DNA from: Patescibacteria group bacterium UBA6489
GTDB lineage: Bacteria > Patescibacteriota > Gracilibacteria > BD1-5 > UBA6164
Reading direction: 5' to 3'
Assembly (NCBI GenBank): GCA_002435385.1
Contig: DJMN01000007.1
Location: 10,695 to 74,694 of the forward strand
DNA length: 64,000 nt
In this document: in pieces, positions 1 to 64,000 of the stretch
How the letters are laid out: every line of letters begins with the position of its first letter
Numbering within the stretch: the stretch's first letter is position 1
Made by a program: the position numbers and the translations under genes
The notes under the pieces: generated by a model
Told to the model about the DNA's origin: nothing
The model's database searches: none
What the model saw: the letters and a program-made list of their open reading frames with translations, nothing else

Positions 1-2
1 TA

Positions 3-569
3 TGATGATCAATATGAAACTTTGAGTCTGATGAAAATCTTCAGTGTTGTGAATGATTAACTCCAGTTATTCCAAAATGATTTAATCCAGAGATGCCTTT
101 ACTAGATTCTCCATCTATATGTATAAAAAAATGAGATTGAGTTTGTGATGATAAATATGAAGATAGCTATAATTCTCCAGAGGATTGCAAAGAACAAAAA
201 GTATGTACTACAGATTATACTCCTGTTTGTTGAAGAGAAAAAATACTTTGTGAGATGGATTGATGCTGAGTAAACTTACCTAAAACATACTCTAATATGT
301 GTAAATTAGAAAATGATAATGCAATGTTTTTATATAATTGAGAATGTATAGAAGAGTGAGTTAAAGATAAAATAGATTCTATTATGTTAAAGCTAGAAGA
401 TAGGATTAAATCTACTGATAATACTATAGAAGAAAAAGTATGAATAATAGATAATTTAATAGATAAATTTAATGAGTTCTTAAACAAGACACCTAAATAT
501 TCATCAATAATCAATTATATTATAAATAGATTAGAAGAGATTATTTCATCTTTATATGGATTAGAATAA
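3..569 (+). CDS. Cys-rich secreted protein with Kazal-type inhibitor-like domain (5' end outside window)
   Basis: The frame is open from the window edge when TGA=Gly. CTTDYTPVCG...KTYSNMCKLENDNAMFLYNGEC resembles the Kazal core (PVCG, TYxNxC). TAA at 567-569. Confidence 0.5.
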
Positions 570-578
570 ATCTGTAAA

Positions 579-1577
579 TTAAAAATTATCCAATTTATAT
601 TCATCCCCTTCAGTAAAAACAGATATTCAATTATCTGTTTTTATTATTTTATCTATTTCTAAATCTGTCTCATAAATTATATCTCTATCCTTTGTTTCAG
701 GATTATATTTTATAACAAGGTTATTTCTTTTGTTTTCCCATCAGAAATTTTTCAGCTTTTTCTCTTCTCATTCATAGATAACTCAAATATATCATTCATT
801 TATATAAACAAAATCTTTAAACATATAAAAGTATTCAATACTATCTTTTTGGTAGTTATAAATGAAAGCTCATTTATCTGTTACAAAAATGAAACTATTA
901 TCATCTATTCATGATTTAGCATATGATATTTTAGGTGTTATTTCTAGTTTTCTTTTTGTGAAATTAATAGTATTTATCAAATATTTATTTTCTCAAAGAG
1001 TTAGCAATACATAATCAGAACCATAAACCTTTTCCATAAAAATTTTATCTTTTTCCACTTTTGAAAAAGTTCACAAATTACTTTCACCTAAAGATAAAAT
1101 TAGCCCTTCATAGTTAAGTTCAAAATAAAATTTTAGATTTTCTCATAGATTATGATAAGAATAGTATTTCTTTTTATTCATAAGATCTTCAGCTTTTTCT
1201 TGAACAGTCTTTTCTACTCAATCTGTTTCAACCTTTTCCAATTTATTTAATAATGTATCTTTTTCTAACTCTATACTAACTTCAAATTTATTTCTAGCAG
1301 GAATTTCTATATATTTTTCCACTTTCTTATAACCCTCTTTTGAAATTGATAACTTATATTCTAAAGGAGCCAAATCCTTTATAGTACATACATTTTCTTT
1401 ACAATTATAAGTAGCAAATTTTCATATACTTATTTTTTCTAAATACACCTCATATTCTGGAACATTAGAGTTTATAATCAAACTAGATGTATAGTAAACA
1501 AAGAAGTATAAATGTACCAAAAAACCAAAAGCAATAACTCAAATAAAGATTAAAATTCAAAGCACTCTATTAGACAT
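579..1577 (-). CDS. hypothetical membrane-anchored protein (332 aa)
   Basis: ATG at 1577 and TAA at 579-581, in frame only if in-frame TGA are read through. N-terminal hydrophobic helix. No recognised domain. Confidence 0.45.
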
Positions 1578-1696
1578 TTTTCATGAAATTATAAAATTAT
1601 ATGAAAATGATTATAATCTTTGATATCTAATTTGCAATTTAATAATTTCTTTATATCCTTTATAGAAATTATTTTATACTTATAACCTAGAAACAA

Positions 1697-2542
1697 GTGA
1701 GAATTGATTGAAAAAAGATAACAAGTTCTATTTATAGCAAAATAAAAAAAGAAATAGAATCATTAGATAAGAAACCTATACTATGAGTTATATTGGTTTG
1801 AAAAAATCCAGTTAGTCTTAGATATATAAAACAAAAAGAAAGACTAGCTACTTTTTGTGGTATGTGATTTGCTCTAAAACAGTTAGACCACAACATACCA
1901 GAGAAAAAACTTATAGAGACAATAGAAGAGTTCAATAACGATAGAAATGTAAGTTGATACATAGTACAATTACCACTACCAAAACATATAGATACAAAAA
2001 AGATATTGAGAACAATAAACCCAAATAAAGATGTAGATGGTTTCAGTCCTGAAAATGTAGGAAAAGTTATGATCTGAGATAATACAGGTTTTATACCATG
2101 TACTCCATTATGAATAATAGAAATAATAAAATACCTAGACATAAACCCAGAATGAAAAAATATAACAGTAATAGGGAAGAGTAATATAGTCTGAAAACCA
2201 ATCGCAGCATTACTGATGAATGCATGAGCTACTGTTACAGTCTGCAATAGCAAAACAAGAGATATTAGATCTTTCACAAGTGGTGCAGATATAGTAATAT
2301 GTGCAGCAGGAAAGCCAAATCTTTTGACTTTAGATATGATAAAAATGGATACAGTAGTTATTGATGTATGATTCACTATTGTTGATTGAAAAATTTTATG
2401 AGATGCAGACTTTGAAAACATAGATATTGCAGGAGTACAAATAACTCCAGTACCTTTTGGAGTATGACCACTAACAGTTGCGATGCTTATGAAAAATACT
2501 CTAAAGGCCTATAAAAAAGCTAATATAGGGATAAAATCTTAA
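1697..2542 (+). CDS. folD: bifunctional methylenetetrahydrofolate dehydrogenase/cyclohydrolase
   Basis: GTG start. The translation (TGA=Gly) gives RIDGKKI..., [24 protein letters not shown] and PVPFGVGPLTVAML, which are typical FolD motifs. TAA at 2540-2542. Confidence 0.85.
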
Positions 2543-2557
2543 TAAAAAGAGAAATTA

Positions 2558-2660
2558 AGAAATTAGAGAAATAATAATAAAACGAACTGTTAGAAGATTT
2601 ATACTAAGATTAATTGTAGAAAATCTTCTCCTGTGAGTGTATTATTTTTATCTAATTTCT
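2558..2660 (+). repeat. structured ~105-nt intergenic element, copy A (subfamily 1)
   Basis: About 90% identical to 44793-44896. Long outer stem (agaaattagagaaataataata / tattatttttatctaatttct), inner stem agaagattt/aaatcttct, and conserved internal and apical loops. Confidence 0.8.
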
Positions 2661-2697
2661 TGGGTTTATTTAATTTTTGTTCCATAACAAAAAAAAG

Positions 2698-2943
2698 ATG
2701 TCTAAAAAAAATAATAATATAAAAATATTTATTTCTTCTATACTTATAGTATTAGCATTTTTCTTGTGATATCTCTTTAGTGAAAATAAAACAAAATCTA
2801 AAATAGAACAACTAGAAAATAAAGAAAGTTATGTAAGTATAGAAAGAAAAGGGAAGAATGTAAATATAACAAATATAAATGAAAATATTATTTTGTTATT
2901 AGACTGAAAAGAGGTAGAATCAGGGGAAATAACACTAGAATAA
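2698..2943 (+). CDS. small membrane-anchored protein (81 aa)
   Basis: ATG..TAA in frame with two read-through TGA. One N-terminal TM helix. Confidence 0.35.
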
Positions 2944-3021
2944 ACACATTTTTAAAGAAAATAGAAAAAAATTTTGACTTTAGAAAGTTTTTTAATAAGA
3001 TATCTCTCGCATAGTTGATAT

Positions 3022-3098
3022 GCGGGTGTAGCTCAATTGGCTAGAGCATCTGCCTTCCAAGCAGAGGGTTGTGGGTTCGAGTCCCATCACCCGCTCCA
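3022..3098 (+). tRNA. tRNA-Gly (anticodon UCC)
   Basis: Hand-folded cloverleaf: acceptor gcgggtg/cacccgc, anticodon stem tctgc/gcaga, loop cTTCCaa, T-loop ttcgagt, encoded CCA. Confidence 0.9.
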
Positions 3099-3193
3099 TT
3101 TTCTTAGAAGATAGGAGTGAGTAAAAGTAGAAAGTAGAAAGTTTAGAACAGTACTTTCTAATAGAAATCTACTTTTTTTTGTTTATCTTCTTT

Positions 3194-3270
3194 GGGCGTA
3201 TAGCTCAGCTGGTTAGAGCGCACGACTGATAATCGTGAGGTCGGTGGTTCAAGTCCACCTATGCCCACCA
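3194..3270 (+). tRNA. tRNA-Ile (anticodon GAU)
   Basis: Acceptor gggcgta/tatgccc, anticodon stem cacga/tcgtg, loop ctGATaa, T-loop ttcaagt, encoded CCA. Confidence 0.9.
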
Positions 3271-3368
3271 TTTTAAGTTTCTCTTACGATAAGCGATAAC
3301 GAATCGGAAGGAAAGTTACATCGAGTAAACAAATGCGAATGAGATGGAGAGAATAACTATATTTTTTT

Positions 3369-3445
3369 CGGGAACTGGCGCAATCGGCTAGCGCACACGC
3401 TTTGGGAGCGTGGGGTTAAGAGTTCGAGTCTCTTGTTCCCGACCA
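3369..3445 (+). tRNA. tRNA-Pro (anticodon UGG)
   Basis: Acceptor cgggaac/gttcccg, anticodon stem cacgc/gcgtg, loop ttTGGga, T-loop ttcgagt, encoded CCA. Confidence 0.9.
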
Positions 3446-3501
3446 TACATGAAAAACTGATGAACTTCAATATTTCTATTTTGATATTGAAATTTTAATA
3501 A

Positions 3502-3546
3502 AAAGATAAAAGCACTAGATTTAATCTAGTGCTTTTATCTTTTCTA
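3502..3546 (+). terminator. rho-independent terminator after the tRNA cluster
   Basis: Perfect 19-bp stem aaagataaaagcactagat / atctagtgcttttatcttt with a 3-nt loop, followed by a T-run. Confidence 0.7.
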
Positions 3547-3643
3547 GTTTTTCTAAAAAACTTGGCATAATAGAAAAAAAAAGGGGGCTAAAATAAAGAG
3601 TATTTGGTAATATAAAGCCATATACTCTTTAACTTTTAGAACC

Positions 3644-3796
3644 ATGAATAAAAGTTACACAAAAAAATGTAAAAAATTTAGTTCATCAGAAATCAAAAAA
3701 GATTGATTTAAAAGATGAAAACAAAGATATAAATGTAAGTGTTGCTGACATGTATTTCAAAATAAAACAAGGAAAGCAAAGAATAGATATAAATAA
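3644..3796 (+). CDS. zinc-ribbon ORF of the IS (InsA-like N-terminal module), overlaps the transposase frame
   Basis: The 50-aa ORF contains ...GKQRYKCKCCGHVF, the QRYxCxxC motif typical of IS1/IS1595 transposase N-termini. It is offset +1 relative to the DDE frame. Confidence 0.4.
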
Positions 3797-4580
3797 GCTG
3801 TATAATAATTATTGTTTATGAAAACAAACCTATGAACAACTATCAGAAACATACTGAATATCAATAAAAACAGTTCAATCTAAACTAGATAAATATCAGA
3901 TACAAATACCACGAGTAAAAGTTCAAGAAGTAATTTTAGTAATAGATACAACATACTTTGGAGAATTTTGAGTTATGGTATTTAAAGATGCTTACAGAAA
4001 TAAAAATCTGCATATAAATATAGTAGATAGTGAGAATAATACTGATTACAAAAACTGAGTTAGAGAACTAGAAAAAGCTCGATGGATAATTAAAGCTATA
4101 GTTTGTGATTGAAGAAGATGATTACTTACTTGATTTGATAATATTCCTACTCAGATGTGTGATTTTCATCAAGTAGCGATAGTAAGAAGATATATAACTA
4201 AGAAACCTATTTTAGAAGCAAATAAGGCATTAAATTGGATAGCTAGATTACTTGTTAATACAGACAAAGAAACTTTTACTTATTATTTAGATTTATATTG
4301 AGAAAAATACTGAGATTTTCTTAAAGAAAGAAAATTAAATTCTAAGTGAAAACTTGAGTATATTCATAAAAGAACTAAATCTGCTTATTTTTCTTTAAAA
4401 AATAATTTGAAATATCTATTTACTTATTATGATTATATGTGACAGATAGATATTCCAAATACTACTAACTGATTAGAATGAATTTTCGGTCATTTTAAGG
4501 CTAATGTTAGCTTACATAGATGATCAAAAAAAGAGAGAAAAATTAAATTAATTTTATCTCTTTTATACGGAAAAATTTAA
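3750..4580 (+). CDS. DDE transposase (HTH + DDE; IS1/IS1595-like)
   Basis: With TGA=Gly: HTH QTYEQLSETYGISIKTVQSKL, VLVIDTTYFGEFGVMVFKD, IVCDGRRGL and NTTNGLEGIFGHFK (D, D, E region). It has many in-frame TGA, so it is adapted to the host code. The frame is also open upstream to 3633. Confidence 0.65.
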
Positions 4581-4625
4581 ACTTCTCAGCCACTCATTTT
4601 TTTCTATTATGCCAAACAAATCAAC

Positions 4626-4659
4626 AAAAAACTCACTAGTATCACTAGTGAGTTTTTTA
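4626..4659. terminator. bidirectional terminator between the IS and the island
   Basis: aaaaa-actcactagt-atc-actagtgagt-tttttt: perfect 10-bp stem flanked by an A-run and a T-run. Confidence 0.7.
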
Positions 4660-4672
4660 TATTTTACTCCTT

Positions 4673-6289
4673 TTATGTTAAATGTTTGTATGTAGAATAC
4701 TCAACTGCATGACGAGTTTGCTCTTTGCGGGCATCTTCAGCAATCAAGAAATTCACATTTTGCATGACGTCTGAGAGGTTTACATCTTCAGGGGATTCGC
4801 TAATGGCTCTTTCAGCAGCAACCTCAGCAATTGCATCGCGTAGGTTACTATTTGAAAGACCATGAGTTACGTCCAGAAATTTATCTTTTTCAGAGTTGTG
4901 AACCACTATGTCAAAGTGGTCAAACATCCTTTTAATAAATTCCCATTTATCATCCCCATCCAAATCAAGAATTGGAATTTTGATTTCAACACGACGTTGG
5001 AAATCGGTAGGTAAGTTTTGAGGACGTGAGGTATTAAAAACCCAATGGATTTTACCTCTATCACTATCGTCTCCCATCCAATCTAGTAATACTCCCATCA
5101 GTTCACGGTCAGTTTGATGATTATTATCATTTTCTGGATCAGCAAACATTGTGTCTGCTTCGGTTTTGACCAAAATCACCTTTCCAAAGCTTCGTACAAT
5201 CCGCTTCAATTTCTCTACAATTTCAAGGGTTTCTCCATACCATTTAGATTTGAGATTCCCTATTTTTAATGCAGGAAGATGGACTTCATGGATAAAAGCT
5301 TCAAGAATATAATCTTTTCCAACACCAGTTGGCCCAGTAAACATCAAACCTTTCCATATGAGCTTTTTATCACTTAAAAACATTCGTTTTTTCAGTTTAT
5401 CCAGCTCTTTTTTTATTTTTTCATATCCGATTACTGCATCATATCCATGACTAGTTTCCATTACAGAAACTTTTCCAGCCATATTCCTTGATATGATTGT
5501 TGAAACCTCATTACTAATATTTTCCTTAATACTTGAGCTATCTTCCTTGAGAATTGATTTTAAATTCGTCAAAGATATACCAGCAGATAGTAAGGAAATT
5601 TCAGCTATGAGTGCTTGATCAAACTCTCTATGATATTTTTCTGAAAAATATTCAATAAATCTGAGTCTTTCCAGTTGATCAGGGAGATTGAGTTCGATAT
5701 TTTCAAGGGTTGGAATATCTCTGATATCCTCATTGAGCGCGTAGAAATTTTTTGACAGCATAACAACCATGTTATTACTTGATACGAAATCTGAGCTTTC
5801 AAAAATTTCTCGTGCAGAAGAAATAATGAGTTTTTCATCCAAACCCATCTGATTGATGGGTTTGTTTGGAAAAATGATATCAGCATCTTCGATGATGATA
5901 ATCAGGTTTTTTACGTCTTTTTTCAGCTTTTTAAGTCTTGCATACTCCTCTAGAAGGGTTTTAATATGGTGAAGTCCAGAAACAATGTTATACTTTGAAT
6001 CAGCATAATCAAGACCAAAAATGAGCTTGTGTTTTTGTTCCAAGTCTTTATCATATGAGAAAAATTCTTGTTTATGGTAATCGCTTGAATAGCGAAAACC
6101 ACGAGATGGAGAATATAATACAACATGATTATTTTCTCCAAACTTTTGAACAAGAAGTTCACTTGGTTTATTTTCAGATATTTCATTGTTTTGTTCAACG
6201 AGGATAATATCTGAGATATTTCCAGTGACAGTAAAAATGTTACTAATATTTTTACTGTATAGATCAATAAGGTTTTGTAAAAAATTCAT
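4673..6289 (-). CDS. tandem AAA+ ATPase, classic (Vps4/Cdc48-like) clade, with non-canonical Walker motifs
   Basis: 538-aa TGA-free ORF. The C-terminal module has GPTGVGKD, LKSKWYGET, VILVKTEAD and NTSRPQNLPTDFQRRVE. The N-terminal half looks like a degenerate AAA domain (TGNISD, NLIIIIEDAD, IELNLPDQLERL). GGAG lies 8 nt upstream. TAA stop. Confidence 0.75.
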   Translation of the reverse strand: MNFLQNLIDLYSKNISNIFTVTGNISDIILVEQNNEISENKPSELLVQKFGENNHVVLYSPSRGFRYSSDYHKQEFFSYDKDLEQKHKLIFGLDYADSKYNIVSGLHHIKTLLEEYARLKKLKKDVKNLIIIIEDADIIFPNKPINQMGLDEKLIISSAREIFESSDFVSSNNMVVMLSKNFYALNEDIRDIPTLENIELNLPDQLERLRFIEYFSEKYHREFDQALIAEISLLSAGISLTNLKSILKEDSSSIKENISNEVSTIISRNMAGKVSVMETSHGYDAVIGYEKIKKELDKLKKRMFLSDKKLIWKGLMFTGPTGVGKDYILEAFIHEVHLPALKIGNLKSKWYGETLEIVEKLKRIVRSFGKVILVKTEADTMFADPENDNNHQTDRELMGVLLDWMGDDSDRGKIHWVFNTSRPQNLPTDFQRRVEIKIPILDLDGDDKWEFIKRMFDHFDIVVHNSEKDKFLDVTHGLSNSNLRDAIAEVAAERAISESPEDVNLSDVMQNVNFLIAEDARKEQTRHAVEYSTYKHLT

Positions 6290-6305
6290 ATTATTTTCTC
6301 CATTT

Positions 6306-6323
6306 CCCCATCATATGATGGGG
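6306..6323 (-). promoter_or_regulatory. perfect 18-nt palindrome just upstream of the AAA+ RBS
   Basis: ccccatcatatgatgggg. On the minus-strand mRNA it follows a U-run and lies 16 nt before the ATG, so it may be an intercistronic stabiliser or processing hairpin. Confidence 0.4.
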
Positions 6324-6339
6324 AAAAAAAGTGGTTGAG

Positions 6340-7242
6340 TTACTTCGCTGATTTGATGCTATCAGGATGATTGAGACTAAAATCCGATACCGGTTGTCTT
6401 ACATCTTCCTGGAAACACTCATAATCAGCCTTTTTTATCCATGTTTCCGTTTCTGGATGAAACATTCTGTCGCGCATGGATATCTCTTGACCCAAGAGTG
6501 GGTGAGCTTCATCAAAGGCAATTTTTGCACCTATATGCTCACCACCGTCATAATATCTGGTGAGAGCAATAAGTCGTGTTGCCAGTGCTGGAACATCTCC
6601 ATTGAGGTCGTGAGTCACAAACAATACAGTAATATTATGTTCGTGTTGGATTTTAACCAGACTTTTTCTGAGATCCATTTTGGTAATAGGATCGAGAGCA
6701 GAAAATGCTTCATCCATCAAAATCACTTTGGGTTTCATGATTAGTGCCGCAACGATGGCAACCCTCTGTTTTTGACCACCTGAGAGTTCAAAAGGATATT
6801 TATCCGCATGTTTTTCCATGTCAACCATTTTCAGGTATTCCATAGCTTGCTCGCGTACTTGCCTCATATATGGAGTATGAAGTTTGAAAAAGCTAAGTAT
6901 GTCATAGAAAACATTTTGGACGAATGGAGTGGAATCAAGAATAACCCCCTGCATTATATTTTGAACTGCTGTCATATTGGGAAACAAGGAATAGTCTTGT
7001 GGAACATAACCAATATGCCTATTTGGACCTTTTAGCAGATCTTCATCTACATGTATGAGACCTGAGATAGGCTTTTCTACACCAAGGATTTGGCGTAGAA
7101 GTGAAGATTTTCCAGCACCAGATGGACCAACGATACAAACAAGCTCTCCTTCACGAACATCTAGGTTAATATCATGAAGGATTACTTTTTCACTGTAAGT
7201 GACGTTCATGCCTCTTACTTTGATAAGAACATCTTTTTCCAT
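6340..7242 (-). CDS. ABC transporter ATP-binding protein (NitT/TauT family-like)
   Basis: GPSGAGKSS (Walker A), LSGGQKQRVAIVAAL (signature), ILMDEAFSALD (Walker B), VTHD (H-loop), and a C-terminal extension of about 60 aa. TAA stop. Confidence 0.9.
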   Translation of the reverse strand: MEKDVLIKVRGMNVTYSEKVILHDINLDVREGELVCIVGPSGAGKSSLLRQILGVEKPISGLIHVDEDLLKGPNRHIGYVPQDYSLFPNMTAVQNIMQGVILDSTPFVQNVFYDILSFFKLHTPYMRQVREQAMEYLKMVDMEKHADKYPFELSGGQKQRVAIVAALIMKPKVILMDEAFSALDPITKMDLRKSLVKIQHEHNITVLFVTHDLNGDVPALATRLIALTRYYDGGEHIGAKIAFDEAHPLLGQEISMRDRMFHPETETWIKKADYECFQEDVRQPVSDFSLNHPDSIKSAK

Positions 7243-7248
7243 AGATAT

Positions 7249-8166
7249 TTACCCCTTTTGATACCAGCGATACTTATACTTGATGACTAACTCAATACCA
7301 AAATAAAAAATCAAGGCAAGGATCGTAACAATCAAAATATAAGGTATGATGATATCATGTGCCATAAAACGTTTCAGAAGAAAGGTTCGAAAACCTAAGC
7401 CAGCTTGAACCCCAAGTGTTTCAGCAAAATATACACCAACCCAAGCCATAGGGAGACTCATTTGAAGTGATTTCAATATACCTGGGATAATCATTTTAAA
7501 ATTCCCCTTGGCAATTTCGAGTTCACTGGCTCCTTTGGTAAAGAATTGGGTATTCAGATTGAGAGGAATTCCTTTGAGTTGATGTACTATATCTTTAGTT
7601 AAAACAAAAAACAAAAAGATAAAGATGATTACTACTGAAAGTTCAAATCCAGGAGTAAAAGCAACAAAAAGGAGTGGAACAGTTGCAGGCGGAGGGATAA
7701 TACTTGCAATATTTATCGTGGGCATGATTATCGCCTCGATAATTGGAAAAGTTCCTGCAAGGATTCCAAACAGTATTGCTACTGCTGTGGTAATCAAAAT
7801 TCCAGAAACCAAAATATTCAAAGATGATTTTACATCAGTAAAAGTTTTTGGCTCACCAGTTTTTCTATCATTTTTTGTTGAATACTCAACAATCCCATCC
7901 CACATTCTTGAATAAGTAGGTAAAATCTTGTAAAGAGATCGTACCTCTTTTTCATAAGCTGTTAATTCTTGTCTTGGTTTATCAATAGCATTGTTATATA
8001 CTCCATCAATTTCCATAGACTTGAAGTGATACCACGATATAATGAGTACTATTGGTAATAACCCAAGTAGTACTTTTTGCCATAGTAGTAGCTTAGCCCT
8101 ATTACCAATAATATATCTCACTTTTGTTTCTCCGAAAATGAAAAGGTGGAGGTTTAAACCCTCCAC
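7249..8166 (-). CDS. ABC transporter permease (NitT/TauT family-like)
   Basis: Multi-TM ORF 6 nt upstream of the ATPase gene. The ORF-track start at 8166 is GTG and lies inside a hairpin. A likelier start is GTG 8121, preceded by GGAG. Confidence 0.8.
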   Translation of the reverse strand: MEGLNLHLFIFGETKVRYIIGNRAKLLLWQKVLLGLLPIVLIISWYHFKSMEIDGVYNNAIDKPRQELTAYEKEVRSLYKILPTYSRMWDGIVEYSTKNDRKTGEPKTFTDVKSSLNILVSGILITTAVAILFGILAGTFPIIEAIIMPTINIASIIPPPATVPLLFVAFTPGFELSVVIIFIFLFFVLTKDIVHQLKGIPLNLNTQFFTKGASELEIAKGNFKMIIPGILKSLQMSLPMAWVGVYFAETLGVQAGLGFRTFLLKRFMAHDIIIPYILIVTILALIFYFGIELVIKYKYRWYQKG

Positions 8167-8167
8167 C
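8145..8167 (-). terminator. intra-operon attenuator/terminator hairpin between the binding-protein and permease genes
   Basis: ggtggagg-tttaaac-cctccacc (8-bp GC-rich stem). On the minus strand it is followed by cttttcattttc. Confidence 0.5.
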
Positions 8168-8197
8168 TCTTTTATTACACGAAACGATATAACCTAC

Positions 8198-9220
8198 TTA
8201 CTCTACGTCGAATTTGACGGTAACAGGAGCAGACATATCGCCACCTTTGTTTCCATGCAGCTCATAAGCTGCTTTTGACTTGAATTCAGAGAAAAACCCA
8301 TAATCCTTAGCCAGTTTATAGGTATCTTCCTGAAATTTGGGGAAATCCCCTTGGTAGAATGCCATTTCCTCATCAGGAGTAAAGATTTTACTTCCACCCA
8401 ACATAGTTTTGACTTCACCTAGGCTATTCCCAGTTTTATTCATGATCTCCAACATCAATGAATTGTATTCATCACCACGACCAGACAGAATCACGGAAGC
8501 AGTTTTATCCCACAATGCACGCAGGAATTTTGCCTTGTGGTCAAAATCATCCACATCAGTTCCCAATGCAATCATATCGATAATGGTTTTGGGAAATTCA
8601 GCGGATGTTCCAGCCATGTTTCCTTCAGAGCTGTAGGCAGTATCCAAGGCAGGATTCCATGTGACAATATTGTCATATTTCCCTGCCAAATAACCAGACA
8701 GTAACACCGAATCTGCATCCACATGAATCAGGTTGAAATCCTTTTGGGGATCAAGTCCCATGGATTTTGCCTTTTCGATGAAAAGCTGTTCAGAGATGCT
8801 TGCTCGAACCATGTATACATCCTGTCCCTTGATATCATTCAAAGAGCTCCCATTTCTGAGTATAATACCATCATTACCAGCAGAATAATCTTGCAAGACA
8901 ATGGCGGTCATGTTACGACCAGAAAGGGCTAGCATTTGGTCCAGGTTGGTTACTGTTACTGCATCAACAGCAGCAGTACTGGCCATTGCCAGAGACTGTA
9001 GATAGTCGGGTTGATGGTTGAGGCTCAGCTTACATCCGTATTGTCTCTCAATGTCATTATAGAGCCCCGCATTCTGAGCTGCATCAATTGCAACCCAGTT
9101 TATATACAGGCTTGTACTCAAGCTTACATCACAAGTGTTTGCAACGACCGATGATAGTCCCACAACGACCGATGACAATCCCACAACAATAGAAATTACA
9201 ATTTTTACAAATTGTCTCAT
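8198..9220 (-). CDS. periplasmic substrate-binding protein, SsuA/TauA (NMT1-like) family
   Basis: Signal peptide. NDGIILRNGSSLNDIKGQDVYMV...LIHVDADSVLLSGYLAGKYDNIVTWNPAL matches the NitT/TauT binding-protein pattern. AGGAG RBS. TAA stop. Confidence 0.75.
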   Translation of the reverse strand: MRQFVKIVISIVVGLSSVVVGLSSVVANTCDVSLSTSLYINWVAIDAAQNAGLYNDIERQYGCKLSLNHQPDYLQSLAMASTAAVDAVTVTNLDQMLALSGRNMTAIVLQDYSAGNDGIILRNGSSLNDIKGQDVYMVRASISEQLFIEKAKSMGLDPQKDFNLIHVDADSVLLSGYLAGKYDNIVTWNPALDTAYSSEGNMAGTSAEFPKTIIDMIALGTDVDDFDHKAKFLRALWDKTASVILSGRGDEYNSLMLEIMNKTGNSLGEVKTMLGGSKIFTPDEEMAFYQGDFPKFQEDTYKLAKDYGFFSEFKSKAAYELHGNKGGDMSAPVTVKFDVE

Positions 9221-9274
9221 CTTTTTCTCCTACTAGAGTCGTAAAATGTTAATGACCAATACTATAACTATTTT

Positions 9275-9287
9275 GGCTATAATAGCC
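9275..9287. promoter_or_regulatory. 13-bp palindrome (candidate operator) at the predicted transcription start of the ABC operon
   Basis: ggctat-a-atagcc, immediately downstream of the -10 box. Confidence 0.35.
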
Positions 9288-9293
9288 TTCTAT

Positions 9294-9321
9294 ATAATAG
9301 ATGGAAAAAATAAAAAGTCAA
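9294..9321 (-). promoter_or_regulatory. sigma70-type promoter of the ABC/AAA+ operon
   Basis: Minus strand: TTGACT (9321-9316), 16-nt spacer, TATTAT (9299-9294). Confidence 0.5.
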
Positions 9322-9497
9322 TTTTTTTTTCAGTTCTATTGTAGTAATCCTTCTTTTCAGATTTAGCGATAACGGTATCTGGAGTTTTTTTTATGGCTAT
9401 TCAAATCAAAAGGCTGTTTGTGAAGACGGATAATCTTTTCTTCATTGCTCTTCTATATATCAACTTATTGTGGCTTTGTTAAATCATAATTGAAGAT

Positions 9498-9532
9498 AAA
9501 AAAAGGCACATGGGGTTTCCATGTGCCTTTTT
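9498..9532 (-). terminator. rho-independent terminator after the pspA-like gene
   Basis: ggcacatgg-ggttt-ccatgtgcc, followed on the minus strand by a T7 run. Confidence 0.75.
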
Positions 9533-9575
9533 CGCTCTCCTTTTTTTACGATTTTGTTTTGTTTGGGTTTTAGAC

Positions 9576-10376
9576 TTAGACTTTTCGCTCAGTCTCAGAA
9601 ATTTCCTCTACAGGTACGGTAGAACCTGCTTTTTTTGCCTTGTTTGCAGCAGCACGCTCGGCAAGTATTTTCTGGAGTTTATCGTTTGAAGCGGAGCCTT
9701 TGACTCTATTTTTGTAACGCTTCATACGATTATCCATATTGGTACCAGATACCTCCTTAGCTACGCTAAGTTCAGCTTTTTCTTGTGCCAGTTTTTGCCT
9801 TACAGCAGAGACCGCACTCATATCATCAGATTGCATCAGACCAGAACGTTCCGCTTCTACATCCTTCCTAAGACGTACGATTTCCATTTGGGCAACCGTA
9901 CTTTCCGCCTCTTGTTCGAGACCACGGATCTCTTCCGATAGATCCCTCATGACAGCTACATACTCTTCCTTATCAGCATTAAGAGCCTCAATATTTGAGG
10001 CTAATGATTCCTGCTCTGAATCAATTGCTGTTTGGCGAGCATCCAGACGGTTGAAATCTTCCAAAAGTTCAGCATTTTCAGGGTCTTCTTCAATTTCTTG
10101 AATAAGACCTTCGATTGCTTCCCCCAGTTCAGCTTCTTCATCACTGAGCTCTTTCAATTTCAATTCCAGTTGACTTTGCTCCATCTGAATGCGACCAACC
10201 GCCGTTTTGATGTTGTTAAATCTTTCGATTTTATCATCTTTGGCTTGGTTGTACGTAGCCCTGATAGCATCTGGACTAGAAGTCTGGGCTGCCTTGATGC
10301 CTTTGTCCATCTTGTAGGTACCAATGCTCAGTACCCACATAGCACCACGAAAAATAGTTTTGAAAAAACTAGCCAT
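9576..10376 (-). CDS. pspA: PspA/IM30 (phage-shock protein A / Vipp1) family coiled-coil protein
   Basis: 266 aa starting at MASFFKTIFRG (amphipathic N-terminus). SPDAIRATYNQAKDDKIERFNNIKTAVGRIQMEQSQLE followed by long heptad-rich helices. The ATG overlaps the upstream TAG (ATGGCTAG). GGAG RBS. The ORF track extends the ORF to 10421. Confidence 0.6.
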   Translation of the reverse strand: MASFFKTIFRGAMWVLSIGTYKMDKGIKAAQTSSPDAIRATYNQAKDDKIERFNNIKTAVGRIQMEQSQLELKLKELSDEEAELGEAIEGLIQEIEEDPENAELLEDFNRLDARQTAIDSEQESLASNIEALNADKEEYVAVMRDLSEEIRGLEQEAESTVAQMEIVRLRKDVEAERSGLMQSDDMSAVSAVRQKLAQEKAELSVAKEVSGTNMDNRMKRYKNRVKGSASNDKLQKILAERAAANKAKKAGSTVPVEEISETERKV

Positions 10377-11217
10377 GTTTTTCTCCATACTTTTGATAAA
10401 GGTTTTTGAGATTTTGCTCATCGCTCATGCTAAATCGATTGAGTCTTGCTTGAACTTGTTTCGATGCTTCAACAGCTAAAGTAAGCTCATCTGAATTTCG
10501 GTTCACTATATTTTGTGAATCAAAACTTGATGTTGCTGAAGCTAGATTGAGTTCACTGGATTGGAACGACAAGATAAGCTTTTGAAGGACAGAGGTCAGT
10601 TCAGAAATTTTTTGTTCATTACTGTTGTAAATCCCAATATTTTTCTGAATGATAGCTCTGTTTTCTTTATCAGCTTTACTTAATTGCCTTTCTAACTTCG
10701 AAAGACTGGTTTTGCTTTGAATGACTTGTAAATCGGCAATCTCCTTTAAAAGGTTTACGCCTGAATGAAAACCTTGATCGGCTTTCGATTCAAACTCATA
10801 AAAAAGCTCTTCAGATATGATTTCCTGATCCCTGATGGCATGAACAAACGATTGATACGAATTCCAGAGGTCTTTTTTGAGTTTTTCACCACCTTTTAGG
10901 TTGTATAACTCAATTTCATTGAACTCTGCCCTTCGCTTTTCTTTCATCTGTTCTTTATGCCAATCTTGGTATATCAGTGCACCTTCCTTGGCTATTTCTT
11001 CAGCATTAGCTATCCGATACCACCAAAATGATGTACCGAGGATACCAAGAGGAATCAGTGAAAAAATCTGAAAAAAGGATGGTATACTACTCAAAGCTAT
11101 CCCTAGAGGGGTAGCTATAAGGCTGACAAGACCAAAGAGAGTGAGCGGACTACGTTTAAATTTCTCCTTCACATAGTTATGTGCAAACTCTCTTGCTTCC
11201 TCTAAGTAGCTGGACAC
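10369..11217 (-). CDS. 2-TM hairpin membrane protein with long cytoplasmic coiled coil (putative PspA partner)
   Basis: GTG start with GGAG 8 nt upstream. Two hydrophobic helices (LTLFGLVSLIATPLGIALSSIPSFFQIFSLIPLGILGTSFWWY) followed by about 190 aa of helical sequence. Translationally coupled to the pspA-like gene. Confidence 0.6.
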   Translation of the reverse strand: MSSYLEEAREFAHNYVKEKFKRSPLTLFGLVSLIATPLGIALSSIPSFFQIFSLIPLGILGTSFWWYRIANAEEIAKEGALIYQDWHKEQMKEKRRAEFNEIELYNLKGGEKLKKDLWNSYQSFVHAIRDQEIISEELFYEFESKADQGFHSGVNLLKEIADLQVIQSKTSLSKLERQLSKADKENRAIIQKNIGIYNSNEQKISELTSVLQKLILSFQSSELNLASATSSFDSQNIVNRNSDELTLAVEASKQVQARLNRFSMSDEQNLKNLYQKYGEKHG

Positions 11218-11239
11218 ATTGTTTTCTCCGTAAGGTTAG

Positions 11240-12823
11240 TTAGTAGTCAATGAACATAATCTCAACTGTATTGTTATCATTGATGTAGTTTCCATAACTT
11301 TGTCCAGCTTTTTTAGCAGGAGTCATAGTAGAACCAACACCAATTGATGAAATACGATTTGGATCGATTTGGTAGTACTTTTGTAGGTATTTATATACCC
11401 GATCAGATTTTGCCTGAGTCCTTTGTTGTATAACTTCTTCGTTAATTCCGCGTATTTGCGCAGATTTTCCAACGATAGCGATATAATAGTCAAAGTTCCC
11501 AATTTGCTGCTGTGCAAAGCGATCAAGAATTGCTTTCGCATTGTTATCCAATTTTCCATCACGAAGAAATGTTATCTTCAAGTCATCACGAGTGAATTTT
11601 GGATTCCTAATAAGTTTACGCCAAGTCGATTCTTGGAGTTTTGTGTAAACTCTTGCTTCTGCTGCAGGCTTTTTTATGGCATCATCTGGATACGAGTTAA
11701 ACACACCCCTGAGTACTTTGTCATAAACAATGGATCTTGAGTCACCATTTGGAAGCGGTGATTCAGGAATTGCATCCATTTTTATCAGTTTAATGACAAT
11801 AGCATCAATATAGTCTAAGACTTTTCCTTCAGATGAAGAATTCGCCCTGAAAAGTGTGTAACTGTTATCGGCAAGGTTGTAAAAATGAACACCTGCTAAG
11901 TTTTCGGCTATCTCAATTTGATCTCGAGCATCTTTACCTCCACCTTCGGTAAGTTCAATTTCACTATACAGTTCTGTTGGGTTGTTAGCGTAATAGCTAA
12001 CAGACTCATAGTAGCTGTATAGCATGTTTTGTATGCTTTCCGGTTTTTCTAGCAGAACACCCCTGTTTACAACGTATACATCAACGATTCTTGCAAGTTT
12101 CAGTTCATTGGATCCCATTAGCACTTCATAACCTTGTTTTTTAGCTCTTGAAATGTATGGTTCCCATAGTCCTGCTACTTTACATTTATCACTGAGTAAG
12201 TCGGCGTAGGTTTGTTCAATATCTTCATTTGCTTTTCCTTTCAGAAGAATAGGAAGCCCTGTGTCTACTGCCATGCTTCCAAGCATGAAACGAGATGTAT
12301 AACAGGAATCAACTTTTAAAAGTCCTTTTAAATCATTGATGCTTTTGAAGTTTTTCGGGTCTGCAAGTACTGCATCAGATCCTGTTGACCAGGATATTGC
12401 TGCAACAATCACAGGAGCTTTGCTTGTATCTACCCCAAGATGATAGAGCTGCTCCAGATAATCATGAATAGGCATTACTGCAAAATCATATTCACCTGAA
12501 ACAAGTTTTTTCACCCGAGAAGGATAATCTCCTTTATCATCGATAAAGTTGAGAGCTAACGATTTTTTTTGAAGCTCGAATTTGAATCTCTTGCTTCTCA
12601 AAATCGCATATCCGTCATAGCCATCACCAGCACCATTGAGTATTGTTTCCTCTTTAGATGACTGGGTTAGCTTTGCGATTTTTTCCTGCTTTCTATCTTC
12701 ACCAACCTTATCAAAGACGCCTTTGTAGTCCAGAAAAGCAACAATACTGGCAATGATAGCTGTCCAAACAAGTATGGGAAAAATATACTTATTTCGTGAA
12801 GAACCGGTAGATGGCCCATTCAT
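11240..12823 (-). CDS. membrane-anchored SsuA-like binding domain fused to an OmpA-like peptidoglycan-binding domain
   Basis: N-terminal TM (YIFPILVWTAIIASIVAFL). Central NMT1/SsuA-like region (STGSDAVLADPKNFKSINDLKG...GLWEPYISRA). C-terminal OmpA-like region (YYIAIVGKS...RTQAKSDRVYKYLQ...RISSIGVGSTMP). The likely start is the 2nd ATG (12823) after GGAGG. The ORF track starts at 12835. Confidence 0.6.
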   Translation of the reverse strand: MNGPSTGSSRNKYIFPILVWTAIIASIVAFLDYKGVFDKVGEDRKQEKIAKLTQSSKEETILNGAGDGYDGYAILRSKRFKFELQKKSLALNFIDDKGDYPSRVKKLVSGEYDFAVMPIHDYLEQLYHLGVDTSKAPVIVAAISWSTGSDAVLADPKNFKSINDLKGLLKVDSCYTSRFMLGSMAVDTGLPILLKGKANEDIEQTYADLLSDKCKVAGLWEPYISRAKKQGYEVLMGSNELKLARIVDVYVVNRGVLLEKPESIQNMLYSYYESVSYYANNPTELYSEIELTEGGGKDARDQIEIAENLAGVHFYNLADNSYTLFRANSSSEGKVLDYIDAIVIKLIKMDAIPESPLPNGDSRSIVYDKVLRGVFNSYPDDAIKKPAAEARVYTKLQESTWRKLIRNPKFTRDDLKITFLRDGKLDNNAKAILDRFAQQQIGNFDYYIAIVGKSAQIRGINEEVIQQRTQAKSDRVYKYLQKYYQIDPNRISSIGVGSTMTPAKKAGQSYGNYINDNNTVEIMFIDY

Positions 12824-12845
12824 GATTACCTCCATAAAGGGTTGA

Positions 12846-12874
12846 GAAGGACTCCTAAACTTCAGGAGTCCTTC
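12846..12874 (-). promoter_or_regulatory. intercistronic hairpin (11-bp stem)
   Basis: gaaggactcct-aaacttc-aggagtccttc, between the vWA stop and the next start. No U-run follows. Confidence 0.4.
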
Positions 12875-12880
12875 ATGGGG

Positions 12881-13519
12881 TTAAAAGTCTTGCACGACGA
12901 ACTCGGAACTTCCAGGTACCTCAGCCTTGATTGCCTGTTTAAGGGCATTCGTTAGCTGTTGAGTTGATGAAGCATCGGCAAAGTCGGTTACTTGCATCAA
13001 CTTATGCCTAGTAATTCCAAACCCAATGGTCTTTATATTGATTCCACTTGCAATTGCTTCGTCAACGGCGTTAAGCATACGTTCTTCTTTGTCTGCCGCA
13101 CCATCAGTTACAACTACAATGGTATAAAAACCATATCCACCTTGCGATTGTTTCTGCTGATCCAAGTACTGTTTTACAGCCAGGATAGCAGGACCGATAG
13201 GAGTACCCCCACCAGCCTTCAATTGATTTACAGAATTAATAGCATCTTGTTTCTTACCCATTATATTCTGTAGTTGAACAATATATCCATGATTGAGAGC
13301 ATAAATACCAAAATTGTAATCATCTGGTATCCCTTGAATCAGCTGAACCACAGATTCTTTTGCTTGATCAAGCTTGCTTTTCCAAAATATGGATCCCATA
13401 CTTCCAGAATCATCAAAGATAATGACTACGTTCTTTCTCAGGTTAAGGTCTTCTTCCGCTGTGGCCGTAAACGGTAAGTAAAGGATTCCCAAGAAGATAA
13501 AAATCCAAAATTTATTCAT
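12881..13519 (-). CDS. secreted von Willebrand factor type A (vWA) domain protein
   Basis: Signal peptide. Intact MIDAS residues: VVIIFDDSGSMG (DxSxS), GGGTP (T), VVVTDGA (D). GGAGGAG RBS. Ends ...EFVVQDF. Confidence 0.85.
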   Translation of the reverse strand: MNKFWIFIFLGILYLPFTATAEEDLNLRKNVVIIFDDSGSMGSIFWKSKLDQAKESVVQLIQGIPDDYNFGIYALNHGYIVQLQNIMGKKQDAINSVNQLKAGGGTPIGPAILAVKQYLDQQKQSQGGYGFYTIVVVTDGAADKEERMLNAVDEAIASGINIKTIGFGITRHKLMQVTDFADASSTQQLTNALKQAIKAEVPGSSEFVVQDF

Positions 13520-13533
13520 TTTTTATCTCCTCC

Positions 13534-15252
13534 TTAGAAGTCTTGAACGGCTTCAAATGATTGAATTTCCGCGTTATAATTGGTTACGTTAAACTCAACA
13601 CGGATATTGCTATCAAATTCGGCTTGGTTTTTCGGACGTTCGTGAATAGGGCTTCCTGCTCCATCACCATGAACAACGAGTTTATAGGCCTGCAAGTCAA
13701 TCTTGTTTGCGATTGCATAATCAACAATAGCTGCCTTAACAGCATTTGCACGTTCCTTTGAAGTGCGTTCAGCTGCATTTTGGACGTTGTTACGTTCCAT
13801 GGTAATGCGTTGGATAGACATCTGAGCCAGATTGTAGTTGCTTTTCAACACTTTGTTGAGATAAGCTTCCACTTTCATAAGTCCAGTGTTATTTCCACTT
13901 TTCTTAAACTCAATTGCCTTATTCCACCCACGCAGTAGGGATGGATCAACATGACCCACAATATTTAGAACTGCACCAGGATAGGTATTGGCATAGTTTA
14001 TTACTGCATCGAAATTTTTTCCATATTCGCTTACAGTGAAACTATTTTGGTTGGGCTCAAACAGAATTTTGTCTGAAAAAAGTACTTGACCTTGTCCAGA
14101 CTTTTTCAGTTCGGATACTTCTTGCTCAATTCTGGCAGTCACCTCTTTATCTGCCTGTAGGACATGAGCTTCCTGTGATACTTTGACATTCCAGTCAGTC
14201 ACAGGAATATTCAGATCTCCATTAGAAACCAATCCCACTTTTTTGAACTCACCAACGATTCTTGCAACTTTCCGAGGAAAGTTGTTTGGGTTGGTAGGTG
14301 AGTACATAAAGTTGTTACTTATTTCCATGTTATGGAAACGGGCATCGTCACGCAAGCCTTCAGTATCAGCAATATTCTGATGACTTGCGCTTCCGAACAT
14401 AATGGTTGCAGCCTCTTTTACGAGATTACCATCCAATAGTTTGGTTTTTGCAGCACTCAAAAAACCCTCACGGATTTTTTTCAGCTGAGCTTTGTTGTCC
14501 TTTGCCCAATCGGAACGAACCAAGATGATATCCTTGATTGATTCGTTCATTGCCTTGGTTGTAACCAGTATAGACAGACCAGGTATTGCGGCCGTTCCCT
14601 CAGTGAGGGTGGCAGCACTTGGACTGATGACGAAAGCCATATCAATAGATTGATCTTCAGCAATAGCAGTTTCTGGTGAATCATCACCAAAAAGGTTTGG
14701 CAGATATTTGATGTTTATATCCGTAATCGAAAGACCATTCTTTGTCAACAAATCAACCAGCCATCCCATATGGGGGCCGCCATACTGAATGGCAACCGTA
14801 ACGGTTTTACCACCTTTAACTGCAGTAACAAATTCATTGATGTTGTTAAAGCTACGAGTAACCACAACATCCCCACCATTAGAATCGGTCACAGAATGGA
14901 AAATTTCCATTTTAACACCTACCGATTGCAAAGCATCAACAAGCATTGTACCAGAGCCCACCGTTTGGCGAATAAACGGAGTTTTACCGGAGATGACATT
15001 CTTGATTTGCTCAAGAGGATCATCAACCAGCTTTACACCGCCAGGAAACAAGGATATGTTTCCTAATGCCAGAATCATATCTCCCCAGGTAATACCTTGG
15101 TAGATATAATCCTTTGATACGGGTTGGACGGATACTCCTGATACCTGTTGGTAAAAAGGAGTTGGCGAGATGTAATTGACAGCCTTAGCATTTGTCATAC
15201 CTATAAATATTGTTAGTAAAATAACAATACTAAGAATTCCATGTTTTTTCAT
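13534..15252 (-). CDS. secreted SsuA-like binding domain fused to a C-terminal OmpA-like domain
   Basis: Signal peptide MKKHGILSIVILLTIFIGMTNA. Central binding-protein-like fold (TVAIQYGGPHMGWLVDLLTKNGL...). C-terminal ILFEPNQNSF...LNIVGHVD...ERANAVKAAIVDY...GDGAGSP. Ends ...FEAVQDF. Confidence 0.6.
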   Translation of the reverse strand: MKKHGILSIVILLTIFIGMTNAKAVNYISPTPFYQQVSGVSVQPVSKDYIYQGITWGDMILALGNISLFPGGVKLVDDPLEQIKNVISGKTPFIRQTVGSGTMLVDALQSVGVKMEIFHSVTDSNGGDVVVTRSFNNINEFVTAVKGGKTVTVAIQYGGPHMGWLVDLLTKNGLSITDINIKYLPNLFGDDSPETAIAEDQSIDMAFVISPSAATLTEGTAAIPGLSILVTTKAMNESIKDIILVRSDWAKDNKAQLKKIREGFLSAAKTKLLDGNLVKEAATIMFGSASHQNIADTEGLRDDARFHNMEISNNFMYSPTNPNNFPRKVARIVGEFKKVGLVSNGDLNIPVTDWNVKVSQEAHVLQADKEVTARIEQEVSELKKSGQGQVLFSDKILFEPNQNSFTVSEYGKNFDAVINYANTYPGAVLNIVGHVDPSLLRGWNKAIEFKKSGNNTGLMKVEAYLNKVLKSNYNLAQMSIQRITMERNNVQNAAERTSKERANAVKAAIVDYAIANKIDLQAYKLVVHGDGAGSPIHERPKNQAEFDSNIRVEFNVTNYNAEIQSFEAVQDF

Positions 15253-15332
15253 GGTTGTTTTCTCCAGTTTAAAATTTCTGAGAATGTTAACGAGCGTACT
15301 AAGATACTAAGGATTATTTCTTAGATTTTTAA

Positions 15333-15360
15333 AATATAAAAAATAAATACAAAATGTCAA
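15333..15360 (-). promoter_or_regulatory. sigma70-type promoter of the five-gene pspA module
   Basis: Minus strand: TTGACA (15360-15355), 16-nt spacer, TATATT (15338-15333), about 80 nt upstream of ATG 15252. Confidence 0.5.
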
Positions 15361-15660
15361 GATAAAATGGGAAGAATTTTTCACGAAATGCAACTTTTAC
15401 ATTTTTATATGTCAATTAAACTCCTCTATCTCAGTTCTAATCCTCTACTATATGACTTACTTGAACAAGAACATAAATTTCTCATGATTTTTTTGAGATG
15501 AATATGAAGAGGAATTTAATGGCGAGTGATGGTTTTTCTATAAAGAAATACTTGATTTTACAATTGAGAGATTTGATCCTCATATGCATAAATGTATACA
15601 AAAATTGAAATTAAAATCTAATTTTTAAATTTTCACAAAAATCACTATTGAAAAATTAGA

Positions 15661-15696
15661 AAAATAACTACAAAATATTTATCTTGTAGTTATTTT
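15661..15696. terminator. orphan terminator-like hairpin in the noncoding tract
   Basis: aaaataactacaa-aatatttatc-ttgtagttatttt. Confidence 0.4.
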
Positions 15697-15749
15697 TTGA
15701 TTCCAAAAATTTTTAAATATAGTACAATTATATAATTAAAAAAAATAAA

Positions 15750-15989
15750 ATGGATAATATTAATAAATTTTCTGTTGCTGATATAATAAACATAATACAT
15801 CAGATAATTATTATATTATATTTATTATATTCACTAAAGATAATCTATAAATACTTTAAGTATAATAAAAAACGAAATTTAATATGATTAATAAAAAAGT
15901 TAGCCATAGTTTTCCTATACTATGTACCAGTTTCTATATTATTTTCAATTATTGAATGGTGGTTATTATCTTGTAGTATGTGTATATAG
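15750..15989 (+). CDS. possible small membrane protein (79 aa)
   Basis: ATG..TAG in frame with one read-through TGA. Hydrophobic. No homology recognised. Lies in an otherwise noncoding AT-rich tract. Confidence 0.2.
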
Positions 15990-16745
15990 ATTTTTCCATA
16001 TTAACTGATAACAAAAAATAGAAAATATTCTATAAAGAATCTTTTCAAATTAAAAATTTCGTGAAACAATTTCAGAATTATTACTAAATTTTCCTACTAA
16101 AATAATAAAAAAAATATTTTACATAATAACTATATACTTAACTAAGTTTTTACCCAATTTTTGATGTTCAGAACTTTTGATCATAGGTGTTCACTATATT
16201 TAATCATTATAGTCAATAAAATAATTAGCATTGTCATATTTTGCAGGTATAATATTTTTAATATCAGTATAAATCACAATAAAAAAAGTCAGAGTAAATT
16301 ATTTTCAATTTTTTGACCTTTTTTATTATTAAAAATATTGCATACTAGAAATAATTGGCATTTTTGACTATAGAAAAATTTATTCTATCAATATTCCGAC
16401 TTTCACGATTTTACAAAACAAAAAAATAATTCATATTTAAGGTATGTAATTCAAAATATTCTTAGGAGTTTTAGAGTTTATTACTTGAGATTGAAAACTC
16501 TAAATCATATATTCTCAACTCCTTATAGTGTTTTAATTTGATTATTCCAGTATTGTAGCTTCTTTTCTTATCTCAAAGGAGGAAAATTCAAGAGATAAGG
16601 GATAATTATATGGAGAGTTTAATTTTAAGTACTAAAAAATTAGAAAAAATTATAAGACAAAACTATTTATTGATTTTTCTTGAAAAATAAGATAAAATAA
16701 CATTGAGATAAAAAAGATTTATTATCATTTATAATACACAAAAAG

Positions 16746-17300
16746 ATGTTAAACAGAGCATTAAAAATTCTGGTATATACTAACTCAATGACACTATTAG
16801 CAGCTGCAATGTTAGCTCCAATTTATGCAATATTTGTTGAAGAAGTTGGATGAGATCTAATGGATGCAAGTATTGCTGGAGGTATATTTGCTTTAGTTGC
16901 AGGTATAACAACAATAATAGCTGGTAGATGGACTGATAAAATAAAGGAAAAGAAATTAATTATTATCCTTTGATATATTATCATGGGAATAGGTTTCTTA
17001 TTATATTTTTGGGTAGATTCAGTTATTTTCTTATTTATAGTCCAGTCTATTATTTGACTTGGAGAAGCTGTTTATTCTCCAGCATTTGATGCTCTATTCT
17101 CTAAAAATCTTGATAAAAATAAATCTGCCACTCAATGGTGAGCTTGGGAATCAACCTTCTATTTTACAACAGCAATATGAGCAGTTAGTGGTGGATGACT
17201 TGTTACCTTATTTGGTTTTCAAGCTTTATTTGTAACAATGGCTATAATGTGTTTTGGTAGTGCGTTATATCTTCTATTCTTAAAACAAGGAGAGATATAA
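16746..17300 (+). CDS. half-size (6-TM) MFS-type transporter-like protein (184 aa)
   Basis: With TGA=Gly: AGRWTDKIKEKK, GLGEAVYSPAFDALFSK, and six hydrophobic segments. Only about half the length of a canonical MFS protein. Confidence 0.5.
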
Positions 17301-17374
17301 AAGTTATTAAAAAAGATGTTGTAAAATAATCTAAATTAAATATATTTAATTTAGATTATTTTTAATTTTTACAT

Positions 17375-18163
17375 ATGAAATACATAGATTTTTTACAACA
17401 ACTAGCTAAAGAATCCTGAGAGATAATTAAAAGCAATTTCAAATTATGAATGAAGAAAGATTATAAATGAGATTCTTCTCCTGTAACAGAAACAGATAAA
17501 AAGATAAATTCACTAGTAATATCTAGAATCAGTGAACAATACCCAACTCATAGTATAAAATGAGAAGAAGAAAGTAGTATGAAAGAGGGAAGTGATTATG
17601 TATGGATTTGTGATCCAGTTGATTGAACCATCCCATTTTCTTCATGATTACCTATTTGTACTTTTTCTTTAGCTTTGGCATACAAATGAGAACCTATAGC
17701 TTGAGTTATATATGAACCATTCATGGATAGGATGTTATTGGCAGAGAAATGAAAATGAGCATTTCTAAATTGAATTAGAGTGAATGTAAATAAAAGGGCA
17801 AAAATTGATGAAAAATCTATTGTAGCCATAGAAAATTTTAAAAATGCTAAATATAATCTAATTAATTTAGACAATGAATTAACAGAAAACATAAATGTAA
17901 AACTATTTAAGTTCTGTAGCATATTATATGCTGGTATGATGGTCGCAGTATGAGAATTTGATTGAGTAATTTTTCCAGACGTAAAAAGCCACGATGGAGC
18001 ATCATTAAAAATAATAGTTGAAGAAGCATGATGAAAAATGACAGATATACATTGAAATGAGCAGAGGTATGACTGAGATATGGATTGATATATTGCAAGC
18101 AATTGAAAAGTACATAATCAACTAGTAAAAATAGTTTCTGAAAATATTATTGAAAGAAAATAA
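17375..18163 (+). CDS. inositol monophosphatase family protein
   Basis: SPVTETDKKIN, WICDPVDGT and IVEEAGGKMTD motifs with TGA=Gly. Confidence 0.8.
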
Positions 18164-18186
18164 TTAAATAAAAAAACTATATAAAT

Positions 18187-18735
18187 ATGACAAAAGTAAC
18201 TTTTATTACAGGAAATCAGGGGAAAGCAGATTATTTATCTAAATACCTTGGTTATCCAGTAGACCACATAAAACTAGATTTAGATGAAATCCAATCAATA
18301 AATTTAAATGAAATTGTAGAACACAAAGTCCTACAAGCCTATAAAAAAATAAACAAACCAGTTATTGTTGAAGATGTTTCATTAGAATTTGAAGCCTTAG
18401 GAGGTTTACCATGACCATTTATAAAGTTTTTTCTAGAAAACAACTCATTTGAAACAGTTTGTTCAATGATTAGTAAGGATTTAACAAGAAATGCAATAGC
18501 TAAATGTGTCTTTGGTTATTTTGATGGTGTAGATTTAAAATTATTTGAATGAAAACTTGATTGAGAAATTGCAAAGGCTCCAGAAGGGGATAATGGTTAT
18601 GGTTGGGATAAAATCTTTATTCCTAAGGGATATTCAGTAACAAGAGCATCTCTTAGTGAAGAAGATGACAAAAGAACATATCTAAAATTAAAGCCATTTG
18701 CAGAGTTAAAAGAGTTTTTAGAAGGAAAGAAATAG
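18187..18735 (+). CDS. rdgB: non-canonical purine NTP pyrophosphatase (ITPase, HAM1/RdgB family)
   Basis: FITGNQGK, EDVSLEFEALGGLPGPFIKFF (the Gly of PG is encoded by TGA 18412-18414), GYGWDKIF. Confidence 0.85.
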
Positions 18736-19338
18736 TTATTTTTTATTATTTTCTCTCCTTTCAGCAATTTCACAGGTTAGATTTCTAAAAAAATATTTTA
18801 TTTTACTAGAAAAATTTTTTTCACCATTTTTTCTTGATATAGGTTTCACTTTGATAAAATCTATTCATACATTAATAGATCAGGCATCAGTTAAAAAATT
18901 ATCTCATACCATAACTACTTTTTCAGCATTTAATCACATTGCTTCTAAACATTCTAGAAATCCTCTTTTATCAGGTTTTGCGTATTTTGAAGTTATAACA
19001 GGAATTCAATAATTTTTTAATTCATCATATCTATCTGATTTTTTCATATTTGAAAAAATCACTATATTCCATCATTTATCTTTCAGTTTCTTTATAATCT
19101 GAATGTTTTTAGGCAATATATTTCAACGATGATAAGCAATACATTGGTCTACATCTAAAATCATTCATTCCTTTCATTGTTTTTTTAATTCTTCAAAATC
19201 TATATCTCAGAATTTATCTACAGAAAGTAGGGTAATAGTTGAATCGTTATTAAATAAAATGTTGAAAAAATGTTTTATTTTTGATAAGGTAAGCCTTTCT
19301 CTATTGTAGTCTGATTTTTTGATTTTAGGAATAAACAT
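18736..19338 (-). CDS. HAD-IIIA phosphatase, YqeG family
   Basis: ILDVDQCI..., VMVGDNFLTDAGSINVGIDFIKV with TGA=Gly. Confidence 0.65.
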
Positions 19339-19396
19339 GATTTATATGGAATGAAAATTAATCAAAATTATATTTGAATTTTATATTAAATAAATA

Positions 19397-20215
19397 TTAT
19401 TTCTCAGTTATCTTAATTGGTATATTGTATCTTTTTACTATATAATTAATTATCTCACCTCAGATATTTTTTCACGTTGCTTTTTCTAAGCCTTCAAATC
19501 CTGGTGATGCATTTACCTCACATACTCTATATCACTCATTTTTGTCAAATAATATATCAATTCATGCTATATCTAATCATATGATATTTGTAGTTTCAAG
19601 TGCTAAAATTTCTTCCCTTTCTGTAGGAATATGAGGGAATACATCTCATCATCAGGAATAGTTAGACTTAAAATCTCATTTTTTTCACTTTCTCAACATT
19701 GATCATATTATTCTTCATCATACAATAAACAGGCGTAAATCTTGTCCTGATTTCTCTCAAATGTATTCTTGCAAAATCAAAGTTTTATCAGGAATACTAT
19801 CTTCCAACATTTCAATGAAATCCTCAAAATCTTCTCTGTTATTTACCTTAAATATTCATTTTCAATGAGACCCTGCTATCTTCTTAATAATTATTGGATA
19901 ATCTAGTTGCCTTTCAATAAAATCTATATTAGGATTTCATTTTAGTAAAATTGTTTTCGGAACGGGTATTGAGTTTAATGATAGTTTTTGTAAAGATAGA
20001 AATTTATCTTTTGCTAGAAATCTAGAATAATTATTGTTAATAACATTTACTCATTTATTTTCTAAAAAATCTACAATTGATCTCATTTGGTAAGATGTAT
20101 TATTTCTTGGTAATACAATATTAGGAGGAGTAACCAATTTATTTTTCAAAAACAACTGTTCTTCTCAGTTTAATGAAATTACTAAGTCTATATCCTCTAT
20201 AGCAACCAATTTCAT
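19397..20215 (-). CDS. rimK: RimK-family ATP-grasp ligase
   Basis: GSHGKGIF, DLRLFIVGGRIIGSMLRKGKKGDFKSNYSGGG, GLDIAGIDILF, EVNASPGFEGLEKATGKNIGGEII. Several of the conserved Gly are TGA. Confidence 0.85.
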
Positions 20216-20569
20216 TTTTAGTCATACTTTTTGTGCCTCTTCTAAAATTCTTTTTACTCACCAATCTTTTCTACCTTTTTTTGAATTTAAAAGCCATATT
20301 TTCATTTATTTATTTTAAGTTGATAAAATATCTTGGGAATTTTATTTTTTTTTTATTTTTTTGCAAAGTAATTTTTTTATTGGATAATTTTTCTTATTCA
20401 TATTCAGTAAATTATGAATAATTAAAAGGTTTTATTTTATATCAACTATGGCAGTTCCTCTGTATTTTTAAAAACTAAAGTTCCAGTTTTTTCTGAAACT
20501 TTAGTTTTATGAAAGGTATTGTCAATAAAAAAATAGGGTGAGATTAAAAATTTCTTTATTTTTAATAAT

Positions 20570-20923
20570 TTACTTCAAAAATCCCTTAGAATTTCCTTCA
20601 ATATTTTCTAAACTATTTGCTAGAGAGCCAAGTAAGTCATCAGTTCAAAGAGAAATCTCATTATTTTTCTTATAATCCTCTATATCCTTTCTAAGATTTT
20701 TTATAATCTTATTTGCCTCTTTCATTTTCTCATCCAAACTAGTGTCAGATAATTTACCACCTAAATCAACATATTTTTCTCAAATCTCATGAGCCACATC
20801 AAACAAAGTTTCATACCAAGCTTCAGTTTCTTTATGAAACACCGCATCAGTAGTTTTTGTATCAATATGTATAGATAACATATCAACATAAGCTTTAATA
20901 GCCTTCAAATGTAATTCCTTCAT
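20570..20923 (-). CDS. hypothetical helical protein (117 aa)
   Basis: ATG 20923, TAA 20570-20572, in-frame TGA read through. No family assigned. Confidence 0.4.
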
Positions 20924-21080
20924 AATACCCCTTTTTAAGATATAAAATACATTAACACGTAAAAATTATATCACGAAATTACAAATTATTCAAATAGAAA
21001 TTATCTTTATTCATTTTATAAAAATCTATTAAATATGATACAATCAAGATACCACATTATTTTTTTATATACATATAACT

Positions 21081-21584
21081 ATGTCTAAAATACCTAATTA
21101 TTTAAAGGATAATCCTGACTATTATATCGGATGATGAGAACAAAAAGAAGTTTCAAATAAAAAAGAGACTACTAGATGTGATATTGATAATATACTTAAA
21201 CTTTTTCAGGGATTAAATGTAGAGGCATGTAAGATTTCTCCTTGATACCCATGATTTAAACTGAGAAAAAAGTGACAAGATATATGATATATCAGCTATA
21301 TAATAGACTGAGACAAAATGAAAACTGTGTATGTAAAAATAAATGATGGAAATAATAAATACAAGACATTCAATAATGAAACAAATTATCAATGAAAATG
21401 ATATTGAAAAAAGCTCCTTTTAGGGGTAGCAATAGAAGCTAAAAAAATGTGATTAACATTAGTAACAGATCATTATAATGATGTAAAGGAAAAAGCTAAA
21501 TATGTATTAAACTCTCTTTTATCAAAATGAATAGTAGAGTTGAAGGAGGATAGGTATCAGTTCATAAACAGTAAACTACCTTAA
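21081..21584 (+). CDS. hypothetical protein (167 aa)
   Basis: ATG..TAA in frame with TGA=Gly. No family assigned. Confidence 0.4.
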
Positions 21585-21781
21585 ATACTTTTTGGTTAAT
21601 AACTATATATCTTTAAGAATATATTAACTTCTATTTCTTAGTAAAGGAAGTATACCTAAAATATAATGAAGTGTAAGATGAATTATAAATATTAATAAAA
21701 TCTTATTGGTTTACTCCTTTTTATTCTGAAAGAAGTAAAATTTATCTGAATATATATTTTTTTTGATAATTATGGGGAGGA

Positions 21782-23395
21782 TTATCTAGGCATACACCCC
21801 AAAATTTCATCTATATCTCTACAAACTCAACTCAATTTTCCTTTAGGTGTATTAAAACTACAAGAATTTCAACTAGACCTTCCATAACAAGCATTTATAG
21901 CTTCTTTTGGCGGAGTAAAGGGAGAAGTATTTCATCAGCTATTTCCATCTTGATTACTTCAAATATAAGCTTTTTTATAACTAGAATCAACCTCTATAAC
22001 CTTAGCTCAATTTCTAACACATCTTACATAATTTTTTATTCTTATGGCATCTCATTGAGGTCAGTGACCTGTTGGATAAGCACTAGCATCTCAAGACTTT
22101 GGATCACTTCTTTGAGCTCAAGCTCAGTGAACATCAACCCATCATCAAAAATCTTTCATATATCACAAAGCCCTTCAAAAAGAAATATAAACGGCACTAT
22201 CATATGCTAATCTATCTTTTATATGAGTAGTACTAGTCCAATAATAAGGATAATCTTTTTCTCAAGCTTCATTTACAATTTCACTAACCTTAAACATTGA
22301 ATCAATAGCAGCACTGTCAGTAGTATCAGGACTTTTACTATAATCAACTATATATTGTAATTCCTTTGCATTTGGTAAGTGCCAATCTTTATATCAATCC
22401 AATTCTAAATCTTCACAATAACTCAAAGCATCTTTCCAATCCATTCATTTTTCACTATCACCTTGTTGCCAAACAAGTCAGTTACTTTTATCCAATATTG
22501 TTCAGTTTCAATTATCTACAAAATCATTATTTCAATATACATCTCATCTAACATATCTTAAATAATATCAATTATTCTTCTTACTAACTGTTGGATAACA
22601 TTTTATTCTTCCATCAGCAAAGTTAACTCAGAAAAAACATTCCTGTCCATTCATAACCTTTGATTTATAGATGTTTGTTGTAATCCATTGTGAATCAATA
22701 ATTCTATCTCAACTAGAAATATCACCATATTTAAAGCCGAAATAATCAGTGTCTACAAAAGGAATTAGCCCTTCAGAGCTCTTTAATTCGGAATTTGGAT
22801 CTTCTCATCTAAAATCCATAAGAGAATAAAGTTCCTTTATACTAGGAACTCTCCAATCATCATATCAAGCATAACTAAAAGATTCACTACTTTTTATTCA
22901 TTCATAATAATCCATTTTTCAAGAAGCATCTTTTATCCACATAAGACCAGTATTTAAATCACTCACTGTTCAATCTCCATTATCTTTAAATGATGGTTGA
23001 TTTGTCTCAAGCTGAGCTTCTTGCCCGTAAAAAGCTTCTCATTTTTCAGGACAAACTATTTGATTTTTATCATCATAACACTTATCCTGATTTGTATCTA
23101 AACTTAATCAAATAGTTAATACTGATAGTTTTTCACTGATATCATCATATATATAATTCAACAAATCTCTTTTTATTCAAGTCTTATACTTAGATTTCAT
23201 AGAATTAATTACTCCGAGCAATTTTTTATAATAACTAATTTTATATTCATCATCTTTTGCTGAAACTCTATTATGAACATTTATGAGTACATTATCAGCT
23301 TTAATTTTTATTGAATCTGACAAGTAAGCATTGGAAAAAGAAACAATAGAAAAAGAACTAAGAACAATCAATCACAAAACAATAATTTTTTTCAT
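21782..23395 (-). CDS. secreted DUF1566 (Lcl C-terminal-like) domain protein (537 aa)
   Basis: Signal peptide MKKIIVLGLIVLSSFSIVSFSNA. Repeated DWRVPSIKELYSL / DWHLPNAKELQYIVDYS motifs typical of DUF1566. Confidence 0.6.
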
Positions 23396-23434
23396 AATGA
23401 TATTGTTTAGGAAATAAAATTTTCAACTAGTAAT

Positions 23435-23540
23435 AAGCTGTAAAAAATAATAATTAAGCGAGGTATCATAATGATTTTATACTAAAAATTATTTGTAAAA
23501 AAATCTTATCTTCCGAGTGTATTATTATTTTTTATTGCGA
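23435..23540 (+). repeat. structured ~105-nt intergenic element, copy B (subfamily 2)
   Basis: About 90% identical to 51576-51681. Shares its core (gattttatactaa..atttgta.aaaatctt...gagtgtattatt) with subfamily 1. Confidence 0.8.
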
Positions 23541-23559
23541 TAGTTTTTATTTTCCACTT

Positions 23560-24075
23560 TTACAATTTATACTCATAAATAGCAAATCTATTTTCAGGTT
23601 TATATTTTATCTCTTTAAAGTAATCATTAGTCATCTTAAAACAGTATGAAACTAAACGAAAATTCTTATTCTTTACACTATTAATTTTAGGAAAAAGCTT
23701 ATTTGTAATCGTTTCAGGTAAACCAAAAACATACAACACATCATATTTTTCCAAATCTAACTTTAAAGCATTACCATAAATTATCTTAATATTATCAAGT
23801 CAACTAAAAAATATTCTAACTTTAGAGATAACATAAAAAAACAATGATAATTCTATTCAAGTGATATAAGCATCAGGATTGTTTTTTGCAATAAACAAAG
23901 AAACCTTTGCCGTTCAGCATCACATCTCTAGAAATTTCTCTCAAGATTTAAGTTTTATAATATCATTAACTCTTCTCAAATCATTTCTCTTTGTAGGAAT
24001 CCAAGGAGCAAGGGAAACAAAAGAAAAGAAAAATAATCCAAATAATAAATAAAAAAATATTTCTAAATATTGCAT
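23560..24075 (-). CDS. class I SAM-dependent methyltransferase with N-terminal TM helix
   Basis: FLEMGCGTAKVS (motif I, with TGA-encoded Gly). The C-terminal 64 aa match the ORF-track fragment 23560..23754. Confidence 0.6.
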
Positions 24076-24123
24076 AAGCTTTCTGTATTAAAATCAGATA
24101 GAATCAAAAGAATTTATTTGTAG

Positions 24124-24168
24124 TTTCCTTCTCCTTATATAAGGGAAGGATTAAGGATGGGTTATTTT
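24124..24168. repeat. GC-rich palindromic unit (inverted copy of 55885-55925)
   Basis: tccttctccttatataagggaaggattaaggatgggtt is the reverse complement of aacccatccctaacccttcccttatataaaggaaggg, with a few mismatches. Confidence 0.7.
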
Positions 24169-24176
24169 TTACTAAA

Positions 24177-24635
24177 CTAAGCCTCTATATCTTTCCAACT
24201 ATCTACATCAAAATCAATTTTTACAACTCAAGCAGTTTTTAAAGGTCAACTAGATCATTTAGATAAATAGTTAGCAAGCTCTTCAAAAGCCATATTATGT
24301 CAAACCATAAACACAGTATCATATTTATCCTTTAAATCCTTTATAAAAGAAATATAATAATCTATTCCTATCAAATGATTATCATAAATTCATTGTTCAT
24401 ATTTTATCTTATCTACATCATAACCTATCTTTTTACATATTATCTCTGTTGTGGCTTTAGCTCTATTCGCAGGACTTGAAAATACTTTATCTGGCATAAT
24501 TCATTCTTCTCTTAATTCAATTCAACGTTTTTTAGCTCTTTTCTCTCATTTTTCCATAAGAGGTCTATCAAAATCATCAAGAGAAGGATCCTCCCAACTT
24601 GATTTAGCATGTCTGATTATATAAAGAGTTTTCAT
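24177..24635 (-). CDS. histidine phosphatase (SixA-like)
   Basis: [12 protein letters not shown]... RHG/RHA catalytic motif. 152 aa. TAG stop. Confidence 0.65.
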
Positions 24636-24761
24636 ATAAAAATGAAATTATAAAATATAATATACTAAAACTATATCATACATATATATATAATGCAAGA
24701 ATCCGATAATATACAAAAAAGGAGAAGTAATTTTTATTACTTCTCTAAATGAATATTTTTA

Positions 24762-25682
24762 TTAATCAGAATCAAAAACATACAAAAAAGCTCAGGTCTC
24801 AGATTTTTTTCACTCCACTTTCTTAAATCAAAGATTTTCAAAAAATTTTCACTGTTTTGAGTAGGAGAATACAACGCCACTTTTTTTGACCTCTTGTCAT
24901 AAAATATATCACAATCAACTTCAAACTTTAGTCGTAAACAAACAACTAAGTAATTTTCACTTCTGTCATTCTACTTCACAATCTGATAAACAATATCCTC
25001 AAAGAACCGTTCCATCAATCTCCAGAATTTTATAATTTTTAAACATTTCATCTTTTTCTTCTATTGTTCTATCTTTCCAATTTCATCCTTCTACTTGTTT
25101 AGAATATATTAAATCAAATAATTCTCTATTCTCCAGAGTCTTAATTTCAGCTTTTTCCAAATCAATAACCATTGTTCAAGAACCAAATCATTCTAACTCT
25201 TCTCTTAATCAATCTATACTAGCAATAGTAGTTTTATGTATACCTTTTCTAAATAACTCATAAATTAATTCTAAAACCTTTTTCTCTCAAGAATTTATAA
25301 CAGCTTTTTCATAATTTCAGTTCAATATACACTTCAATTTTTCTTTTGATAGAAAGGAAATGATTCCCCCCTCACCATTTTTCAATCATCCACTATCATT
25401 TAAAAATATGACATTAGAAATTTTATCATTATATTTTGATAACAAATTTTGTATAATCTCATTAAACTCTGATTCAGATGAAGAATCTTCAACTATATTT
25501 ATTTTTGTATCAAGAAATAAATCATATGAGAATTTTCCTTGTTTATTTATTTGTCATAGACTAACAACATTTATCTTATCATATTGAAATAGACCTTCTA
25601 TATCACATCATTTCTGACAAATTAAAACAATTGGAATTCAAATACTATTCAAATATTCCACATATTGAACAAATTCTCAGAA
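24762..25682 (-). CDS. amino-acid-kinase + GNAT fusion (N-acetylglutamate synthase-like); 5' end disrupted or ambiguous
   Basis: With TGA=Gly: IGIPIVLICQKG, FLNDSGGLKNGEGGIISFL, GSGTMV, then a GNAT-like C-terminus. The expected N-terminus (MNMLNSGKYLVFNINHELLNSYN, ATG 25750) is in a different frame. Confidence 0.5.
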
Positions 25683-25810
25683 ATTATAACTATTCAATAA
25701 TTCATGATTAATATTGAAAACTAAATATTTTCAACTATTTACATATTCATGTAAATATGCACTTGTATTTCCTGGGTAATTTTTCCATGATTAAAAAAAT
25801 TAAAAAATAA

Positions 25811-25848
25811 AAAAGAGTTAATTTCAAATGAAAGTAACTCTTTTTTGA
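25811..25848 (-). terminator. terminator-like hairpin between the Val6 mini-ORF and the downstream gene
   Basis: aagagtta-atttcaaatgaaag-taactctt flanked by an A-run and a T-run. Confidence 0.5.
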
Positions 25849-25861
25849 TGTATAAAAAAAT

Positions 25862-25939
25862 TTACACAACAACAACAACCACTTTCATTTTTGAGAATGG
25901 TCTCCTCCTGATTGATAATGTAGATAATAGTTTGTTCAT
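25862..25939 (-). CDS. mini-ORF MNKLLSTLSIRRRPFSKMKVVVVVV (candidate leader peptide)
   Basis: ATG..TAA. Six consecutive Val codons (gtg gtt gtt gtt gtt gtg) directly before the stop, followed by a hairpin and U-run. Confidence 0.25.
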   Translation of the reverse strand: MNKLLSTLSIRRRPFSKMKVVVVVV

Positions 25940-26066
25940 AAATTTTTATTTATAGAAATTTTATTCTCATAAGAATAATTCTAAATAAATGAAAGTCAAA
26001 ATTTGTTTGCGAATTTTTATTGTTTATAGATTTAAAAAACTAACAACTAATCATTACTAGATGTAT

Positions 26067-28025
26067 CTAGTGTCTTCTCAATCCTCTAAGTAAGTCTTGT
26101 AGTGTAGTTTTCCTAAAAGATTTAAAAATTCATAGTCTTTCATTTCCTTTTATAACATTTAGTATTATTGTATAATCAAATTTTTCTATAACATCAAATA
26201 AATCCTTTTTATCTTCAAATGTTTTAATTAATATTCCAAACTCAATAGCACTAGTTTTATTGTATAAATATCCCAAATCCCTAAATACAGATTCTAAGTT
26301 TCAACACTCTTTTTCACAAGAGAAGAAATTATCTTTGAAAGAAGCAAAATTAGGACACCTTTCTAATTCAATTTGATTAATAAAGGCAGATAAATAGATC
26401 ATGTCATTGCTTCAAGATAGTACATTTTCAATATTACAATTAAAATCAGTATTAATTATAGAAACTAAAGTTTTTGTACGACTTTTATCTAGTAAAGATA
26501 CAAAATTAGATAATTTTTTTTCATCATTCTTAATATTATTATAAAGACCTATAAAACTTCCTATCTCTATTCCGCTAAAAAAGTTTTTTAACATTAAATT
26601 TGGAATTCTATAATCTAACAATGAAACAATAAAGTCATTATTAACTCTCTTTATTATCTCAATAAATTTATCAAGTTTTTCTATCTTGTTAAATATATAT
26701 ATAAATTTATCATAAGCCGTATCTTTATCTACTATCTTATTATAGAAATCAATTATAATCTCTAGATCTTTATGTGCCAATCTATCTATTAATACACAAC
26801 GTATCAATCCTGATAAATTACTAGCATCAATTTTTCTTAATAACATTATTGTATTCTCTGGAATTCTCTCTAGCATATTTATTATAGTTTCACCATTTCA
26901 CTTTCTTATTCTTATAAAATCATATAAGTTATCTAAATTTATATGGGAATCTATATTTTTTATTAAATCTAGTAATTTTATATGTTGTTCTAGTGTGATA
27001 AAACCATCTGTTACAAGAGTCTTTAGTTTAGAAATTGAGTTAATATCTTCTTTAATTATAAAAGATAATTTTTTATCCGTAGTACTATTTTCTACTACAC
27101 TAAGGTCACAAATTCTTGCAGTTCTAAAGTAGTTGATAAAACCAGGCTTATCTTTTGGAATAGATTCAACCTCATTTTCAGATATTATTCACTTAGAGAC
27201 ACTATATTCTATTATAGAATCTTTATTTTCAAATAAATAATCATTTAATTTTTCTTCACTTAGAACCTCAACAATAGAATTTCTATCTTTTGGCAAGAAT
27301 TTTTTCACAAACCTTAAATATTCTTTTCTTGTTATATATGAAGAATATTTTTCATCTAGAAAATTAATAAAAGATTTGTAATTTTCCTCTTTTTTAAATT
27401 CATTATATAAATCCTTTTCTATCATTTCCTTTTCTTTCAAACTTTCTAGTATATCTAGTCTTTTTTCTTTTATATAAGCCTCCAAATTATCTATATCACT
27501 TAATTTTGTTTTATCATCTTTTCCATTGTCAGATGATAACACCCCTTTTATAAATAAAAATACATCTCTAGATTCTTCTGAAGTATATCTTCTGATAATA
27601 TTTTTAGGTAATCTTGATTCTCATGCTTTCTTTATTCTTTCTTGTACCCTAGTACAAAAGTCAGATTTTATTAGAGTAATTTCACTTGTTTCCTCTCATC
27701 CAATTTCTCTATAAAGATTGTTTCATTCACTGATTTCATAAAGTTTTATACATAATTCTATAAAATTATCATTATTATTACAATCATTATTACTTCTTGG
27801 ACTTTTACCTGAAATTAAATCATAAGCAGAAGGACAAAGTTTTATTATATTGTCTAATATGATATCCTTATTTCTAATTAAAACTCTGTTCAATTCCACA
27901 ATATTTGATACTTTTATCTCCTCCAAATCTTGAGGTAGGTATTTATTTAGAAAATTAATCATTTTTCTAATATCATATCTTTCTACTCATTCAGATATTT
28001 TGTAAGGACTTTTAGCTTGTAACAT
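26067..28025 (-). CDS. large hypothetical protein (652 aa), no recognised domain
   Basis: Three ORF-track fragments (26412..26876, 27189..27542, 27723..27962) share one frame and are joined by TGA codons. ATG 28025, TAG 26067-26069. Confidence 0.6.
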
Positions 28026-28173
28026 AAATTTATAAAATTACTATATAAAACATGATAAAACATGGTTTCAATATAGACCTTTATTGTTTTTTGTCAAATA
28101 TAATTTATTTTAATGAAATTCCATATTTTCTACAAGGGATTTTCAAAATTTAGTAGTTTTCAAAAATATTTTT

Positions 28174-29100
28174 CTACACTTTTACTTTCCTCTTCTCCAA
28201 AATTATCATAAAAAATGAAACCATTAAAACAATAGAACCCAATATTTGCATAGTATTCATCATCTTTCAATTAAAAAAATAATCAAAAAATATAGCAGAC
28301 AAAGGCCACATAAGTTCAAAAATTGTAGCAGAAGAAGCACTTACTTTTTTTAGTCAAAAATAATACAAAAACAAAGCTCCAGCTCAACTACTAACAACAA
28401 TAACCCCCAAAAGTTGCCAATGAATAGGAAAGAAATTTCAAAAGTCAGCAAAGTCCCCAAATAGAAAAAGAGCAACTAAGGCAAGTAGGGAAGTAAGGGT
28501 AAACCTCAAAGATGTAGTAAGTTTAAAACCTAAATCATTAACCAATGTTTTTCAAAATACAGTAGAAGAACCAAAGGCAAAAGCCGCAAGTATTGCAAAA
28601 AAAGCAGGAAGATTTAGTATATTTACATTGAAAATATCCTTTCATAAACTACCAAATGCTATAAAGTAAGCACTTACAATAGAAACAAACGCCCAGAAAT
28701 AAAATCTTTTACTCAACTTTTCCCTAAGTAAAATAGCCGCCATAGATAAAGCAAATACAGGTTGAAGCTTCTGTAAAATTATGATAGTTGATAAAGTAGC
28801 TTCTCATCTATATGCTGAAAAAAAGGCTTCTGTTATAGTCAAAGTTCAAATAAGTCCTCAGAAAAAACAAACCCAAAGAAGAGAAATAAAATCTTTTCTT
28901 TTCATCTTTACAACTTTTTTGATTCAGAAGAATAAAAAAGGACTAAGAACAATAACTCATAAAAGATGCTCTATAAAAACAACATTTATAGGAGAAAATT
29001 GATAAAATTGAGGTCTGATTAAAATTCCATCTAGACTCCAAAAAGTAGCTGCTATCATTATAGAAATAGCTCAAACCAGAAATCTTTTATCTTTCTTCAT
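28174..29100 (-). CDS. EamA/DMT-family transporter
   Basis: About 10 TM segments and the two-fold EamA repeat pattern with TGA=Gly. 308 aa. Confidence 0.65.
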
Positions 29101-29277
29101 AAGTATCTTTTAGAAAATATTTTAATATTCAACTTTTGATTGTAAGGAAAAAATAGTAAAAGGCTAGTGAAAAAATGAAATAGTTTTTTAAGTATAAAAA
29201 TCTAAACAAAGACGAAATTTGCTACATAAAAGTATTTATGATAATATAATGAAGAGGTATTTATAAAAATATATTAT

Positions 29278-29871
29278 ATGAGCATAAATTTATCAAAAAC
29301 ATTAAAAGAATCTTTTTGATTAGAAACTAATGAAATTGATGAAATTATTAATGAATTAAGAAAAAATTCAGTATCTTCAGTGGAATATATTTTATGATAT
29401 AATGACATAAAAATTTTAAAAGATTGATTTGGAAAAATATTTTCTAAATGCAAAGATAGAAATAAAGAAAAATTTGAAAAAAAAGCAAAAGTATTTTGAA
29501 GCATATTTACAAGAATTGATGACTTTGCTCCACAAGTAATATTCATTTTAGAATTATGTGAAACCCCTGAAGATTTTGAAAAATTACATTGATTAATTAA
29601 TGATACCAGAATATGTTTAAGTTTAAAACAATTTATAACTGATAAAAGTAATAATCAAGAAGAATTTAAAAGATGTTTTAGTTGATATGAACATATTTTA
29701 ACCTTTGATGAGAAATTACAAGAAGAATTTAATCAAGCTAAGGCAGAAAAAGATATTATAAAAGTAAATTTATTACAAGAAGAGCTTTTCTGGAAATGAT
29801 GAAGATGAAAAGAATTAGCTGATAAATTTTTTCTGGTATTGAAGAAAAAATTCTCAATAAGCAGTAAATAA
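29278..29871 (+). CDS. hypothetical protein (197 aa)
   Basis: ATG..TAA in frame with TGA=Gly. The minus-strand ORF-track hits here are antisense artefacts. Confidence 0.4.
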
Positions 29872-29948
29872 TTTTTATCAACACAACAAATTGAATTAAT
29901 AAAATTAATATATATAATCCAATTTAATTTAATACTTAATAACAAAAA

Positions 29949-30284
29949 ATGACTAGAAAAAGAAAAATACAACTATCTATAATTTTACTTTTGATAATTC
30001 TTTGAGCATTATACTTTGTTTATGCAAGATACATAATTCCAAATATAGAACAAATAACACACTACACAATCCTATCTTTATCTATTTTATGATTAATATT
30101 TGTCTTCTATATTACCTTTAGAATTAAAAAAGGATTAAAAAATAGAAAAAAGGAAAAAACAGTCTCAGAAAACTCAGAAGAAAAACTTAAAGATGAAGAA
30201 AATAAACTTTTGATAAAAAAAGAAGAAATAGTTGAAAACACTGAATCAAATATTAAAGAAGGGGTTAAAAGTGAAGAGGTATAA
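29949..30284 (+). CDS. small 2-TM membrane protein with Lys/Glu-rich tail (111 aa)
   Basis: ATG..TAA in frame. Followed by the terminator aaaaacaatgga-tttat-tccattgttttt. Confidence 0.4.
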
Positions 30285-30389
30285 ACTTATAATTTCAAAC
30301 AAAAACAATGGATTTATTCCATTGTTTTTTGATACCAGAAAAAAGCAACAATATTCCATTGTATTGCTAAATAAAAGTTATACATTTTT

Positions 30390-30418
30390 TTGCAATTATT
30401 TTAAAAGATGATATAATA
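30390..30418 (+). promoter_or_regulatory. sigma70-type promoter of the copper cluster
   Basis: TTGCAA (30390-30395), 17-nt spacer, TATAAT (30413-30418). Confidence 0.45.
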
Positions 30419-30450
30419 CATAACTGAATTAACTAAGATAAAATAATAAC

Positions 30451-30885
30451 ATGAAAAAAATACTTTCATTTTTCGTATTTATTATCTTTATCACTACAGC
30501 TTTTGAAAGCAGTATAGTGACATCTTTTGCTATGCATCAAATGCCAGAGAAAGCAACGAAAGTAGAAAATCAACAACATTACAACATGAAAAAAGATATG
30601 CCATGTTGTGATGAAGAAAAAGGACATGATAGAAAATCATGTAAACACTCTTGCTGTATTGAAGCATCAGATACAAATAATCAAACATACTTAAACAATA
30701 ATACTCAAATTCAAAACAGGGAAGTAAAGATTAAGCTAAAAAACAATTATTTAGCGTTAGATTTCTCTTATAAATTACCAATACAGAGAAAGTTAACCAA
30801 GAAAACATCCCCACCACCAGTAGAACGAAAACTAAAAAATTATTCATACAAAGATTTAACCAAAATCATAAAATCAAATACTTAG
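30451..30885 (+). CDS. secreted Cys/His/Met-rich protein (putative metal/copper-binding)
   Basis: Signal peptide. MHQMP, DMPCCDEEKGHDRKSCKHSCC. First gene of the copper cluster. Confidence 0.5.
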   Translation: MKKILSFFVFIIFITTAFESSIVTSFAMHQMPEKATKVENQQHYNMKKDMPCCDEEKGHDRKSCKHSCCIEASDTNNQTYLNNNTQIQNREVKIKLKNNYLALDFSYKLPIQRKLTKKTSPPPVERKLKNYSYKDLTKIIKSNT

Positions 30886-31003
30886 ATCAAATTTAATTAT
30901 TACCTATTACAAAAAAACATAGGTATTTTTTCGTGTCCAAATTTTCAAAAATTTTACCCTAACTTTTCTTAAAGAAAAGGAACATAAAGAATAAAATTTT
31001 TAA

Positions 31004-31061
31004 GCTCCCAATTTAATCCCCCTCAATTGAGGGGGAAAGCGAGGAACGAGCAGGGGGAGTT
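31004..31061. repeat. GC-rich palindromic repeat unit (core gaggggg-aagcgaggaacgagca-ggggg)
   Basis: ccccctcaattgagggggaaagcgaggaacgagcagggggag. The same core occurs at 55938-55967 and 58590-58617. Confidence 0.8.
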
Positions 31062-31103
31062 AAAAAAACGAAATAAAAAACAATATTTAATAAATTTAAA
31101 AAA

Positions 31104-32492
31104 ATGAAAAAAATAATAAACATAAAATGAATGCATTGTGTTAGTTGTGAAATACTATTAGAAAAGCAACTACAAAAAATACACTGAGTAAAAGTATTAA
31201 AACTAAGTTACAGAAAATGAATTCTAGAAGTAGAATATAAACATAATTCTGACTATGACCAAATTGTTAAAACAATTACAAAAAATTGATACAAAGTTGT
31301 TAAAAACTCAGAGAAAAATGAAAATTCAAATAACAATTTATTATCAAATATAATAGCAGTATTATTTGTAATAATATTTATAATAATATGAAAACTATTT
31401 AATCTATATCAATACTTACCAGAAACAAATACACTCAGCTATTCATGAGCATTTTTAGTTTGAATAATCGCCTCACTATCAACCTGTTTAGCAATAGTAT
31501 GATGAATAATAATCTGATTCTCGAAATACATAGACTCTTCAAATTCTAGAACTTGAAATGTAAAAGTACAACTATGATTTCAAATTTGAAGACTACTATG
31601 ATTTTTCCTATTATGATGAATACTATGATTATTAGGGAAACTTATAAGTATAAGCCTTTCCTTCTCAAGCATTTTAACATTCTTCATCTGAATATTACTA
31701 CTATACATGTGACTAAACATTCTTTGAATTCTACCATCACTAAGTAGATACTGAATAAACATGCCAAAAAGTTTTGCTGGTAAAATAGAAAAACTATGAA
31801 AACCACAATACTCACCTATGGTATGAGCTATGACATTTTTTTTACCTTGTTGATTTACTCAAACTATGCAATTATTAGCAGTAAGTAGTTGAAGTTTTAT
31901 CTCATGATGACTAGTTATGCTATTTTTTGCATTATGAACATTTCCTGTATTATTCTCTATATGAGTATGAACTAGTTACATAAAAGATAAAAAAATTGAA
32001 TTACTAAACAAAATAGTAGCTTGAATCCTTATAGTTTTTTGAATAACAACCATATCAAATTCATATAACTTATTATGAGTAAGTGCTTCATCTATAACAC
32101 AAAAAGAAACTACAACTTGTAATATTCAAGATTCAGAGTCTTGTATAGATTCTCAATCTCTGAGACCGAACTCTGATACAGAGAAAAATAACACGAATTT
32201 GGTCTCAAATGTAGATTCAGCAGAAACAATAAAAGTATGACATAATGGATGGTCAATGGAACCTGAAAAAATAACTTTAAAAAAATGAAAAAACTATAAA
32301 ATAGTAGTAACACCAACATCAGATTGAAAATGATGTATGGCAACACAACTTATCCCAAAGCTAAATACCAAAGTTTCAAGAATACAAAAATGAGTTCCAA
32401 TAGTTTATGAAATAAACAATGCCAAACCATGAACCTATGAAATAGTATGTTGAACAATGTGAATGCTACAATGAAAAATAGTAGTGGAATAA
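31104..32492 (+). CDS. HMA domain + TauE/SafE-like membrane domain + C-terminal cupredoxin-like domain protein
   Basis: IKGMHCVSCE (HMA). Multiple TM segments with LPCGFTQ. C-terminal GTYEIVCGTMGMLQGKIVVE (cupredoxin-like). Confidence 0.65.
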
Positions 32493-32499
32493 TTATCAA

Positions 32500-32666
32500 T
32501 TACCTCCCCTCCCTTAATCCCTCCCCTTTCTGGAGAGGAATAAGTAGGAATGTAATTTTTATAATACCTAATAATTCCACCTTCCTTGCTAAGGAGAGGA
32601 AAAACAGCAGAGCGGAAAATTGTAGCCCTCCTCTCCTTGAGGAGAGGAGATTCAGAGGTGAGGTTA
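32500..32666. repeat. cluster of GC-rich palindromic units
   Basis: tacctcccctcccttaatccctcccctttctggagagg (an inverted copy of 58650-58685), ccttccttgctaaggagagg, gtagccctcctctccttgaggagaggagattcagaggtgaggtt. Confidence 0.8.
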
Positions 32667-32713
32667 TAGTTAAAGAATAGGGAAAACAATTTTTAAAACC
32701 TAACAAAAATATC

Positions 32714-34849
32714 ATGCAAAAAAAATTTTTAATAGAATGAATGACTTGCTCAAGTTGTGCAATCATAAATCAAAACTCATTAGATGATTTAGACTGAGTT
32801 ACAGATGCTAAAATAAATCTAGCAACAAAACAAGCAACAGTTACATTTGATGAAACAAAAGTAAGCTTTGAACAAATAAAAAAACAAATAGAAAACAATT
32901 GATATAAAGTAAATGAAAACATTGAAATAAGCCAAGAAAAGGACAAAAAAGAAAATAAAACAATACTAAAAAGATTTATATTTTCTTTAGTATTTTCTCT
33001 ACCAGTATTTTCAATGATGTTTGTAAATACAATGATATGAATAAGCTATTTCTGAGTAGACCTAAGCATGTATATATTTGCAACACTATCATTCTTAGTA
33101 GTTTTTATATTTTGACAAAACTTTCATAAAAAAGCTTTCAAATCATTACTAAAACTACACTTTAACATGGATAGTCTAGTTTCACTTTGAACACTAACAG
33201 CCTTTATATATTCTGTAATAGCAATGTTTTTTAAGTGACTAGATGTATATTTTGAAGCATCAGTATCAATTATAACACTTATAAATCTATGAAAATATCT
33301 AGAACACAAAGCAAAAACAAAAGCCTGAGATGCTATAGGAAAACTACTGGAACTATGAGCTAAAAAAGCTTTTGTAAAAGTATGAAATAAAGTTGAAGAA
33401 AAAGATGTTGATGAAATCTCAGTCTGAGAAATCATCACTGTAAAAGCTTGAGAAAAAATAGCACTAGACTGAACAGTTTTAAACTGAACAGCAAACTGTG
33501 ATGAAAGTATGCTAACCTGAGAAAGTATGCCAGTATTTAAACAAAAAGGAGATGAATGTTATTGATGAACAATAAACCTAGACTGAAACATAGATCTGAA
33601 AGTAACAAAAACAAATGAACAATGAACATTAGCAAACATCATAAAACTAGTAGAACAGGCACAAAGTTCAAAAGCACCAATAGAACATCTTGCAGATAAA
33701 GTAGCATGAATATTCGTTCCAACAATAATAATCATCTCAATAATAACATTTATTTGATGGTACCTTATAACTTGAGATATAAGCAAAGCAATTATAAGTT
33801 CTGTTGCATCTCTAGTTATAGCTTGTCCTTGTGCTTTATGACTTGCAACACCAACAGCAATAATGGTCTGAACCTGAGTTTGAGCTAAAAAATGAATCCT
33901 TATAAAAGATGCTCAAAGCCTAGAAAAAACTAAAGAGGTAGATGTTGTAGTATTTGATAAAACCTGAACACTAACAAATGCAAAACCAGAAGTTACAGAT
34001 ATAAAAATATTCTCTTGAAAAGAAAAAGAAATTATAACCCTAGCAAAATCTTTATCAGCACTATCTCATCATCCACTATCTAAATCTATTGTAAATCATT
34101 ATAAAAAGATCTCAGATAAAAAAGTTGAAAACTTTGAAGAAATAAAATGAAAATGACTAGTCTGAAAAATAGATTGAAAAGAAATAAAACTATGAAATAA
34201 AAAGCTATTCTGAAAATTAAAAGACGAGATAAAAAGTCATTTAAAAGAATTATCAGAAATCTGAAAAACACCAGTTTTAATCTGAGATGATAAAGAAATA
34301 TACTGAATCATATGACTTCTAGATTTACCCAAAAAATGAGTTGATAAAACTATAAAAAAACTACAAGATATGCAAATAGAAGTAGTCATGCTTACCTGAG
34401 ATACTCAAGAAACAGCCAACTATATAGCAAAATGATTATGAATCTCAAAGATCTTTGCCTGAGTTATGCCAGATGATAAGTTGAACATAATAAAACAACT
34501 TCAAAGTGAATGAAAAAAAGTAGCATTCGTATGAGACTGAATAAATGATGCACCAGCCTTAGTTCAAGCAGATTTATCTTTAGCCATGTGAACATGAAGC
34601 GATATAGCTATAGAATCATCAGATATAGTTTTAGTAAAATGAAACCTAGAAAAAGTTATAGTTGCAATACAACTCTCTAGGCAAACACTAAGAGTTATAA
34701 AACAAAATCTATTTTGGGCTTTTATTTACAACACTATATGAATTCCACTAGCAGCTTTCTGAGTACTAAATCCTATATTTGCAAGTTTTGCTATGAGTAT
34801 GAGTAGTGTGAGTGTGGTTAGTAATAGTTTGAGATTGAAGAAGTTTTAA
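32714..34849 (+). CDS. copA: copper-translocating P1B-type ATPase
   Basis: GMTCSSC (HMA), CPC, DKTGTLT (Gly = TGA 33965-33967), MLTGD, VGDGINDAPAL. 711 aa. Confidence 0.9.
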
Positions 34850-34913
34850 GATTTTATTAGCATAAATTTTATAAGTATGATATTATGTTTTAAGATAATA
34901 TTTATTTATATTT

Positions 34914-36407
34914 ATGACATTAAAAGAAGAGTTAAAAGAAGGAAGAGATATTCATAATCAATGAACTAAACAACAAAATTCGTGAGAAATTTCTTCAGAC
35001 ATTTCTGCTAGAACTTCAAGTATAGTAGCTAAAAACGATGACTTTATTCCTAATTTTAGGGAAAAATTTCCTGAAAAAGATAAAAAATATATGGAACTAT
35101 TAATTAAGGCTCATATTCTTCATCCTAAACAGGTAGAAGAAGCTTATAAAATAGATTGAGAGATAACATATTCTTGATTAAAAGCATTACAAAAATTCTT
35201 GATTCTATATTATTCAGATTTTAGCTCACTTATTTTAGTAGCTAAAAAAAATAAAGAGAAAATCACTGAATTATTATATAAAAAACATATTGGTAATGTA
35301 TTAAAAGAAATTGATAATTTACCAGAAAACAAACTATTTTGTAGAAAAGTACATAAAAAGATACTTCCAAATAAAACACCTCATGAACAACTTTGATATG
35401 AAGAGGATTGAATAAAGGTAAAGAAATATAAAAATTCTGGAATTTACGGATATATTTATAATAGAGATTTTCCAGATTTATTTGATAAAAATACAGAAAA
35501 AAAATATTTAGATTTAAGATGAAAAGAAAGATGGAAATATATATATACTGTGTTATGAACTATACCAGATAAGATAAAAGAGGCTCTTTTAGATTTAAAT
35601 ATAAATAAAAATTCAGATGATATAAATCTCATGAAGGATATTGTTAAAGTTGAACAAGTAAAAGAATCTTTACTAGAATTACCAATACCTCTTTTAGATA
35701 ATGTTTTAAGTTATTTAGAGGACTATATAATTAAATTAAAATCAGTTGAAGAGTATTTTAAAGATTATATAAATGCTCCTAAAGAATTATTTTCAAAAGT
35801 AACTTGAATATCACAAGATACAGTCAATGGAGAAATCTCAATGGAAAAAAATTTAGCAAATATAACTTTTTATATATGAGATGAAAAAGACTATGTTTAC
35901 TTATATGAAAAACTATCATGAAAGAAACCATTGAATTTATGATGATTTTTTCCTACGCATTATATAGAAATATGGGATTTAACATGATGTTTTAATTTTA
36001 TTTATGGTATTAAGTGAAAAAAATTACCTACAGAAAAAGCAATAGAACATGAAAATACTCACTCTGAAGATTATAAAATAATGCCAGATTATCGTTCCTT
36101 AGATATTTTAAGTAAAACAAAAGATGAATTATTAGCTCATTTAATTGAGTGAAAAAAGAAATCAGAGACTTTAGGTAATTTACATTGGTACTATGATTAT
36201 TATGCAAAGTATAAAGAACCTGAATCTTCACCCACTTATCCTTGAGATAAATATTTAAAATTAAGAAAATTATATGAACAAGAATTAGCTTATATAATAG
36301 AGGTTGCATATGCTATGAAAAAATTAAATATACCAAATTACTTTGAAATATTAAGACTTACTCCTGTAAGAGAATGGAAATTTCTAAAAAAAGTTTTTCT
36401 TGAATAA
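34914..36407 (+). CDS. hypothetical protein (497 aa)
   Basis: The ORF-track fragment 35199..35396 is in the same frame. ATG..TAA in frame with TGA=Gly. A terminator hairpin overlaps the stop. Confidence 0.5.
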
Positions 36408-36477
36408 GAAAAACTTTTTTTGTCTCAAAACTATTTATAATTATAATATTATTAACCTTATACTATAAAATTTAAAC

Positions 36478-37452
36478 ATGATAAAAAAAATTCTAATACT
36501 AACAACTCTATTATTATTCTCAATCCCAACCATAACAAATGCAACCTACACACTAACAGAAGATGATAAAAATATAGCTCAAAAAATAGAGATAAAGCTA
36601 ACCGAGATTATTAATAAAAATCAGAAGTTTTCCTATGACTGAGTCATCACCTTTTTAGAGAGTTATAAAGACAAAAAAACAGACGAAAGAATAAAGTCAA
36701 TATTTGAAGAAATTATTAAAGGACTAAATATTAGTAAAAACAGAGTAACAATCTTAGAATGACGGAATATCTTTGATATAGACAATTATTTATACTCAAG
36801 AAAACTAATACAAAAATGAGAGTACATAAACTATGTACAAAACCAAGAAAAAATAATAGCATTATCAGAATTCTTTCCATTTCTTTACACACAAAAAACA
36901 TTAGAATGATATCTTTACCCAGATACATATGAAATCTATTCAGACAACTTTAAAATAAACGAGTTTGTAATCAAACAACTAGAAGCATTTGAAACAAAAG
37001 TTTATCAGAAACTATTTATAGACGAAAACTGAAATTCAAAGTATATGAACGAGATAATAGAAAGTATAGTTAACCTATCATCCATAGTAGAAAAAGAAGA
37101 GAAAAATCCTTTAGAAAAACCAACAATAGCAGGGATCTTAAAAAAGAGAGTAAAAGAATACTGGAATATATGAGCAGACATAACAGTATGTTATCCATAC
37201 AAACTAACAGAAAATCAATGTAAATCATATATCACTCAGTACATAAATACAGAATCAGAGTACAACACTAGATTTATCATATGATTACCACCGACACCAA
37301 TTTGTAATCCTAGCTATGAAACTATAAATGCTACACTAAACCACAAAGAAACAGAGTATTACTATTATTTACATGATACAACCACATGAGAAGTGTATTA
37401 TGCTAAAACATTAGAAGAACACAATGAAAATAAACAATTATATTTGAAATAA
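36478..37452 (+). CDS. mltG: endolytic murein transglycosylase MltG/YceG, paralog 1
   Basis: Signal/anchor sequence. LEGYLYPDTYE, SSIVEKEE, YNTRFIIGLPPTPICNPS, YYYYLHD...GEVYYAKTLEEHNEN. Confidence 0.8.
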
Positions 37453-37453
37453 A

Positions 37454-37494
37454 ACCCAAAAAAACTACTTCAATTTAGAAGTAGTTTTTTGGGT
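37454..37494. terminator. bidirectional terminator between mltG-1 and the M23 peptidase gene
   Basis: acccaaaaaaactacttc-aattta-gaagtagttttttgggt. Confidence 0.7.
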
Positions 37495-37539
37495 ATTAAG
37501 TAGATCTTTCTGGTATAAAATAACCTAATATTTAAGTTC

Positions 37540-38061
37540 CTATAAATCTGAGTGTTCAAGAGAATATGGATAATCTTTAAATCTAAAAGGTACAGTTACT
37601 AATCATTCCGTTCTAGTCCAATAAGAATATTGAAAATGTAAATGGGGCTTTGGTCCTATCCATCAGCTTTTTCATGTGTGTGCTAATGGATCACCAGCTT
37701 TTATTATATCGCCTATTTTTACTTTAATGCTATTTTGGGCTAAATGTATGTAATCTATATCAAATCCACATTCCGTTTTTATTCTTATTAGATTAGCTTT
37801 TCAACCATACTTCATTCCTATGTCTGGATTATCTCACTCATAGCTTTCATTTGATAAATCCATACATAATGCAACCACTCAATCTTTTACTGCTAATATC
37901 TTTGTTCATACAGGTAGAGCAAAATCAACTGCATATTCTAAACATAAACGTAAGTTTGGAAAGGTATAATGACTCCAAGGTCAATTAAAGCCTTGTGATA
38001 TATTCACAGGATTTTCATTTATATCAAATGGAAGACTACTAAATACTTCTATATCTCACAT
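37540..38061 (-). CDS. M23-family metallopeptidase (LytM-like), 173 aa
   Basis: YIHLAQNSIKVKIGDIIKAGDPLAHTGKSGWIGPKPHLHFQ (HxH motif). Confidence 0.75.
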
Positions 38062-38225
38062 ATAAATAAGTTATTTTATAAATATTACTATATATTATCT
38101 AAATTAGAAATACTTTGTCAATAGAGTTAATTAGAAAATTAGCTAAATATTAAAAAATTCTTTTTGCCTTATTTAGATTTTTCGCTACAATAAGGCTCGT
38201 ATTTTTATTTTTTAACAAAAAAATT

Positions 38226-39293
38226 ATGTTTAAAAGAATGCTGGTATTCCTTTGCCTGCTACTATTTGCAAATATATATATAGCAAATGCAGACTACACC
38301 TTAACACTTGAAGATAAAGTTCTAACACAAAAGATAGAAGCTAAGTTAGTAACTATAATAGAAAGTAACTCTAAATATACTTATGAAGCTATTATAAGTT
38401 TTTTAGAAAAATCTATAAATAATGCAACAAATGAAAGAACAAAAAAAATGTTTGAAATGATAGTTTCAGACTTCAATAAAAAAATAAACACAACAACAAC
38501 CGCTACTACGACACCCCCAACAACTACTACTAATACAAATACTGGAACAACAACAAGTACAACATCAAACAATACAGAAACAAACAAAGTGACAATATTA
38601 GCATGATGGAATATATTTGAAATAGATAATTATCTAGTTTCTAGATGATTAATAGCAAAATGAGATTATGTATCATATGTAGAAAGTGCAGAAAATATAT
38701 CTAAATTATCAGAATCATTTTCATTTATATACACACAAAAGACATTAGAATGATACCTTTATCCAGATACATATGAAATAAATTCATGAGATTTTAAAAT
38801 AAGTGATTTAGTAAAAAAACAATTAGAAAACTTTGATGCCAAAATATATAAAAAATTATTCGTATATGAAGATTGAACACCAAAATATATGAATGAGATA
38901 ATAGAAAGTGTTATTAACTTAGCATCTATTGTAGAAAAAGAAGAAAAAAATCTTCAAGAAAAACCTGTAGTGGCTTGGATTCTAAAAAGAGCAGTAAGAA
39001 ACTATCAAAAACTATGAGTAGATATAACAGTTTGTTATCCTCATAGATTAACAGAAGCAGAGTGTAAAGCAAAGGTCTCAGAATATCTAAACTCAGAATC
39101 AGAGTATAACACTCACTTCATCACTAGGTTACCACCAACACCAATTTCTAATCCTAGTTATGAAACTGTAAATGCAACATTAAATCATAAAGAGACAGAC
39201 TATTATTATTATTTACACGATGCAAGTTGAAAAGTGTATTATGCAAAGACTCTTGAAGAACATGAAAAAAATAAAGAATTGTACTTAAAATAA
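38226..39293 (+). CDS. mltG: MltG/YceG paralog 2 with poly-Thr linker
   Basis: Same architecture as 36478..37452 (LEGYLYPDTYE, ASIVEKEE, GLPPTPISNPS, YYYYLHDASGKVYYAKTLEEHEKN) plus TTTATTTPPTTTTNTNTGTTTSTTSNNTETN. Confidence 0.8.
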
Positions 39294-39405
39294 GAGAATA
39301 AAAAAATAAAGACTATGTTTTCACATAGTCTTTATTTTTTTGACTTATATGATTAAAATACTATAATACTAGGTACCTTTCAATTTACTTTTTATTTTAG
39401 TTATT

Positions 39406-39825
39406 ATGTTACAAGAGTTAGTTTTAATAGGTTCAAGAAAAGATGCTGTAAGAATATGAAATGATTTAAGAGATAAAAATATAAGTTTGGATTCATTAAA
39501 GTTGGTAGTTTTGGAGCAGGTTCTGAAAATCCTTGAAGCGGAACAGTGATGGGATGAACAACTTATTTTACTTATCAGAGAAAAATTAGCAATCAGAAGA
39601 ATAATTGATATATGATATGCTTTAAAAGATGAAAAACTTAGACTGTGAAATGTCTCTGAAGAGACTTTAATATCTATATCTGATAAATTAAAACAAGAAA
39701 ACTGGAGCGATATAGAACTAATAAGTTTTATTGAATCAAAAATGCAAGAAAAAAAACAAAGAGAAAAGGAGGTTCAAGAATTCCAAAGAAGGTGTAAAAA
39801 TATTCCAGCTAGAAATAGAATATAG
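39406..39825 (+). CDS. hypothetical protein (139 aa)
   Basis: ATG..TAG in frame with TGA=Gly. Confidence 0.4.
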
Positions 39826-39866
39826 TTTCTGAATGTTTATTAATCTAATAATTACTTTACAAAAAA

Positions 39867-41120
39867 TTAGTACATATTACAATTCAATCATCACTTTTGT
39901 TTTTTATTAACATAGAAATAAGTAGGATTTCTATCTAATTTTTCAAAATGTCTAGTTAACTTATCAACTATATCTGTTAAAAATAAATCAAATCTACTAT
40001 CTGAATGTTTTTCTGATAATTCATCTTGGCATTCTTTAAAGCAATTTAGCATTGTTCTTATAGTACTTTTATCCAATTTTTTATCTGTAAAAAGAGAAAT
40101 ATCAATCATATTATAATCTCCCTGTCTCATTGCTTTTAATAAAAATTCTTCTAGTAGATAATACCATTCTTCAAAACGGAACTTTGTAACATCCTTAGGA
40201 TCTTGTTTTCATAATTCCACGTCTCTATGAGTTACTCATTGAAATGCTAATTCTAATCTAGGAAATACCATCATTTTTATTATTTCAAGAACCTCTTTTC
40301 ATTCTTTGTCAGTAATACTTTTAGCTATATCTTCAACTAGATTAATATCAATTCAATCTAAAATAATAATTGACCTATCTGTATTTTCTTTATTTACAAC
40401 TCTTAAAGCTGATAAGGCTGCTTCTGCTGTTTTCTCTCCAGGACCTCTGGTATATACTTTTTCATCAAATTCAAAATCTTTATATGTGCTCAAATATTTT
40501 TCAATGAATCTAAGAGCTTTAGGATTATCAGAAAATCTTCTAATAAAATCATTAACAGACCTAAGCATTTCAGTTCTTCTTTTTTTTCCTATAAAGTCAA
40601 AAAATATATCTAATCAAACATATGCTACATGAGTATTCGTATCTTCATGAATACTTCATATTTCCATTACAAGTTTTTCTTTAATTTCATGTTCTAGTTT
40701 TACTCACATATAATTAGCCCAGTGATAAGAAACACATCATTTTCATGATCAAGGAGTTCATGTAAAAACTGCGATTTTTTTCTTAATTTCTCACCAATCA
40801 TCATCTAGGGCAATTAGTTTTGATACTTCGTCTATTACCTCTCACATATTTTTTCATGATATAACATTATTCTGAGGATAGTTATAATTTAACCTATCTA
40901 TTTTAGTAATTACAGAATCTCAGTTAGAAGAAATCTCATCTATAAGTTTTACTAATCATTTATTCTGAGGATGTTTTTTTAATTGAAGTCATGCTTCGGT
41001 TAAAATCTGGACTTTTTCACTATATACAAAATAACTTAAATCAGGAACCTTTCAAGAAGTTACTGCTACATCAACAATTTCTTTAGGATTAAAGTTATTA
41101 TTTGGAGTATTAATCAACAT
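39867..41120 (-). CDS. P-loop NTPase-like hypothetical protein (417 aa)
   Basis: Fragments 39891..40130 and 40353..40568 share the frame. FTGTPGSGKG (all four Gly encoded by TGA) and SIIILDGID (Walker B-like). Confidence 0.5.
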
Positions 41121-41212
41121 ATTTACACAATTTATAAAAATAAACCCATATTTTATACTTAATATTTTGGTAATTGCAAACTTATTGTATAATAAAAAAG
41201 AGTTAATTTGAA

Positions 41213-42043
41213 TTAACTCTTTTTTATACCTAAAACTTTATATAAATTATCAACATACTCAATTTCCTCCAGAAGTTTCGAAATTCTCTTTTTTCTCTTT
41301 TTTTCTAAATACTTCTCCATATCTTTTAACTTCTCTTTACTTCAAGAATCCTTTACATACTTTATTGAAACCTCAGTATCTTGTATTTTTCATAATTTCT
41401 TTTGAAAAGCCCTCATTTCTTCTACTTCTTTTTCAGATAATCATAATAAATCTAACATAAGCTCACAAGTATATCTAAATTTTTTAAAAGCAACTCTAAC
41501 CTTATGTATACTTTTAGGTTTATTCTCATCTATCTTTTTTCTCAGTTCAACAAGCTTAACATAAGATTTCTCTAAACTTTTTATTATATTTTTTCTATTT
41601 ACATTCTCTAAATTATTTTCTATAACCTTTTTAAAGTTTTTTATTCAATTCTTAATACTCTTAAAATCTACTTCATTTAATGATTTTGTAGCCTCTTTAT
41701 TTAAAATAGAGTTTTTTTCTGACAGTTCTTTTGTTAAAGACTTTGAACTCTTATATTTATCTTCCAGACTAGTAAAATACTTTATTTGTACATCAGTATC
41801 TCTTGTTTGATTAAGTCATTTCAATATTTTCTTTATCTCTTTTGAAAAGTTCAAAAGGTTTTCATCTTCAATTATATCATTTACCACAGATATAGTTGAA
41901 ATCAACTTTCTAATAGAAATTCTGAAATTATGAATATTGTCTTGAGAATAAGACTTCATGGCTAATTCCAATTCCTCTAAGAAAATATCAGCATTTTTAT
42001 ATGCAGAATCTATGAATTTTTTTATTTCTTTTTCTTTTGCCAT
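41213..42043 (-). CDS. CHAD domain-containing protein
   Basis: NIHNFRISIRKL and IHKVRVAFKKFRYTCEL match the CHAD HxxRxxxKKxRY signature. Confidence 0.6.
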
Positions 42044-42111
42044 AGGTAATAATTATAAATGTAAGAGAATTATCTATACTATATAATCACTAAGTTAAAA
42101 ATCAAGATTAA

Positions 42112-42810
42112 TTATATTTTTAATGTTGTTTTTTGAATTAATATTTTAGTTTTCATAACAAGTAATTTATTTTTATAAGAATCATTTTTTTCTAATCTAT
42201 AAACAATTTCTTTTTCTAATAAATCCAATTCATAACGATCTAAGGCACTAAGCTCTAGGTTGTCTATAGGTAATAATAGTAATGAATTAAGTAGTTTTTT
42301 TATATGTTCTATAATAACATTATCTTCTCTCATTAATGCATATATTTTTCTAGAGCATTTATGTGGGGGAATATTTATCTCTAAATTTATACTTCTTAGT
42401 TTTTCCTCTAAATGCTTTTTTATTTCTCTGAGAAACATAATTTTTATTTCAAATTTATTAAGGGACTTTTTTAGTCAATCTAGAGTATCTATTCTAATTT
42501 TTGGAGAGGGGGCTTCATTATTTTTTGAGAGTGATAAATTACTATTTACTGCTAATGCTGTATCTATTCTGATTTTTAGGTTTAATACATTCCATAGTTC
42601 TGAATCTAAATAATTCCATAATTGTAATAGTTGAGATTTTAAGTTATCCTGATTTGTCATAGAATTAATTATATTCTTTATTATTTCTAAATTTTTTTCT
42701 AATTCTTCTGGATATTTTTCAGCAATAGAAATTAAATTAGAGACTATTTCTAAATATTTATTATTAAAAGTAGAAATCTTTTTTTGGGGTAACAACTCTT
42801 CTGATATCAT
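42112..42810 (-). CDS. hypothetical helical protein (232 aa)
   Basis: ORF-track ORFs 42475..42810 and 42112..42438 are in one frame, joined through TGA 42475-42477. Confidence 0.5.
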
Positions 42811-42989
42811 ATAAATATTATGTATAAAAAAATAAGTCTCTTTTTTTATATAAAAAAATAAAAATATGTCAAAAAATAAAAGATAAAAATATCAAGCCAA
42901 AAGATTATCTATTACTTGTCTAATCATATTTTTTTAGTAAACTGAAAACTAATTATCAAAGGTTCTCTATTTATTCTCAAATTTAGAAT

Positions 42990-44762
42990 ATGAAAAACCA
43001 TCAAAAAGCCTTTACTTTAACTGAGTTGATAATAGCTATAGTTATAGTATCCATACTTGGAACTATAGCCTTTATTTCTATAAAATGATACAGTAAAAAT
43101 GCTAGAAATTCAGTAAGAAAAGAGGATATATGAAAGATAAAACAATCTTTAGAAATATATGGTATTCATACTTGATTTTATCCTCCACCAACAGATGGAG
43201 TTCAAGTTACTTATAATTGAGCAGAAATTTGGACTCAATGAGTTATTTGAAAAAGAGTTATTGATGTGATTGACTTATTACCAAAAGAAATATTTGATCC
43301 ATTAACATCGTTACCTTATACATATTCAAGGCTAAATACCAAGACAGAATATGAATTAGCAGCAATACTAGAAGATGAATTAGTATTTAATGGTTGAATA
43401 AATTTGATAAACAAAGCATATGCTTGAGGTCAAGAAGGAGTGGCATATGTTAAGTGAGATTATAATTGAGTGGTTGCAAATGTAAGTTCATGATCAAATA
43501 CTTACATATTAGCAATTCCAACAATCATATCATCAGATTTAGAAATTACAGATATATTGGAACTTCAGAGTTTTAATAAACTAGTTTATCATGAAAAGAA
43601 TAATTTACCATACAATTATAAAAATTCTCAATTTAACATAAATTGATGATGATTTATTTATAACCCAGGTACTATACTTGCCTATGAATGAAAGGTAGAG
43701 AGCTTAAATGATACAAACAATCAAATAACACTATTAGGTAATTTGAAAAGAATTTATACTTGAACAGAATTAGAACACTTAAACAAAACTATAGAAAATA
43801 TAATAAAATCAGTGATGAATCCAACGTGTACATCTGAGGAATCAAAAAGACTAGCAAGCCTGATTGTTAAAAATGGGATAAATAACCAATTAAAAGTATA
43901 TGAAACAAGTTGAGCTTGAGGACCTTGTTCTGTAAATACATTCATATCAGATTGGAAAACAGATAATTCTGGGGTAACTAACAGTAATCAAATAAAATTA
44001 CCTCTTCAAAATGATTGAAACTATAACTTTACCGTAGAACGGTGAGATTGAACCTCTAATATAATAACAGCATATAATCAATCAGAAGTAACTCATACTT
44101 ATTCTGTTGCATGAACCTATCAAGTTACAATAAGCTGAGAAATAGATTGATTTGCATTTAATAAATGAAGTACATGAAGTGATGATTTAGATGATTGAGA
44201 TAAATTAATTGATATAAAGCAGTGGTGAAATTTAAAGCTTTCAGATTGATGAGGACAATTCTCACATGCTGAAAATTTCATTATTTCTGCTATGGATACT
44301 CCAGATTTAAGTAATGTTACAGATATGAGTTATATATTTCGTAATGCAACTTCATTTGATGGTAATATCTGATGATGGGATTTAAGTAATGTTTCTAACC
44401 TAGAATCAGCATTTAGATGAGCAACATCATTTAACCAGAATATATGAGCTTGGGATATTTCAAATGTTATTGATATGGATAATTTATTTTTATGAGCGAC
44501 TTCATTTGATAAATATATCTGATGATGGAATGTTTCAAAGGTTACTTCAATGATTTCAATGTTTTCAAATGCAACTTCATTTAATCAAAATATAAGTAAC
44601 TGGAATGTTGGCAATGTAAAAAGTATGAATACTATGTTTGACTGAGCATCATCATTTGATCAAAATATATCTTGATGGGATGTAGATAAAGTAGTTAATC
44701 ACTCTGGTTTTGATAATAACACATCACCAAGTTGGACCGCAGAAGAAAAACCTAACTTTTAA
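42990..44762 (+). CDS. prepilin-type N-terminal domain protein fused to DUF285/BspA-like repeats (590 aa)
   Basis: MKNHQKAFTLTELIIAIVIVSILG (type IV pilin class III signal). C-terminal repeats ATSFDGNIGGWDLSNV, ATSFNQNIGAWDISNV, ATSFDKYIGGWNVSKV, ATSFNQNISNWNVGNV. Confidence 0.75.
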
Positions 44763-44792
44763 GTGATGAACCTTAAATGAAAATAGAAAGTA

Positions 44793-44896
44793 AGAAATTA
44801 GAAAAATAATAATAAAATGAACTGTTAGAAAATTTATACTAAGATTAATTGTAAAAAATCTTCTCCTGTGAATGTATTATTATTTTTCTAATTTCT
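44793..44896 (+). repeat. structured ~105-nt intergenic element, copy C (subfamily 1)
   Basis: About 90% identical to 2558-2660. Confidence 0.8.
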
Positions 44897-44937
44897 GGAT
44901 ATATTTAAAATATTATAATAAAAAAATATAAAAACTT

Positions 44938-46416
44938 ATGAAAAAATATTTATTAGAGTTAACCGTATTTATTTGTTGAGCGGTAGTTATGATCTTTGAG
45001 GTAGTTGGTTCTAGAGTAATCTGACCATATCTCTGAACCAGTATAATAGTTTGGACAAGTATAATCTGAGTAATACTTTGAAGCCTTAGTTTGTGATATT
45101 ATCTATGAGGAAAAATAGCAGATAAAAAAGCAACTAAAAAATGACTATCTATGATAATATTTTATGGAGTTATATTTATGTTTATAACATATGTATTAAA
45201 AGATTTTTTGCTTATATTTCTACAAAACAGTATAAGAGATTTAAGAATAAATTCAGTTATTTCATCAATTATACTATTTGCCCCAGTAAGCATTTATTTA
45301 TGAATAGTTTCTCCCTATGCAGTAAAATTAAAAATAAAAAATCTAGAGACCTCATGAGAATCAGTATGAAACCTTTATGCAATTTCAACACTATGAAGTA
45401 TATTTTGAACATTTATCTCAGGGTTTTATTTAATCCCAATAATGTGAACAAACAATATACTAGTTTTATTAATGTTATTACTTCTTATAGTTTCTTTTTT
45501 CTTATCAATCAAATGACTTTTATACTTTAGACTATTTTTTTTATTAATTATCACTTCTAGCTTTTTTTTTAACCACACTATAAAAGAATTAAATGCAAAA
45601 AATAATTTTTTTGATATAGATACTTCATATAATAGAGTTTGGATAGGGGAATATACATTAAACTGAGAAAAGATAAAAAAAATGTGAATAAATAACGAAT
45701 GGAGCTCCGCAATGAGTTTAACTTGAACATGATTAGTTTTTGATTACACAAGATTTTATGATTTGCTTTCATATTTCAATCCAGATTTTCAAAAAACTCT
45801 GATGATATGATGAGCAGGATATTCTTACCCAAAACATTATCTAGAAAAATATAAATGAAAAAAAATAGATGTAGTAGAAATAGACCCAGAATTAACAGAA
45901 ATAGCAAAACAACATTTCAATCTCAAAGAAAATGAAAATTTAAAAATAATTCATGAAGATGGTAGAGCTTACCTAAATACAACAAAAGAGAAATATGATA
46001 TTATACTCTGAGACGCCTTTAAATCACATTATTCTCTTCCTTACCAACTAACAACAAAGGAAGCAATAGAAAAGATGTATAACATACTAGATTCAGACTG
46101 AACAGTTATTGTAAATGTCATATCGGCCATAGAATGAGACTCATGAGAATTTCTAAGAGCAGAGTATAAAACATATAAAGAGATATTTCCACAGGTTTTT
46201 TTATTTACGGTACAAAAAAAAGATTCTCCGAATCTCCAAAATCTAGTACTCGTAGCAACTAAATCAAACAAAAATTTTGACTTTAAATCAGAAAATAAAA
46301 AAATACAAAGCTACTTAGATAACCTGCGGACAAAAAAAATAGATGATGACATAGCAATTTTAACTGATGATTATGCACCTGTAGATTATTATATATCTAA
46401 AACAATAGGGGATTAG
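44938..46416 (+). CDS. membrane-fused spermidine synthase-like protein
   Basis: N-terminal multi-TM region followed by MIGGAGYSYPK, VVEIDPEL, IILGDAF (SpeE-like methyltransferase fold). Confidence 0.65.
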
Positions 46417-46442
46417 CTTTTTACTTTATAATTCTTCCAAAC

Positions 46443-46937
46443 ATGCCATTATTATTTTTATTTATATATTTAGTTTTATCTCATATAATTTATTTACAAA
46501 AAAAAGATGATATATTTACCATTTCACAAACGGTTAGGATAACATGATTTGTTGCTTTTATTTTATTATTTCTTTTTTGTATATACTATGGGTTAAAATT
46601 CCCAACTAGTAACAGATTTTTTTATATGCTTTATACCTTATTTATTTGTTATTTTTTAGTTTTTACATTTTATGTAATAAGATATAGAAAGTCATTGAAA
46701 ATTAATTTGGAAACTATTAAAAATGTATCTGGTAATAGTAATTGAGTAACAATAAAATATATTAGTAAAAAATATTCAATAATTTTGCTTGTTTTAACTT
46801 TTATTTGTTTTGTTTATTATTGGCCCTATTCTCATATTCCTAAATGAGACGGTATAATATTACTTTTGCATTTATTTCTTATATCCTCAAGTATTTATAT
46901 GTTTTTTGAAGAAAAATTATTATCAGTGAAGGAATAG
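46443..46937 (+). CDS. hypothetical multi-TM membrane protein (164 aa)
   Basis: ATG..TAG in frame with TGA=Gly. Hydrophobic. Confidence 0.4.
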
Positions 46938-46956
46938 TTATTAAAAAAAATTAAAA

Positions 46957-46990
46957 AGAAAAACCGCTCCCCAAAGGGGAACGGTTTTTA
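46957..46990 (-). terminator. GC-rich rho-independent terminator of the islet gene
   Basis: Minus strand: aaaaaccgttcccc-ttt-ggggagcggttttt followed by a T-run. Confidence 0.7.
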
Positions 46991-47049
46991 GTTTTGCAGT
47001 ACCCAGAGACTTGTTTAGTCCTAGGTACTTACAGAAGGTCGCTGGAGAG

Positions 47050-47337
47050 CTACAGGAATCAGACTTTGTTCATAACGTAAATGATTCCTTGGGTAATCAA
47101 AATTGCACCAGCAATTCCGATAATGGTATATAGGGCGACCTTGATGATCGGCAGCAATAACGCTGCTACTACTACCACAATAGACATTGCAACGGCAAGA
47201 CGTCTATTGGAATCAGGGCGACGCTGATGGAACAAAACGAAATTTTCGACGCTCAGCAGCTTATTCCCTTCTTCGATTCCCATAAACGAACGTAACCATG
47301 CAACCAAGGAAGCCAACATAATTTTCACACGACTCAT
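47050..47337 (-). CDS. small 2-TM membrane protein on a compositionally foreign islet
   Basis: 92-aa TGA-free ORF with clearly higher G+C than its flanks and an AAGGTGA RBS. Its standard stop is TGA (47059-47061). Under code 25 it reads on for 3 codons (G-F-L) to TAG 47050-47052. Confidence 0.6.
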
Positions 47338-47526
47338 AATTTCACCTTACCTTTCTGTTTTTATGGATGCCTATATTATTACTTCCTGAAAATACTATAA
47401 TTAAAAAAAAACAAAAGTAAAGTTTTTTTGTAAAAATCTTTTTTGTTATGATTTTTTAGTGTTCTTACACCATTCTTACATACCATAAATATAATACATA
47501 GCTAATTAATCCTTTAGCTATTTTTT

Positions 47527-49041
47527 ATGAAAAAAATATTATTAATTATATTCGTTTTTATCGTTTCATTGAAGCAAACCTTTGCAGTTCCTCCACCAGA
47601 ATTTATAATGCAAGTTGTTTCAAACCTATGAATCTACTTTGCTATAGCCTTTACATTTCTATGAAGTATCTTCTTAGCTTTCTACAATTTTATAAAAGTA
47701 AAATTTTTTAGCTCAAAAAAGAAATTTATCTTTACATCTATCTTAATGATTTTAGTAATATCTTTTTGATGAGCATACTTTTATGATGAATACCAAAAAT
47801 CAAAACAAATAGAAGCATTTGAAAACAGCAACCTATTTCAAGCAAACCTTTCAGAAACAGATTTAGAAAACCAGAGAATAGCAAATATAAAGAAAATGCA
47901 AGAGCAAGAAAAATTTCTAGAAAAAGAAAATGAACTTTTAATAAAAAAAGAAAAAATAATTGAAAGTACTTGAGCAAATATCGAAGAGAAAACAAATGAA
48001 GAAAATATTGAAAAAAAATGAACTGGTAATGTAGAAAAAACAGAAAAGCAACCCAAAGTTTCAGAAAAATCAAAAATAGATACAGAAATTGAATTCCTAG
48101 AATGATACTATAACGATATATGAGAAAAAAACTTAAAGCAAGCTTATGAAAAATCTTCAAAAAAAGTTTCATTTTCAACCTACTACAGTCGGTACAAAGA
48201 TGTAGAAAATGCAAAAATCAATGGAATAAAAAAAGTTGAATGAACTGAAAATAAATATCTTGTAGATGTTAACTTAACTGAAAAATGAGAAACAACAAAC
48301 TATAAAGTTACAAAAAGTATCTGATGACATGAAGAAGGAAGTTTAAAAATATTAGCATCAGAAACTTTATCTAGCTTCAATTTATCTAAATGATACGATT
48401 ACATAACTAATGCACAACTAAAACAAGAAATAGATTCATGAAAAAACGATTATATAATTTTAGATGCTAGGGAAGACCTAGAAGTAGAAGTTGGTCGTAT
48501 GCCTTGAAGTACACATATAAGATTTGCAGATTTAAAAAATTGAGAATATCAAACCTTAGATAAAAGTAAAATAGTTTATGTTTATTGTCGGTCTTGAATC
48601 AGATGAAAAAAAGTTACAAGTTTTTTAAAAGAAAAATGATTAAAATCAAAATATATAGAAAATTGAGCGAGTTCATGGTATGCTTTTTGAGGTTATTGGG
48701 AATGAAAAATTAAAGTTTCAAGTGTTTATACTCAAGACTACTATTGGAAAGTTTTCATGAAACAAGAATTAGATGAAAAATTAAAAGAAGGAGCTTTCCT
48801 AATAGACTCTAGATGAATAGAAGAAAATAAAAAATGACATCCTACTTGAGCAATAAATGTACCTTTAGTTGATTTGCCAAGATGAGATTGGGACTGATAT
48901 ATACAAAAGATTCCTGAAAAATCAGAGATTATAACGATATGCGATGGTTATGTAAACTGCTTTTATGCAAAAATAGTTTGAATAGAGTTAGAAAAAAGAG
49001 GTTACAAATACATATGAGTGCACTCCTTAACTTATAATTAA
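47527..49041 (+). CDS. membrane-anchored coiled-coil protein with two C-terminal rhodanese-like domains
   Basis: ILDAREDLEVEVGRMPGSTHI...VYVYCRSGIRGKK and LIDSRGIEENKKGHPTGAINVPL...ITICDGYVNC. Confidence 0.65.
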
Positions 49042-49542
49042 AAAAACTTAAAAACAAATTTGTATTTTTTATACTTTTGATTATCTTTAGTTTATCCTTT
49101 ATCAAAGCTTATTATCATAAAGAAAAAATAGCTAAAAATAAAATAAATTAATTTTACAGTTGAAAAAATTAAGGAAACTTAGATGATTAAAGTTAAAAAA
49201 ATTAAGCCAAAGGATATCAGAGTAAAAAAACTAGAGAGAGAAATTGGTGTGCTTTTGAAATAGAAAAACAGAAACGTAAATAAATTAAAAAGATAAAAAA
49301 TTATCTAAAAAAACAACTTTTAGATAAATAAAATAACAAAATTTTAGAAATCTTACTAAACATACTTATAGACAAAAACATTATATAATTCATATTGGTA
49401 ATTATCTATGTGTGACATAATTTATCCCGTTTCTAGATAGGTAAATTAGATTCTTTATCAAAATATATTAACCAAAAATATCAAAAATCAGATAGTTTTT
49501 TTATGAGATAACTCAAAATTAACTCATAAAAATAGAAAAGAT

Positions 49543-51528
49543 ATGTGAAACAAAGGAAAAAATTTGAAAATTCTAAAAGAAAATGGTTTTCTAATACCAG
49601 ACTTCTTAATACTTTGAATGGATGACAATTTCAAAGAAAAATTAGAAAAATTAGATCAAACAAAAAAATATGTAGTTAGATCTAATATGCTTGTAGAAGA
49701 TTCAAAAAACAGCTCTTTTGCAGGACAATTTAAAACCCATATAGATTTAGATTTTAATGAGATAATATCTTCAATAGAGGATATCATTTCTGATGCAAAG
49801 AATAAATGACTATCAGACAAACAAATATATGTAATTGTTCAAGAATATATAGATTTTAATTATTCATGAATAGTGTTCTCTAGAAATCCAAATGGAAACT
49901 CAGAGATGCTTATAGAGTATCATAAGTGAATTTGAGAAGATGTGGTATCTTGAAAAGTTATTCCAGAAGAGGTATGAGTTTACCACTTTGAAAAAAATTA
50001 TTCTAGTAAATTCTGAAAATTAAAGAACTCATTATGAAAAAAAGGAATAATAAAATTTGTTAAGTCAATCAAACAAATAGAAAAGATATTTAATTTCCCA
50101 CAAGATATAGAATGGTGAATTAAATGAAATAAACTATATTTTTTACAATCAAGAGACATAACAACTATAACAGAAAAAAACTTTAGAGAAGTACTATTTT
50201 TAGATAACTATATAAAAAAAGAAAACGAACAAAGTTTTTTATATGAAAAGACAGAAGTTTCAGAAATTATTCCAAAGGTGTCAGAATTTTCTTTTTCACT
50301 ACTAAAAATGATTTATGGTTTTAACTGACCTATATCAAAGTTTTACAAAAGTAAAGGTATTGAAATTACTCATGGTAAGATTCTAAAAATAATATGAAGA
50401 GATTTGTTTATAGATAAAGAGGAGGAACTAAATAATATATTTCCAAGTATTACATATTTTAAGGAAAAATATAAGACTAAGACTGTTTTTTGAAGAAATA
50501 TTATTAGAACACTAAAAAATATTTATAGAATAAATTCTATAAAATTTGATAGCTACAAGGCTTTAACAGATATAACAAATATAATTAAGTCTTTAAAAAA
50601 TACAGATATAAATAAGTTAAATTTTGAAAAAATATTAAGTATCTTTATAAAAAATTATCAAACAATCTTTTATATAAACTACTTTACCCAAAAAAGTATG
50701 GCTCAAAATGATATTTATAAAAGAAAATTTTGAGTAAACCTTTTTGATTTTTTGGATACCTCACTAGTAAAAGATAATAGTCTATTAGAAATTAAAAATT
50801 TACTAAAAAATATAGACCTATCTCAAACTAAATGAAATTCTTTAGATATACTTGATAGCACAGATTTTCAAACCAATTTCTTAAATAAAGAAACTAAAAA
50901 TTTACCAGAAAAATACAGAAATATAAAATTCTGGAAAAAAAGATTTATATCAAAAAATATTGATTCCTTTCAGTTTTTTAATGACCTAAGAGAAATCTGA
51001 AGAATATTAACAGTTCTTGGTATGAATCTGATTAGGAAAAAGTTAGAGATATTGTTTACAGAAAATTCTTTGAATACAGAATTGATTCCTTTTATAAAAA
51101 TTTCTGAAATCTTTGAAAATGATTTTGACAAACAAATTTTAATAAAAAGAAGAGATGATTTTTATGTTTATAGTAGATACACTTTTCAGAATAAGATATC
51201 TGACACTTATATAAAAGAAAAAGATTTAGGAATTAATGTTTTATCAAGCTGAAAAGCAATTTGAAAACTAGTAGATTTAGAATATTTAAATAATTCCTAT
51301 AAAGAATCTGAGAAATATATACTTTATACTAGAACATTAAACCCAAATCTAGTTGATTATTTTGATAAAATAGAATGAATTATTTCAGAAAAGTGAGGTA
51401 ACTTATCTCATCTTGCTATTATGTGTAGGGAATACCAAATTCCTTTAGTAGTAACTGATATAAAAAAATACTGAATAAAAAATGGAGATTCCATAGAAAT
51501 AAATGAAGAAGATATTGTTTTATTATAA
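49543..51528 (+). CDS. PEP/pyruvate-binding plus PEP-utilising mobile-domain enzyme (PpsA-like)
   Basis: GNKGKNL, VRSNMLVEDSKNSSFAGQF, QDIEWGIKGNKLYFLQSRDIT, C-terminal GGNLSHLAIMCREYQIPLVV. Fragments 49618.. and 51022.. are in the same frame. Confidence 0.7.
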
Positions 51529-51575
51529 ATATTTTGTATAATAAATTTGTTTTTAAATGAATCTAAAAAGTAATT

Positions 51576-51681
51576 AAGCTGTAAAAAATAAAAATTAAAC
51601 GAGGTGTTATAATGATTTTATACTAAAAATAATTTGTAGAAAAATCTTATCTTCCGAGTGTATTATTATTTTTTATTGCGG
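51576..51681 (+). repeat. structured ~105-nt intergenic element, copy D (subfamily 2)
   Basis: About 90% identical to 23435-23540. Confidence 0.8.
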
Positions 51682-51718
51682 TACATCTATTTCAAAATAT
51701 TTTTTACCTATTTATGTT

Positions 51719-52399
51719 ATGCAAGATAAAATAAAAACTCATTTTTCAAAAACTGTAGCAGACTATGATACGGTCGCAGATGATGTTGTTTTTAAAAATA
51801 ATGAATTACATAGAGAACTTGTTAATGCAGTTCCTTTTGAAAAGAATAGGGAACTAGAGATTTTAGACTTAGGTTGCTGAACAGGGCATGGTATGGAAGT
51901 AATATTAGAAGAGTATCCAAAAGCTAAAATTACAGGAGTTGATTTTTCTGCAACAATGATACAAAGAACTAAGGAAAATTTATCTTACCTTTCAAACAGG
52001 ATAGATTTATGGGAATCAGATTTTATGGAATTTGAATTTGAAAAGAGGTATGACGTGGTAATATCTGCTGTAGCAATACATAACATAACACATGAGGAGA
52101 AAAAAGTATTATTTGAAAAAATATATGATTGTTTAAATGATTGAGGAGTATTTATAAATGCCGACTTTTATGAACATGAGTCAGATTCTGTAAATGAAAA
52201 ATTAAAAAAAGTTTATAGAAAATATCTAGAACAAAATTTAAATTGAGAAGAACTTGAAGTATGGTTAAGACATGCCTTTGAGGAAGATATGCCAATGTCT
52301 TTAAGTAAACAAGAATCTATCTTAAAAAAAGTATGATTTAAAGAATTCAATTTATGTTGGCTTTTCAACAATGAAGCAGTTTATATTGCTAAGAAATAA
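51719..52399 (+). CDS. class I SAM-dependent methyltransferase
   Basis: ILDLGCGTGHG (one Gly is TGA), GVFINADF. Confidence 0.7.
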
Positions 52400-52438
52400 A
52401 AAAAAACTATTTCCAAAAATTTGGAAATAGTTTTTTTT
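52398..52438. terminator. bidirectional terminator shared by convergent genes
   Basis: aaaaaaaactatttccaa-aaat-ttggaaatagtttttttt. It overlaps both stop codons. Confidence 0.7.
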
Positions 52439-53000
52439 ACCCCTTCCTCAAGTACTCAACCTCTAAACTATCTCAAACAAACTCAAATATATCAGAAGGA
52501 ACAACATGAGGTAATACCAATCTATTATCAGCAAGTATTTCAACCTGGTTGCTCTTAATATAGTAATCAAATCTTTCTTTTACCTCTTTAGTAGAATATA
52601 ATTCTTTCTCTCAAGAAAAATTAGCACTAGTTAAAAAAATAGGTCATGTTTTTTTTATTAAATCTCTTTGAGTGTCACTATGAGCAACTCTAAAGGCAAT
52701 TTTTTTGTACAAATCCTTATTTCTAAATCAGATTTCTTCTTCTGATTCATAATTAAGCCATAAAGAAACACTATCACAATCAGTTAAAACCGTAAAAGGT
52801 CTCTCATACTCCTTTAAAAAAGTTATCTGTTCAGATGTTAAAGTTGTATGTTTCTTTAACCAATTAAAATCTCTGACCATTATTGCCAAAGGTTTATCAA
52901 AACCTCTCTTTTTTATCTTATAAATCTTTTCATATCATTCAACATCATCAATTGAACATCAAAGTCAAAAACAAGTATCAGTTGGAATCAGGTATAACAT
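52437..53000 (-). CDS. tsaC: L-threonylcarbamoyladenylate synthase (TsaC/YrdC family)
   Basis: LIPTDTCFGLGC, GPIFLTSANFSGEKE. Confidence 0.75.
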
Positions 53001-53045
53001 AATTTATTTTTAGTAATTAAAAATTTCTAAGATGAACACATAGAT

Positions 53046-53152
53046 TCCCCCCTACAATAGAAACAACCTGTAGTGGCAGACCTATGTATCTGCCCCAAAA
53101 ACATAACTTTCTCCCCCCTCCTTAGCAAGGAGGGGGTTAGGGGGGGGGGTAA
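53046..53152. repeat. GC-rich palindromic repeat cluster
   Basis: ggcagacctatgtatctgcc, and ctcccccctccttagcaaggagggggttaggggggggg (an inverted copy of 58518-58552). Confidence 0.7.
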
Positions 53153-53154
53153 TT

Positions 53155-53871
53155 TTACTTTATCGGATTCTTCAAAGGCTCTCAAACTTTTCTAGGATAA
53201 TTTTTATGAGTCTGAAACTTTTTCTCTATGAAAATCAAAGTTCTTTTTTGCTCTCAAACCCTATAGTTTTTAACTTTCAATATCTTTGCTCACAATCTTG
53301 ATAAAGCTTTTTTAGCAGACTTAAGTTCCTCTTTATCATCAAGCTTATAAGCTACAAATATTCATCAAATCTTTAGTAAAGGAACAGCATACTCAAGCAA
53401 TGTAGGTAAAAATGAAACTGCTCTACTCACAACAAAGTCAAATTTTTCTCTATATTCCATATCTTGTCAGATATCTTCGGCTCTTCAATTCAAAGTCTTC
53501 ACATTATTTAAATCAAGTTCTTCTGTAAATCATTCTACAGCCTTCAACTTTTTTCAAACAGAATCCATAAGGATAAAATCAACATCAGGATTTATTATAG
53601 CCAAAGGAACTCAAGGAAATCATCAACCAGTTCATAAATCAGCAACTTTTATTCTATCATTAGAATTAGTTAAACAACCCTCCTTAAAATCTAGAAAAAC
53701 ATTCAAGATAATAGAATCAATAAAATGTTTTTCTATTATAGCTTCATCTTCTCTTATCGCAGATAAATTTATTTGACTATTCTTTTCCTTAAAAATTTCT
53801 AAAAATCTTTTAAACTTATCTATCTCATTATCAGATAACTCAATATTATATTTTTCAAATATCTCTTTCAT
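53155..53871 (-). CDS. rsmG: 16S rRNA (guanine527-N7)-methyltransferase
   Basis: INLSAIREDEAIIEKHFIDS, ADLGTGGGFPG (TGA-encoded Gly). 238 aa. Confidence 0.8.
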
Positions 53872-53942
53872 TTTTATTAGTTTATTTATATAGTTCTAAT
53901 TCCTCTCCATTCATTATATTTCTTTTGCTCACTTTTCGCTTT

Positions 53943-53974
53943 TCCCCTTATTAAGAGGGAATTAAAGGGGGGGG
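53943..53974. repeat. GC-rich palindromic unit
   Basis: tccccttattaagagggaattaaagggggggg. Confidence 0.5.
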
Positions 53975-53984
53975 ACAAATTCTT

Positions 53985-55184
53985 CTAAAAACCTAACTTC
54001 GTCAGAGTCTTCCTCAATAACTCACTAACCAAAGTTTTTTCATTTCATAGCAAATTATTTATCTCTAAAAGCATAGACAATGTATCTAATCTTATCTTTT
54101 TTAAAGTAATGTTATAATCTTCTACTTGTTTTTTTAAATCGTCATTTTGAAACTTTATAAGTCTTATATTTTTTACAAACTTTATATTTTTTGATATAGG
54201 ATTAGATTTATTGAAAAACTCTTTTATAAAATTATTTTTACCTCCTCATAAAAGAACAAAATCAGAAGGACAAATCTTATTTTTTACAATCTCCTTTATT
54301 CAAATACTAAGCATATTTCACCATACATCAATAAATTCTTCCTTTTCCTTAAGATAAATATTATTATTTAAATTATTAATTATATTCACACTTGTATCTT
54401 TTATATTTCGTCCAATCATCTCAATTAAATCATTTATTCACAACAAAATTTTTGAGATTCACATTACCTCATCATCTTTCTTTATTGTTATATAAGTCAT
54501 TGAAGCTCATATATTTATTATAACTAAATCTTTTTGTAGGAAAACCCTAGTTATAGAATATTCAGTTGGGATTATTTTTACTATCTTCTTATTTAAAACA
54601 TTTCAAACATAATTTATGAAATTATACTTATTTAGAGGAATGAAAACATTATGAAATGAGATACTTATATCTTTTCATACTTTTCACAATATATGTTTTT
54701 TCTTTTTTTTATCTAAATCTATTTGTAAAATATTTCAAATTATTAATTTCAGTTCTTCTTTCTGGAATCATGATATCTTTTTTATATTATCGGTTGTTCT
54801 TCTTAATACAATATCTTCAGAATTTTCTAAAATTTCTTCTAACTCTTTTCTTATAATAGGCTCATTTTTTTCTTTTCTCTTATAACTTATTTTTTTTGAT
54901 GAAAAAAACATATCAGTAAAAGGGAAACTTATAACAACTTTTTTGATTTTTTTTCAAGCATTTAATTCAGCCTTTTCTAGTGCTATTCTTACATTATCAG
55001 TTAACACTTCTATATCTTCACATTCTCAATTTAAAAAACAAGAATTTCACTGTCTCTTTTCTCAGTATCATAAAAGAGTAATTTTATTATTTTTAAAACT
55101 ACAAACACAAGCTCTGACCTTGTAGCTTCATATATCTACAACAGCCATAGTTTTTCAGAGTATATCTTTTTTTATAAATACCAT
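53985..55184 (-). CDS. ftsA: cell division protein FtsA (actin-like ATPase)
   Basis: AVVDIGSYKVRA, VIINIGASMTYITI, VLLGGG. Intact when counted by coordinates (399 aa). Confidence 0.7.
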
Positions 55185-55203
55185 TAAGTGAAAAGATTAG
55201 TTT

Positions 55204-55722
55204 TTATTTTTTTATTTTCTTTCATATTTTTTTTAGCAACATATTTCATTCATGAACTTCTCAGGCTCATATTAATGCCATTGCTAAATCTTCGGTTATA
55301 AGAATATCTCAAGGAGAAATATTCAAAGCTCTTTTTAGAATGCTAATTCATTTTTCAACTTCTCAAGACATATTATATGCCCATCATAAGTTTCTTAATA
55401 CCTCTGAATTATTTCACATTAAACTATTTGATTTTAGAAGAAATTTTATAGCCTCTTTAGGTTTATTTCTTGATAATAAAATGAACCCTTTTAAATAATT
55501 TCATGTAGGAGATTCTTCATTTAAACTTAAAGCAAAGTTTACAGATTTTGTAGCTTTAGGAAGTTTTCATTGATATAAGTAAATATCAGCTAATTCTTCA
55601 TATAATCTGTGATCATCATGATATTTTGAGATACTCTCTTCTAACATTTTTGTTGCTTCTCAGAATTTTTGCTCTTGTTTTAGCCTTTCAATTTCTTCAA
55701 TCAATTCTTTTATCTTATCCAT
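55204..55722 (-). CDS. TPR-repeat protein (172 aa)
   Basis: Repeated A/L/Y-rich 34-residue helical pattern (LADIYLYQGKLPKATKSVNFALSLN...). Confidence 0.55.
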
Positions 55723-55804
55723 CTGTTTTCAAAAAAATACTAAATAAATACAAAGGATATTTTAAATAAAAGTTTAAAATATCAAAATTTTAATTAAATA
55801 TTTT

Positions 55805-56029
55805 TTTTAACCTCACCCTAATACACTTTTAAAAACTTCACCTAACCTCTCCTTAGAGGAGAGGAACAAGTAGAAATAACCCATCCCTAACCCTTCCCTT
55901 ATATAAAGGAAGGGAAAATAAAAAAATCCTCTTCAGTTGAGGGGAAGCGAGGAACGAGCAGGGGGAGTTGAGAACTTGTAGCTTCCCTCTCCTGTAGGAG
56001 AGGGAATTCAAGGGTGAGGTTAAAAAACT
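55805..56029. repeat. mosaic GC-rich palindromic repeat cluster bounded by a 15-nt inverted repeat
   Basis: ttttaacctcaccct (55805-55819) is the reverse complement of agggtgaggttaaaa (56011-56025). The internal units are collinear with 58512-58685. Confidence 0.8.
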
Positions 56030-56861
56030 ATAAAAACTTCTTTACATTATCAATTTCACTTTTACTTCAAAAGTAACAAGGAATTGTATCGTGAATTGAA
56101 TTATATCAGTTTTCTAGAATCCTTTTTCATGTATGTTCAATGGCTTCTCAAGATAATTTCTCAAAAATAAAAGCAAAAGGAAAAACCTCAAAAAGTTTTC
56201 TAAGTTTTCATTTTCATCAAACCTCAGGATAAGTAAAGATTCATCCTCATTTTAAAATAATCTGATGTAAATCCAAAACCATACATCCAGAATATCTTAT
56301 TTTATATCACTTTTTCCAAAAGTCACCTATTATATTTCTATGATAATCCTCCCAATCAATATTTTTTCATCAAGGGGCAATTATACTTCATTTATCTTTT
56401 AAATTATTTATTTCTAATTCTTTGAAATTTCATCAAATAAATCTAAAAAATCTAACTCAATTCTTATCAGCAAACACTACCTCTAATCTAGGACCATAGC
56501 TAATATAAGCAGCTCCAACCAAATCTTTTCAATTAAAATCATTCTTATAAATTCCAAAAATACTTCATACACTTAAATTTACATCTATTAAGCTACTTCA
56601 ATCTAAAGGATCATAAGCAACTAAATATTCTCAAGAATTATTTAACTCTATAATTTCTTTTTTTTCCTCAGAAACTATTGATTTAATTTCATTTAGCTCC
56701 ATAAATTTTTTTTCAACAAGTATATCACTAAGTACATCAACTTTTGCTTGTTCATCTCAACTTGAATTTTTTGAATCACCAACCTTTCCTGTAGATTCAT
56801 TTTTTATTAACAAGTCTACTCATTCAGCAATTTCAAATATTTTATTTAATATATTTTGCAT
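56028..56861 (-). CDS. fbp: class 1 fructose-1,6-bisphosphatase
   Basis: LVAYDPLDGSS, GSIFGIY, GGIFTYP, GKLRKLFEVFPFAFIFEKLSGEA. Confidence 0.75.
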
Positions 56862-57060
56862 AACTTTAATATTTACTCTTAAAATTAAGTATCAAAGAAT
56901 CTTAAGTAAAAAAAAGGAAAATACAAATTTTTAGGGGTAAAAATGTTAAGTAGATAACTAATTTTTCCTCCTCACTATTGACTTTTGATATTCTGAGAGT
57001 ATACTTAATTTACTTTAGTAATTGCACTTCGTTTTTTACTTTAGTGTTTAATATTAATAT

Positions 57061-57336
57061 ATGGAAAAACATAGAGAGGAAAATATTGATGGTTTTGTTA
57101 TTATCACTCCAGATATTGAAGGTAGAGTTTTTTATTCATATAGTGAAGCACTTTTAGGTAAAATAGAAGAGATTCTTGTACGTAATGTAGGAAATGGAAA
57201 TGTTACTATATGTAATACTTGTGATTCTAATTTTCATCAAATTAGAAGACTAAGAAATGATTGAACAGATTGAGAAGTTATTACTTATGAAAAGGCAAAG
57301 GAAATAATTGAAAATAAAGAAGAATCTGTATTTTAA
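57061..57336 (+). CDS. hypothetical protein (91 aa)
   Basis: The ORF-track ORF extends through two TGA codons to TAA 57334-57336. Confidence 0.45.
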
Positions 57337-57587
57337 TGCTCTTGATTTTAATAAAGGTACAAGATGGGAAGTTTTATATTACACCTGTTATATAAATGTT
57401 AAATCTAATAACTATTTTCTAGGCTTTTGAAAGATATTCAAATTTGAATATCTTTTTTATGTTTTATTCATAAAACCTCTTTACAATAATTAAATTTTTT
57501 TTATCCTAATAAACAGATTTTACAATTTTTAATCTTGAGTTTTTATTTTTGTAAAGTCTAACAGTTTATTTTACTAAATTTTTAGTT

Positions 57588-58487
57588 ATGGAAACGAGTA
57601 CATATAGAGGTTTATGGACAGCTCTTGTTACCCCTTTCAAAAAGGGAAATGGTATAGATAATGATATAGATTATAAAGCATTAGAAGCTTTACTTGATAT
57701 GCAGGTTAAATGATGAGTTACTTGAATACTACTTTTAGGAACTACCGCAGAAAATCCAACTTTAACTAGTAAAGAATCAAAAAAAATAGTAAAATTTGCA
57801 ATAAAAAAACTCAAATGAAAATGCAAAGTTATGGTAAATATATGAACCTATTCAACTTTGAAAAGTTTAGAAAATGTGAAAAAATTTGATAAAATAAAAT
57901 GAATAGATGCATATTTAGTAGTAAATCCATATTATAATAAACCTACTCAAACAGGATTATATGAGCATTTCACAACTATTGCTAACAAAACAGAAAGATT
58001 AGTCGTGTTATATAATATAAAAGGAAGGACAGGAGTAAACCTAGAAACCGAGACTCTAGTGAAAATAGCAGAAAAATGTTCTAATGTTATTTGAGTGAAA
58101 GAAGCAAGTTGAGACTTAAAACAAATGGAAAAAGTTATAAAAAGTACAAAGGAAGACTTTTTAGTTTTATCATGAGATGATTGACTAACTTATGATTTAT
58201 CACAAATATGATGAGACTGAGTTATATCAGTAGCATCTAACTGTATACCAAAGAAAATGACAAAATTTGTAAAAGAATGCCTTGAAAAAACAGAAAAAGC
58301 AAAAGAATTAAAAAAATATTATGAGGAATTCTTCTCAAAACTATTTATTCAAACTAACCCATTACCAGCTAAGACATTTTTAGCAGAAAAATGAATCATA
58401 AAAGAAGCCTTTAGATTACCAATGTGTAAAATGGATAAAACAGAAAAAGATAAATTTTTAGGAGTTGTAGGGAAGTATGAGTTTTAG
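57588..58487 (+). CDS. dapA: 4-hydroxy-tetrahydrodipicolinate synthase
   Basis: LLLGTTAE, LYNIKGRTG, IGVKEASGD, LSGDDG, GGDGVISVASN. Confidence 0.85.
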
Positions 58488-58511
58488 ATAAACCTTATCC
58501 TAGTTTTCTAT

Positions 58512-58685
58512 TTAACCACCCCTAGCCCCTCCTTGCTAAGGAGGGGGAAAATCCAAAGGAAAACCATAAAAAATAATCCCCTTCAAATGAGGGGGAAGCG
58601 AGGAACGAGCAGGGGGGGTAAAATAGTGAAATAAAAAATGTGGCTTCCCTCTCCAGAAAGGGGAGAGATTTAAGGGAGGGGTATA
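58512..58685. repeat. mosaic GC-rich palindromic repeat cluster (collinear with 55841-56025)
   Basis: cccctccttgctaaggaggggg ... ccccttcaaatgagggggaagcgaggaacgagcaggggggg ... cttccctctccagaaaggggagagatttaagggagggg. Confidence 0.8.
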
Positions 58686-58712
58686 AAAAATAACTTATAA
58701 AATTAAAAACAC

Positions 58713-59560
58713 ATGAAAAAATTACCATTTACAAAAATGCATGGAATCTGAAATGATTTTATCATTTTAAATCAAAGTGACTTAGATAACCTTTCTATTG
58801 AATTAACAGAAAAATTTGTACAAAAAATATGTAATAGAAACTTCTGAATCGGATCAGACGGATTACTTATTGTAGATAAATGAAAAAAACAAAATTTAAA
58901 TACATAATGTACAATCCAGATTGAAGCCAAGCTGAAATGTGTGGGAATTGAATAAGGTGTTATATGAAATACCTACTTGATAATAATCTAACTGATAAAA
59001 CAAATGTAGATGTAGAAACTTGAGTTGGAATTTTGAACTTAGATATAGATTGAGATACTGTAACAGTAGATATGTGAACACCAAAACTAATCTTTGAATT
59101 AGCATTATGACATCAAAAAATATGAGATACATTTAGAATAGAAGCAGAAGATAGAAAATTTGAATTTATTCCAGTTAGTATGTGAAACCCTCATGCAGTT
59201 ATATTTTTAGATGAAAATATTAATGATTTTGATTTAAATAGATACTGAAAATCTATAGAATCAAATACAGAAATATTTCCTAAAAAAGTAAATGCAGAAT
59301 TTGTGAATAAAGTTTCAGATAAAGAAATAAATATGAGAGTATTTGAAAGATGAGCATGAGAAACCCTAGCCTGTTGAACATGAGCATGTGCTTGTATTGT
59401 TGCCTGAATTGCCTCTTGAAAACTTCTAAAAAATGAATTCATTAGAGTAAATCTAAAATGATGAATTTTAGATATAAAATGGAGCTGAGATATGAATGAT
59501 TCTGTTACCATGAAATGAAAAGCAGAAACAGTCTTCATTTGAGAATATACTTTAAACTAA
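58713..59560 (+). pseudogene. dapF: diaminopimelate epimerase interrupted by a 1-nt frameshift at an A7 tract
   Basis: MHGIGNDF...GSDGLLIV is in frame 0, which stops at TAA 58905-58907. YNPDGSQAEMCGNGIRC, MGNPH and ERGAGETLACGTGACA are in the -1 frame. The switch must lie in 58880-58904, which contains a7 at 58883-58889. Confidence 0.8.
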
Positions 59561-59601
59561 ACTAATTATTAATATTTTTTTACTCCTTAATTTAAAGCAT
59601 T

Positions 59602-60855
59602 ATGCATCAACTAAATTTCCTTACAGAAGAACTTGTTAAACAAATAGAAAAAGACTATAAACTGCCAGTTTATGTTTATAGTGAAAAAAGATTACTAGAA
59701 GCAATAGAAAAGTTTAAAAACTTCCCTTCAGCTTTTGGTGTGACAACAAGATTTGCAATGAAAGCAAACAGCAATAAAAATATTTTAAAAATATTTAATA
59801 AAAACGGTGTTAAAATAGACGCAAGTAGTGAATATGAAGTCTATAGAGCAATAAATGCAGGATATAAATGAGAAGATATACAACTATCATGACAAGAATT
59901 AAGTAAAAACCTAGATAAACTACTTGATTTATGAATATTTTTTGTAGCAACAAGCTTAGAACAAATAAAAGCAGTATGAAATATCAGACCATGAACAGAA
60001 ATAGGACTTAGAATAAATCCCTGAGTATGAAGCTGAGCATTTAAAGCAATCTCTACAGGAGGTACAACATCTTCTTTTGGAATCTGGCATGAATACATAC
60101 CAGAAATTCAAAAGCTAGTTAGTGAACATGGTCTAAAAGTGAGCAAAATTCATATTCACATAGGATCAGAAAATACACCAGAAAGTTGGGTAAGTACAGC
60201 AAATATCTGACTTAACTTTGTAAAAGAATTTGAATCTGTAACTTGTTTAAATATGGGATGAGGTTTCAAAAAGGCAATTATGCCATATGAAAGTGATGCT
60301 GATTTACAAGCAATCTGAAAAGCAGTAGCAGAAAAAGTAAGAGACTTTTACAATGAAACAAATAGGGAAATAAAACTAGAAGTTGAACCAGGGAAATATA
60401 TGGTTATAAACAGTGGTAGTGTCATAGCAAGAGTTGTAGATATAGTAGATACATGAGATATGTGATATAAATTTCTTAGAACGAATTCAGGTATGACAGA
60501 AATGCCAAGAGTAGCTATGTACTGAGTACAACAACCTATAATTATATTAAATAATAGTGAAACAACAAAAGAATATGTAGTAGTATGACACTGTTGTGAA
60601 AGTTGAGATATTCTTACTTCTAAACTATATGATCAAGAGACAATAGAACCAGTAACTTTAAAAGAAGCAAATATCTGAGACTTAATAGTATTTGAATGAA
60701 CATGAGCTTACAACTCTTCTATGAGTATGAAGAATTACAACTCTTTCCCAGAAGCTGGAGAATTGCTTCTTAGAACTGACTGAAGTATAGTGCAGATTAG
60801 AAAAAGAGCAGAAATTGAGGAAGTTTGGAGGAATGAAGTTGATGTGGAGGTGTAA
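59602..60855 (+). CDS. lysA: diaminopimelate decarboxylase
   Basis: FAMKANSN (PLP Lys), HIHIGS, EPGKYMV, CCESGD, GAYNSSM. Confidence 0.85.
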
Positions 60856-60873
60856 GGGAGTTTTATATTTTAT

Positions 60874-61539
60874 ATGAAAAATATGTCAGAAATAATATCA
60901 TTTTTCTTATGATTATTTACATCTTTGTTTGTTTTTTACATTACTGAAAGAATAAATTATATAAAAGAAAATAAAATTATATTTCAAAAGTTGTTAATAA
61001 AATTAAACCAAAATCTAAATAATTTAATTAGATTTAAAAGTTCATGTCAACAATATATAAAATTAATAGAGAACTATCGTCTAGATGAGTTAGGAAGTAT
61101 ATGATTTCCAATATATAATTTTTTTAATTTAGAGGATTATTTTCCAAATTTATTTTATGAAAAGAAATATGAAAAAGTTTTAAAAGAGTTAAGAAAGTTA
61201 GATTGAATAGTATTTAGTTTAAATAATTTTAATAATGATTTATGTATTAATGAAATAAAACATGATTTTCTTAATTGATTAGTACGAAAAGAAGAATCAG
61301 AAATAAGATATAAACAAGAGTTGGTTGTTGTTAAAGAGTATTATAAAGAATTAGATAAATATATAGAATTCATTATTTACTTTATTTCTCAGATTTCATT
61401 AATAAATAAATTTAATACAAGAAAATTTTTACTAAATATGAAAATAATTTTTTCAGAAACTGATATTAGTAATGAGATAAAAGAAATAAATAAAGATTTT
61501 TATACATGAGTTAAACAAATTGAAGAATTTAAAGTTTAA
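60874..61539 (+). CDS. hypothetical membrane-anchored protein (221 aa)
   Basis: ATG..TAA in frame with TGA=Gly. N-terminal TM helix. Confidence 0.4.
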
Positions 61540-61662
61540 AAAATAAAGTCATATTAATATAAAAACTTTATCTTAAAAATATGTTTATGTAATGAAAAGT
61601 TATCATGATGTTATTTTTATGGAAATATTTTGAGAAGACTTTAAAAACTAATAGAAAAAATT

Positions 61663-62205
61663 ATGCAAAGAATAATTGTCATGAAATCAGAAAAAGTCAG
61701 TCTTGTTATCCCAGAAAAGCAAGATATAGATTTATGGTATAAAGGGATGAATAATCTTGAAACAAATATATTTTTATGAAACAAAAAAGATAATTACTAC
61801 AAAGAAGATATTGAAGAGCTGTATGATAAAATTGTGAAAGAAGAGAATTCAATGTATTTTTCAATATTTAATGAAAAAAGCAAATCTGTTATATGAATAT
61901 GTTCAATAAAAAATATAAAAAAACTATCAAGACAATGAGAAATATATTTATTTATATTTGATAAAAATAATCAAAATAAATGATTCTGAACAGAAACTCT
62001 TAATCTACTTATTCAATACTGATTTGAAATACTATGATTAAATAAAATAACCCTATCTTATCTTGATTGAAATGAAAATGCTTGAAGATTATACAAAAAA
62101 GTATGATTTAGAGAAGTGTGAAAATTTAGAGAAGATGTTTTTATTAGATGAGAACTAAAAGACCAGATATTTATGGAAATATTTAGAAAAAATTTTAAAG
62201 GTTAA
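61663..62205 (+). CDS. GNAT-family N-acetyltransferase (RimJ/RimL-like)
   Basis: NKGFGTETLNLLIQYGFEILGLNKITL...NENAGRLYKKVGFREVG. Confidence 0.65.
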
Positions 62206-62239
62206 AATGAATTTTATCACTTAATTTCAAATAAATAGA

Positions 62240-63217
62240 ATGCTAAAAAAAACAATAATATTAATACTTTCTATCCTAGCATTATCTAGCTGTGGATGAT
62301 TAATAGACAAATATCAAGAAAAGCAAGATAATACAAATTCAGAAATAGAAACAAAAAATGGAAATATTTTTGCTCCATGAGATTATAAATACACGATAAA
62401 ACAATGAAATTTAGAAAGATATTATTTATTATATGTTCCAAAATCATATAATTGAGAAAATACAGAATTAATACTAGCTTTTCATGGAGGAATGTGAACA
62501 GCTGAAATAATGGCTGATAATTATGGATGGATTCCAAAATCAGATAAAGAATGATTTATTGTAGCATTTCCAAATTGAGCAAGCAGGTTTGATTCATGAA
62601 AAATAGGAACTTGGAATGCCTGAAACTGTTGTGCTTATGCTGTAGAAAGTAAAAGTAATGATGTAGGATTTGTAAAACTAATAATTGATGATATTAAATC
62701 AAAAGCAAATATAGATAAAATATTTGCTACAGGTATGTCAAATGGATGAATGTTCTCTCATCGCCTTGCTTGTGAAATGTCAGATACATTTACAGCAATA
62801 GCAGCAGTTGCATGAACAAATAACTACGACTCTTGTAGTCCTGAAAACCCTATATCAGTTATGCATATTCATTGAAAGAAAGATGACCATGTTTTATTTG
62901 ATTGATGATGTGGTCCTAAATGTGTTGTGGATGCTGAGACCGAATTTACATCCGTTGCTGATACTATAGAAGATTGGGTAGAAAGAAATAATTGTGAAGA
63001 TAATCCAGAAAGAGTTTTTGAAAATGAAAATGGATATTGTGATTTATATTCAAAATGTGATGATGATGTTGAAGTTAAACTTTGTGTAGCTAAAGATTGA
63101 TGACATTCTTGGCCTGGAATAGGGAAGTCTCCTAAACCTGATATTTTAGAAACAACCACACCTTCTCAAGCGTTTTCTGCAACTGATGAGATTTGGGACT
63201 TTTTTAAAACAAAATAA
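62240..63217 (+). CDS. lipoprotein esterase of the PHB-depolymerase (LpqC-like) family
   Basis: Lipobox LALSSC. FHGGMGTAE, GFIVAFPNG, GMSNGGMFSH, GGHSWPG. Confidence 0.65.
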
Positions 63218-63254
63218 TATTTTAAAATTTTTATAAATAAGAAAAATAATTTAT

Positions 63255-64000
63255 ATGAAGAAAACACTACTTACAATAGTTTTAGTACTTATACTTTTAA
63301 CTATATCTATAGCCGTTATAGATAGTTTATCAATACACAGAGCACTTAGAATCATGCAATTTATGTTAAGGCGGGACAAGAATATTTCAGGATATTCTAT
63401 AGATTTTTTTACAATAAGATACCTTATAAGCATAATTGTAGCAATCGTAATATCTTTACCTTTTTTACTTGCTCCTAAAAAATATATTTATAATAAATGG
63501 TTTTCAATCACATTTTTTGTTTTTTCATTACTTTTATTGATTTTATGAACCTTTCGCTATATATCATCTTATAATAATGTTAATTGGATTAGTATTTGAA
63601 TAATAACTATTCAACCTATATATTTCTATATAATTTGATCTATATTTTTACTTGTTAATTTTCTAGTAAATTGAAAGAAATCAAGTGATAAGATTAAATT
63701 AAAGACAAAAAATAAATTCCTAAAATTAGATTTTACTCTAAATAAGCCTAAATTTTTTAGCAAAATTCCTGTTTGGTGAAAATATACAATTATTCAAATT
63801 ATTATATCTATACCAGTATTTCTTATAAAAGATTTATCTAACTTATTTTTATTATGGTGTATATGAATACTGGTATTCTTATTCTCAATGCATAAAGGAA
63901 AACTTAAATATTTTATAATTATTGCCTTAATATCTCTAATTTGAATACTTGGAGTATTTTCATCTGATAGATACAACTACCTAACTGATAGATATTTTAA
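63255..64000 (+). CDS. multi-TM membrane protein, possibly SEDS (FtsW/RodA) family, 3' end outside window
   Basis: The ORF-track ORF continues through TGA to the window edge. Repeated TM helices. The family call is weak. Confidence 0.35.

Follow-up and report, generated by a model that had tools for sequence, protein, structure and literature searches.

The window, the whole 64,000-nucleotide stretch of DNA from Patescibacteria group bacterium UBA6489 that was analysed, contains a genuine, horizontally derived operon. This island is approximately 10.7 kb long and extends from a promoter near 15360 to a terminator near 4624. We propose, at a probability of roughly 0.55, that it is an envelope and transport operon from which TGA is kept out by selection and not just by recency of arrival. 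We infer that transfer ran from standard-code diderms resembling Campylobacterota, from which the operon lineage most likely would have entered recoded bacteria; the window copy would then have reached its present position only once the sister lineage had branched off. The reading frames of this island family lack TGA as though it had kept its stop function, and purifying selection on these genes would maintain its exclusion. The absence of TGA does not look like a clock for recency; it looks selected.

Invariant glycines of FolD are encoded by TGA, and the host therefore uses code 25. Nine minus-strand genes fill positions 4616-15400, with ORFs spanning 4673-15252. Their 3,361 codons include 204 GGN codons and no in-frame TGA. 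In contrast, the 43 native ORFs of the flanks (13,678 codons) contain 665 TGA against 255 GGN codons: TGA makes up 72% of their glycine codons and is present in every one of them (43/43). At the native share, the probability of finding no TGA among the 204 glycine codons of the island is about 1e-114. The stop codons are TAA (eight genes) and TAG (one gene). TGA is excluded from the reading frame of the island only, not from its DNA in general: the trinucleotide occurs 0, 82 and 191 times in frames 0, 1 and 2, respectively, and other copies are similar. The island has a GC content of 38.7% and a GC3 of 0.33, versus 26.3% and 0.16 for the flanking ORFs, and its 1-kb windows range from 34 to 42% GC, against 19-33% elsewhere. 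The chunks of the island lie at tetranucleotide distances of 0.47-0.56 from native DNA, and every other chunk at 0.12-0.19. The codon usage of the island correlates better with that of a Campylobacterota copy (r = 0.81) than with that of its own host (r = 0.64). When corrected starts were used (10376 for g5 and GTG at 8124 for g7), a GGAG-type Shine-Dalgarno sequence was found upstream of eight of the nine island genes but only one of the 43 native genes. Thus, the TGA-free nine-ORF island, its GC contrast, its Shine-Dalgarno sequences and its TAA or TAG stops were all as the original prediction had described them, and the tetranucleotide and codon-usage comparison that it had proposed also sets the island apart. 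The features of the region are as follows.

3022-3445, plus strand: tRNA-Gly(UCC), tRNA-Ile(GAU) and tRNA-Pro(UGG) cluster in the native flank, outside the island (ARAGORN and Rfam)
3562-4615, plus strand: host-code IS with 28-nt terminal inverted repeats (3562-3589 and 4588-4615)
4624-4660, minus strand: terminator-like hairpin of the operon, with a 15-17-bp stem and then a T run, right after the g9 stop
4673-6289, minus strand: g9, 538 aa, classical-clade AAA+ ATPase (Cdc48/Vps4/Msp1-like; Pfam AAA, 4e-14)
6340-7242, minus strand: g8, ABC transporter ATPase (Pfam ABC_tran, 3e-34)
7249-8124, minus strand: g7, ABC permease of the NitT/TauT type (TauC/SsuC/NtrB-like; Pfam BPD_transp_1; NCBIfam SaoP, TauC and NtrB)
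8198-9220, minus strand: g6, secreted or lipoprotein-like substrate-binding protein (NCBIfam TIGR03427, 1e-38, below cut-off)
9221-9575, minus strand: internal g5-g6 spacer with a promoter-like TTGACT-16-TATTAT (9321-9294) and, at about 9497-9531, a hairpin resembling a terminator
9576-10376, minus strand: g5, 266-aa helical protein with a predicted PspA/Vipp1 (ESCRT-III)-like fold (AlphaFold2 and Foldseek)
10369-11217, minus strand: g4, 282 aa, N-terminal hydrophobic segments and then helical (from sequence)
11240-12835, minus strand: g3, 531 aa, with a membrane anchor, a domain resembling binding proteins and an OmpA-like C-terminus (NCBIfam SsuA_fam, 1e-5)
12881-13519, minus strand: g2, secreted VWA-domain protein with the conserved C-terminal motif QDF (Pfam VWA, 2e-13; C-terminal alignment)
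13534-15252, minus strand: g1, 572-aa secreted protein, binding-protein-like, with an OmpA-like peptidoglycan-binding domain and a C-terminal QDF
15253-15360, minus strand: operon leader and predicted sigma-70-like promoter (TTGACA-16-TATATT at 15360-15333, the best in the region)
15361-16745, no strand: AT-rich non-coding tract to the right of the island (about 21% GC)

The AAA+ domain of g9 (residues about 313-520) is preceded by an unassigned N-terminal region of 300 residues. In a PDB profile search, g9 matched Afg2, VAT, p97, katanin and Msp1, with E-values between 1e-17 and 1e-11. The matches of g8 to NCBIfam importer-type ATPases were all below cut-off. The g7 ORF extends to 8166, and translation probably starts at GTG 8124, after GGAG. 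TIGR03427, matched by g6, is a urea-type binding protein; the g6 signal peptide carries a 21-nt tandem duplication at 9142-9183. The start of g5 was moved to 10376, after GGAGAAAAAC, which gives an 8-nt overlap with the g4 stop. A single-sequence AlphaFold2 model of g5 (pLDDT 77) is a long helical hairpin with two further helices, and Vipp1 and PspA head its Foldseek matches in the PDB (E = 8e-3, probability 1.0, TM about 0.54). There is no PspA match for g5 in Pfam; g5 is therefore predicted to be PspA/ESCRT-III-like by fold only, at weak Foldseek E-values. The model of g4 was unusable (pLDDT 50), and neither family nor PDB searches matched this protein, which is taken as a membrane-anchored helical partner and may correspond to the 'Snf7 homologue with a TM segment'. 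Homologues of g3 match Pfam OmpA, OpuAC and NMT1_2. The PDB profile match of g1 is the OmpA-like domain of Omp38 (4.5e-5), and its distant homologues carry NMT1 and are annotated as nitrate/sulfonate binding or OmpA-like proteins.

This operon type has been described already as a comparative genomics prediction. Section 18 of Ravi et al. (2024, mSystems, PMC11237479) reports operons that combine PspA/Snf7, an AAA+ ATPase, an ABC ATPase and permease, and PBPb-OmpA proteins, one published example being OGG56892.1; codon usage and recoded hosts are not discussed there. By gene content, the g1-g9 set matches: it comprises a PspA/ESCRT-III-like protein, a helical protein bearing membrane segments, an AAA+ protein of ~540 aa, the ATPase and permease of an ABC transporter, and proteins that bind solute as well as peptidoglycan. 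In this comparison, g9 and g4 are candidate counterparts of the AAA+ protein with an inactive N-terminal domain and of the Snf7 protein in those operons. Unlike them, the island cassette adds a VWA protein together with a stand-alone binding protein, and its PspA member is assigned from fold. We predict that the operon uses ATP to maintain or remodel membranes and links this to solute uptake at the envelope.

The edges of the island were as originally described. On the left, the transposase-like ORF of the IS (3750-4580, 276 codons) has 14 in-frame TGA codons and no match in Pfam; the IS lies downstream of the tRNA cluster, and 10 bp separate its end from the terminator of the island. On the right, 15253-16745 is non-coding (20.6% GC, longest ORF at most 79 aa), and a half-length MFS gene in host code follows (16746-17300). 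As had been claimed, no integrase or phage genes were matched in the island region, nor were defence-system genes, and neither donor flanking DNA nor flanking direct repeats were found around the island. The original prediction had warned of a chimeric contig. In such an assembly or binning chimera, a contig of a standard-code organism would have been joined to a recoded genome. The left junction falls exactly at the IS end, and a repeat is a typical place for a misjoin. However, a separate Logan contig (SRR5324699) is identical (100%) to window 2589-17352, including both junctions and ~2 kb of host-code DNA on either side of the island, and this answers the concern at the level of assembly. 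The right junction, moreover, is unique sequence leading into a gene with six in-frame TGA codons, and similar cassettes lie between TGA-rich genes in four other assemblies, one of them in the middle of a 724-kb contig. A chimera is therefore hardly credible. The presence or absence of the island in a sister genome was also compared, as had been proposed. In GCA_942490775.1, the closest sister genome found (FolD 77% identical), folD is followed by the same three tRNAs, but both the IS and the island are missing, and a search of 5.8 billion proteins gave no homologue of g1 from this genome. At its locus, the island is foreign.

The nearest relatives of the island (61-65% amino-acid identity) are in two other UGA-recoded genomes, L013 and L003, and are also TGA-free. 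The best matches of the nine proteins are all in these two genomes at 56-74% identity, except that the value for g5 is 30-32%. This outcome of the nearest-taxa search is close to the conservation within the lineage that the original prediction had set against its own reading. In neighbour-joining trees of 10-11 taxa, the window, L013 and L003 copies form a clade (100% bootstrap) nested among standard-code copies, and they remain so when the distant L025 cassette, a 25%-identical outgroup, is used as the root (83% support). The gene order is kept in genomes of Campylobacterota and SAR324; the standard-code homologues (Sulfurimonadaceae, Sulfurovum, Campylobacterales and SAR324; about 39-44% GC) use TGA stops and ATGA gene overlaps, with TGA at 17 of 50 stops (34%). 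The best of them is 46-52% identical over the whole cassette. The sister of the recoded clade is L014, of ambiguous genetic code, whose g1 is 58% identical to that of the window and whose g4 ends in TGA inside an ATGA overlap. Synonymous sites among the three recoded copies are saturated: at conserved four-fold sites their codons differ at 55-64%. Combined, the three copies have no TGA in 593 glycine codons and none at 27 stops. Each has a genomic context of its own, and the hosts differ widely in GC (about 25%, 34% and 19%).

A distantly related island type occupies one conserved locus in the recoded genomes L025 and L028, with a common order of RNaseIII-YggT-FtsW-MutS-HolA-MS channel-island. 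Between the two genomes, the synonymous divergence of island genes (0.43-0.63) matches that of host genes (0.38-0.57), and the codon usage of the islands correlates with that of their own hosts at r = 0.82-0.88. This island has co-diverged with its hosts and has taken up their codon usage, yet it contains no sense TGA. At conserved glycine sites of the island, GGN is used in both genomes at 61 of 61 sites. In contrast, among 77 glycine sites of native neighbours, 54 have TGA in both genomes and 17 (22%) are mixed. On a simple two-state model, which assumes vertical inheritance as judged from synteny and matching divergence, the probability of the island pattern is about 1e-26, or 2e-3 at a ten times slower rate. 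The mechanosensitive-channel gene is similar: TGA is absent from its body in all seven known homologues, and the gene is at the same locus, in recoded genomes, in four of four contexts checked. TGA exclusion thus persists through long residence, codon-usage amelioration and host speciation, which points to purifying selection on these genes. By analogy with the L025/L028 type, and considering the saturated TGA-free clade, selection against TGA may act on window-type copies too.

The original prediction, one recent and direct acquisition from a standard-code diderm donor, took the lack of TGA, the Shine-Dalgarno sequences and the higher GC content as unerased donor features. Its foreign origin and its standard-code diderm homologues stand, and so does the syntenic sister site without the island. 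The window copy itself is unameliorated in GC3 and codon usage, and for this copy recency alone would suffice. Transfer into code-25 bacteria is documented: 126 horizontally acquired genes were reported in Vampirococcus lugosii (PMC8080830). The altered code is therefore a weaker barrier to exchange than had been claimed; genes from a standard-code donor have no sense TGA and are read correctly under code 25. Recency and a direct donor are not shown by these features. It is recoded genomes that carry the closest copies, standard-code relatives are distant at best, the recoded clade lacks the TGA stops common in standard-code copies, and no donor flanks, integrase or direct repeats accompany the island. 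Moreover, the same donor-like features last through speciation in L025 and L028, and they do not date the arrival. We consider a recent direct acquisition possible but somewhat doubtful.

Repeated independent captures from one standard-code clade, for example from the physical hosts of epibionts, would place most of the history under the standard code. The monophyly of the three copies in different contexts, and their freedom from TGA despite saturated divergence, would follow; a monophyletic group free of TGA would also result from three fairly recent captures from an unsampled clade. L014 may be a standard-code organism, given its TGA-ending g4, and the slot of the L013 window-type cassette is taken by another type of cassette in L025, L028 and L027, so that cassettes have been exchanged there. 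However, three donors would have to be unsampled among 5.8 billion proteins while all three recipients were sampled, and neither the syntenic, co-diverged, ameliorated and TGA-free L025/L028 island nor the TGA-free mechanosensitive-channel gene is explained. Thus, this scenario is unlikely. We regard as improbable an old native operon of Gracilibacteria or CPR that passed to Campylobacterota, with its codon regime due to expression-level selection against TGA as a poor codon. On this view, stress genes under strong induction would favour Shine-Dalgarno sequences and codons richer in GC. Islands of the L025 type are inherited vertically, and the TGA share in the L003 host, from about 12% (EF-P) to 83% (ComEC), hints at gene-specific avoidance. 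OGG56892.1 may also belong to a CPR genome, as we presume from its accession prefix. Nevertheless, the recoded clade stays inside the Campylobacterota grade with the L025 outgroup, and the sister genome lacks the island. A large pilin-like gene of the host, whose expression is presumably high, has 39 TGA against 15 GGN codons, and 0 of 593 glycine codons is far past ordinary codon bias.

The selected, horizontally derived operon that we favour has partial parallels. DNA associated with UGA=Gly bacteria, without in-frame TGA and with non-TGA stops, has been reported (PMC10746230; 2023, mBio), although the integrated prophages there were all TGA-rich. Like that DNA, the island reads identically under both codes; unlike it, the island is a chromosomal operon of cellular genes without phage genes, and a related type is vertically inherited with its host. 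Vampirococcus lugosii likewise imported standard-code genes into a UGA=Gly genome, but long-term TGA-free retention was not reported there (PMC8080830), whereas here the foreign grammar outlasts amelioration and speciation. Atypical composition, patchy distribution and a position beside tRNA genes and an IS are shared with classical tRNA-adjacent islands. The island differs from these in having no integrase and no tRNA 3'-end direct repeats, in the IS lying between it and the tRNAs, and in comprising exactly one operon with no other cargo. In Streptomyces, the TTA codon is limited to a functional subset of genes, the bldA regulon, whose translation is tied to one tRNA. As an analogy only, one codon is excluded here from a gene subset with the polarity reversed, a common codon being absent from few genes. 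Such exclusion could make translation of these genes independent of one tRNA, which here would be tRNA-Gly(UCA).

Non-coding motifs are also shared between copies. The leader motif CTCGTTAACATTCTCAGAAA (15294-15275) is found upstream of g1 in the window, L013, L003 and L014. The motif AGCCA(A/C)AATA(A)GTT occurs twice in the g5-g6 spacer of the window and once in that of L013. Recoded copies have a g5-g6 spacer of 214-893 bp, against 69 bp in L014 and 0-17 bp in standard-code copies.

In the native genes of the window, the 43 ORFs flanking the island contain 665 in-frame TGA codons versus 255 GGN (standard glycine) codons, which corresponds to one TGA per 21 codons and to 72% of glycine codons. 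TGA is present in every one of them, and all their stops are TAA or TAG. Because TGA encodes glycines that are invariant in FolD, such as those of VIDVG and GKSxIVGKP, the host uses code 25. The named FolD matches include CP042461 (60%) and Gracilibacteria CG2_30_37_12 (54%), and the host is probably a Gracilibacterium. In contrast to the native genes, the nine consecutive minus-strand ORFs at 4673-15252 (g1 to g9 in order of transcription) have 0 in-frame TGA and 204 GGN in 3,361 codons; eight end with TAA, one with TAG and none with TGA. Thus, the original prediction of a TGA-free, compositionally foreign nine-gene island was borne out. GC content is 38.7% in the island against about 26% (26.3%) in the host genome, and GC3 is 0.33 against 0.16. 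In tetranucleotide composition, the island lies at a distance of 0.47-0.56 from the rest of the window, whereas every other 5-kb chunk lies at 0.12-0.19. Codon usage of the island correlates with that of its own host at r = 0.64 and with that of a Campylobacterota copy at r = 0.81. In GC, tetranucleotides and codon usage, the island is therefore unlike its host, as a horizontally acquired island is. A GGAG-type Shine-Dalgarno sequence precedes eight of the nine island genes, as predicted, and one of the 43 native genes; this count uses two corrected starts (g5 at 10376 and g7 at GTG 8124).

The island is exactly one operon from promoter to terminator, with the following features in and beside it.

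15360-15333, minus strand: strong sigma-70-like promoter at the operon start, followed by a conserved leader and then g1
g1 (13534-15252) and g3, minus strand: binding-protein-like domain and OmpA-like peptidoglycan-binding domain
g2, minus strand: secreted VWA protein
9221-9575 (g5-g6 spacer), minus strand: internal terminator and promoter
g6, minus strand: secreted binding protein; the best match, a urea-type binding-protein model, is below the cut-off
g7, minus strand: NitT/TauT-type permease (BPD_transp_1 match)
g8, minus strand: ABC ATPase (ABC_tran match)
g9 (4673-6289), minus strand: AAA+ ATPase of the classical clade, with a clear C-terminal AAA+ domain
4660-4624, minus strand: terminator hairpin at the operon end
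3562-4615: insertion sequence (IS) element with 28-nt terminal inverted repeats and a 276-codon, TGA-rich transposase ORF (14 in-frame TGA)

The N-terminal 300 residues of g9 matched nothing. The predicted model of g5 (pLDDT 77) is a long helical hairpin with further helices, and its best Foldseek matches are Vipp1 and PspA (weak E = 8e-3, TM about 0.54), which are bacterial members of the ESCRT-III superfamily; g5 had no sequence-family match to Pfam PspA_IM30 or Snf7. The all-helical g4 has hydrophobic N-terminal membrane segments and no significant sequence match, and its model (pLDDT 50) was unusable. PDB sequence searches with g3, g4 and g5 gave nothing significant, and the cluster look-up returned no names for the island proteins. 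Comparative genomics has predicted an operon type in which PspA and a membrane-anchored Snf7 homologue are combined with an AAA+ ATPase (with two AAA+ domains, of which the N-terminal is inactive), an ABC ATPase, a permease and PBPb-OmpA; the authors took it to couple solute transport to membrane remodelling driven by ATP (PMC11237479, section 18). The island shares with it the ABC ATPase (g8), the permease (g7) and the solute-binding and OmpA-like proteins (g1, g3). Its gene set appears to match this operon type, with the PspA counterpart, g5, assigned by predicted fold at a weak E-value. An anti-phage defence system was considered and rejected, since PADLOC gave only generic P-loop or ABC-type matches.

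Three minor features of the operon were also observed. The C-termini of g2 (12881-12889) and g1 (13534-13542) carry the same (V/A)QDF-stop motif, which is kept in all homologues including that of SAR324 and could be a sorting or recognition signal. A 21-nt in-frame tandem duplication (9142-9183, 90% identical) repeats VVGLSSV in the g6 signal peptide. The motif AGCCA(A/C)AATA(A)GTT occurs twice in the g5-g6 spacer (9221-9575) and once upstream of g6 (9600-9680) in L013, a related copy on a contig of the Logan assembly collection; it is possibly an operator for the ABC half of the operon.

The edges of the island are as originally described, with the IS and tRNAs at the left and an AT-rich, ORF-free tract (1.5 kb, 21% GC) at the right. 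The IS lies just downstream of three tRNAs (Gly/Ile/Pro), is single-copy in the window and ends 10 bp from the island terminator; its ORF had no Pfam match. Because of this closeness, the IS may have helped to bring the island to its site, and a host-code element at this position hints at mobilisation of the island within recoded bacteria. A domain search found no integrase in the island. Flanking direct repeats and tRNA-derived att sites were absent around it; only the host-code IS adjoins.

Both junctions are reproduced at the assembly level by an independently assembled 14,764-bp Logan contig from SRR5324699, which is 100% identical to window positions 2589-17352 and spans the junctions together with host-code genes on each side. 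Moreover, the same kind of cassette lies between TGA-rich genes in four other assemblies. A chimeric join, which the original prediction had asked to exclude, is thus very unlikely.

The closest genome found was GCA_942490775.1 (FolD 77% identical, 25.8% GC). This sister genome shares the flank (a 332-aa gene, folD, a small 74-aa ORF and tRNA-Gly/Ile/Pro), after which unrelated genes follow. Both the island and the IS are absent from the syntenic site, and the protein collection holds no g1 homologue from this genome. Since the sister has the same tRNA cluster without the island, the tRNAs are native, and the island was gained, or was lost in the sister, after the split. The idea that tRNA-Gly(UCC) was part of the import was rejected for the same reason. 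At 13927-14005 of the sister sequence, ARAGORN reported a 'tRNA-SeC (tca)'. With UGA assigned to glycine, this gene most likely specifies the tRNA-Gly(UCA) that decodes the reassigned codon; no gene of this type was found within the 64-kb window. The window island is genuine and foreign, and it came late to the site where it now lies. The sister lacks it, and its codon usage is nearer to the Campylobacterota copy (0.81) than to the host (0.64).

The g1 family is small, with 23 members among the 5.8 billion proteins of the collection. Cassettes homologous to the island are present under both codes, at identities of 58% or less, and the nine-gene order is conserved among the copies. Standard-code copies were found in Sulfurimonadaceae, Sulfurovum, Campylobacterales, SAR324 and a MAG from a marine subsurface biofilm; in these copies, 17 of 50 stops are TGA and ATGA-type gene overlaps occur. 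The SAR324 cassette (JANQJU010000033.1, 10001-17470) contains g1-g5 and the AAA+ gene without the three ABC-transporter genes, which marks the ABC module as an add-on to a six-gene core. For every island protein, the nearest copies are L003 and L013, both of which have in-frame TGA in flanking genes. L003 lies in the middle of a 724-kb contig of GCA_041156785.1 whose genes include DnaE (19 TGA) and ComEC (25 TGA), and the HolA gene flanking L013 has TGA at a conserved glycine. In concatenated trees (1,751 and 3,216 columns), the window copy, L013 and L003 form a clade with 100% bootstrap; next come L014 (SRR26541461), a copy that may be of either code, and Sulfurovum. This clade is still derived when the tree is rooted on the 25%-identical cassette of L025, a further recoded genome. 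The tree conflicts with host taxonomy, the recoded copies being nested among Sulfurovum, Sulfurimonadaceae and SAR324. Because the recoded clade is derived and nested, transfer from standard-code diderm bacteria to recoded bacteria is the better-supported direction, with moderate support from these sequence comparisons. A metagenome scan with the g1 profile gave only more standard-code relatives and no further recoded copies. Of the sample accessions looked up in the literature, SRR2544004 appeared in a study of a deep-subsurface biofilm, and SRR5324699, GCA_041156785, SRR10097245 and SRR26541461 were not mentioned.

In the three recoded copies, TGA accounts for 0 of 593 glycine codons and 0 of 27 stops. 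They use different codons at 55-64% of the four-fold sites and 56-60% of the glycine sites that are conserved among them, which is essentially saturation. TGA trinucleotides in frames 0, 1 and 2 number 0, 82 and 191 in the window copy, 0, 41 and 195 in L013 and 0, 56 and 179 in L003. Since TGA is common in the other two frames, the exclusion is translational, just as it is for a stop codon, and avoidance of the trinucleotide itself, for example as a nuclease site, was rejected. Genes of the recoded copies terminate where their standard-code homologues do, by TAA or TAG, and no read-through fossils were found at the C-termini of the nine genes. In L013, the g5-g6 spacer (8794-9685) carries two small type IV pilin-like genes, each with an N-terminal methylation motif and its own terminator; L025 has a 40%-identical pilin-like gene at an equivalent position after its TelA gene. 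A shared pilin remnant would have been proof that the three copies descend from one already residing in a recoded genome; the spacers of the window copy and L003 contain no such remnant, only the terminator and promoter.

From the left flank of L013 (MutS, HolA and a mechanosensitive-channel gene), three more recoded genomes syntenic with it were identified, namely L025 (labelled Patescibacteria UBA6164), L027 and L028. After the channel gene, each has an island with Shine-Dalgarno sites and GC above that of the flanks, which is TGA-free or, in L027, nearly so. The cassette at this locus is of the window type in L013, while L025 and L028 have g1', VWA' and g3' (23-28% identity to the window type) and a TelA protein. 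The third set, L027 749-7047, is unrelated in sequence to the window cassette and encodes proteins of 433 aa and 357 aa, a 647-aa AAA+ ATPase, a 451-aa DUF6638 protein (2 TGA) and a protein of 199 aa. Such different cassettes make the locus a hotspot for cassette exchange.

The L025 and L028 islands are orthologous; identity is 69% for g1', 60% for VWA' and 54% for the channel, and 59-84% for neighbouring host genes. Synonymous divergence is alike in island genes (0.43-0.63) and host genes (0.38-0.57); thus, this island was inherited with the genome. For the other amino acids, its codon usage has converged on the host (r = 0.82-0.88). At 77 conserved glycine sites in host genes, 54 have TGA in both genomes and 17 are mixed TGA/GGN, whereas GGN was found in both genomes at all 61 conserved glycine sites of the island genes. 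Under a two-state model fitted to the host genes, the island pattern has P of about 1e-26, or 2e-3 if island sites mutate ten times slower. The only island TGA is in the channel gene.

L025 8001-9473: mechanosensitive-channel gene, gene body without TGA
L028 2797-4026: mechanosensitive-channel gene, gene body without TGA

In both genomes this TGA is codon 408, at the point to which the homologues extend; a further 83 codons in L025, and 2 in L028, precede the next stop (TAA or TAG). The codon has the look of a fossil stop from the standard code, conserved in the two genomes and now translated through. The channel family has seven members in the collection, and the four whose surroundings were examined all sit here, in recoded genomes. 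Recent arrival cannot account for the L025/L028 island, and TGA seems to be kept out of it; the exclusion outlasted host speciation and codon-usage amelioration.

The original prediction interpreted the window island as a recent import from a standard-code, probably diderm, donor. The island is indeed foreign and late at its site. However, the absence of TGA, the Shine-Dalgarno sites and the higher GC are long kept in this class of islands; consequently, that interpretation is only partly supported, and the island may have come directly either from a bacterium with the standard code or from a further recoded genome. The best reading is acquisition followed by frame-specific selection: a recoded bacterium would have acquired an envelope operon horizontally, after which purifying selection would act against sense TGA in these envelope operons and probably also for Shine-Dalgarno sites. 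It is possible that TGA is kept out by expression-linked codon selection, as the TGA share in the L003 host varies from 12% to 83% from gene to gene. However, a large pilin-like native gene in the window is rich in TGA (39 versus 15 GGN), and total exclusion goes beyond ordinary codon bias.

A more speculative proposal, which we consider unlikely, is that code-25 bacteria maintain standard-code readability in a few operons for envelope stress and transport, which lack sense UGA, are led by Shine-Dalgarno sites and sometimes carry a fossil UGA stop, because these would have to be translated where or when UGA is not glycine. The recoded cell may need the genes at times when it has lost UGA decoding, for instance through a release factor encoded by a phage, through an attack on tRNA-Gly(UCA) or because tRNA-Gly(UCA) is scarce at some life stage. 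Alternatively, the standard-code diderm host cell of the epibiont may express the genes or exchange them with the epibiont on a regular basis. In either case, if true, UGA-free islands would be a functional class and not a by-product of horizontal transfer. The closest precedent for genes readable where UGA is not glycine is the phages compatible with codes 11 and 25 that were predicted for Gracilibacteria, where integrated prophages are TGA-rich (PMC10746230); the island shares with the dual-code elements the lack of in-frame TGA and of TGA stops.

Discussions of codon reassignment usually treat it as a barrier, or firewall, against the exchange of genes, and where the reassigned codon is missing, recent import is the usual interpretation. 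In the present case, the reassigned codon makes up 72-87% of glycines in native genes, yet it is fully and frame-specifically excluded from particular chromosomal operons. The operon type itself (PMC11237479) and horizontal transfer into code-25 bacteria (PMC8080830) were already known; our literature search found no description of chromosomal, partly vertically inherited, UGA-free operons in recoded bacteria. If selection against sense TGA holds, TGA-freeness would be unusable for dating horizontal transfer in recoded lineages, and some selective force would act on a nominally synonymous codon. The fidelity, regulation and vulnerability of UGA decoding in Gracilibacteria and Absconditabacteria would become directly testable questions, and the affinity of the cassette to Campylobacterota would give a concrete starting point for finding the hosts on which these uncultivated epibionts live.

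Two further observations concern other genes of the window. Directly after the AT-rich tract, an MFS gene (16746-17300) has only 184 codons and matches the N-terminal half of the Pfam model alone. It may be truncated; if so, this suggests that the island or the AT-rich tract disrupted it. Finally, 36478-37452 and 38226-39293 are adjacent, clearly similar paralogous genes, which may be YceG/MltG-like; the second has a Thr/Pro/Asn-rich insert.

Follow-up and report, generated by a model that had tools for sequence, protein, structure and literature searches.

We identified a tandem AAA+ ATPase whose second AAA domain carries a rewired Mg2+ site, encoded in a 64,000-nucleotide stretch of DNA (the window) from Patescibacteria group bacterium UBA6489. 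The rewired site is new, with linked substitutions that are specific to one subfamily, and so is the observation that the gene island around it is of foreign origin; nothing else in the system is new, as the association of such an ATPase with PspA/Snf7, ABC and OmpA proteins has been published as a prediction (Ravi et al. 2024, PMC11237479). We give a probability of about 55% to the reading that this protein is a hexamer-type, classical-clade AAA+ remodelling motor with a rewired Mg site, acting on the helical membrane proteins encoded in the same cassette.

Domain architecture and family placement

The gene begins with an ATG preceded by GGAG and ends with TAA. Its features, and those of the first domain (D1), are:

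4673–6289, reverse strand: tandem AAA+ ATPase gene, 538 aa
5480–6289, reverse strand: D1, degenerate, approximately residues 1–270 (AlphaFold2, Foldseek)
6209–6226, reverse strand: D1 remnant TGNISD, residues 22–27, in the place of the P-loop after strand beta-1 and with no lysine
5879–5902, reverse strand: D1 Walker-B-like strand IIIIEDAD, residues 130–137 (AlphaFold2, alignment)
4673–5479, reverse strand: D2, classical-clade AAA domain, approximately residues 271–538 (PF00004, AlphaFold2, Foldseek)
4624–4660, reverse strand: intrinsic terminator 3' of the ATPase gene, a 17-bp stem followed by a T run (-19.7 kcal/mol)

One polypeptide thus contains two AAA folds, the N-terminal of which lacks nucleotide-binding residues according to AlphaFold2, Foldseek and motif alignment. 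The AlphaFold2 model (pLDDT 87, pTM 0.83) matches the D1-D2 bodies of Rix7, Afg2/Drg1 and Cdc48/p97 over its full length in Foldseek (E ~1e-19), and residues 315–439 match the Pfam AAA family (PF00004, E = 4e-14). An initial annotation, made from the sequence, had seen two AAA+ domains in tandem, D1 dead and D2 of the classical clade; this description holds, and every motif that it quoted is present in the ORF at 4673–6289. A GN..D motif is kept in D1 across the family where GxxxxGK[ST] would be expected. Lacking the P-loop lysine, D1 probably serves as a scaffold or adaptor.

The ATPase belongs to the 'inactive classical AAA + classical AAA' family of Ravi et al. 2024 (PMC11237479). A full-length homologue, P0013 (E = 4e-27, 84% coverage), comes from a locus with a PspA operon, and a profile search for the family returned 838 clusters at E < 1e-30. 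The ATPase motifs were found again in 13 clusters of proteins, and independent samples supplied further loci that carry them, so they are not an artefact.

A specific affinity to Vps4 is not supported. Pfam detects no MIT domain, and residues 1–270 fold as a degenerate AAA domain. The scores against the CdvC model NF041006 (40 bits, cut-off 650) and the CDC48 model TIGR01243 (31 bits, cut-off 803) are both below threshold. Profile scores of D2 against the PDB were 122 for Afg2 and 95 for p97, each added over two stretches, 74 for katanin and about 73.5 for CdvC/Vps4, and do not tell the Cdc48/Afg2 and Vps4/katanin groups apart. No double-psi-barrel N domain was found in the ATPase.

The rewired active site of D2

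The elements of the D2 active site are:

5312–5335, reverse strand: Walker A GPTGVGKD, residues 319–326, with Asp326 at the Mg-coordinating Ser/Thr position
5228–5251, reverse strand: pore loop 1 KSKWYGET, residues 347–354, unchanged across the subfamily
5153–5179, reverse strand: Walker B VILVKTEAD, residues 371–379 (HMMER alignment, motif check), with Lys375 for the usual hydrophobic residue, Thr376 for Asp, and the catalytic Glu377 retained
5102–5104, reverse strand: Glu396, in the helix after Walker B (family alignment)
4985–5035, reverse strand: sensor-1 strand and second region of homology NTSRPQNLPTDFQRRVE, residues 419–435, containing Asn419, which is specific to the subfamily, and two arginine fingers, Arg432 and Arg433

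In the HMMER alignment to Afg2, GKD faces GKT and KTE faces IDE, and therefore Asp occupies the Walker A Ser/Thr position and Thr the Walker B Asp position. With GKD and K-T-E, D2 fails the canonical P-loop pattern, in which a Ser/Thr follows the Walker A Lys and an Asp closes the Walker B strand; this agrees with the earlier description of the Mg-site residues as non-canonical. That description further took the change to be a reciprocal exchange of Thr and Asp. Such an exchange is confined to a few members, the protein in the window among them; family-wide, the change is instead a set of five linked substitutions that marks the subfamily in all relatives sampled. The Walker A Thr has become Asp, which is constant in the GKD subfamily; a Lys or Arg stands directly before the lost Walker B Asp; the Asp itself is replaced by Thr, Asn, Pro or Ser, so that Walker B reads [KR][TNPS]E and Thr is not a conserved trait at this position; residue 396, an Arg in 96% of canonical family members, is Glu; and residue 419 is Asn. 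GKD is present in all 13 subfamily clusters, and GK[TS] in 147 of the 149 other family members sampled.

No variation was seen across the subfamily in the catalytic Glu, the pore loop or either arginine finger. At identities of 42–63%, the invariant positions are G319, G322, G324, K325, D326, K347 to T354, E377, A378, D379, T420 to P423, R432 and R433. An intermediate form from SAR324 (P0015, locus L014) combines GKS and KPE with Asp419, where the GKD group has Asp326 and Asn419. A metagenome scan recovered few further close relatives and no additional intermediate forms.

These patterns suggest that the Mg2+ site has been rebuilt, the carboxylate of the Walker B Asp being replaced by that of Asp326 in the P-loop. 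In the SAR324 intermediate, the carboxylate would be supplied by residue 419 in the sensor-1 strand. A basic residue also appears to have shifted from helix alpha3 (Arg396 to Glu) to the Walker B strand (Lys/Arg375). Both the contact of Asp326 with Mg and the pairing of Lys375 with Glu396 are inferences drawn from the general topology of AAA+ domains and from covariation representing one or two evolutionary events only. D2 is predicted to be most likely an active, substrate-threading ATPase, because the Walker A Lys, the catalytic Glu, the aromatic pore loop and both arginine fingers are kept. A counterpoint is that hydrolysis could be weak or absent in a domain with neither the Walker A Ser/Thr nor the Walker B Asp.

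The gene cassette

The ATPase gene lies at the end of a cassette, whose other elements are given here in the direction of transcription:

15333–15360, reverse strand: promoter-like site upstream of the first cassette gene (TTGACA, 16-nt spacer, TATATT; 11 of 12 consensus positions, a consensus match only)
13534–15252, reverse strand: secreted 572-aa protein with an OmpA-like C-terminus (weak YiaD/OmpA-like match; signal peptide)
12881–13519, reverse strand: secreted vWA-domain protein (PF00092, E = 2e-13; signal peptide)
11240–12835, reverse strand: periplasmic-binding-protein-like protein with an OmpA-like C-terminus, 531 aa (weak SsuA/TIGR03427 matches)
10369–11217, reverse strand: membrane-anchored coiled-coil protein, 282 aa (hydrophobic at approximately residues 23–60)
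9576–10388, reverse strand: PspA/ESCRT-III-like helical protein, 270 aa (AlphaFold2, Foldseek)
9495–9532, reverse strand: intrinsic terminator directly 3' of the PspA-like gene (-20.7 kcal/mol, T run)
9294–9321, reverse strand: promoter-like site of the ABC-plus-ATPase unit (TTGACT, 16-nt spacer, TATTAT; 10 of 12 consensus positions, a consensus match only)
8198–9220, reverse strand: secreted substrate-binding protein, TIGR03427/NMT1-like (E = 1e-38; signal peptide by hydropathy)
7249–8166, reverse strand: ABC permease (BPD_transp_1) of taurine/sulfonate/nitrate type (Pfam, NCBIfam)
6340–7242, reverse strand: ABC transporter ATP-binding protein (PF00005, E = 3e-34)

The terminator at 9495–9532 divides the cassette into two transcription units in the UBA6489 genome. 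The 531-aa protein has an N-terminal membrane anchor by hydropathy, and its homologue in locus L016 matches the OmpA family (PF00691, E = 4e-18). The 572-aa protein is present in all loci compared. The membrane-anchored coiled-coil protein aligns with its counterparts from the Candidate Phyla Radiation (CPR) at 95% probability in hhalign (E = 2.6e-8), and is built like the 'TM+Snf7' protein that Ravi et al. describe (PMC11237479). A reading of the cassette as a defence system was ruled out, with no PADLOC hits for six of its proteins. Rfam found three tRNAs in the window and no other structured RNA.

The cassette is found on a TGA-free island in a genome that reads TGA as glycine. The island is of foreign origin. 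An absence of TGA stop codons, considered as a mark of adaptation to the host, is also seen in some low-GC donors. No convincing direct repeats flank its edges, and an IS-like element with terminal inverted repeats was the only such feature found.

The PspA-like protein

The initial annotation took the gene at 9576–10388 to encode PspA. The predicted structure of the protein has an amphipathic helix at the N-terminus, followed by a long alpha1/alpha2-3 hairpin, and its C-terminal helix and tail are conserved. The helix lengths are like those of ESCRT-III proteins. In the AlphaFold2 model, which was built using database homologues, the helices span residues 3–34, 39–101, 106–184, 193–211 and 233–253, with a pLDDT of 82–92 in the hairpin and 67 overall. 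Vipp1 accounts for seven of the ten best hits in Foldseek (E = 4e-3 to 5e-2). Taken together, the Vipp1/PspA hits have marginal E-values, from 4e-3 to 0.1, and a long helical hairpin resembles many coiled coils in such a search.

Sequence comparisons did not connect the protein with PspA. The protein and its orthologues (nine members) have no hit to PF04012 in Pfam at E up to 10; no NCBIfam PspA model matches the protein at lax thresholds; and PDB profile searches with five and with nine sequences retrieved neither PspA nor Vipp1. In hhalign the protein reached 14% probability against the Pfam-positive PspA of locus L009 and 21% against an alignment of 121 PspA sequences, with an inconsistent register. 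Homology was found neither with TelA nor with the membrane-anchored coiled-coil protein. The identity of the protein as PspA is thus not secure, its basis being the helix architecture and a modest fold match.

Conservation of gene linkage

The cassette is kept in 10 of 10 distinct loci. It comprises two periplasmic-binding/OmpA-like proteins, the vWA protein, the membrane-anchored coiled-coil and PspA-like proteins, in most loci an ABC importer, and finally the ATPase; architecture and fold, rather than sequence, are the basis on which the two helical proteins are assigned. The PspA-like and coiled-coil genes are neighbours in every one of these loci. The tight linkage claimed for a PspA neighbour is therefore upheld, for a gene that in the window itself has no Pfam, NCBIfam or PDB-sequence match. 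ABC genes accompany the ATPase in nine of the ten; in the exception, the SAR324 locus L014, the PspA-like gene is directly upstream of the ATPase, so that the ATPase does not always travel with the transporter alone.

Canonical relatives of the ATPase adjoin a Pfam-recognized PspA in all four loci examined, which places the protein in a family connected with PspA rather than in an unrelated AAA group. The operons of all four read PspA_IM30, NMT1+OmpA, permease, ABC, a protein of approximately 282 aa, and AAA. The P0013 operon, for example, consists of PspA_IM30, a 161-aa ORF, NMT1+OmpA, permease, ABC, a 281-aa protein and the AAA gene. Two CPR loci, L015 and L016, carry a TelA-family gene instead of the PspA-like gene and still encode the membrane-anchored coiled-coil, vWA and OmpA-type proteins. 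PspA is therefore not a universal partner.

Possible functions of the ATPase

By analogy with the action of Vps4 on ESCRT-III, the motor would probably disassemble or recycle the PspA/ESCRT-III-like and membrane-anchored coiled-coil proteins. Its activity may be coupled to a peptidoglycan-anchored periplasmic module, made up of the two binding-protein/OmpA-like proteins and the vWA protein, and usually also to the ABC importer. The architecture of the domains, the states and conservation of the motifs, the linkage of the genes and the limits of the operons are observed here; activity as an ATPase, the mode of metal coordination, the substrate and the role in the cell are inferred.

A different client is conceivable, and we regard it as rather doubtful. 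The true substrate could be the membrane-anchored coiled-coil protein, or else the complex that binding-protein/OmpA-like and vWA proteins would form across the envelope, for which the ATPase would act as an assembly or quality-control chaperone, with the soluble helical protein as an exchangeable accessory. Across the three types of cassette, only the coiled-coil protein, the OmpA-type binding-protein-like protein and the ATPase are architecturally common, and the soluble helical protein varies between a Pfam PspA, a PspA-like protein and TelA. Moreover, it is the ~282-aa membrane-anchored protein that lies directly upstream of the ATPase in the canonical operons, with PspA four genes away. 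However, the PspA-like gene adjoins the coiled-coil gene in all window-type loci and abuts the ATPase where the ABC genes are missing, no direct contact is possible between periplasmic proteins and a cytoplasmic ATPase, and the coiled-coil proteins of the window-type and canonical cassettes have no detectable sequence homology to each other.

It seems unlikely that D2 has degenerated into a pseudo-ATPase, or into a very slow switch, with productive Mg-ATP hydrolysis abolished and the protein serving as a nucleotide-dependent scaffold. The two residues missing here, the Ser/Thr of Walker A and the Asp of Walker B, are described as strictly conserved and catalytically important in P-loop NTPases and have been proposed to form a universal proton relay (PMC9599734), and D1 demonstrates that AAA domains of this family can decay. 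In D2, however, the Walker A Lys, Walker B Glu, sensor-1 strand, arginine fingers and pore loop are constant, and the loss of the Asp is accompanied by the fixed, apparently compensating Asp326, Lys/Arg375, Glu396 and Asn/Asp419. Such fixed changes are unlike the free decay of D1 in the subfamily alignment. In addition, the sigma-54 activators NtrC/PspF/CbrB are active AAA+ ATPases with a Walker A, GESGTGKE, in which the Lys is followed by an acidic residue (PMC8871633).

It is very improbable that the ATPase serves the neighboring ABC importer as an accessory or regulator and is functionally unconnected with the helical membrane proteins: in the window, it shares a transcription unit with the ABC genes, with a predicted terminator between it and the PspA-like gene, and ABC genes occur with it in all four canonical loci as well as in most window-type loci, but L014, L015 and L016 have the ATPase and no ABC transporter homologue by tblastn, and a Clostridium operon consists of a regulator, the ATPase and PspA only (Ravi et al., PMC11237479).

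Relationship to known systems

A PspA-remodelling pair had been put forward in the initial annotation as a hypothesis. Ravi, Anantharaman, Aravind, Gennaro et al. (mSystems, PMC11237479) had already described a two-AAA protein whose associates are PspA, a Snf7-like protein with a membrane anchor, an ABC ATPase, a permease and a PBPB+OmpA protein, for example in the Candidatus Handelsmanbacteria operon around OGG56892.1, and proposed ATP-dependent membrane remodelling by this set. The ATPase in the window resembles that family in its two AAA domains with the N-terminal one inactive, in full-length homology, and in the kinds of operon partners. However, its D2 is rewired (GKD, [KR][TNPS]E, Glu396 and Asn419), it stands in a larger cassette that adds another OmpA-type protein, a vWA protein and a soluble substrate-binding protein encoded separately, the genes are ordered differently, and its PspA-like and membrane-anchored proteins are too diverged for recognition by sequence.

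With Vps4/CdvC the ATPase shares a classical-clade AAA domain, a KW-aromatic pore loop, a contiguous RR arginine-finger motif, gene pairing with an ESCRT-III-superfamily-like protein and a proposed role in polymer disassembly. In contrast to these proteins it has two AAA folds rather than one, no MIT domain and a non-canonical Mg site, and its partners include periplasmic OmpA/vWA proteins and ABC proteins. The type II unfoldases Cdc48/p97, VAT, Afg2/Drg1 and Rix7 provide the best structural matches and the best D2 sequence matches; the ATPase differs from them in having no double-psi-barrel N domain and a D1 with no P-loop. The sigma-54 activators belong to another AAA+ clade. They are alike in the acidic residue directly after the Walker A lysine, but theirs is Glu rather than Asp, the Walker B Asp-Glu is retained, and the carboxylate has not been relocated.

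Implications

Among bacteria, the family of this ATPase offers the best candidate for a motor that would use ATP to remodel ESCRT-III-like proteins, and the compact, always-linked cassette provides a defined gene set for reconstitution. The rewired subfamily and its intermediate constitute a natural experiment on P-loop catalysis, which bears on the question of which carboxylate position matters. We propose tentatively, and at somewhat less than even odds, that the GKD subfamily is a working AAA+ motor whose metal-site carboxylate has moved off Walker B, within a remodelling machine that was transferred horizontally across genetic codes. If so, it would be a natural counter-example to the 'strictly conserved' pair of Walker A Ser/Thr and Walker B Asp, one that works inside a bacterial ESCRT-III/Vps4-like machine acquired by a bacterium with a different genetic code.

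The ATPase and its rewired second AAA domain

The ORF at 4673-6289 (minus strand) encodes a 538-aa tandem AAA+ protein and contains every motif quoted in the initial annotation. In an alignment to solved AAA proteins, GPTGVGKD lies opposite GPPGTGKT and VILVKTEAD lies opposite SIIFIDEID, which confirms that Asp occupies the Walker A Ser/Thr position and Thr that of the Walker B Asp, with the catalytic Glu retained. The Pfam AAA match covers residues 315-439. An AlphaFold2 model made from 13 homologues is confident (pLDDT 87, pTM 0.83) and matches the D1-D2 bodies of Rix7, Afg2/Drg1, and Cdc48/p97 from end to end (E ~1e-19). This full-length match shows that the N-terminal half (D1), as originally proposed, is a genuine though degenerate AAA fold, in which GN..D follows strand beta-1 where the P-loop is expected.

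The initial annotation had also placed the protein in the Vps4/Cdc48 clade. The curated families that score it highest are CdvC, CDC48, and proteasome-activating nucleotidase, all far under their thresholds, and on this score it is not Cdc48. Nor is it Vps4, from which it differs in lacking an MIT domain, in having two AAA folds, and in scoring 40 bits with the CdvC model, whose cut-off is 650. Scores of the C-terminal half (D2) do not separate the two clades.

Members of the family are rare. Across 5.8 billion proteins, a word-indexed search gave 12 relatives with identities of 42-63% and a single one at 26%. A profile search run exhaustively over 1.84 billion cluster representatives matched 838 clusters at E <1e-30, only three of which represent the close subfamily; the next match falls from 640 to 346 bits. 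We compared active sites in an alignment of 162 sequences. GK[TS] is present in 147 of these, and in almost all of the 147 the Walker B Asp-Glu pair is preceded by a hydrophobic residue. All 13 close relatives carry GKD (hereafter the GKD subfamily), and in these and further loci Walker B reads Lys/Arg, then Thr, Asn, Pro or Ser, then Glu. The exchange of Mg-coordinating residues noted at first is thus real in the window protein as to its Asp and Thr, but the Thr is not a conserved feature, since relatives have Thr, Asn, Pro or Ser at this position.

A scan for subfamily-specific positions yielded a linked set of changes in D2: Thr326 to Asp, hydrophobic 375 to Lys/Arg, loss of Asp376, Arg396 (found in 96% of other family members) to Glu, and hydrophobic 419 to Asn. 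P0015, the SAR324 ATPase encoded at locus L014, represents an intermediate lineage with GKS in Walker A, KPE in Walker B, Glu396, and Asp at position 419. The Walker A Lys, catalytic Glu, EAD motif, sensor-1 strand TSRP, both arginine fingers, and pore loop KSKWYGET are invariant in the subfamily. Judged from these sequences, the pattern looks like compensated rewiring under selection rather than decay. The metal-site carboxylate may have been relocated, a reading drawn from covariation that represents no more than one or two events in evolution.

Kozlova et al. 2022 (PMC9599734) describe the Walker A Ser/Thr and Walker B Asp as strictly conserved and place most exceptions among nucleotide monophosphate kinases. 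In a literature search we came across no AAA+ protein described with a GKD Walker A. The closest precedent comes from sigma-54 activators, whose Walker A is GESGTGKE; unlike the GKD subfamily, these keep the Walker B Asp (PMC8871633).

Gene neighbourhood and operon structure

We found the nine-gene cassette in the window and at nine other distinct loci, which belong to Campylobacterota, a marine bacterium without classification, metagenomes, and a second genome in which TGA is recoded. Its genes encode, in order, an OmpA-like protein of 572 aa, a vWA protein, a binding-protein/OmpA-like protein of ~523 aa, a membrane-anchored coiled-coil protein of ~280 aa, a PspA-like protein of ~264 aa, a substrate-binding protein, a permease, an ABC ATPase, and the AAA protein. 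Within its signal peptide, the window's substrate-binding protein contains a tandem 21-nt duplication (9142-9183, 90% identical) that produces a repeated GLSSVVV segment. Predicted transcription signals in the window are as follows.

15360-15333, strong promoter-like site before the first cassette gene
9532-9495, second terminator (-20.7 kcal/mol), in the 355-bp gap following the PspA-like gene
9321-9294, promoter-like site in the same gap
4660-4624, strong terminator after the ATPase gene

The two signals in the gap predict that the window ATPase is co-transcribed with the ABC genes, apart from the PspA-like gene, in agreement with its description as one operon away. In most relatives the matching gap is 10-16 bp, giving one single operon.

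In the SAR324 cassette (L014, 4256-11716) the three ABC genes are absent and the PspA-like gene is directly upstream of the ATPase. The operon of the 26%-identical relative, which has canonical motifs, encodes a Pfam-positive PspA_IM30 protein, a 161-aa ORF, an NMT1+OmpA protein, a permease, an ABC protein, a 281-aa protein, and the AAA gene. When three further PspA proteins from this clade were used as starting points, each led to what is essentially this operon, minus the small ORF. We looked for three observations that would speak against the proposed ATPase-PspA pairing: membership in an unrelated AAA family, absence of co-occurrence with PspA, and travel with the ABC transporter alone. 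Given the cassette loci, L014, and the canonical PspA operons, none of the three was found.

A third version occurs in two Candidate Phyla Radiation genomes, from Spechtbacteria and Saccharibacteria (loci L015, 3210-11728, and L016, 1450-11425). These retain two OmpA-type proteins, a vWA protein, a canonical-motif ATPase, and a membrane-anchored coiled-coil protein related to the window type (hhalign 95%, E 2.6e-8). A TelA-family protein (PF05816) takes the place of the PspA-like gene, and no ABC transporter homologue was detected in the two cassettes. By architecture, the membrane-anchored coiled-coil protein and an OmpA-type periplasmic protein are the constant partners in all versions, and the soluble helical protein is the variable part.

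The PspA-like protein

The product of 9576-10388 (minus strand) had been called PspA, and at the sequence level no test bears this out. A Pfam search with nine orthologues gave no PspA match at E up to 10, PDB profile searches found neither PspA nor Vipp1, and hhalign against true PspA reached a probability of only 14-21%. A structure model with an overall pLDDT of 67, built on a shallow alignment, contains an N-terminal helix, a hairpin of 63- and 79-residue helices at pLDDT 82-92, and shorter helices after it. Seven of its ten best PDB structure matches are Vipp1, and PspA appears at ranks 16 and 23, at marginal E-values of only 4e-3 to 0.1. The model thus lends modest structural support to a PspA/ESCRT-III-like protein. 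A C-terminal helix, KLQxILAxRAA, and an extreme C-terminal ER-x-hydrophobic tail are conserved, and the ATPase may use them as a docking element.

A TGA-free island in a code-25 genome

The G+C content of the window is ~25% (22-31% in sampled host genes). Under the standard bacterial code there are almost no long ORFs except at 4.6-15.3 kb; when TGA is read as a sense codon, the window outside this region fills with ORFs. TGA (lower-case g) encodes universally conserved glycines in FolD (GVgP), inositol monophosphatase (DPVDgT), and RimK (GSHgKgI), and host genes have 9-54 TGA codons versus 3-15 GGN codons. Therefore, the host (window 1-4600 and 15300-64000) reads TGA as glycine, which is genetic code 25. 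This code occurs in Gracilibacteria and Absconditabacteria, and its use here points to a host of one of these types.

The nine cassette genes (4673-15252, all minus strand) have a G+C content of 34-43%, no in-frame TGA in ~3,450 codons, glycine encoded by GGN, and TAA or TAG as stop codons. The whole cassette (4673-15360) is a foreign island. An IS-like element and a group of three tRNA genes form its boundary on one side.

3022-3445, tRNA cluster (Gly-TCC, Ile-GAT, Pro-TGG), beside the IS-like element and island
3562-4615, IS-like element directly adjoining the island terminator, with 28-nt terminal inverted repeats (3562-3589 and 4588-4615, 86% complementary)
3633-4580, ORF within the IS-like element, read with code 25

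The ORF had no match in a Pfam search. The tRNA cluster is a possible hotspot of integration; a search for direct repeats flanking the island gave no convincing case. The host gene that follows the island promoter-like site encodes an MFS transporter and starts near 16745; the ~1.4 kb in between (15400-16700) has no ORF of at least 150 aa under either code.

The closest cassette, L002 (GCA_041156785.1), is in another TGA-recoded genome and is likewise TGA-free, with an ATPase identity of 63%; the next closest are from Campylobacterota and SAR324. The TGA-free state in two recoded hosts could reflect recent transfer or a host-shuttling element.

Relation to known systems

Bacterial PspA is known to co-occur sometimes with a protein of two AAA+ domains, the N-terminal one inactive, and in longer operons further genes encode a Snf7-like protein with a membrane anchor, an ABC ATPase with a permease, and a protein of the PBPB+OmpA type (Ravi et al. 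2024, PMC11237479). These authors propose ATP-dependent membrane remodelling, which they liken to Snf7 and Vps4, and their Handelsmanbacteria operon has the same organisation as those of our canonical relatives. The core reading has thus appeared in print before as a prediction, although one not widely absorbed: a 2025 review states that a Vps4-like ATPase appears absent from bacteria, and Makarova et al. 2024 restrict ESCRT systems to archaea and eukaryotes. The initial interpretation as a whole is partly supported and largely anticipated (PMC11237479). We rate the window system as a variant of this previously predicted ATPase-PspA association. What is new is the rewired D2 active site with its intermediate form, the expansion of the cassette by a vWA protein and a second OmpA-type protein, and its presence as a TGA-free island inside a code-25 genome.

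Follow-up and report, generated by a model that had tools for sequence, protein, structure and literature searches.

The window, a 64,000-nucleotide stretch from Patescibacteria group bacterium UBA6489, harbours on its minus strand a conserved unit of nine genes (g1-g9, positions 4673-15252; Table 1), of which g1-g5 are only the first half. A preliminary description had recognised these five genes together with a promoter-like site, a terminator and an overlap of g4 with g5, and ORF and signal scans found all of them where they had been reported. However, it took the five genes for the whole unit, stopping at an internal terminator and missing the downstream genes g6-g9, which encode the binding protein (NitT/TauT type), permease and ATPase of an ABC system and, in g9, a tandem AAA+ ATPase. 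The evidence establishes which domains the proteins have, what topology is predicted for them, and that the linkage and order of the genes are conserved. The explanation that we consider the most likely one, and hold tentatively, is that of a two-transcript envelope cassette in which ATP-regulated membrane remodelling or repair by PspA would be linked to the import of a solute and its sensing by wall-anchored proteins. The combination had been thought to fit no described system; because it is already described in one 2024 genomics survey (Ravi et al. 2024, mSystems, PMC11237479), the present cassette is a richer version of a known operon type.

Table 1. Features of the nine-gene region, in window coordinates.
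Feature	Position	Strand	Basis
P1, promoter-like site TTGACA-16-TATATT, upstream of g1	15333..15360	-	consensus match only
g1, secreted NMT1/SsuA-type binding domain + OmpA-like domain, 572 aa	13534..15252	-	orthologue and profile matches
g2, secreted vWA protein, 212 aa	12881..13519	-	Pfam VWA 2e-13
g3, TM anchor + TauA/SsuA-type binding fold + OmpA-like domain, 531 aa	11240..12835	-	fold and orthologue matches
g4, 2-TM hairpin protein, 282 aa	10369..11217	-	predicted topology
g5, divergent PspA/IM30 (ESCRT-III superfamily) protein, 266 aa	9576..10376	-	transitive profile and fold
T1, intrinsic terminator 3' of g5	9498..9540	-	dG -29.1 kcal/mol, z = -10
P2, promoter-like site TTGACT-16-TATTAT, upstream of g6	9294..9321	-	consensus match only
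g6, secreted NitT/TauT-family substrate-binding protein	8198..9220	-	TIGR03427 match
g7, ABC permease, TauC/SsuC/NtrB type	7249..8166	-	profile matches
g8, ABC transporter ATPase	6340..7242	-	profile matches
g9, tandem AAA+ protein	4673..6289	-	profile matches and motifs
T2, bidirectional terminator 3' of g9	4624..4660		sequence
GC-rich island, coextensive with the nine genes	4600..15400		GC 36-40% vs 25.6% in flanks

P1 is the best sigma-70-like match in the scan of the region (11 of 12 positions); such matches are no commoner there than in shuffles (30 found vs 27.5 expected). The ATG of g1 is preceded, at about 10 nt, by a GGAG ribosome-binding site. T1, with the structure GGCACAUGG-AAACC-CCAUGUGCC-U7, is a genuine terminator. 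In most other loci the g6-g9 block starts about 14 bp after g5.

Gene-neighbourhood comparison, which the preliminary description had proposed, recovered the complete nine-gene order from eight more distinct loci, which have unrelated flanks and 22-68% identity. The hosts include Campylobacterales, two other TGA-recoded (code 25) genomes and a remote lineage, where identity is 22-40%; one cassette-bearing lineage has 44% GC. A rearranged Sulfurovum-type copy (L016) retains g1-g6. A further variant resides on the Vibrio megaplasmid pSEA2 (NZ_AP019851.1) and on five plasmids related to it, with orthologues of g8, g1, g2, g3, g4 (by position), g6 and g7 in nearly the same order. In this variant the ABC ATPase gene is shifted upstream, the AAA+ gene is missing, and the g5 slot, between the g1-g4 and g6-g7 orthologues, is filled by TelA (toxic anion resistance protein; Pfam 4.3e-50).

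The earlier view of g1 and g3 as fusions of an SsuA-like binding domain with an OmpA-like domain was borne out. g1 possesses a signal peptide, its orthologues match NMT1 and OmpA at corresponding positions, its profile matches the A. baumannii OmpA-like domain (2.6e-4), and the peptidoglycan-binding Asp and Arg are conserved. Its conserved C-terminal tail ...QDF also ends g2. In g3 an N-terminal TM anchor is followed by the TauA/SsuA-type fold (Foldseek match 6ssy, 1.9e-13, TM 0.80) and a C-terminal OmpA-like beta-alpha-beta-alpha-beta-beta domain; distant g3 orthologues match Pfam OmpA, and the domain as found in the window clade does not have the canonical Asp and Arg that bind peptidoglycan. 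The true start of g3 is likely Met5 (position 12823). g2 is, as had been noticed, a vWA protein with a complete MIDAS site (D36xS38xS40, T106 and D139), which is invariant in 10 orthologues.

g4, too, is broadly as first described, with two TM segments and an extended helical part in the cytoplasm: the hairpin (about aa 26-66) precedes a helical domain of about 215 aa, and profile comparisons detected no Snf7 or PspA signal in the protein. g4 is translationally coupled to g5, with which it shares the 8-nt overlap ATGGCTAG; in loci L001, L003, L004, L008, L010 and L013, as in the window, the two genes either overlap or directly adjoin each other. An alternative 281-aa reading of g5 from 10421 is also open, but the MASFF start (266 aa), which produces this overlap, is preferred on the basis of the orthologue alignment.

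The assignment of g5 to PspA/IM30 holds at the superfamily level only, as judged by a transitive profile search and the predicted AlphaFold fold. Pfam PspA_IM30 gives no match to g5 at E<0.1. This is literally the missing PspA/IM30 match of the 266-aa protein that the preliminary description had named as speaking against its reading, and only the transitive profile and fold evidence overturns it. A profile of g5 and one orthologue retrieves 156 representatives; Pfam PspA_IM30 is matched by 32 of 126 g5-profile representatives (best 1e-20), and the outgroups nearest to g5 (E about 1e-21 to 1e-25) have near-full-length PspA_IM30 matches of 1e-4 to 1e-7. The broad g5 profile matches Vipp1 (6zvr) across the full length at 4e-19. 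When nine g5 orthologues are aligned to Vipp1 by hhalign, the C-terminal half is in register (E 9e-4, probability 23%), and a nine-orthologue profile searched against the PDB retrieved neither PspA nor Vipp1. In the AF2 model (pLDDT 80) a helix at the N-terminus (2-31) is followed by a 63/79-residue hairpin and then by two more helices, a predicted fold of the ESCRT-III hairpin type. Foldseek places Vipp1 and PspA on top with weak E-values (3e-3), as is usual for helical hairpins.

Among the downstream proteins, g6 is closest to the urea-carboxylase-associated type (TIGR03427, 1.3e-38, 133 bits, below the 333.9 cutoff), and its L013 orthologue matches NMT1/NMT1_2. None of the NitT/TauT-family proteins of the cassette (g6-g8 and the g1 and g3 binding folds) reaches an equivalog cutoff, and the system departs from known importers of the family in that its g1 and g3 folds carry OmpA-like fusions and occur together with PspA and an AAA+ protein. 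The N-domain of g9 is degenerate, with TGNIxD in place of Walker A, and its profile is nearest to archaeal Vps4/CdvC (4e-3). The C-terminal domain, presumably the active one, belongs to the classical AAA clade (Afg2 7e-13; VAT, katanin and Vps4 also match) and carries a Walker A GxTGxGK, a pore loop SKW[YF]GET and an RR motif; all g9 copies have the same pore loop, Walker A Lys, catalytic Glu and RR pair. Because the Walker B Asp is replaced (KTEAD or KPEAD) in every copy but the distant L013, ATPase activity is not assured. The best NCBIfam match of g9 is CdvC (2e-10), and its KW-x-GE-type pore loop is of the Vps4/fidgetin type, resembling Vps4 pore loop 1. g9 cannot be equated with Vps4 in particular: Afg2, VAT and katanin score equally high or better.

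The operons reported by Ravi et al. 2024 (PMC11237479) comprise PspA, inactive-AAA+AAA, an ABC ATPase, a permease, SIG+PBPB+OmpA and SIG+TM+Snf7 (example OGG56892.1, Candidatus Handelsmanbacteria), and these authors propose the same association of membrane remodelling with solute transport. By their published description they have in common with the cassette a PspA-superfamily protein, a tandem AAA+ protein whose N-domain is dead, the ATPase and the permease of an ABC system, and also a secreted binding-domain-OmpA fusion and a membrane-anchored helical protein. The cassette differs in having nine genes in another order, and brings in three more proteins: the secreted vWA protein g2, the TM-anchored g3 as second PBP-OmpA protein, and g6 as free binding protein; these three are absent from the lists in that paper and its supplement, where 'vwa' occurs 0 times. 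While the Ravi-type membrane protein is SIG+TM+Snf7, g4 is without detectable Snf7 likeness.

In agreement with the preliminary description, the cassette is neither a psp operon of the classical kind (E. coli pspF-pspABCDE) nor a lia operon (B. subtilis liaIHGFSR): profile searches including Pfam and NCBIfam gave no PspB, PspC, PspF, LiaI, LiaF, LiaS or LiaR-type match for the nine proteins, the AAA+ protein is of the classical clade and not an NtrC-type transcription activator as in Psp, and extracytoplasmic partners and a transporter are present, unlike in Psp/Lia. Common to both are a PspA-family effector made together with a small membrane protein, the assumed recruiter (g4, compare PspB/C and LiaI), and an expected role in envelope stress. 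Archaeal and eukaryotic ESCRT-III with Vps4 (CdvB/CdvC) likewise combines a polymer-forming protein of the superfamily with a classical-clade AAA+ protein, a likeness to which the CdvC match and the N-domain profile of g9 contribute. The cassette differs by the lack of a MIT domain in g9, by a PspA-type instead of a Snf7-type effector and by a tandem ATPase whose first domain is dead. According to reviews (PMC7619361, PMC10936438), bacteria lack Vps4-like partners, and the cassette bears on the question whether bacteria possess such a partner for PspA.

The predicted topology, which agrees with that first proposed for g1-g5, places the soluble g1, the membrane-anchored g3, the metal-dependent g2 and the free binding protein g6 outside the membrane, g7 and g4 with its helical arm in the membrane, and g5, g8 and g9 in the cytoplasm. 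A trans-envelope assembly of these putative partners is plausible; the contacts among them, the ligand and the direction of signalling are what we infer. g6, g7 and g8 would take up a small solute from the nitrate/sulfonate/bicarbonate/urea-related class, and g1 and g3 would sense or pass on the same ligand class with their binding domains tethered to the wall, possibly bridged by the metal site of g2. g4, made in a fixed ratio with g5, would bring it to the inner leaflet, where g5 may polymerise and so stabilise or reshape the membrane. g9 would then spend ATP on remodelling or dismantling the polymer, as Vps4 does with ESCRT-III.

Alternatively, the cassette might be a specialised uptake system of the NitT/TauT family (TauABC, SsuABC, nitrate/bicarbonate CmpABCD, urea-carboxylase-associated), in which g1, g3 and the vWA protein capture a scarce ligand close to the wall and the PspA-like protein, g4 and the AAA+ protein only assemble the transporter complex or protect the nearby membrane. 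This we regard as unlikely, though deserving some weight: among the nine proteins, four are either regular components of importers or contain importer-type binding folds, the Vibrio plasmids keep the binding proteins, vWA, g4 and the permease without PspA or AAA+, and L016 has no AAA+ gene within 21.5 kb. However, ordinary importers of this family can dispense with g1-g5 and g9. Moreover, the g4-g5 pair and g9 are retained across phyla at 22-68% identity, and in the loci compared the g5 slot is always filled by a helical stress protein, PspA-like or TelA. The latter protein suggests a kinship to tellurite and toxic-anion resistance (TelA, TerF/TerY vWA), in which a harmful anion would be detected and countered at the envelope with the PspA-like protein or TelA as cytoplasmic effector. 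g2 does exceed the Pfam vWA-TerF-like cutoff (31.9 vs 29.4 bits), and the binding domains come from an anion-binding family (nitrate, sulfonate, bicarbonate). We nevertheless consider this reading rather improbable, as TerD, TerC and other Ter proteins occur in none of the loci examined and hhalign detects no homology between TelA and g5 (probability 2.8%); furthermore it overlaps with PspA-based membrane repair coupled to solute import and does not exclude it.

An anti-phage or abortive-infection role based on the AAA+ ATPase and the vWA protein is very improbable. The cassette has a patchy distribution and moves horizontally, and restriction-modification and Abi genes adjoin it in L016, but these look like an insertion splitting the cassette, and most loci are flanked by housekeeping genes. 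In PADLOC g8 shows only a generic similarity to ABC ATPases and the remaining eight proteins have no match, no copies were found among viral contigs, and secreted binding proteins are atypical of defence systems. Finally, the GC content and codon usage of the island are sharply unlike those of its flanks, as a chimeric assembly carrying foreign DNA into a recoded genome would produce; this we practically discount, since another contig of 14,764 bp, assembled separately, matches at 100% identity through both junctions and two other TGA-recoded genomes hold the cassette in long contigs (one of 724 kb). Chance juxtaposition, which the preliminary description would have concluded from a gene order occurring nowhere else, is excluded by the recurrence of the gene order in the eight further loci.

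As a side observation, TGA codes for glycine in the host (code 25), but there are zero TGA codons in the cassette. The cassettes of the two other recoded hosts show the same pattern of a GC-rich island free of TGA codons.

The conserved unit in this part of the window is larger than the preliminary description had proposed. The five ORFs described there (g1 to g5) are found on the minus strand exactly at the coordinates given, and four further genes (g6 to g9) follow directly downstream on the same strand, so that the module has to be regarded as a cassette of nine genes instead of five. The genes g4 and g5 overlap by 8 nt (ATGGCTAG) if g5 is read from the start codon giving a protein of 266 aa, which is the start favoured by orthologue alignments. 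The terminator described after g5 is confirmed as a strong one (dG -29.1 kcal/mol, z -10). The promoter proposed in front of g1 exists as a site, but promoter-like matches overall are no more frequent than expected by chance. Because g6 to g9 have a promoter-like site of their own and a bidirectional terminator, the window carries two transcription units. The spacer between g5 and g6 (9221-9575), which holds the terminator and the promoter-like site, comprises 355 bp in the window and only about 14 bp in the Campylobacterales copies of the cassette. At this spot (L010:8820-9477) the closest relative has a pair of small ORFs, of which one is prepilin N-methyl-like. The signal peptide of g6 contains a 21-nt tandem duplication (window 9142-9183), giving VVGLSSV-VVGLSSV.

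Coordinates of the cassette genes and of the predicted transcription signals in the window
Feature	Position	Strand	Assignment or remark
g1	13534-15252	minus	PBP-OmpA ORF
g2	12881-13519	minus	vWA ORF
g3	11240-12835	minus	PBP-OmpA ORF with TM helix
g4	10369-11217	minus	2-TM hairpin and helical tail
g5	9576-10376	minus	PspA-like, 266 aa
g6	8198-9220	minus	NitT/TauT-type binding protein; TIGR03427 1.3e-38, under the family cutoff
g7	7249-8166	minus	permease
g8	6340-7242	minus	ABC ATPase
g9	4673-6289	minus	AAA+ ATPase
Promoter-like site before g1	15360-15333	minus	11/12, top match of the region
Terminator after g5	about 9498-9540
Promoter-like site of g6-g9	9294-9321	minus
Bidirectional terminator after g9	4624-4660

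The gene-neighbourhood search suggested in the preliminary description shows that the order g1 to g9 recurs in other loci. A search with g3 identified 20 full-length relatives among 5.8 billion proteins, and in every long contig examined the nine genes are collinear. These are an ENA metagenome contig (L001), a 724-kb genome contig (L002), a MAG labelled 'bacterium' (L003, identical to L007), two loci from Sulfurimonadaceae (L004, identical to L006, and L009), one from Campylobacterales (L008) and the closest relative, L010, with a g3 protein 68% identical to that of the window; a Sulfurovum contig (L005) ends after g6. The contig that encodes the g5 homologue P0002 (34% identity) carries these nine genes in unchanged order, with a g5-g6 gap of about 14 bp. 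The order of all nine genes is also retained in L012/L013, a copy that is much more remote (22-40% identity, 44% GC). The vWA gene consists of two separate ORFs in L012 (2481-3389) and is intact in the near-identical cassette of L013 (2129-2806). The genes flanking the cassette differ in each locus. A rearranged copy of Sulfurovum type (L016, 1-21569; JGI Ga0256845_1000469) has g7-g8 in inverted orientation, and Eco47II restriction-modification, AbiTii and AAA_15/DUF3226 genes stand between this pair and g1-g6. Within the 21.5 kb of this locus neither g9 nor any other AAA+ gene could be found, and therefore the idea that an AAA+ protein is the constant companion of the PspA-like gene was rejected.

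The fusions of an SsuA-like with an OmpA-like domain, which had been read from the sequence for both g1 and g3, are supported by AF2 and Foldseek for g3 and by profile and orthologue matches. The g3 model (pLDDT 83.5) comprises a TM helix and a binding fold nearest to TauA, SsuA and ThiY (Foldseek against TauA 1.9e-13, TM 0.80), and its C-terminal domain, modelled by AF2 as an OmpA-like beta-alpha-beta-alpha-beta-beta fold, was co-aligned with a chain of 540 residues whose deposited name is 'TssL periplasmic domain'. Distant g3 orthologues keep the GHTS...R residues and pass the Pfam OmpA threshold. In the clades of the window and of the Campylobacterales VGKS or VGRS and a Lys replace the peptidoglycan-binding Asp and Arg, with the fold retained. 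For g1 a signal peptide is predicted, its orthologues match NMT1 and OmpA at corresponding positions, with NMT1 exceeding its threshold for L012 and L013, and the g1 profile matches the OmpA-like domain of A. baumannii with 2.6e-4. Its residues D436 and R501, invariant in eight orthologues, align to the corresponding residues of 3td3, i.e. the peptide-stem Asp of GHTD and the Arg of RA.

The g2 protein matches the vWA domain with 2e-13 and lies above the vWA-TerF-like threshold as well. The MIDAS site of g2 is indeed intact, with D36, S38, S40, T106 and D139 (DxSxS...T...D) invariant in 10 orthologues. The proteins g1 and g2 have a C-terminal tail ...F-x-x-x-Q-D-F-COOH in common (13534-13545 and 12881-12892, respectively), which is conserved across orthologues; g3 ends with ...FIDY. 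The common tail might serve for docking or sorting, or might provide the acidic ligand of the vWA metal site. We also considered g1 and g3 as recent paralogues, which was rejected (BLAST E 1.0, hhalign probability 3.7%), as was a kinship between the g3 family and g6 (hhalign probability 0.7%). These binding proteins belong to a common fold class without a detectable sequence relation. The product of g4 is a membrane-anchored 2-TM hairpin with a helical tail. No relation of g4 to Snf7 or PspA could be detected: nine orthologues gave no Pfam Snf7 match at E<1, two profiles run against the PDB gave no ESCRT-III match, and hhalign to the PspA-like profile reached 1% probability.

The assignment of g5 to PspA/IM30 holds at the level of the superfamily but not at that of the Pfam family. 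With the PspA_IM30 profile (PF04012) the window protein gives no match at E<0.1, hence none at the curated threshold, and an NCBIfam scan gave no PspA match either. In the PDB a profile of nine g5 orthologues found neither PspA nor Vipp1, and phmmer with g5 returned prefoldin noise only. The relation becomes visible through intermediate sequences. An exhaustive HMMER search with a profile of g5 and P0002 collected 156 representatives, mostly of 250-290 aa and aligning end to end, and 32 of the 126 aligned relatives match PspA_IM30, the best with 1.3e-20. Among the ten closest outgroups, related to g5 over the full length with E values of 1e-21 to 1e-25, four show near-full-length, sub-threshold PspA_IM30 matches (1e-4 to 1e-7). 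The pooled profile matches Vipp1 from Nostoc (6zvr) over its full length with 4e-19. Direct comparison of the nine orthologues with Vipp1 by hhalign is weak (E 9e-4, probability 23%), with the C-terminal half in register and the GL..S.DMSAV.AIR block of g5 placed opposite GMNTSSAMSAFERME of Vipp1.

The AF2 model of g5 (pLDDT 80) has helices at residues 2-31, 35-97, 102-180, 189-208 and 231-251, which correspond to the PspA fold with an N-terminal amphipathic helix, a long alpha1/alpha2-3 hairpin, alpha4 and alpha5. Vipp1 fills most of the top 10 Foldseek matches of this model, with PspA lower in the list; the E values are weak, 3e-3 at best. At its C-terminus g5 carries a basic helix (KLQxILAxRxAxxKA) that is conserved, and the ER-x-[VLI] with which the protein ends is nearly invariant. 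From the transitive profile matches and the predicted fold we conclude that g5 is a divergent member of the PspA/ESCRT-III superfamily, and it lies outside the PspA family as delimited by Pfam.

The g9 protein is a tandem AAA+ protein. Residues 280-520 form a domain of the classical AAA clade (Afg2 7e-13; VAT, katanin, fidgetin, Vps4 and Msp1 match as well), and the best NCBIfam match is CdvC. This active domain (window 4673-5479) has an invariant Walker A Lys, pore loop (SKW[YF]GET), catalytic Glu and RR pair. Another residue stands at the position of the Walker B Asp (KTEAD in the window, KPEAD in Campylobacterales), and only L013 has the canonical DEAD. The N-terminal half of 270 residues is a degenerate AAA domain, nearest to archaeal Vps4/CdvC (4e-3 over Walker B and lid), in which Walker A is lost and TGNIxD stands in its place. 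A MIT domain as in the ESCRT-III/Vps4 system is absent from g9: its N-terminus is not MIT, and neither Pfam nor NCBIfam gives a MIT match.

As stated in the preliminary description, the cassette is not a classical Psp or Lia system, since Pfam and NCBIfam reveal no PspB, PspC, PspF, LiaI, LiaF or LiaRS among the nine proteins. The further statement that the combination is undescribed fails, because Ravi et al. 2024 (PMC11237479) report an association of PspA with AAA+ proteins. According to these authors, PspA of bacteria is in some cases accompanied by a protein that has two AAA+ domains, of which the first is inactive, and they propose an ATP-dependent membrane remodelling tied to solute transport. 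Their operon type has two classical AAA domains with an inactive N-terminal one, as found in g9, a secreted PBPb-OmpA fusion, as found in g1 and g3, and, as in the cassette, genes for an ABC ATPase and a permease; these two stay linked to the cassette in the other loci. The cassette is richer and ordered differently; Ravi et al. 2024 (PMC11237479) mention neither the vWA protein nor the second PBP-OmpA protein nor the free binding protein, and their supplement contains 'vwa' 0 times. Two recent reviews describe bacteria as being without Vps4-like PspA partners (PMC7619361, PMC10936438). The cassette hard-links a protein of the PspA superfamily to a classical AAA+ protein with a substrate-threading pore loop, and makes the question of such a partner directly testable, with nine genes and culturable Campylobacterota or Vibrio plasmids.

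The analysis shows the domain identities, the predicted topology and the linkage of the cassette, and the observation reported in the preliminary description is confirmed; its interpretation is supported in part. The best-supported reading, which we put forward tentatively and at somewhat less than an even chance, is a PspA-based device for membrane remodelling or repair that is coupled to a NitT/TauT-type importer. The 2-TM protein g4 would recruit g5 to the membrane, the AAA+ protein g9 would regulate the g5 polymer, and the wall-tethered binding proteins and the vWA protein would act outside the membrane. What we infer here are the contacts, the ligand and the direction of signalling within the device. 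With wall-tethered binding proteins and a vWA protein coupled to remodelling in the cytoplasm, the cassette suggests a route for sensing from the outside to the inside, of a kind not known from Psp systems.

A reading centred on transport appears unlikely, if worth keeping in view. A toxic-anion function of the Ter/TelA kind, partly overlapping with the remodelling device, is less probable still. Six Vibrio megaplasmids carry a variant of the cassette (L015 is pSEA2 of Vibrio alfacsensis, NZ_AP019851.1, 229984-249375). Here the order is ABC ATPase, g1-like protein, vWA, PBP-OmpA (Pfam OmpA 3.8e-17), a 257-aa membrane protein, TelA, a urea-type binding protein and a permease. In contrast to the cassette the variant lacks the AAA+ gene, its ABC ATPase gene has moved upstream, and TelA, a toxic anion resistance protein (4.3e-50), replaces the PspA-like gene. 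A homology of TelA and g5 is not supported, as no relation is detectable, and therefore two different helical stress proteins fill the same slot. This points to a role of the conserved outer and transport parts in envelope stress or towards toxic anions. A defence system is very improbable: PADLOC detected none, as g8 showed no more than a generic P-loop similarity and the matches of g5 and g9 were marginal, and no relative of the cassette was found on viral contigs. An artefact is hardly credible; at both junctions of the cassette with its flanks, a contig from an independent assembly has the identical sequence.

The cassette also carries an anomaly of the genetic code. In the sequence outside 4600-15400, the share covered by ORFs of 100 aa or more is 17% with the standard code and 85% if TGA is read as a sense codon. 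The host ORFs (window 1-4600 and 15400-64000) contain 663 in-frame TGA and 256 GGN codons, and TGA can be found at conserved Gly positions, e.g. ALGGLP[TGA]PFIKFF in the ITPase gene (18187-18735). Therefore the host uses code 25 (TGA = glycine), which is known from Gracilibacteria and Absconditabacteria. Reading TGA as Gly gives strong scores for FolD, RimK and inositol monophosphatase. The cassette (4673-15252) has 204 GGN and no TGA codons, all nine stop codons are TAA or TAG, and its GC content of 38% changes abruptly at either end to the 25.6% of the flanks. It is foreign DNA in the recoded host.

The same can be observed in L002 (7519-18126) and L010 (3154-14167), whose genomes have in-frame TGA and whose cassettes have none, against 191 and 197 GGN codons, respectively, with TAA and TAG as the only stops. 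Together with the copy of the window they form one clade of 61-66% identity, as deep as the Campylobacterales clade, in which TGA stops occur in up to four of the nine genes of a copy. A metagenome scan added only copies of the Campylobacterales type and none of the recoded-host clade. The absence of TGA may result from three recent imports that took place separately, with unsampled standard-code organisms as donors, or from selection against TGA. In any case, three TGA = Gly genomes with TGA-free cassettes represent a clean case for gene flow across genetic-code boundaries.

Taking the two lines together, the cassette might be a true bacterial counterpart of ESCRT-III and Vps4 that is wired to outside sensing and at the same time a code-neutral mobile unit, a joint reading which we consider possible and rather doubtful. 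A PspA-type polymer would be recruited by g4 as a dedicated membrane adaptor and remodelled by its own classical-clade AAA+ protein through the KW-x-GE pore loop, while a connection across the wall with ligand-binding proteins and proteins of metal-dependent adhesion would let membrane reshaping respond to the outside. TGA would be kept out so that the cassette stays readable in standard-code as well as in TGA = Gly bacteria. If this were true, the mobile unit would pass between recoded episymbionts and Campylobacterota.

At the flanks of the island neither direct repeats above chance nor an integrase or att-like repeats were found, and a 276-aa ORF beside it (3750-4580) has no Pfam match. Three tRNA genes (Gly-TCC, Ile-GAT and Pro-TGG) are located at 3022-3445, 1.2 kb from the left end of the island. 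On the other side (15400-17300) a 1.3-kb non-coding stretch of 17-23% GC adjoins the island, followed by an ORF that is limited to the N-terminal half of an MFS transporter (Pfam MFS_1, 6-172 of 347).
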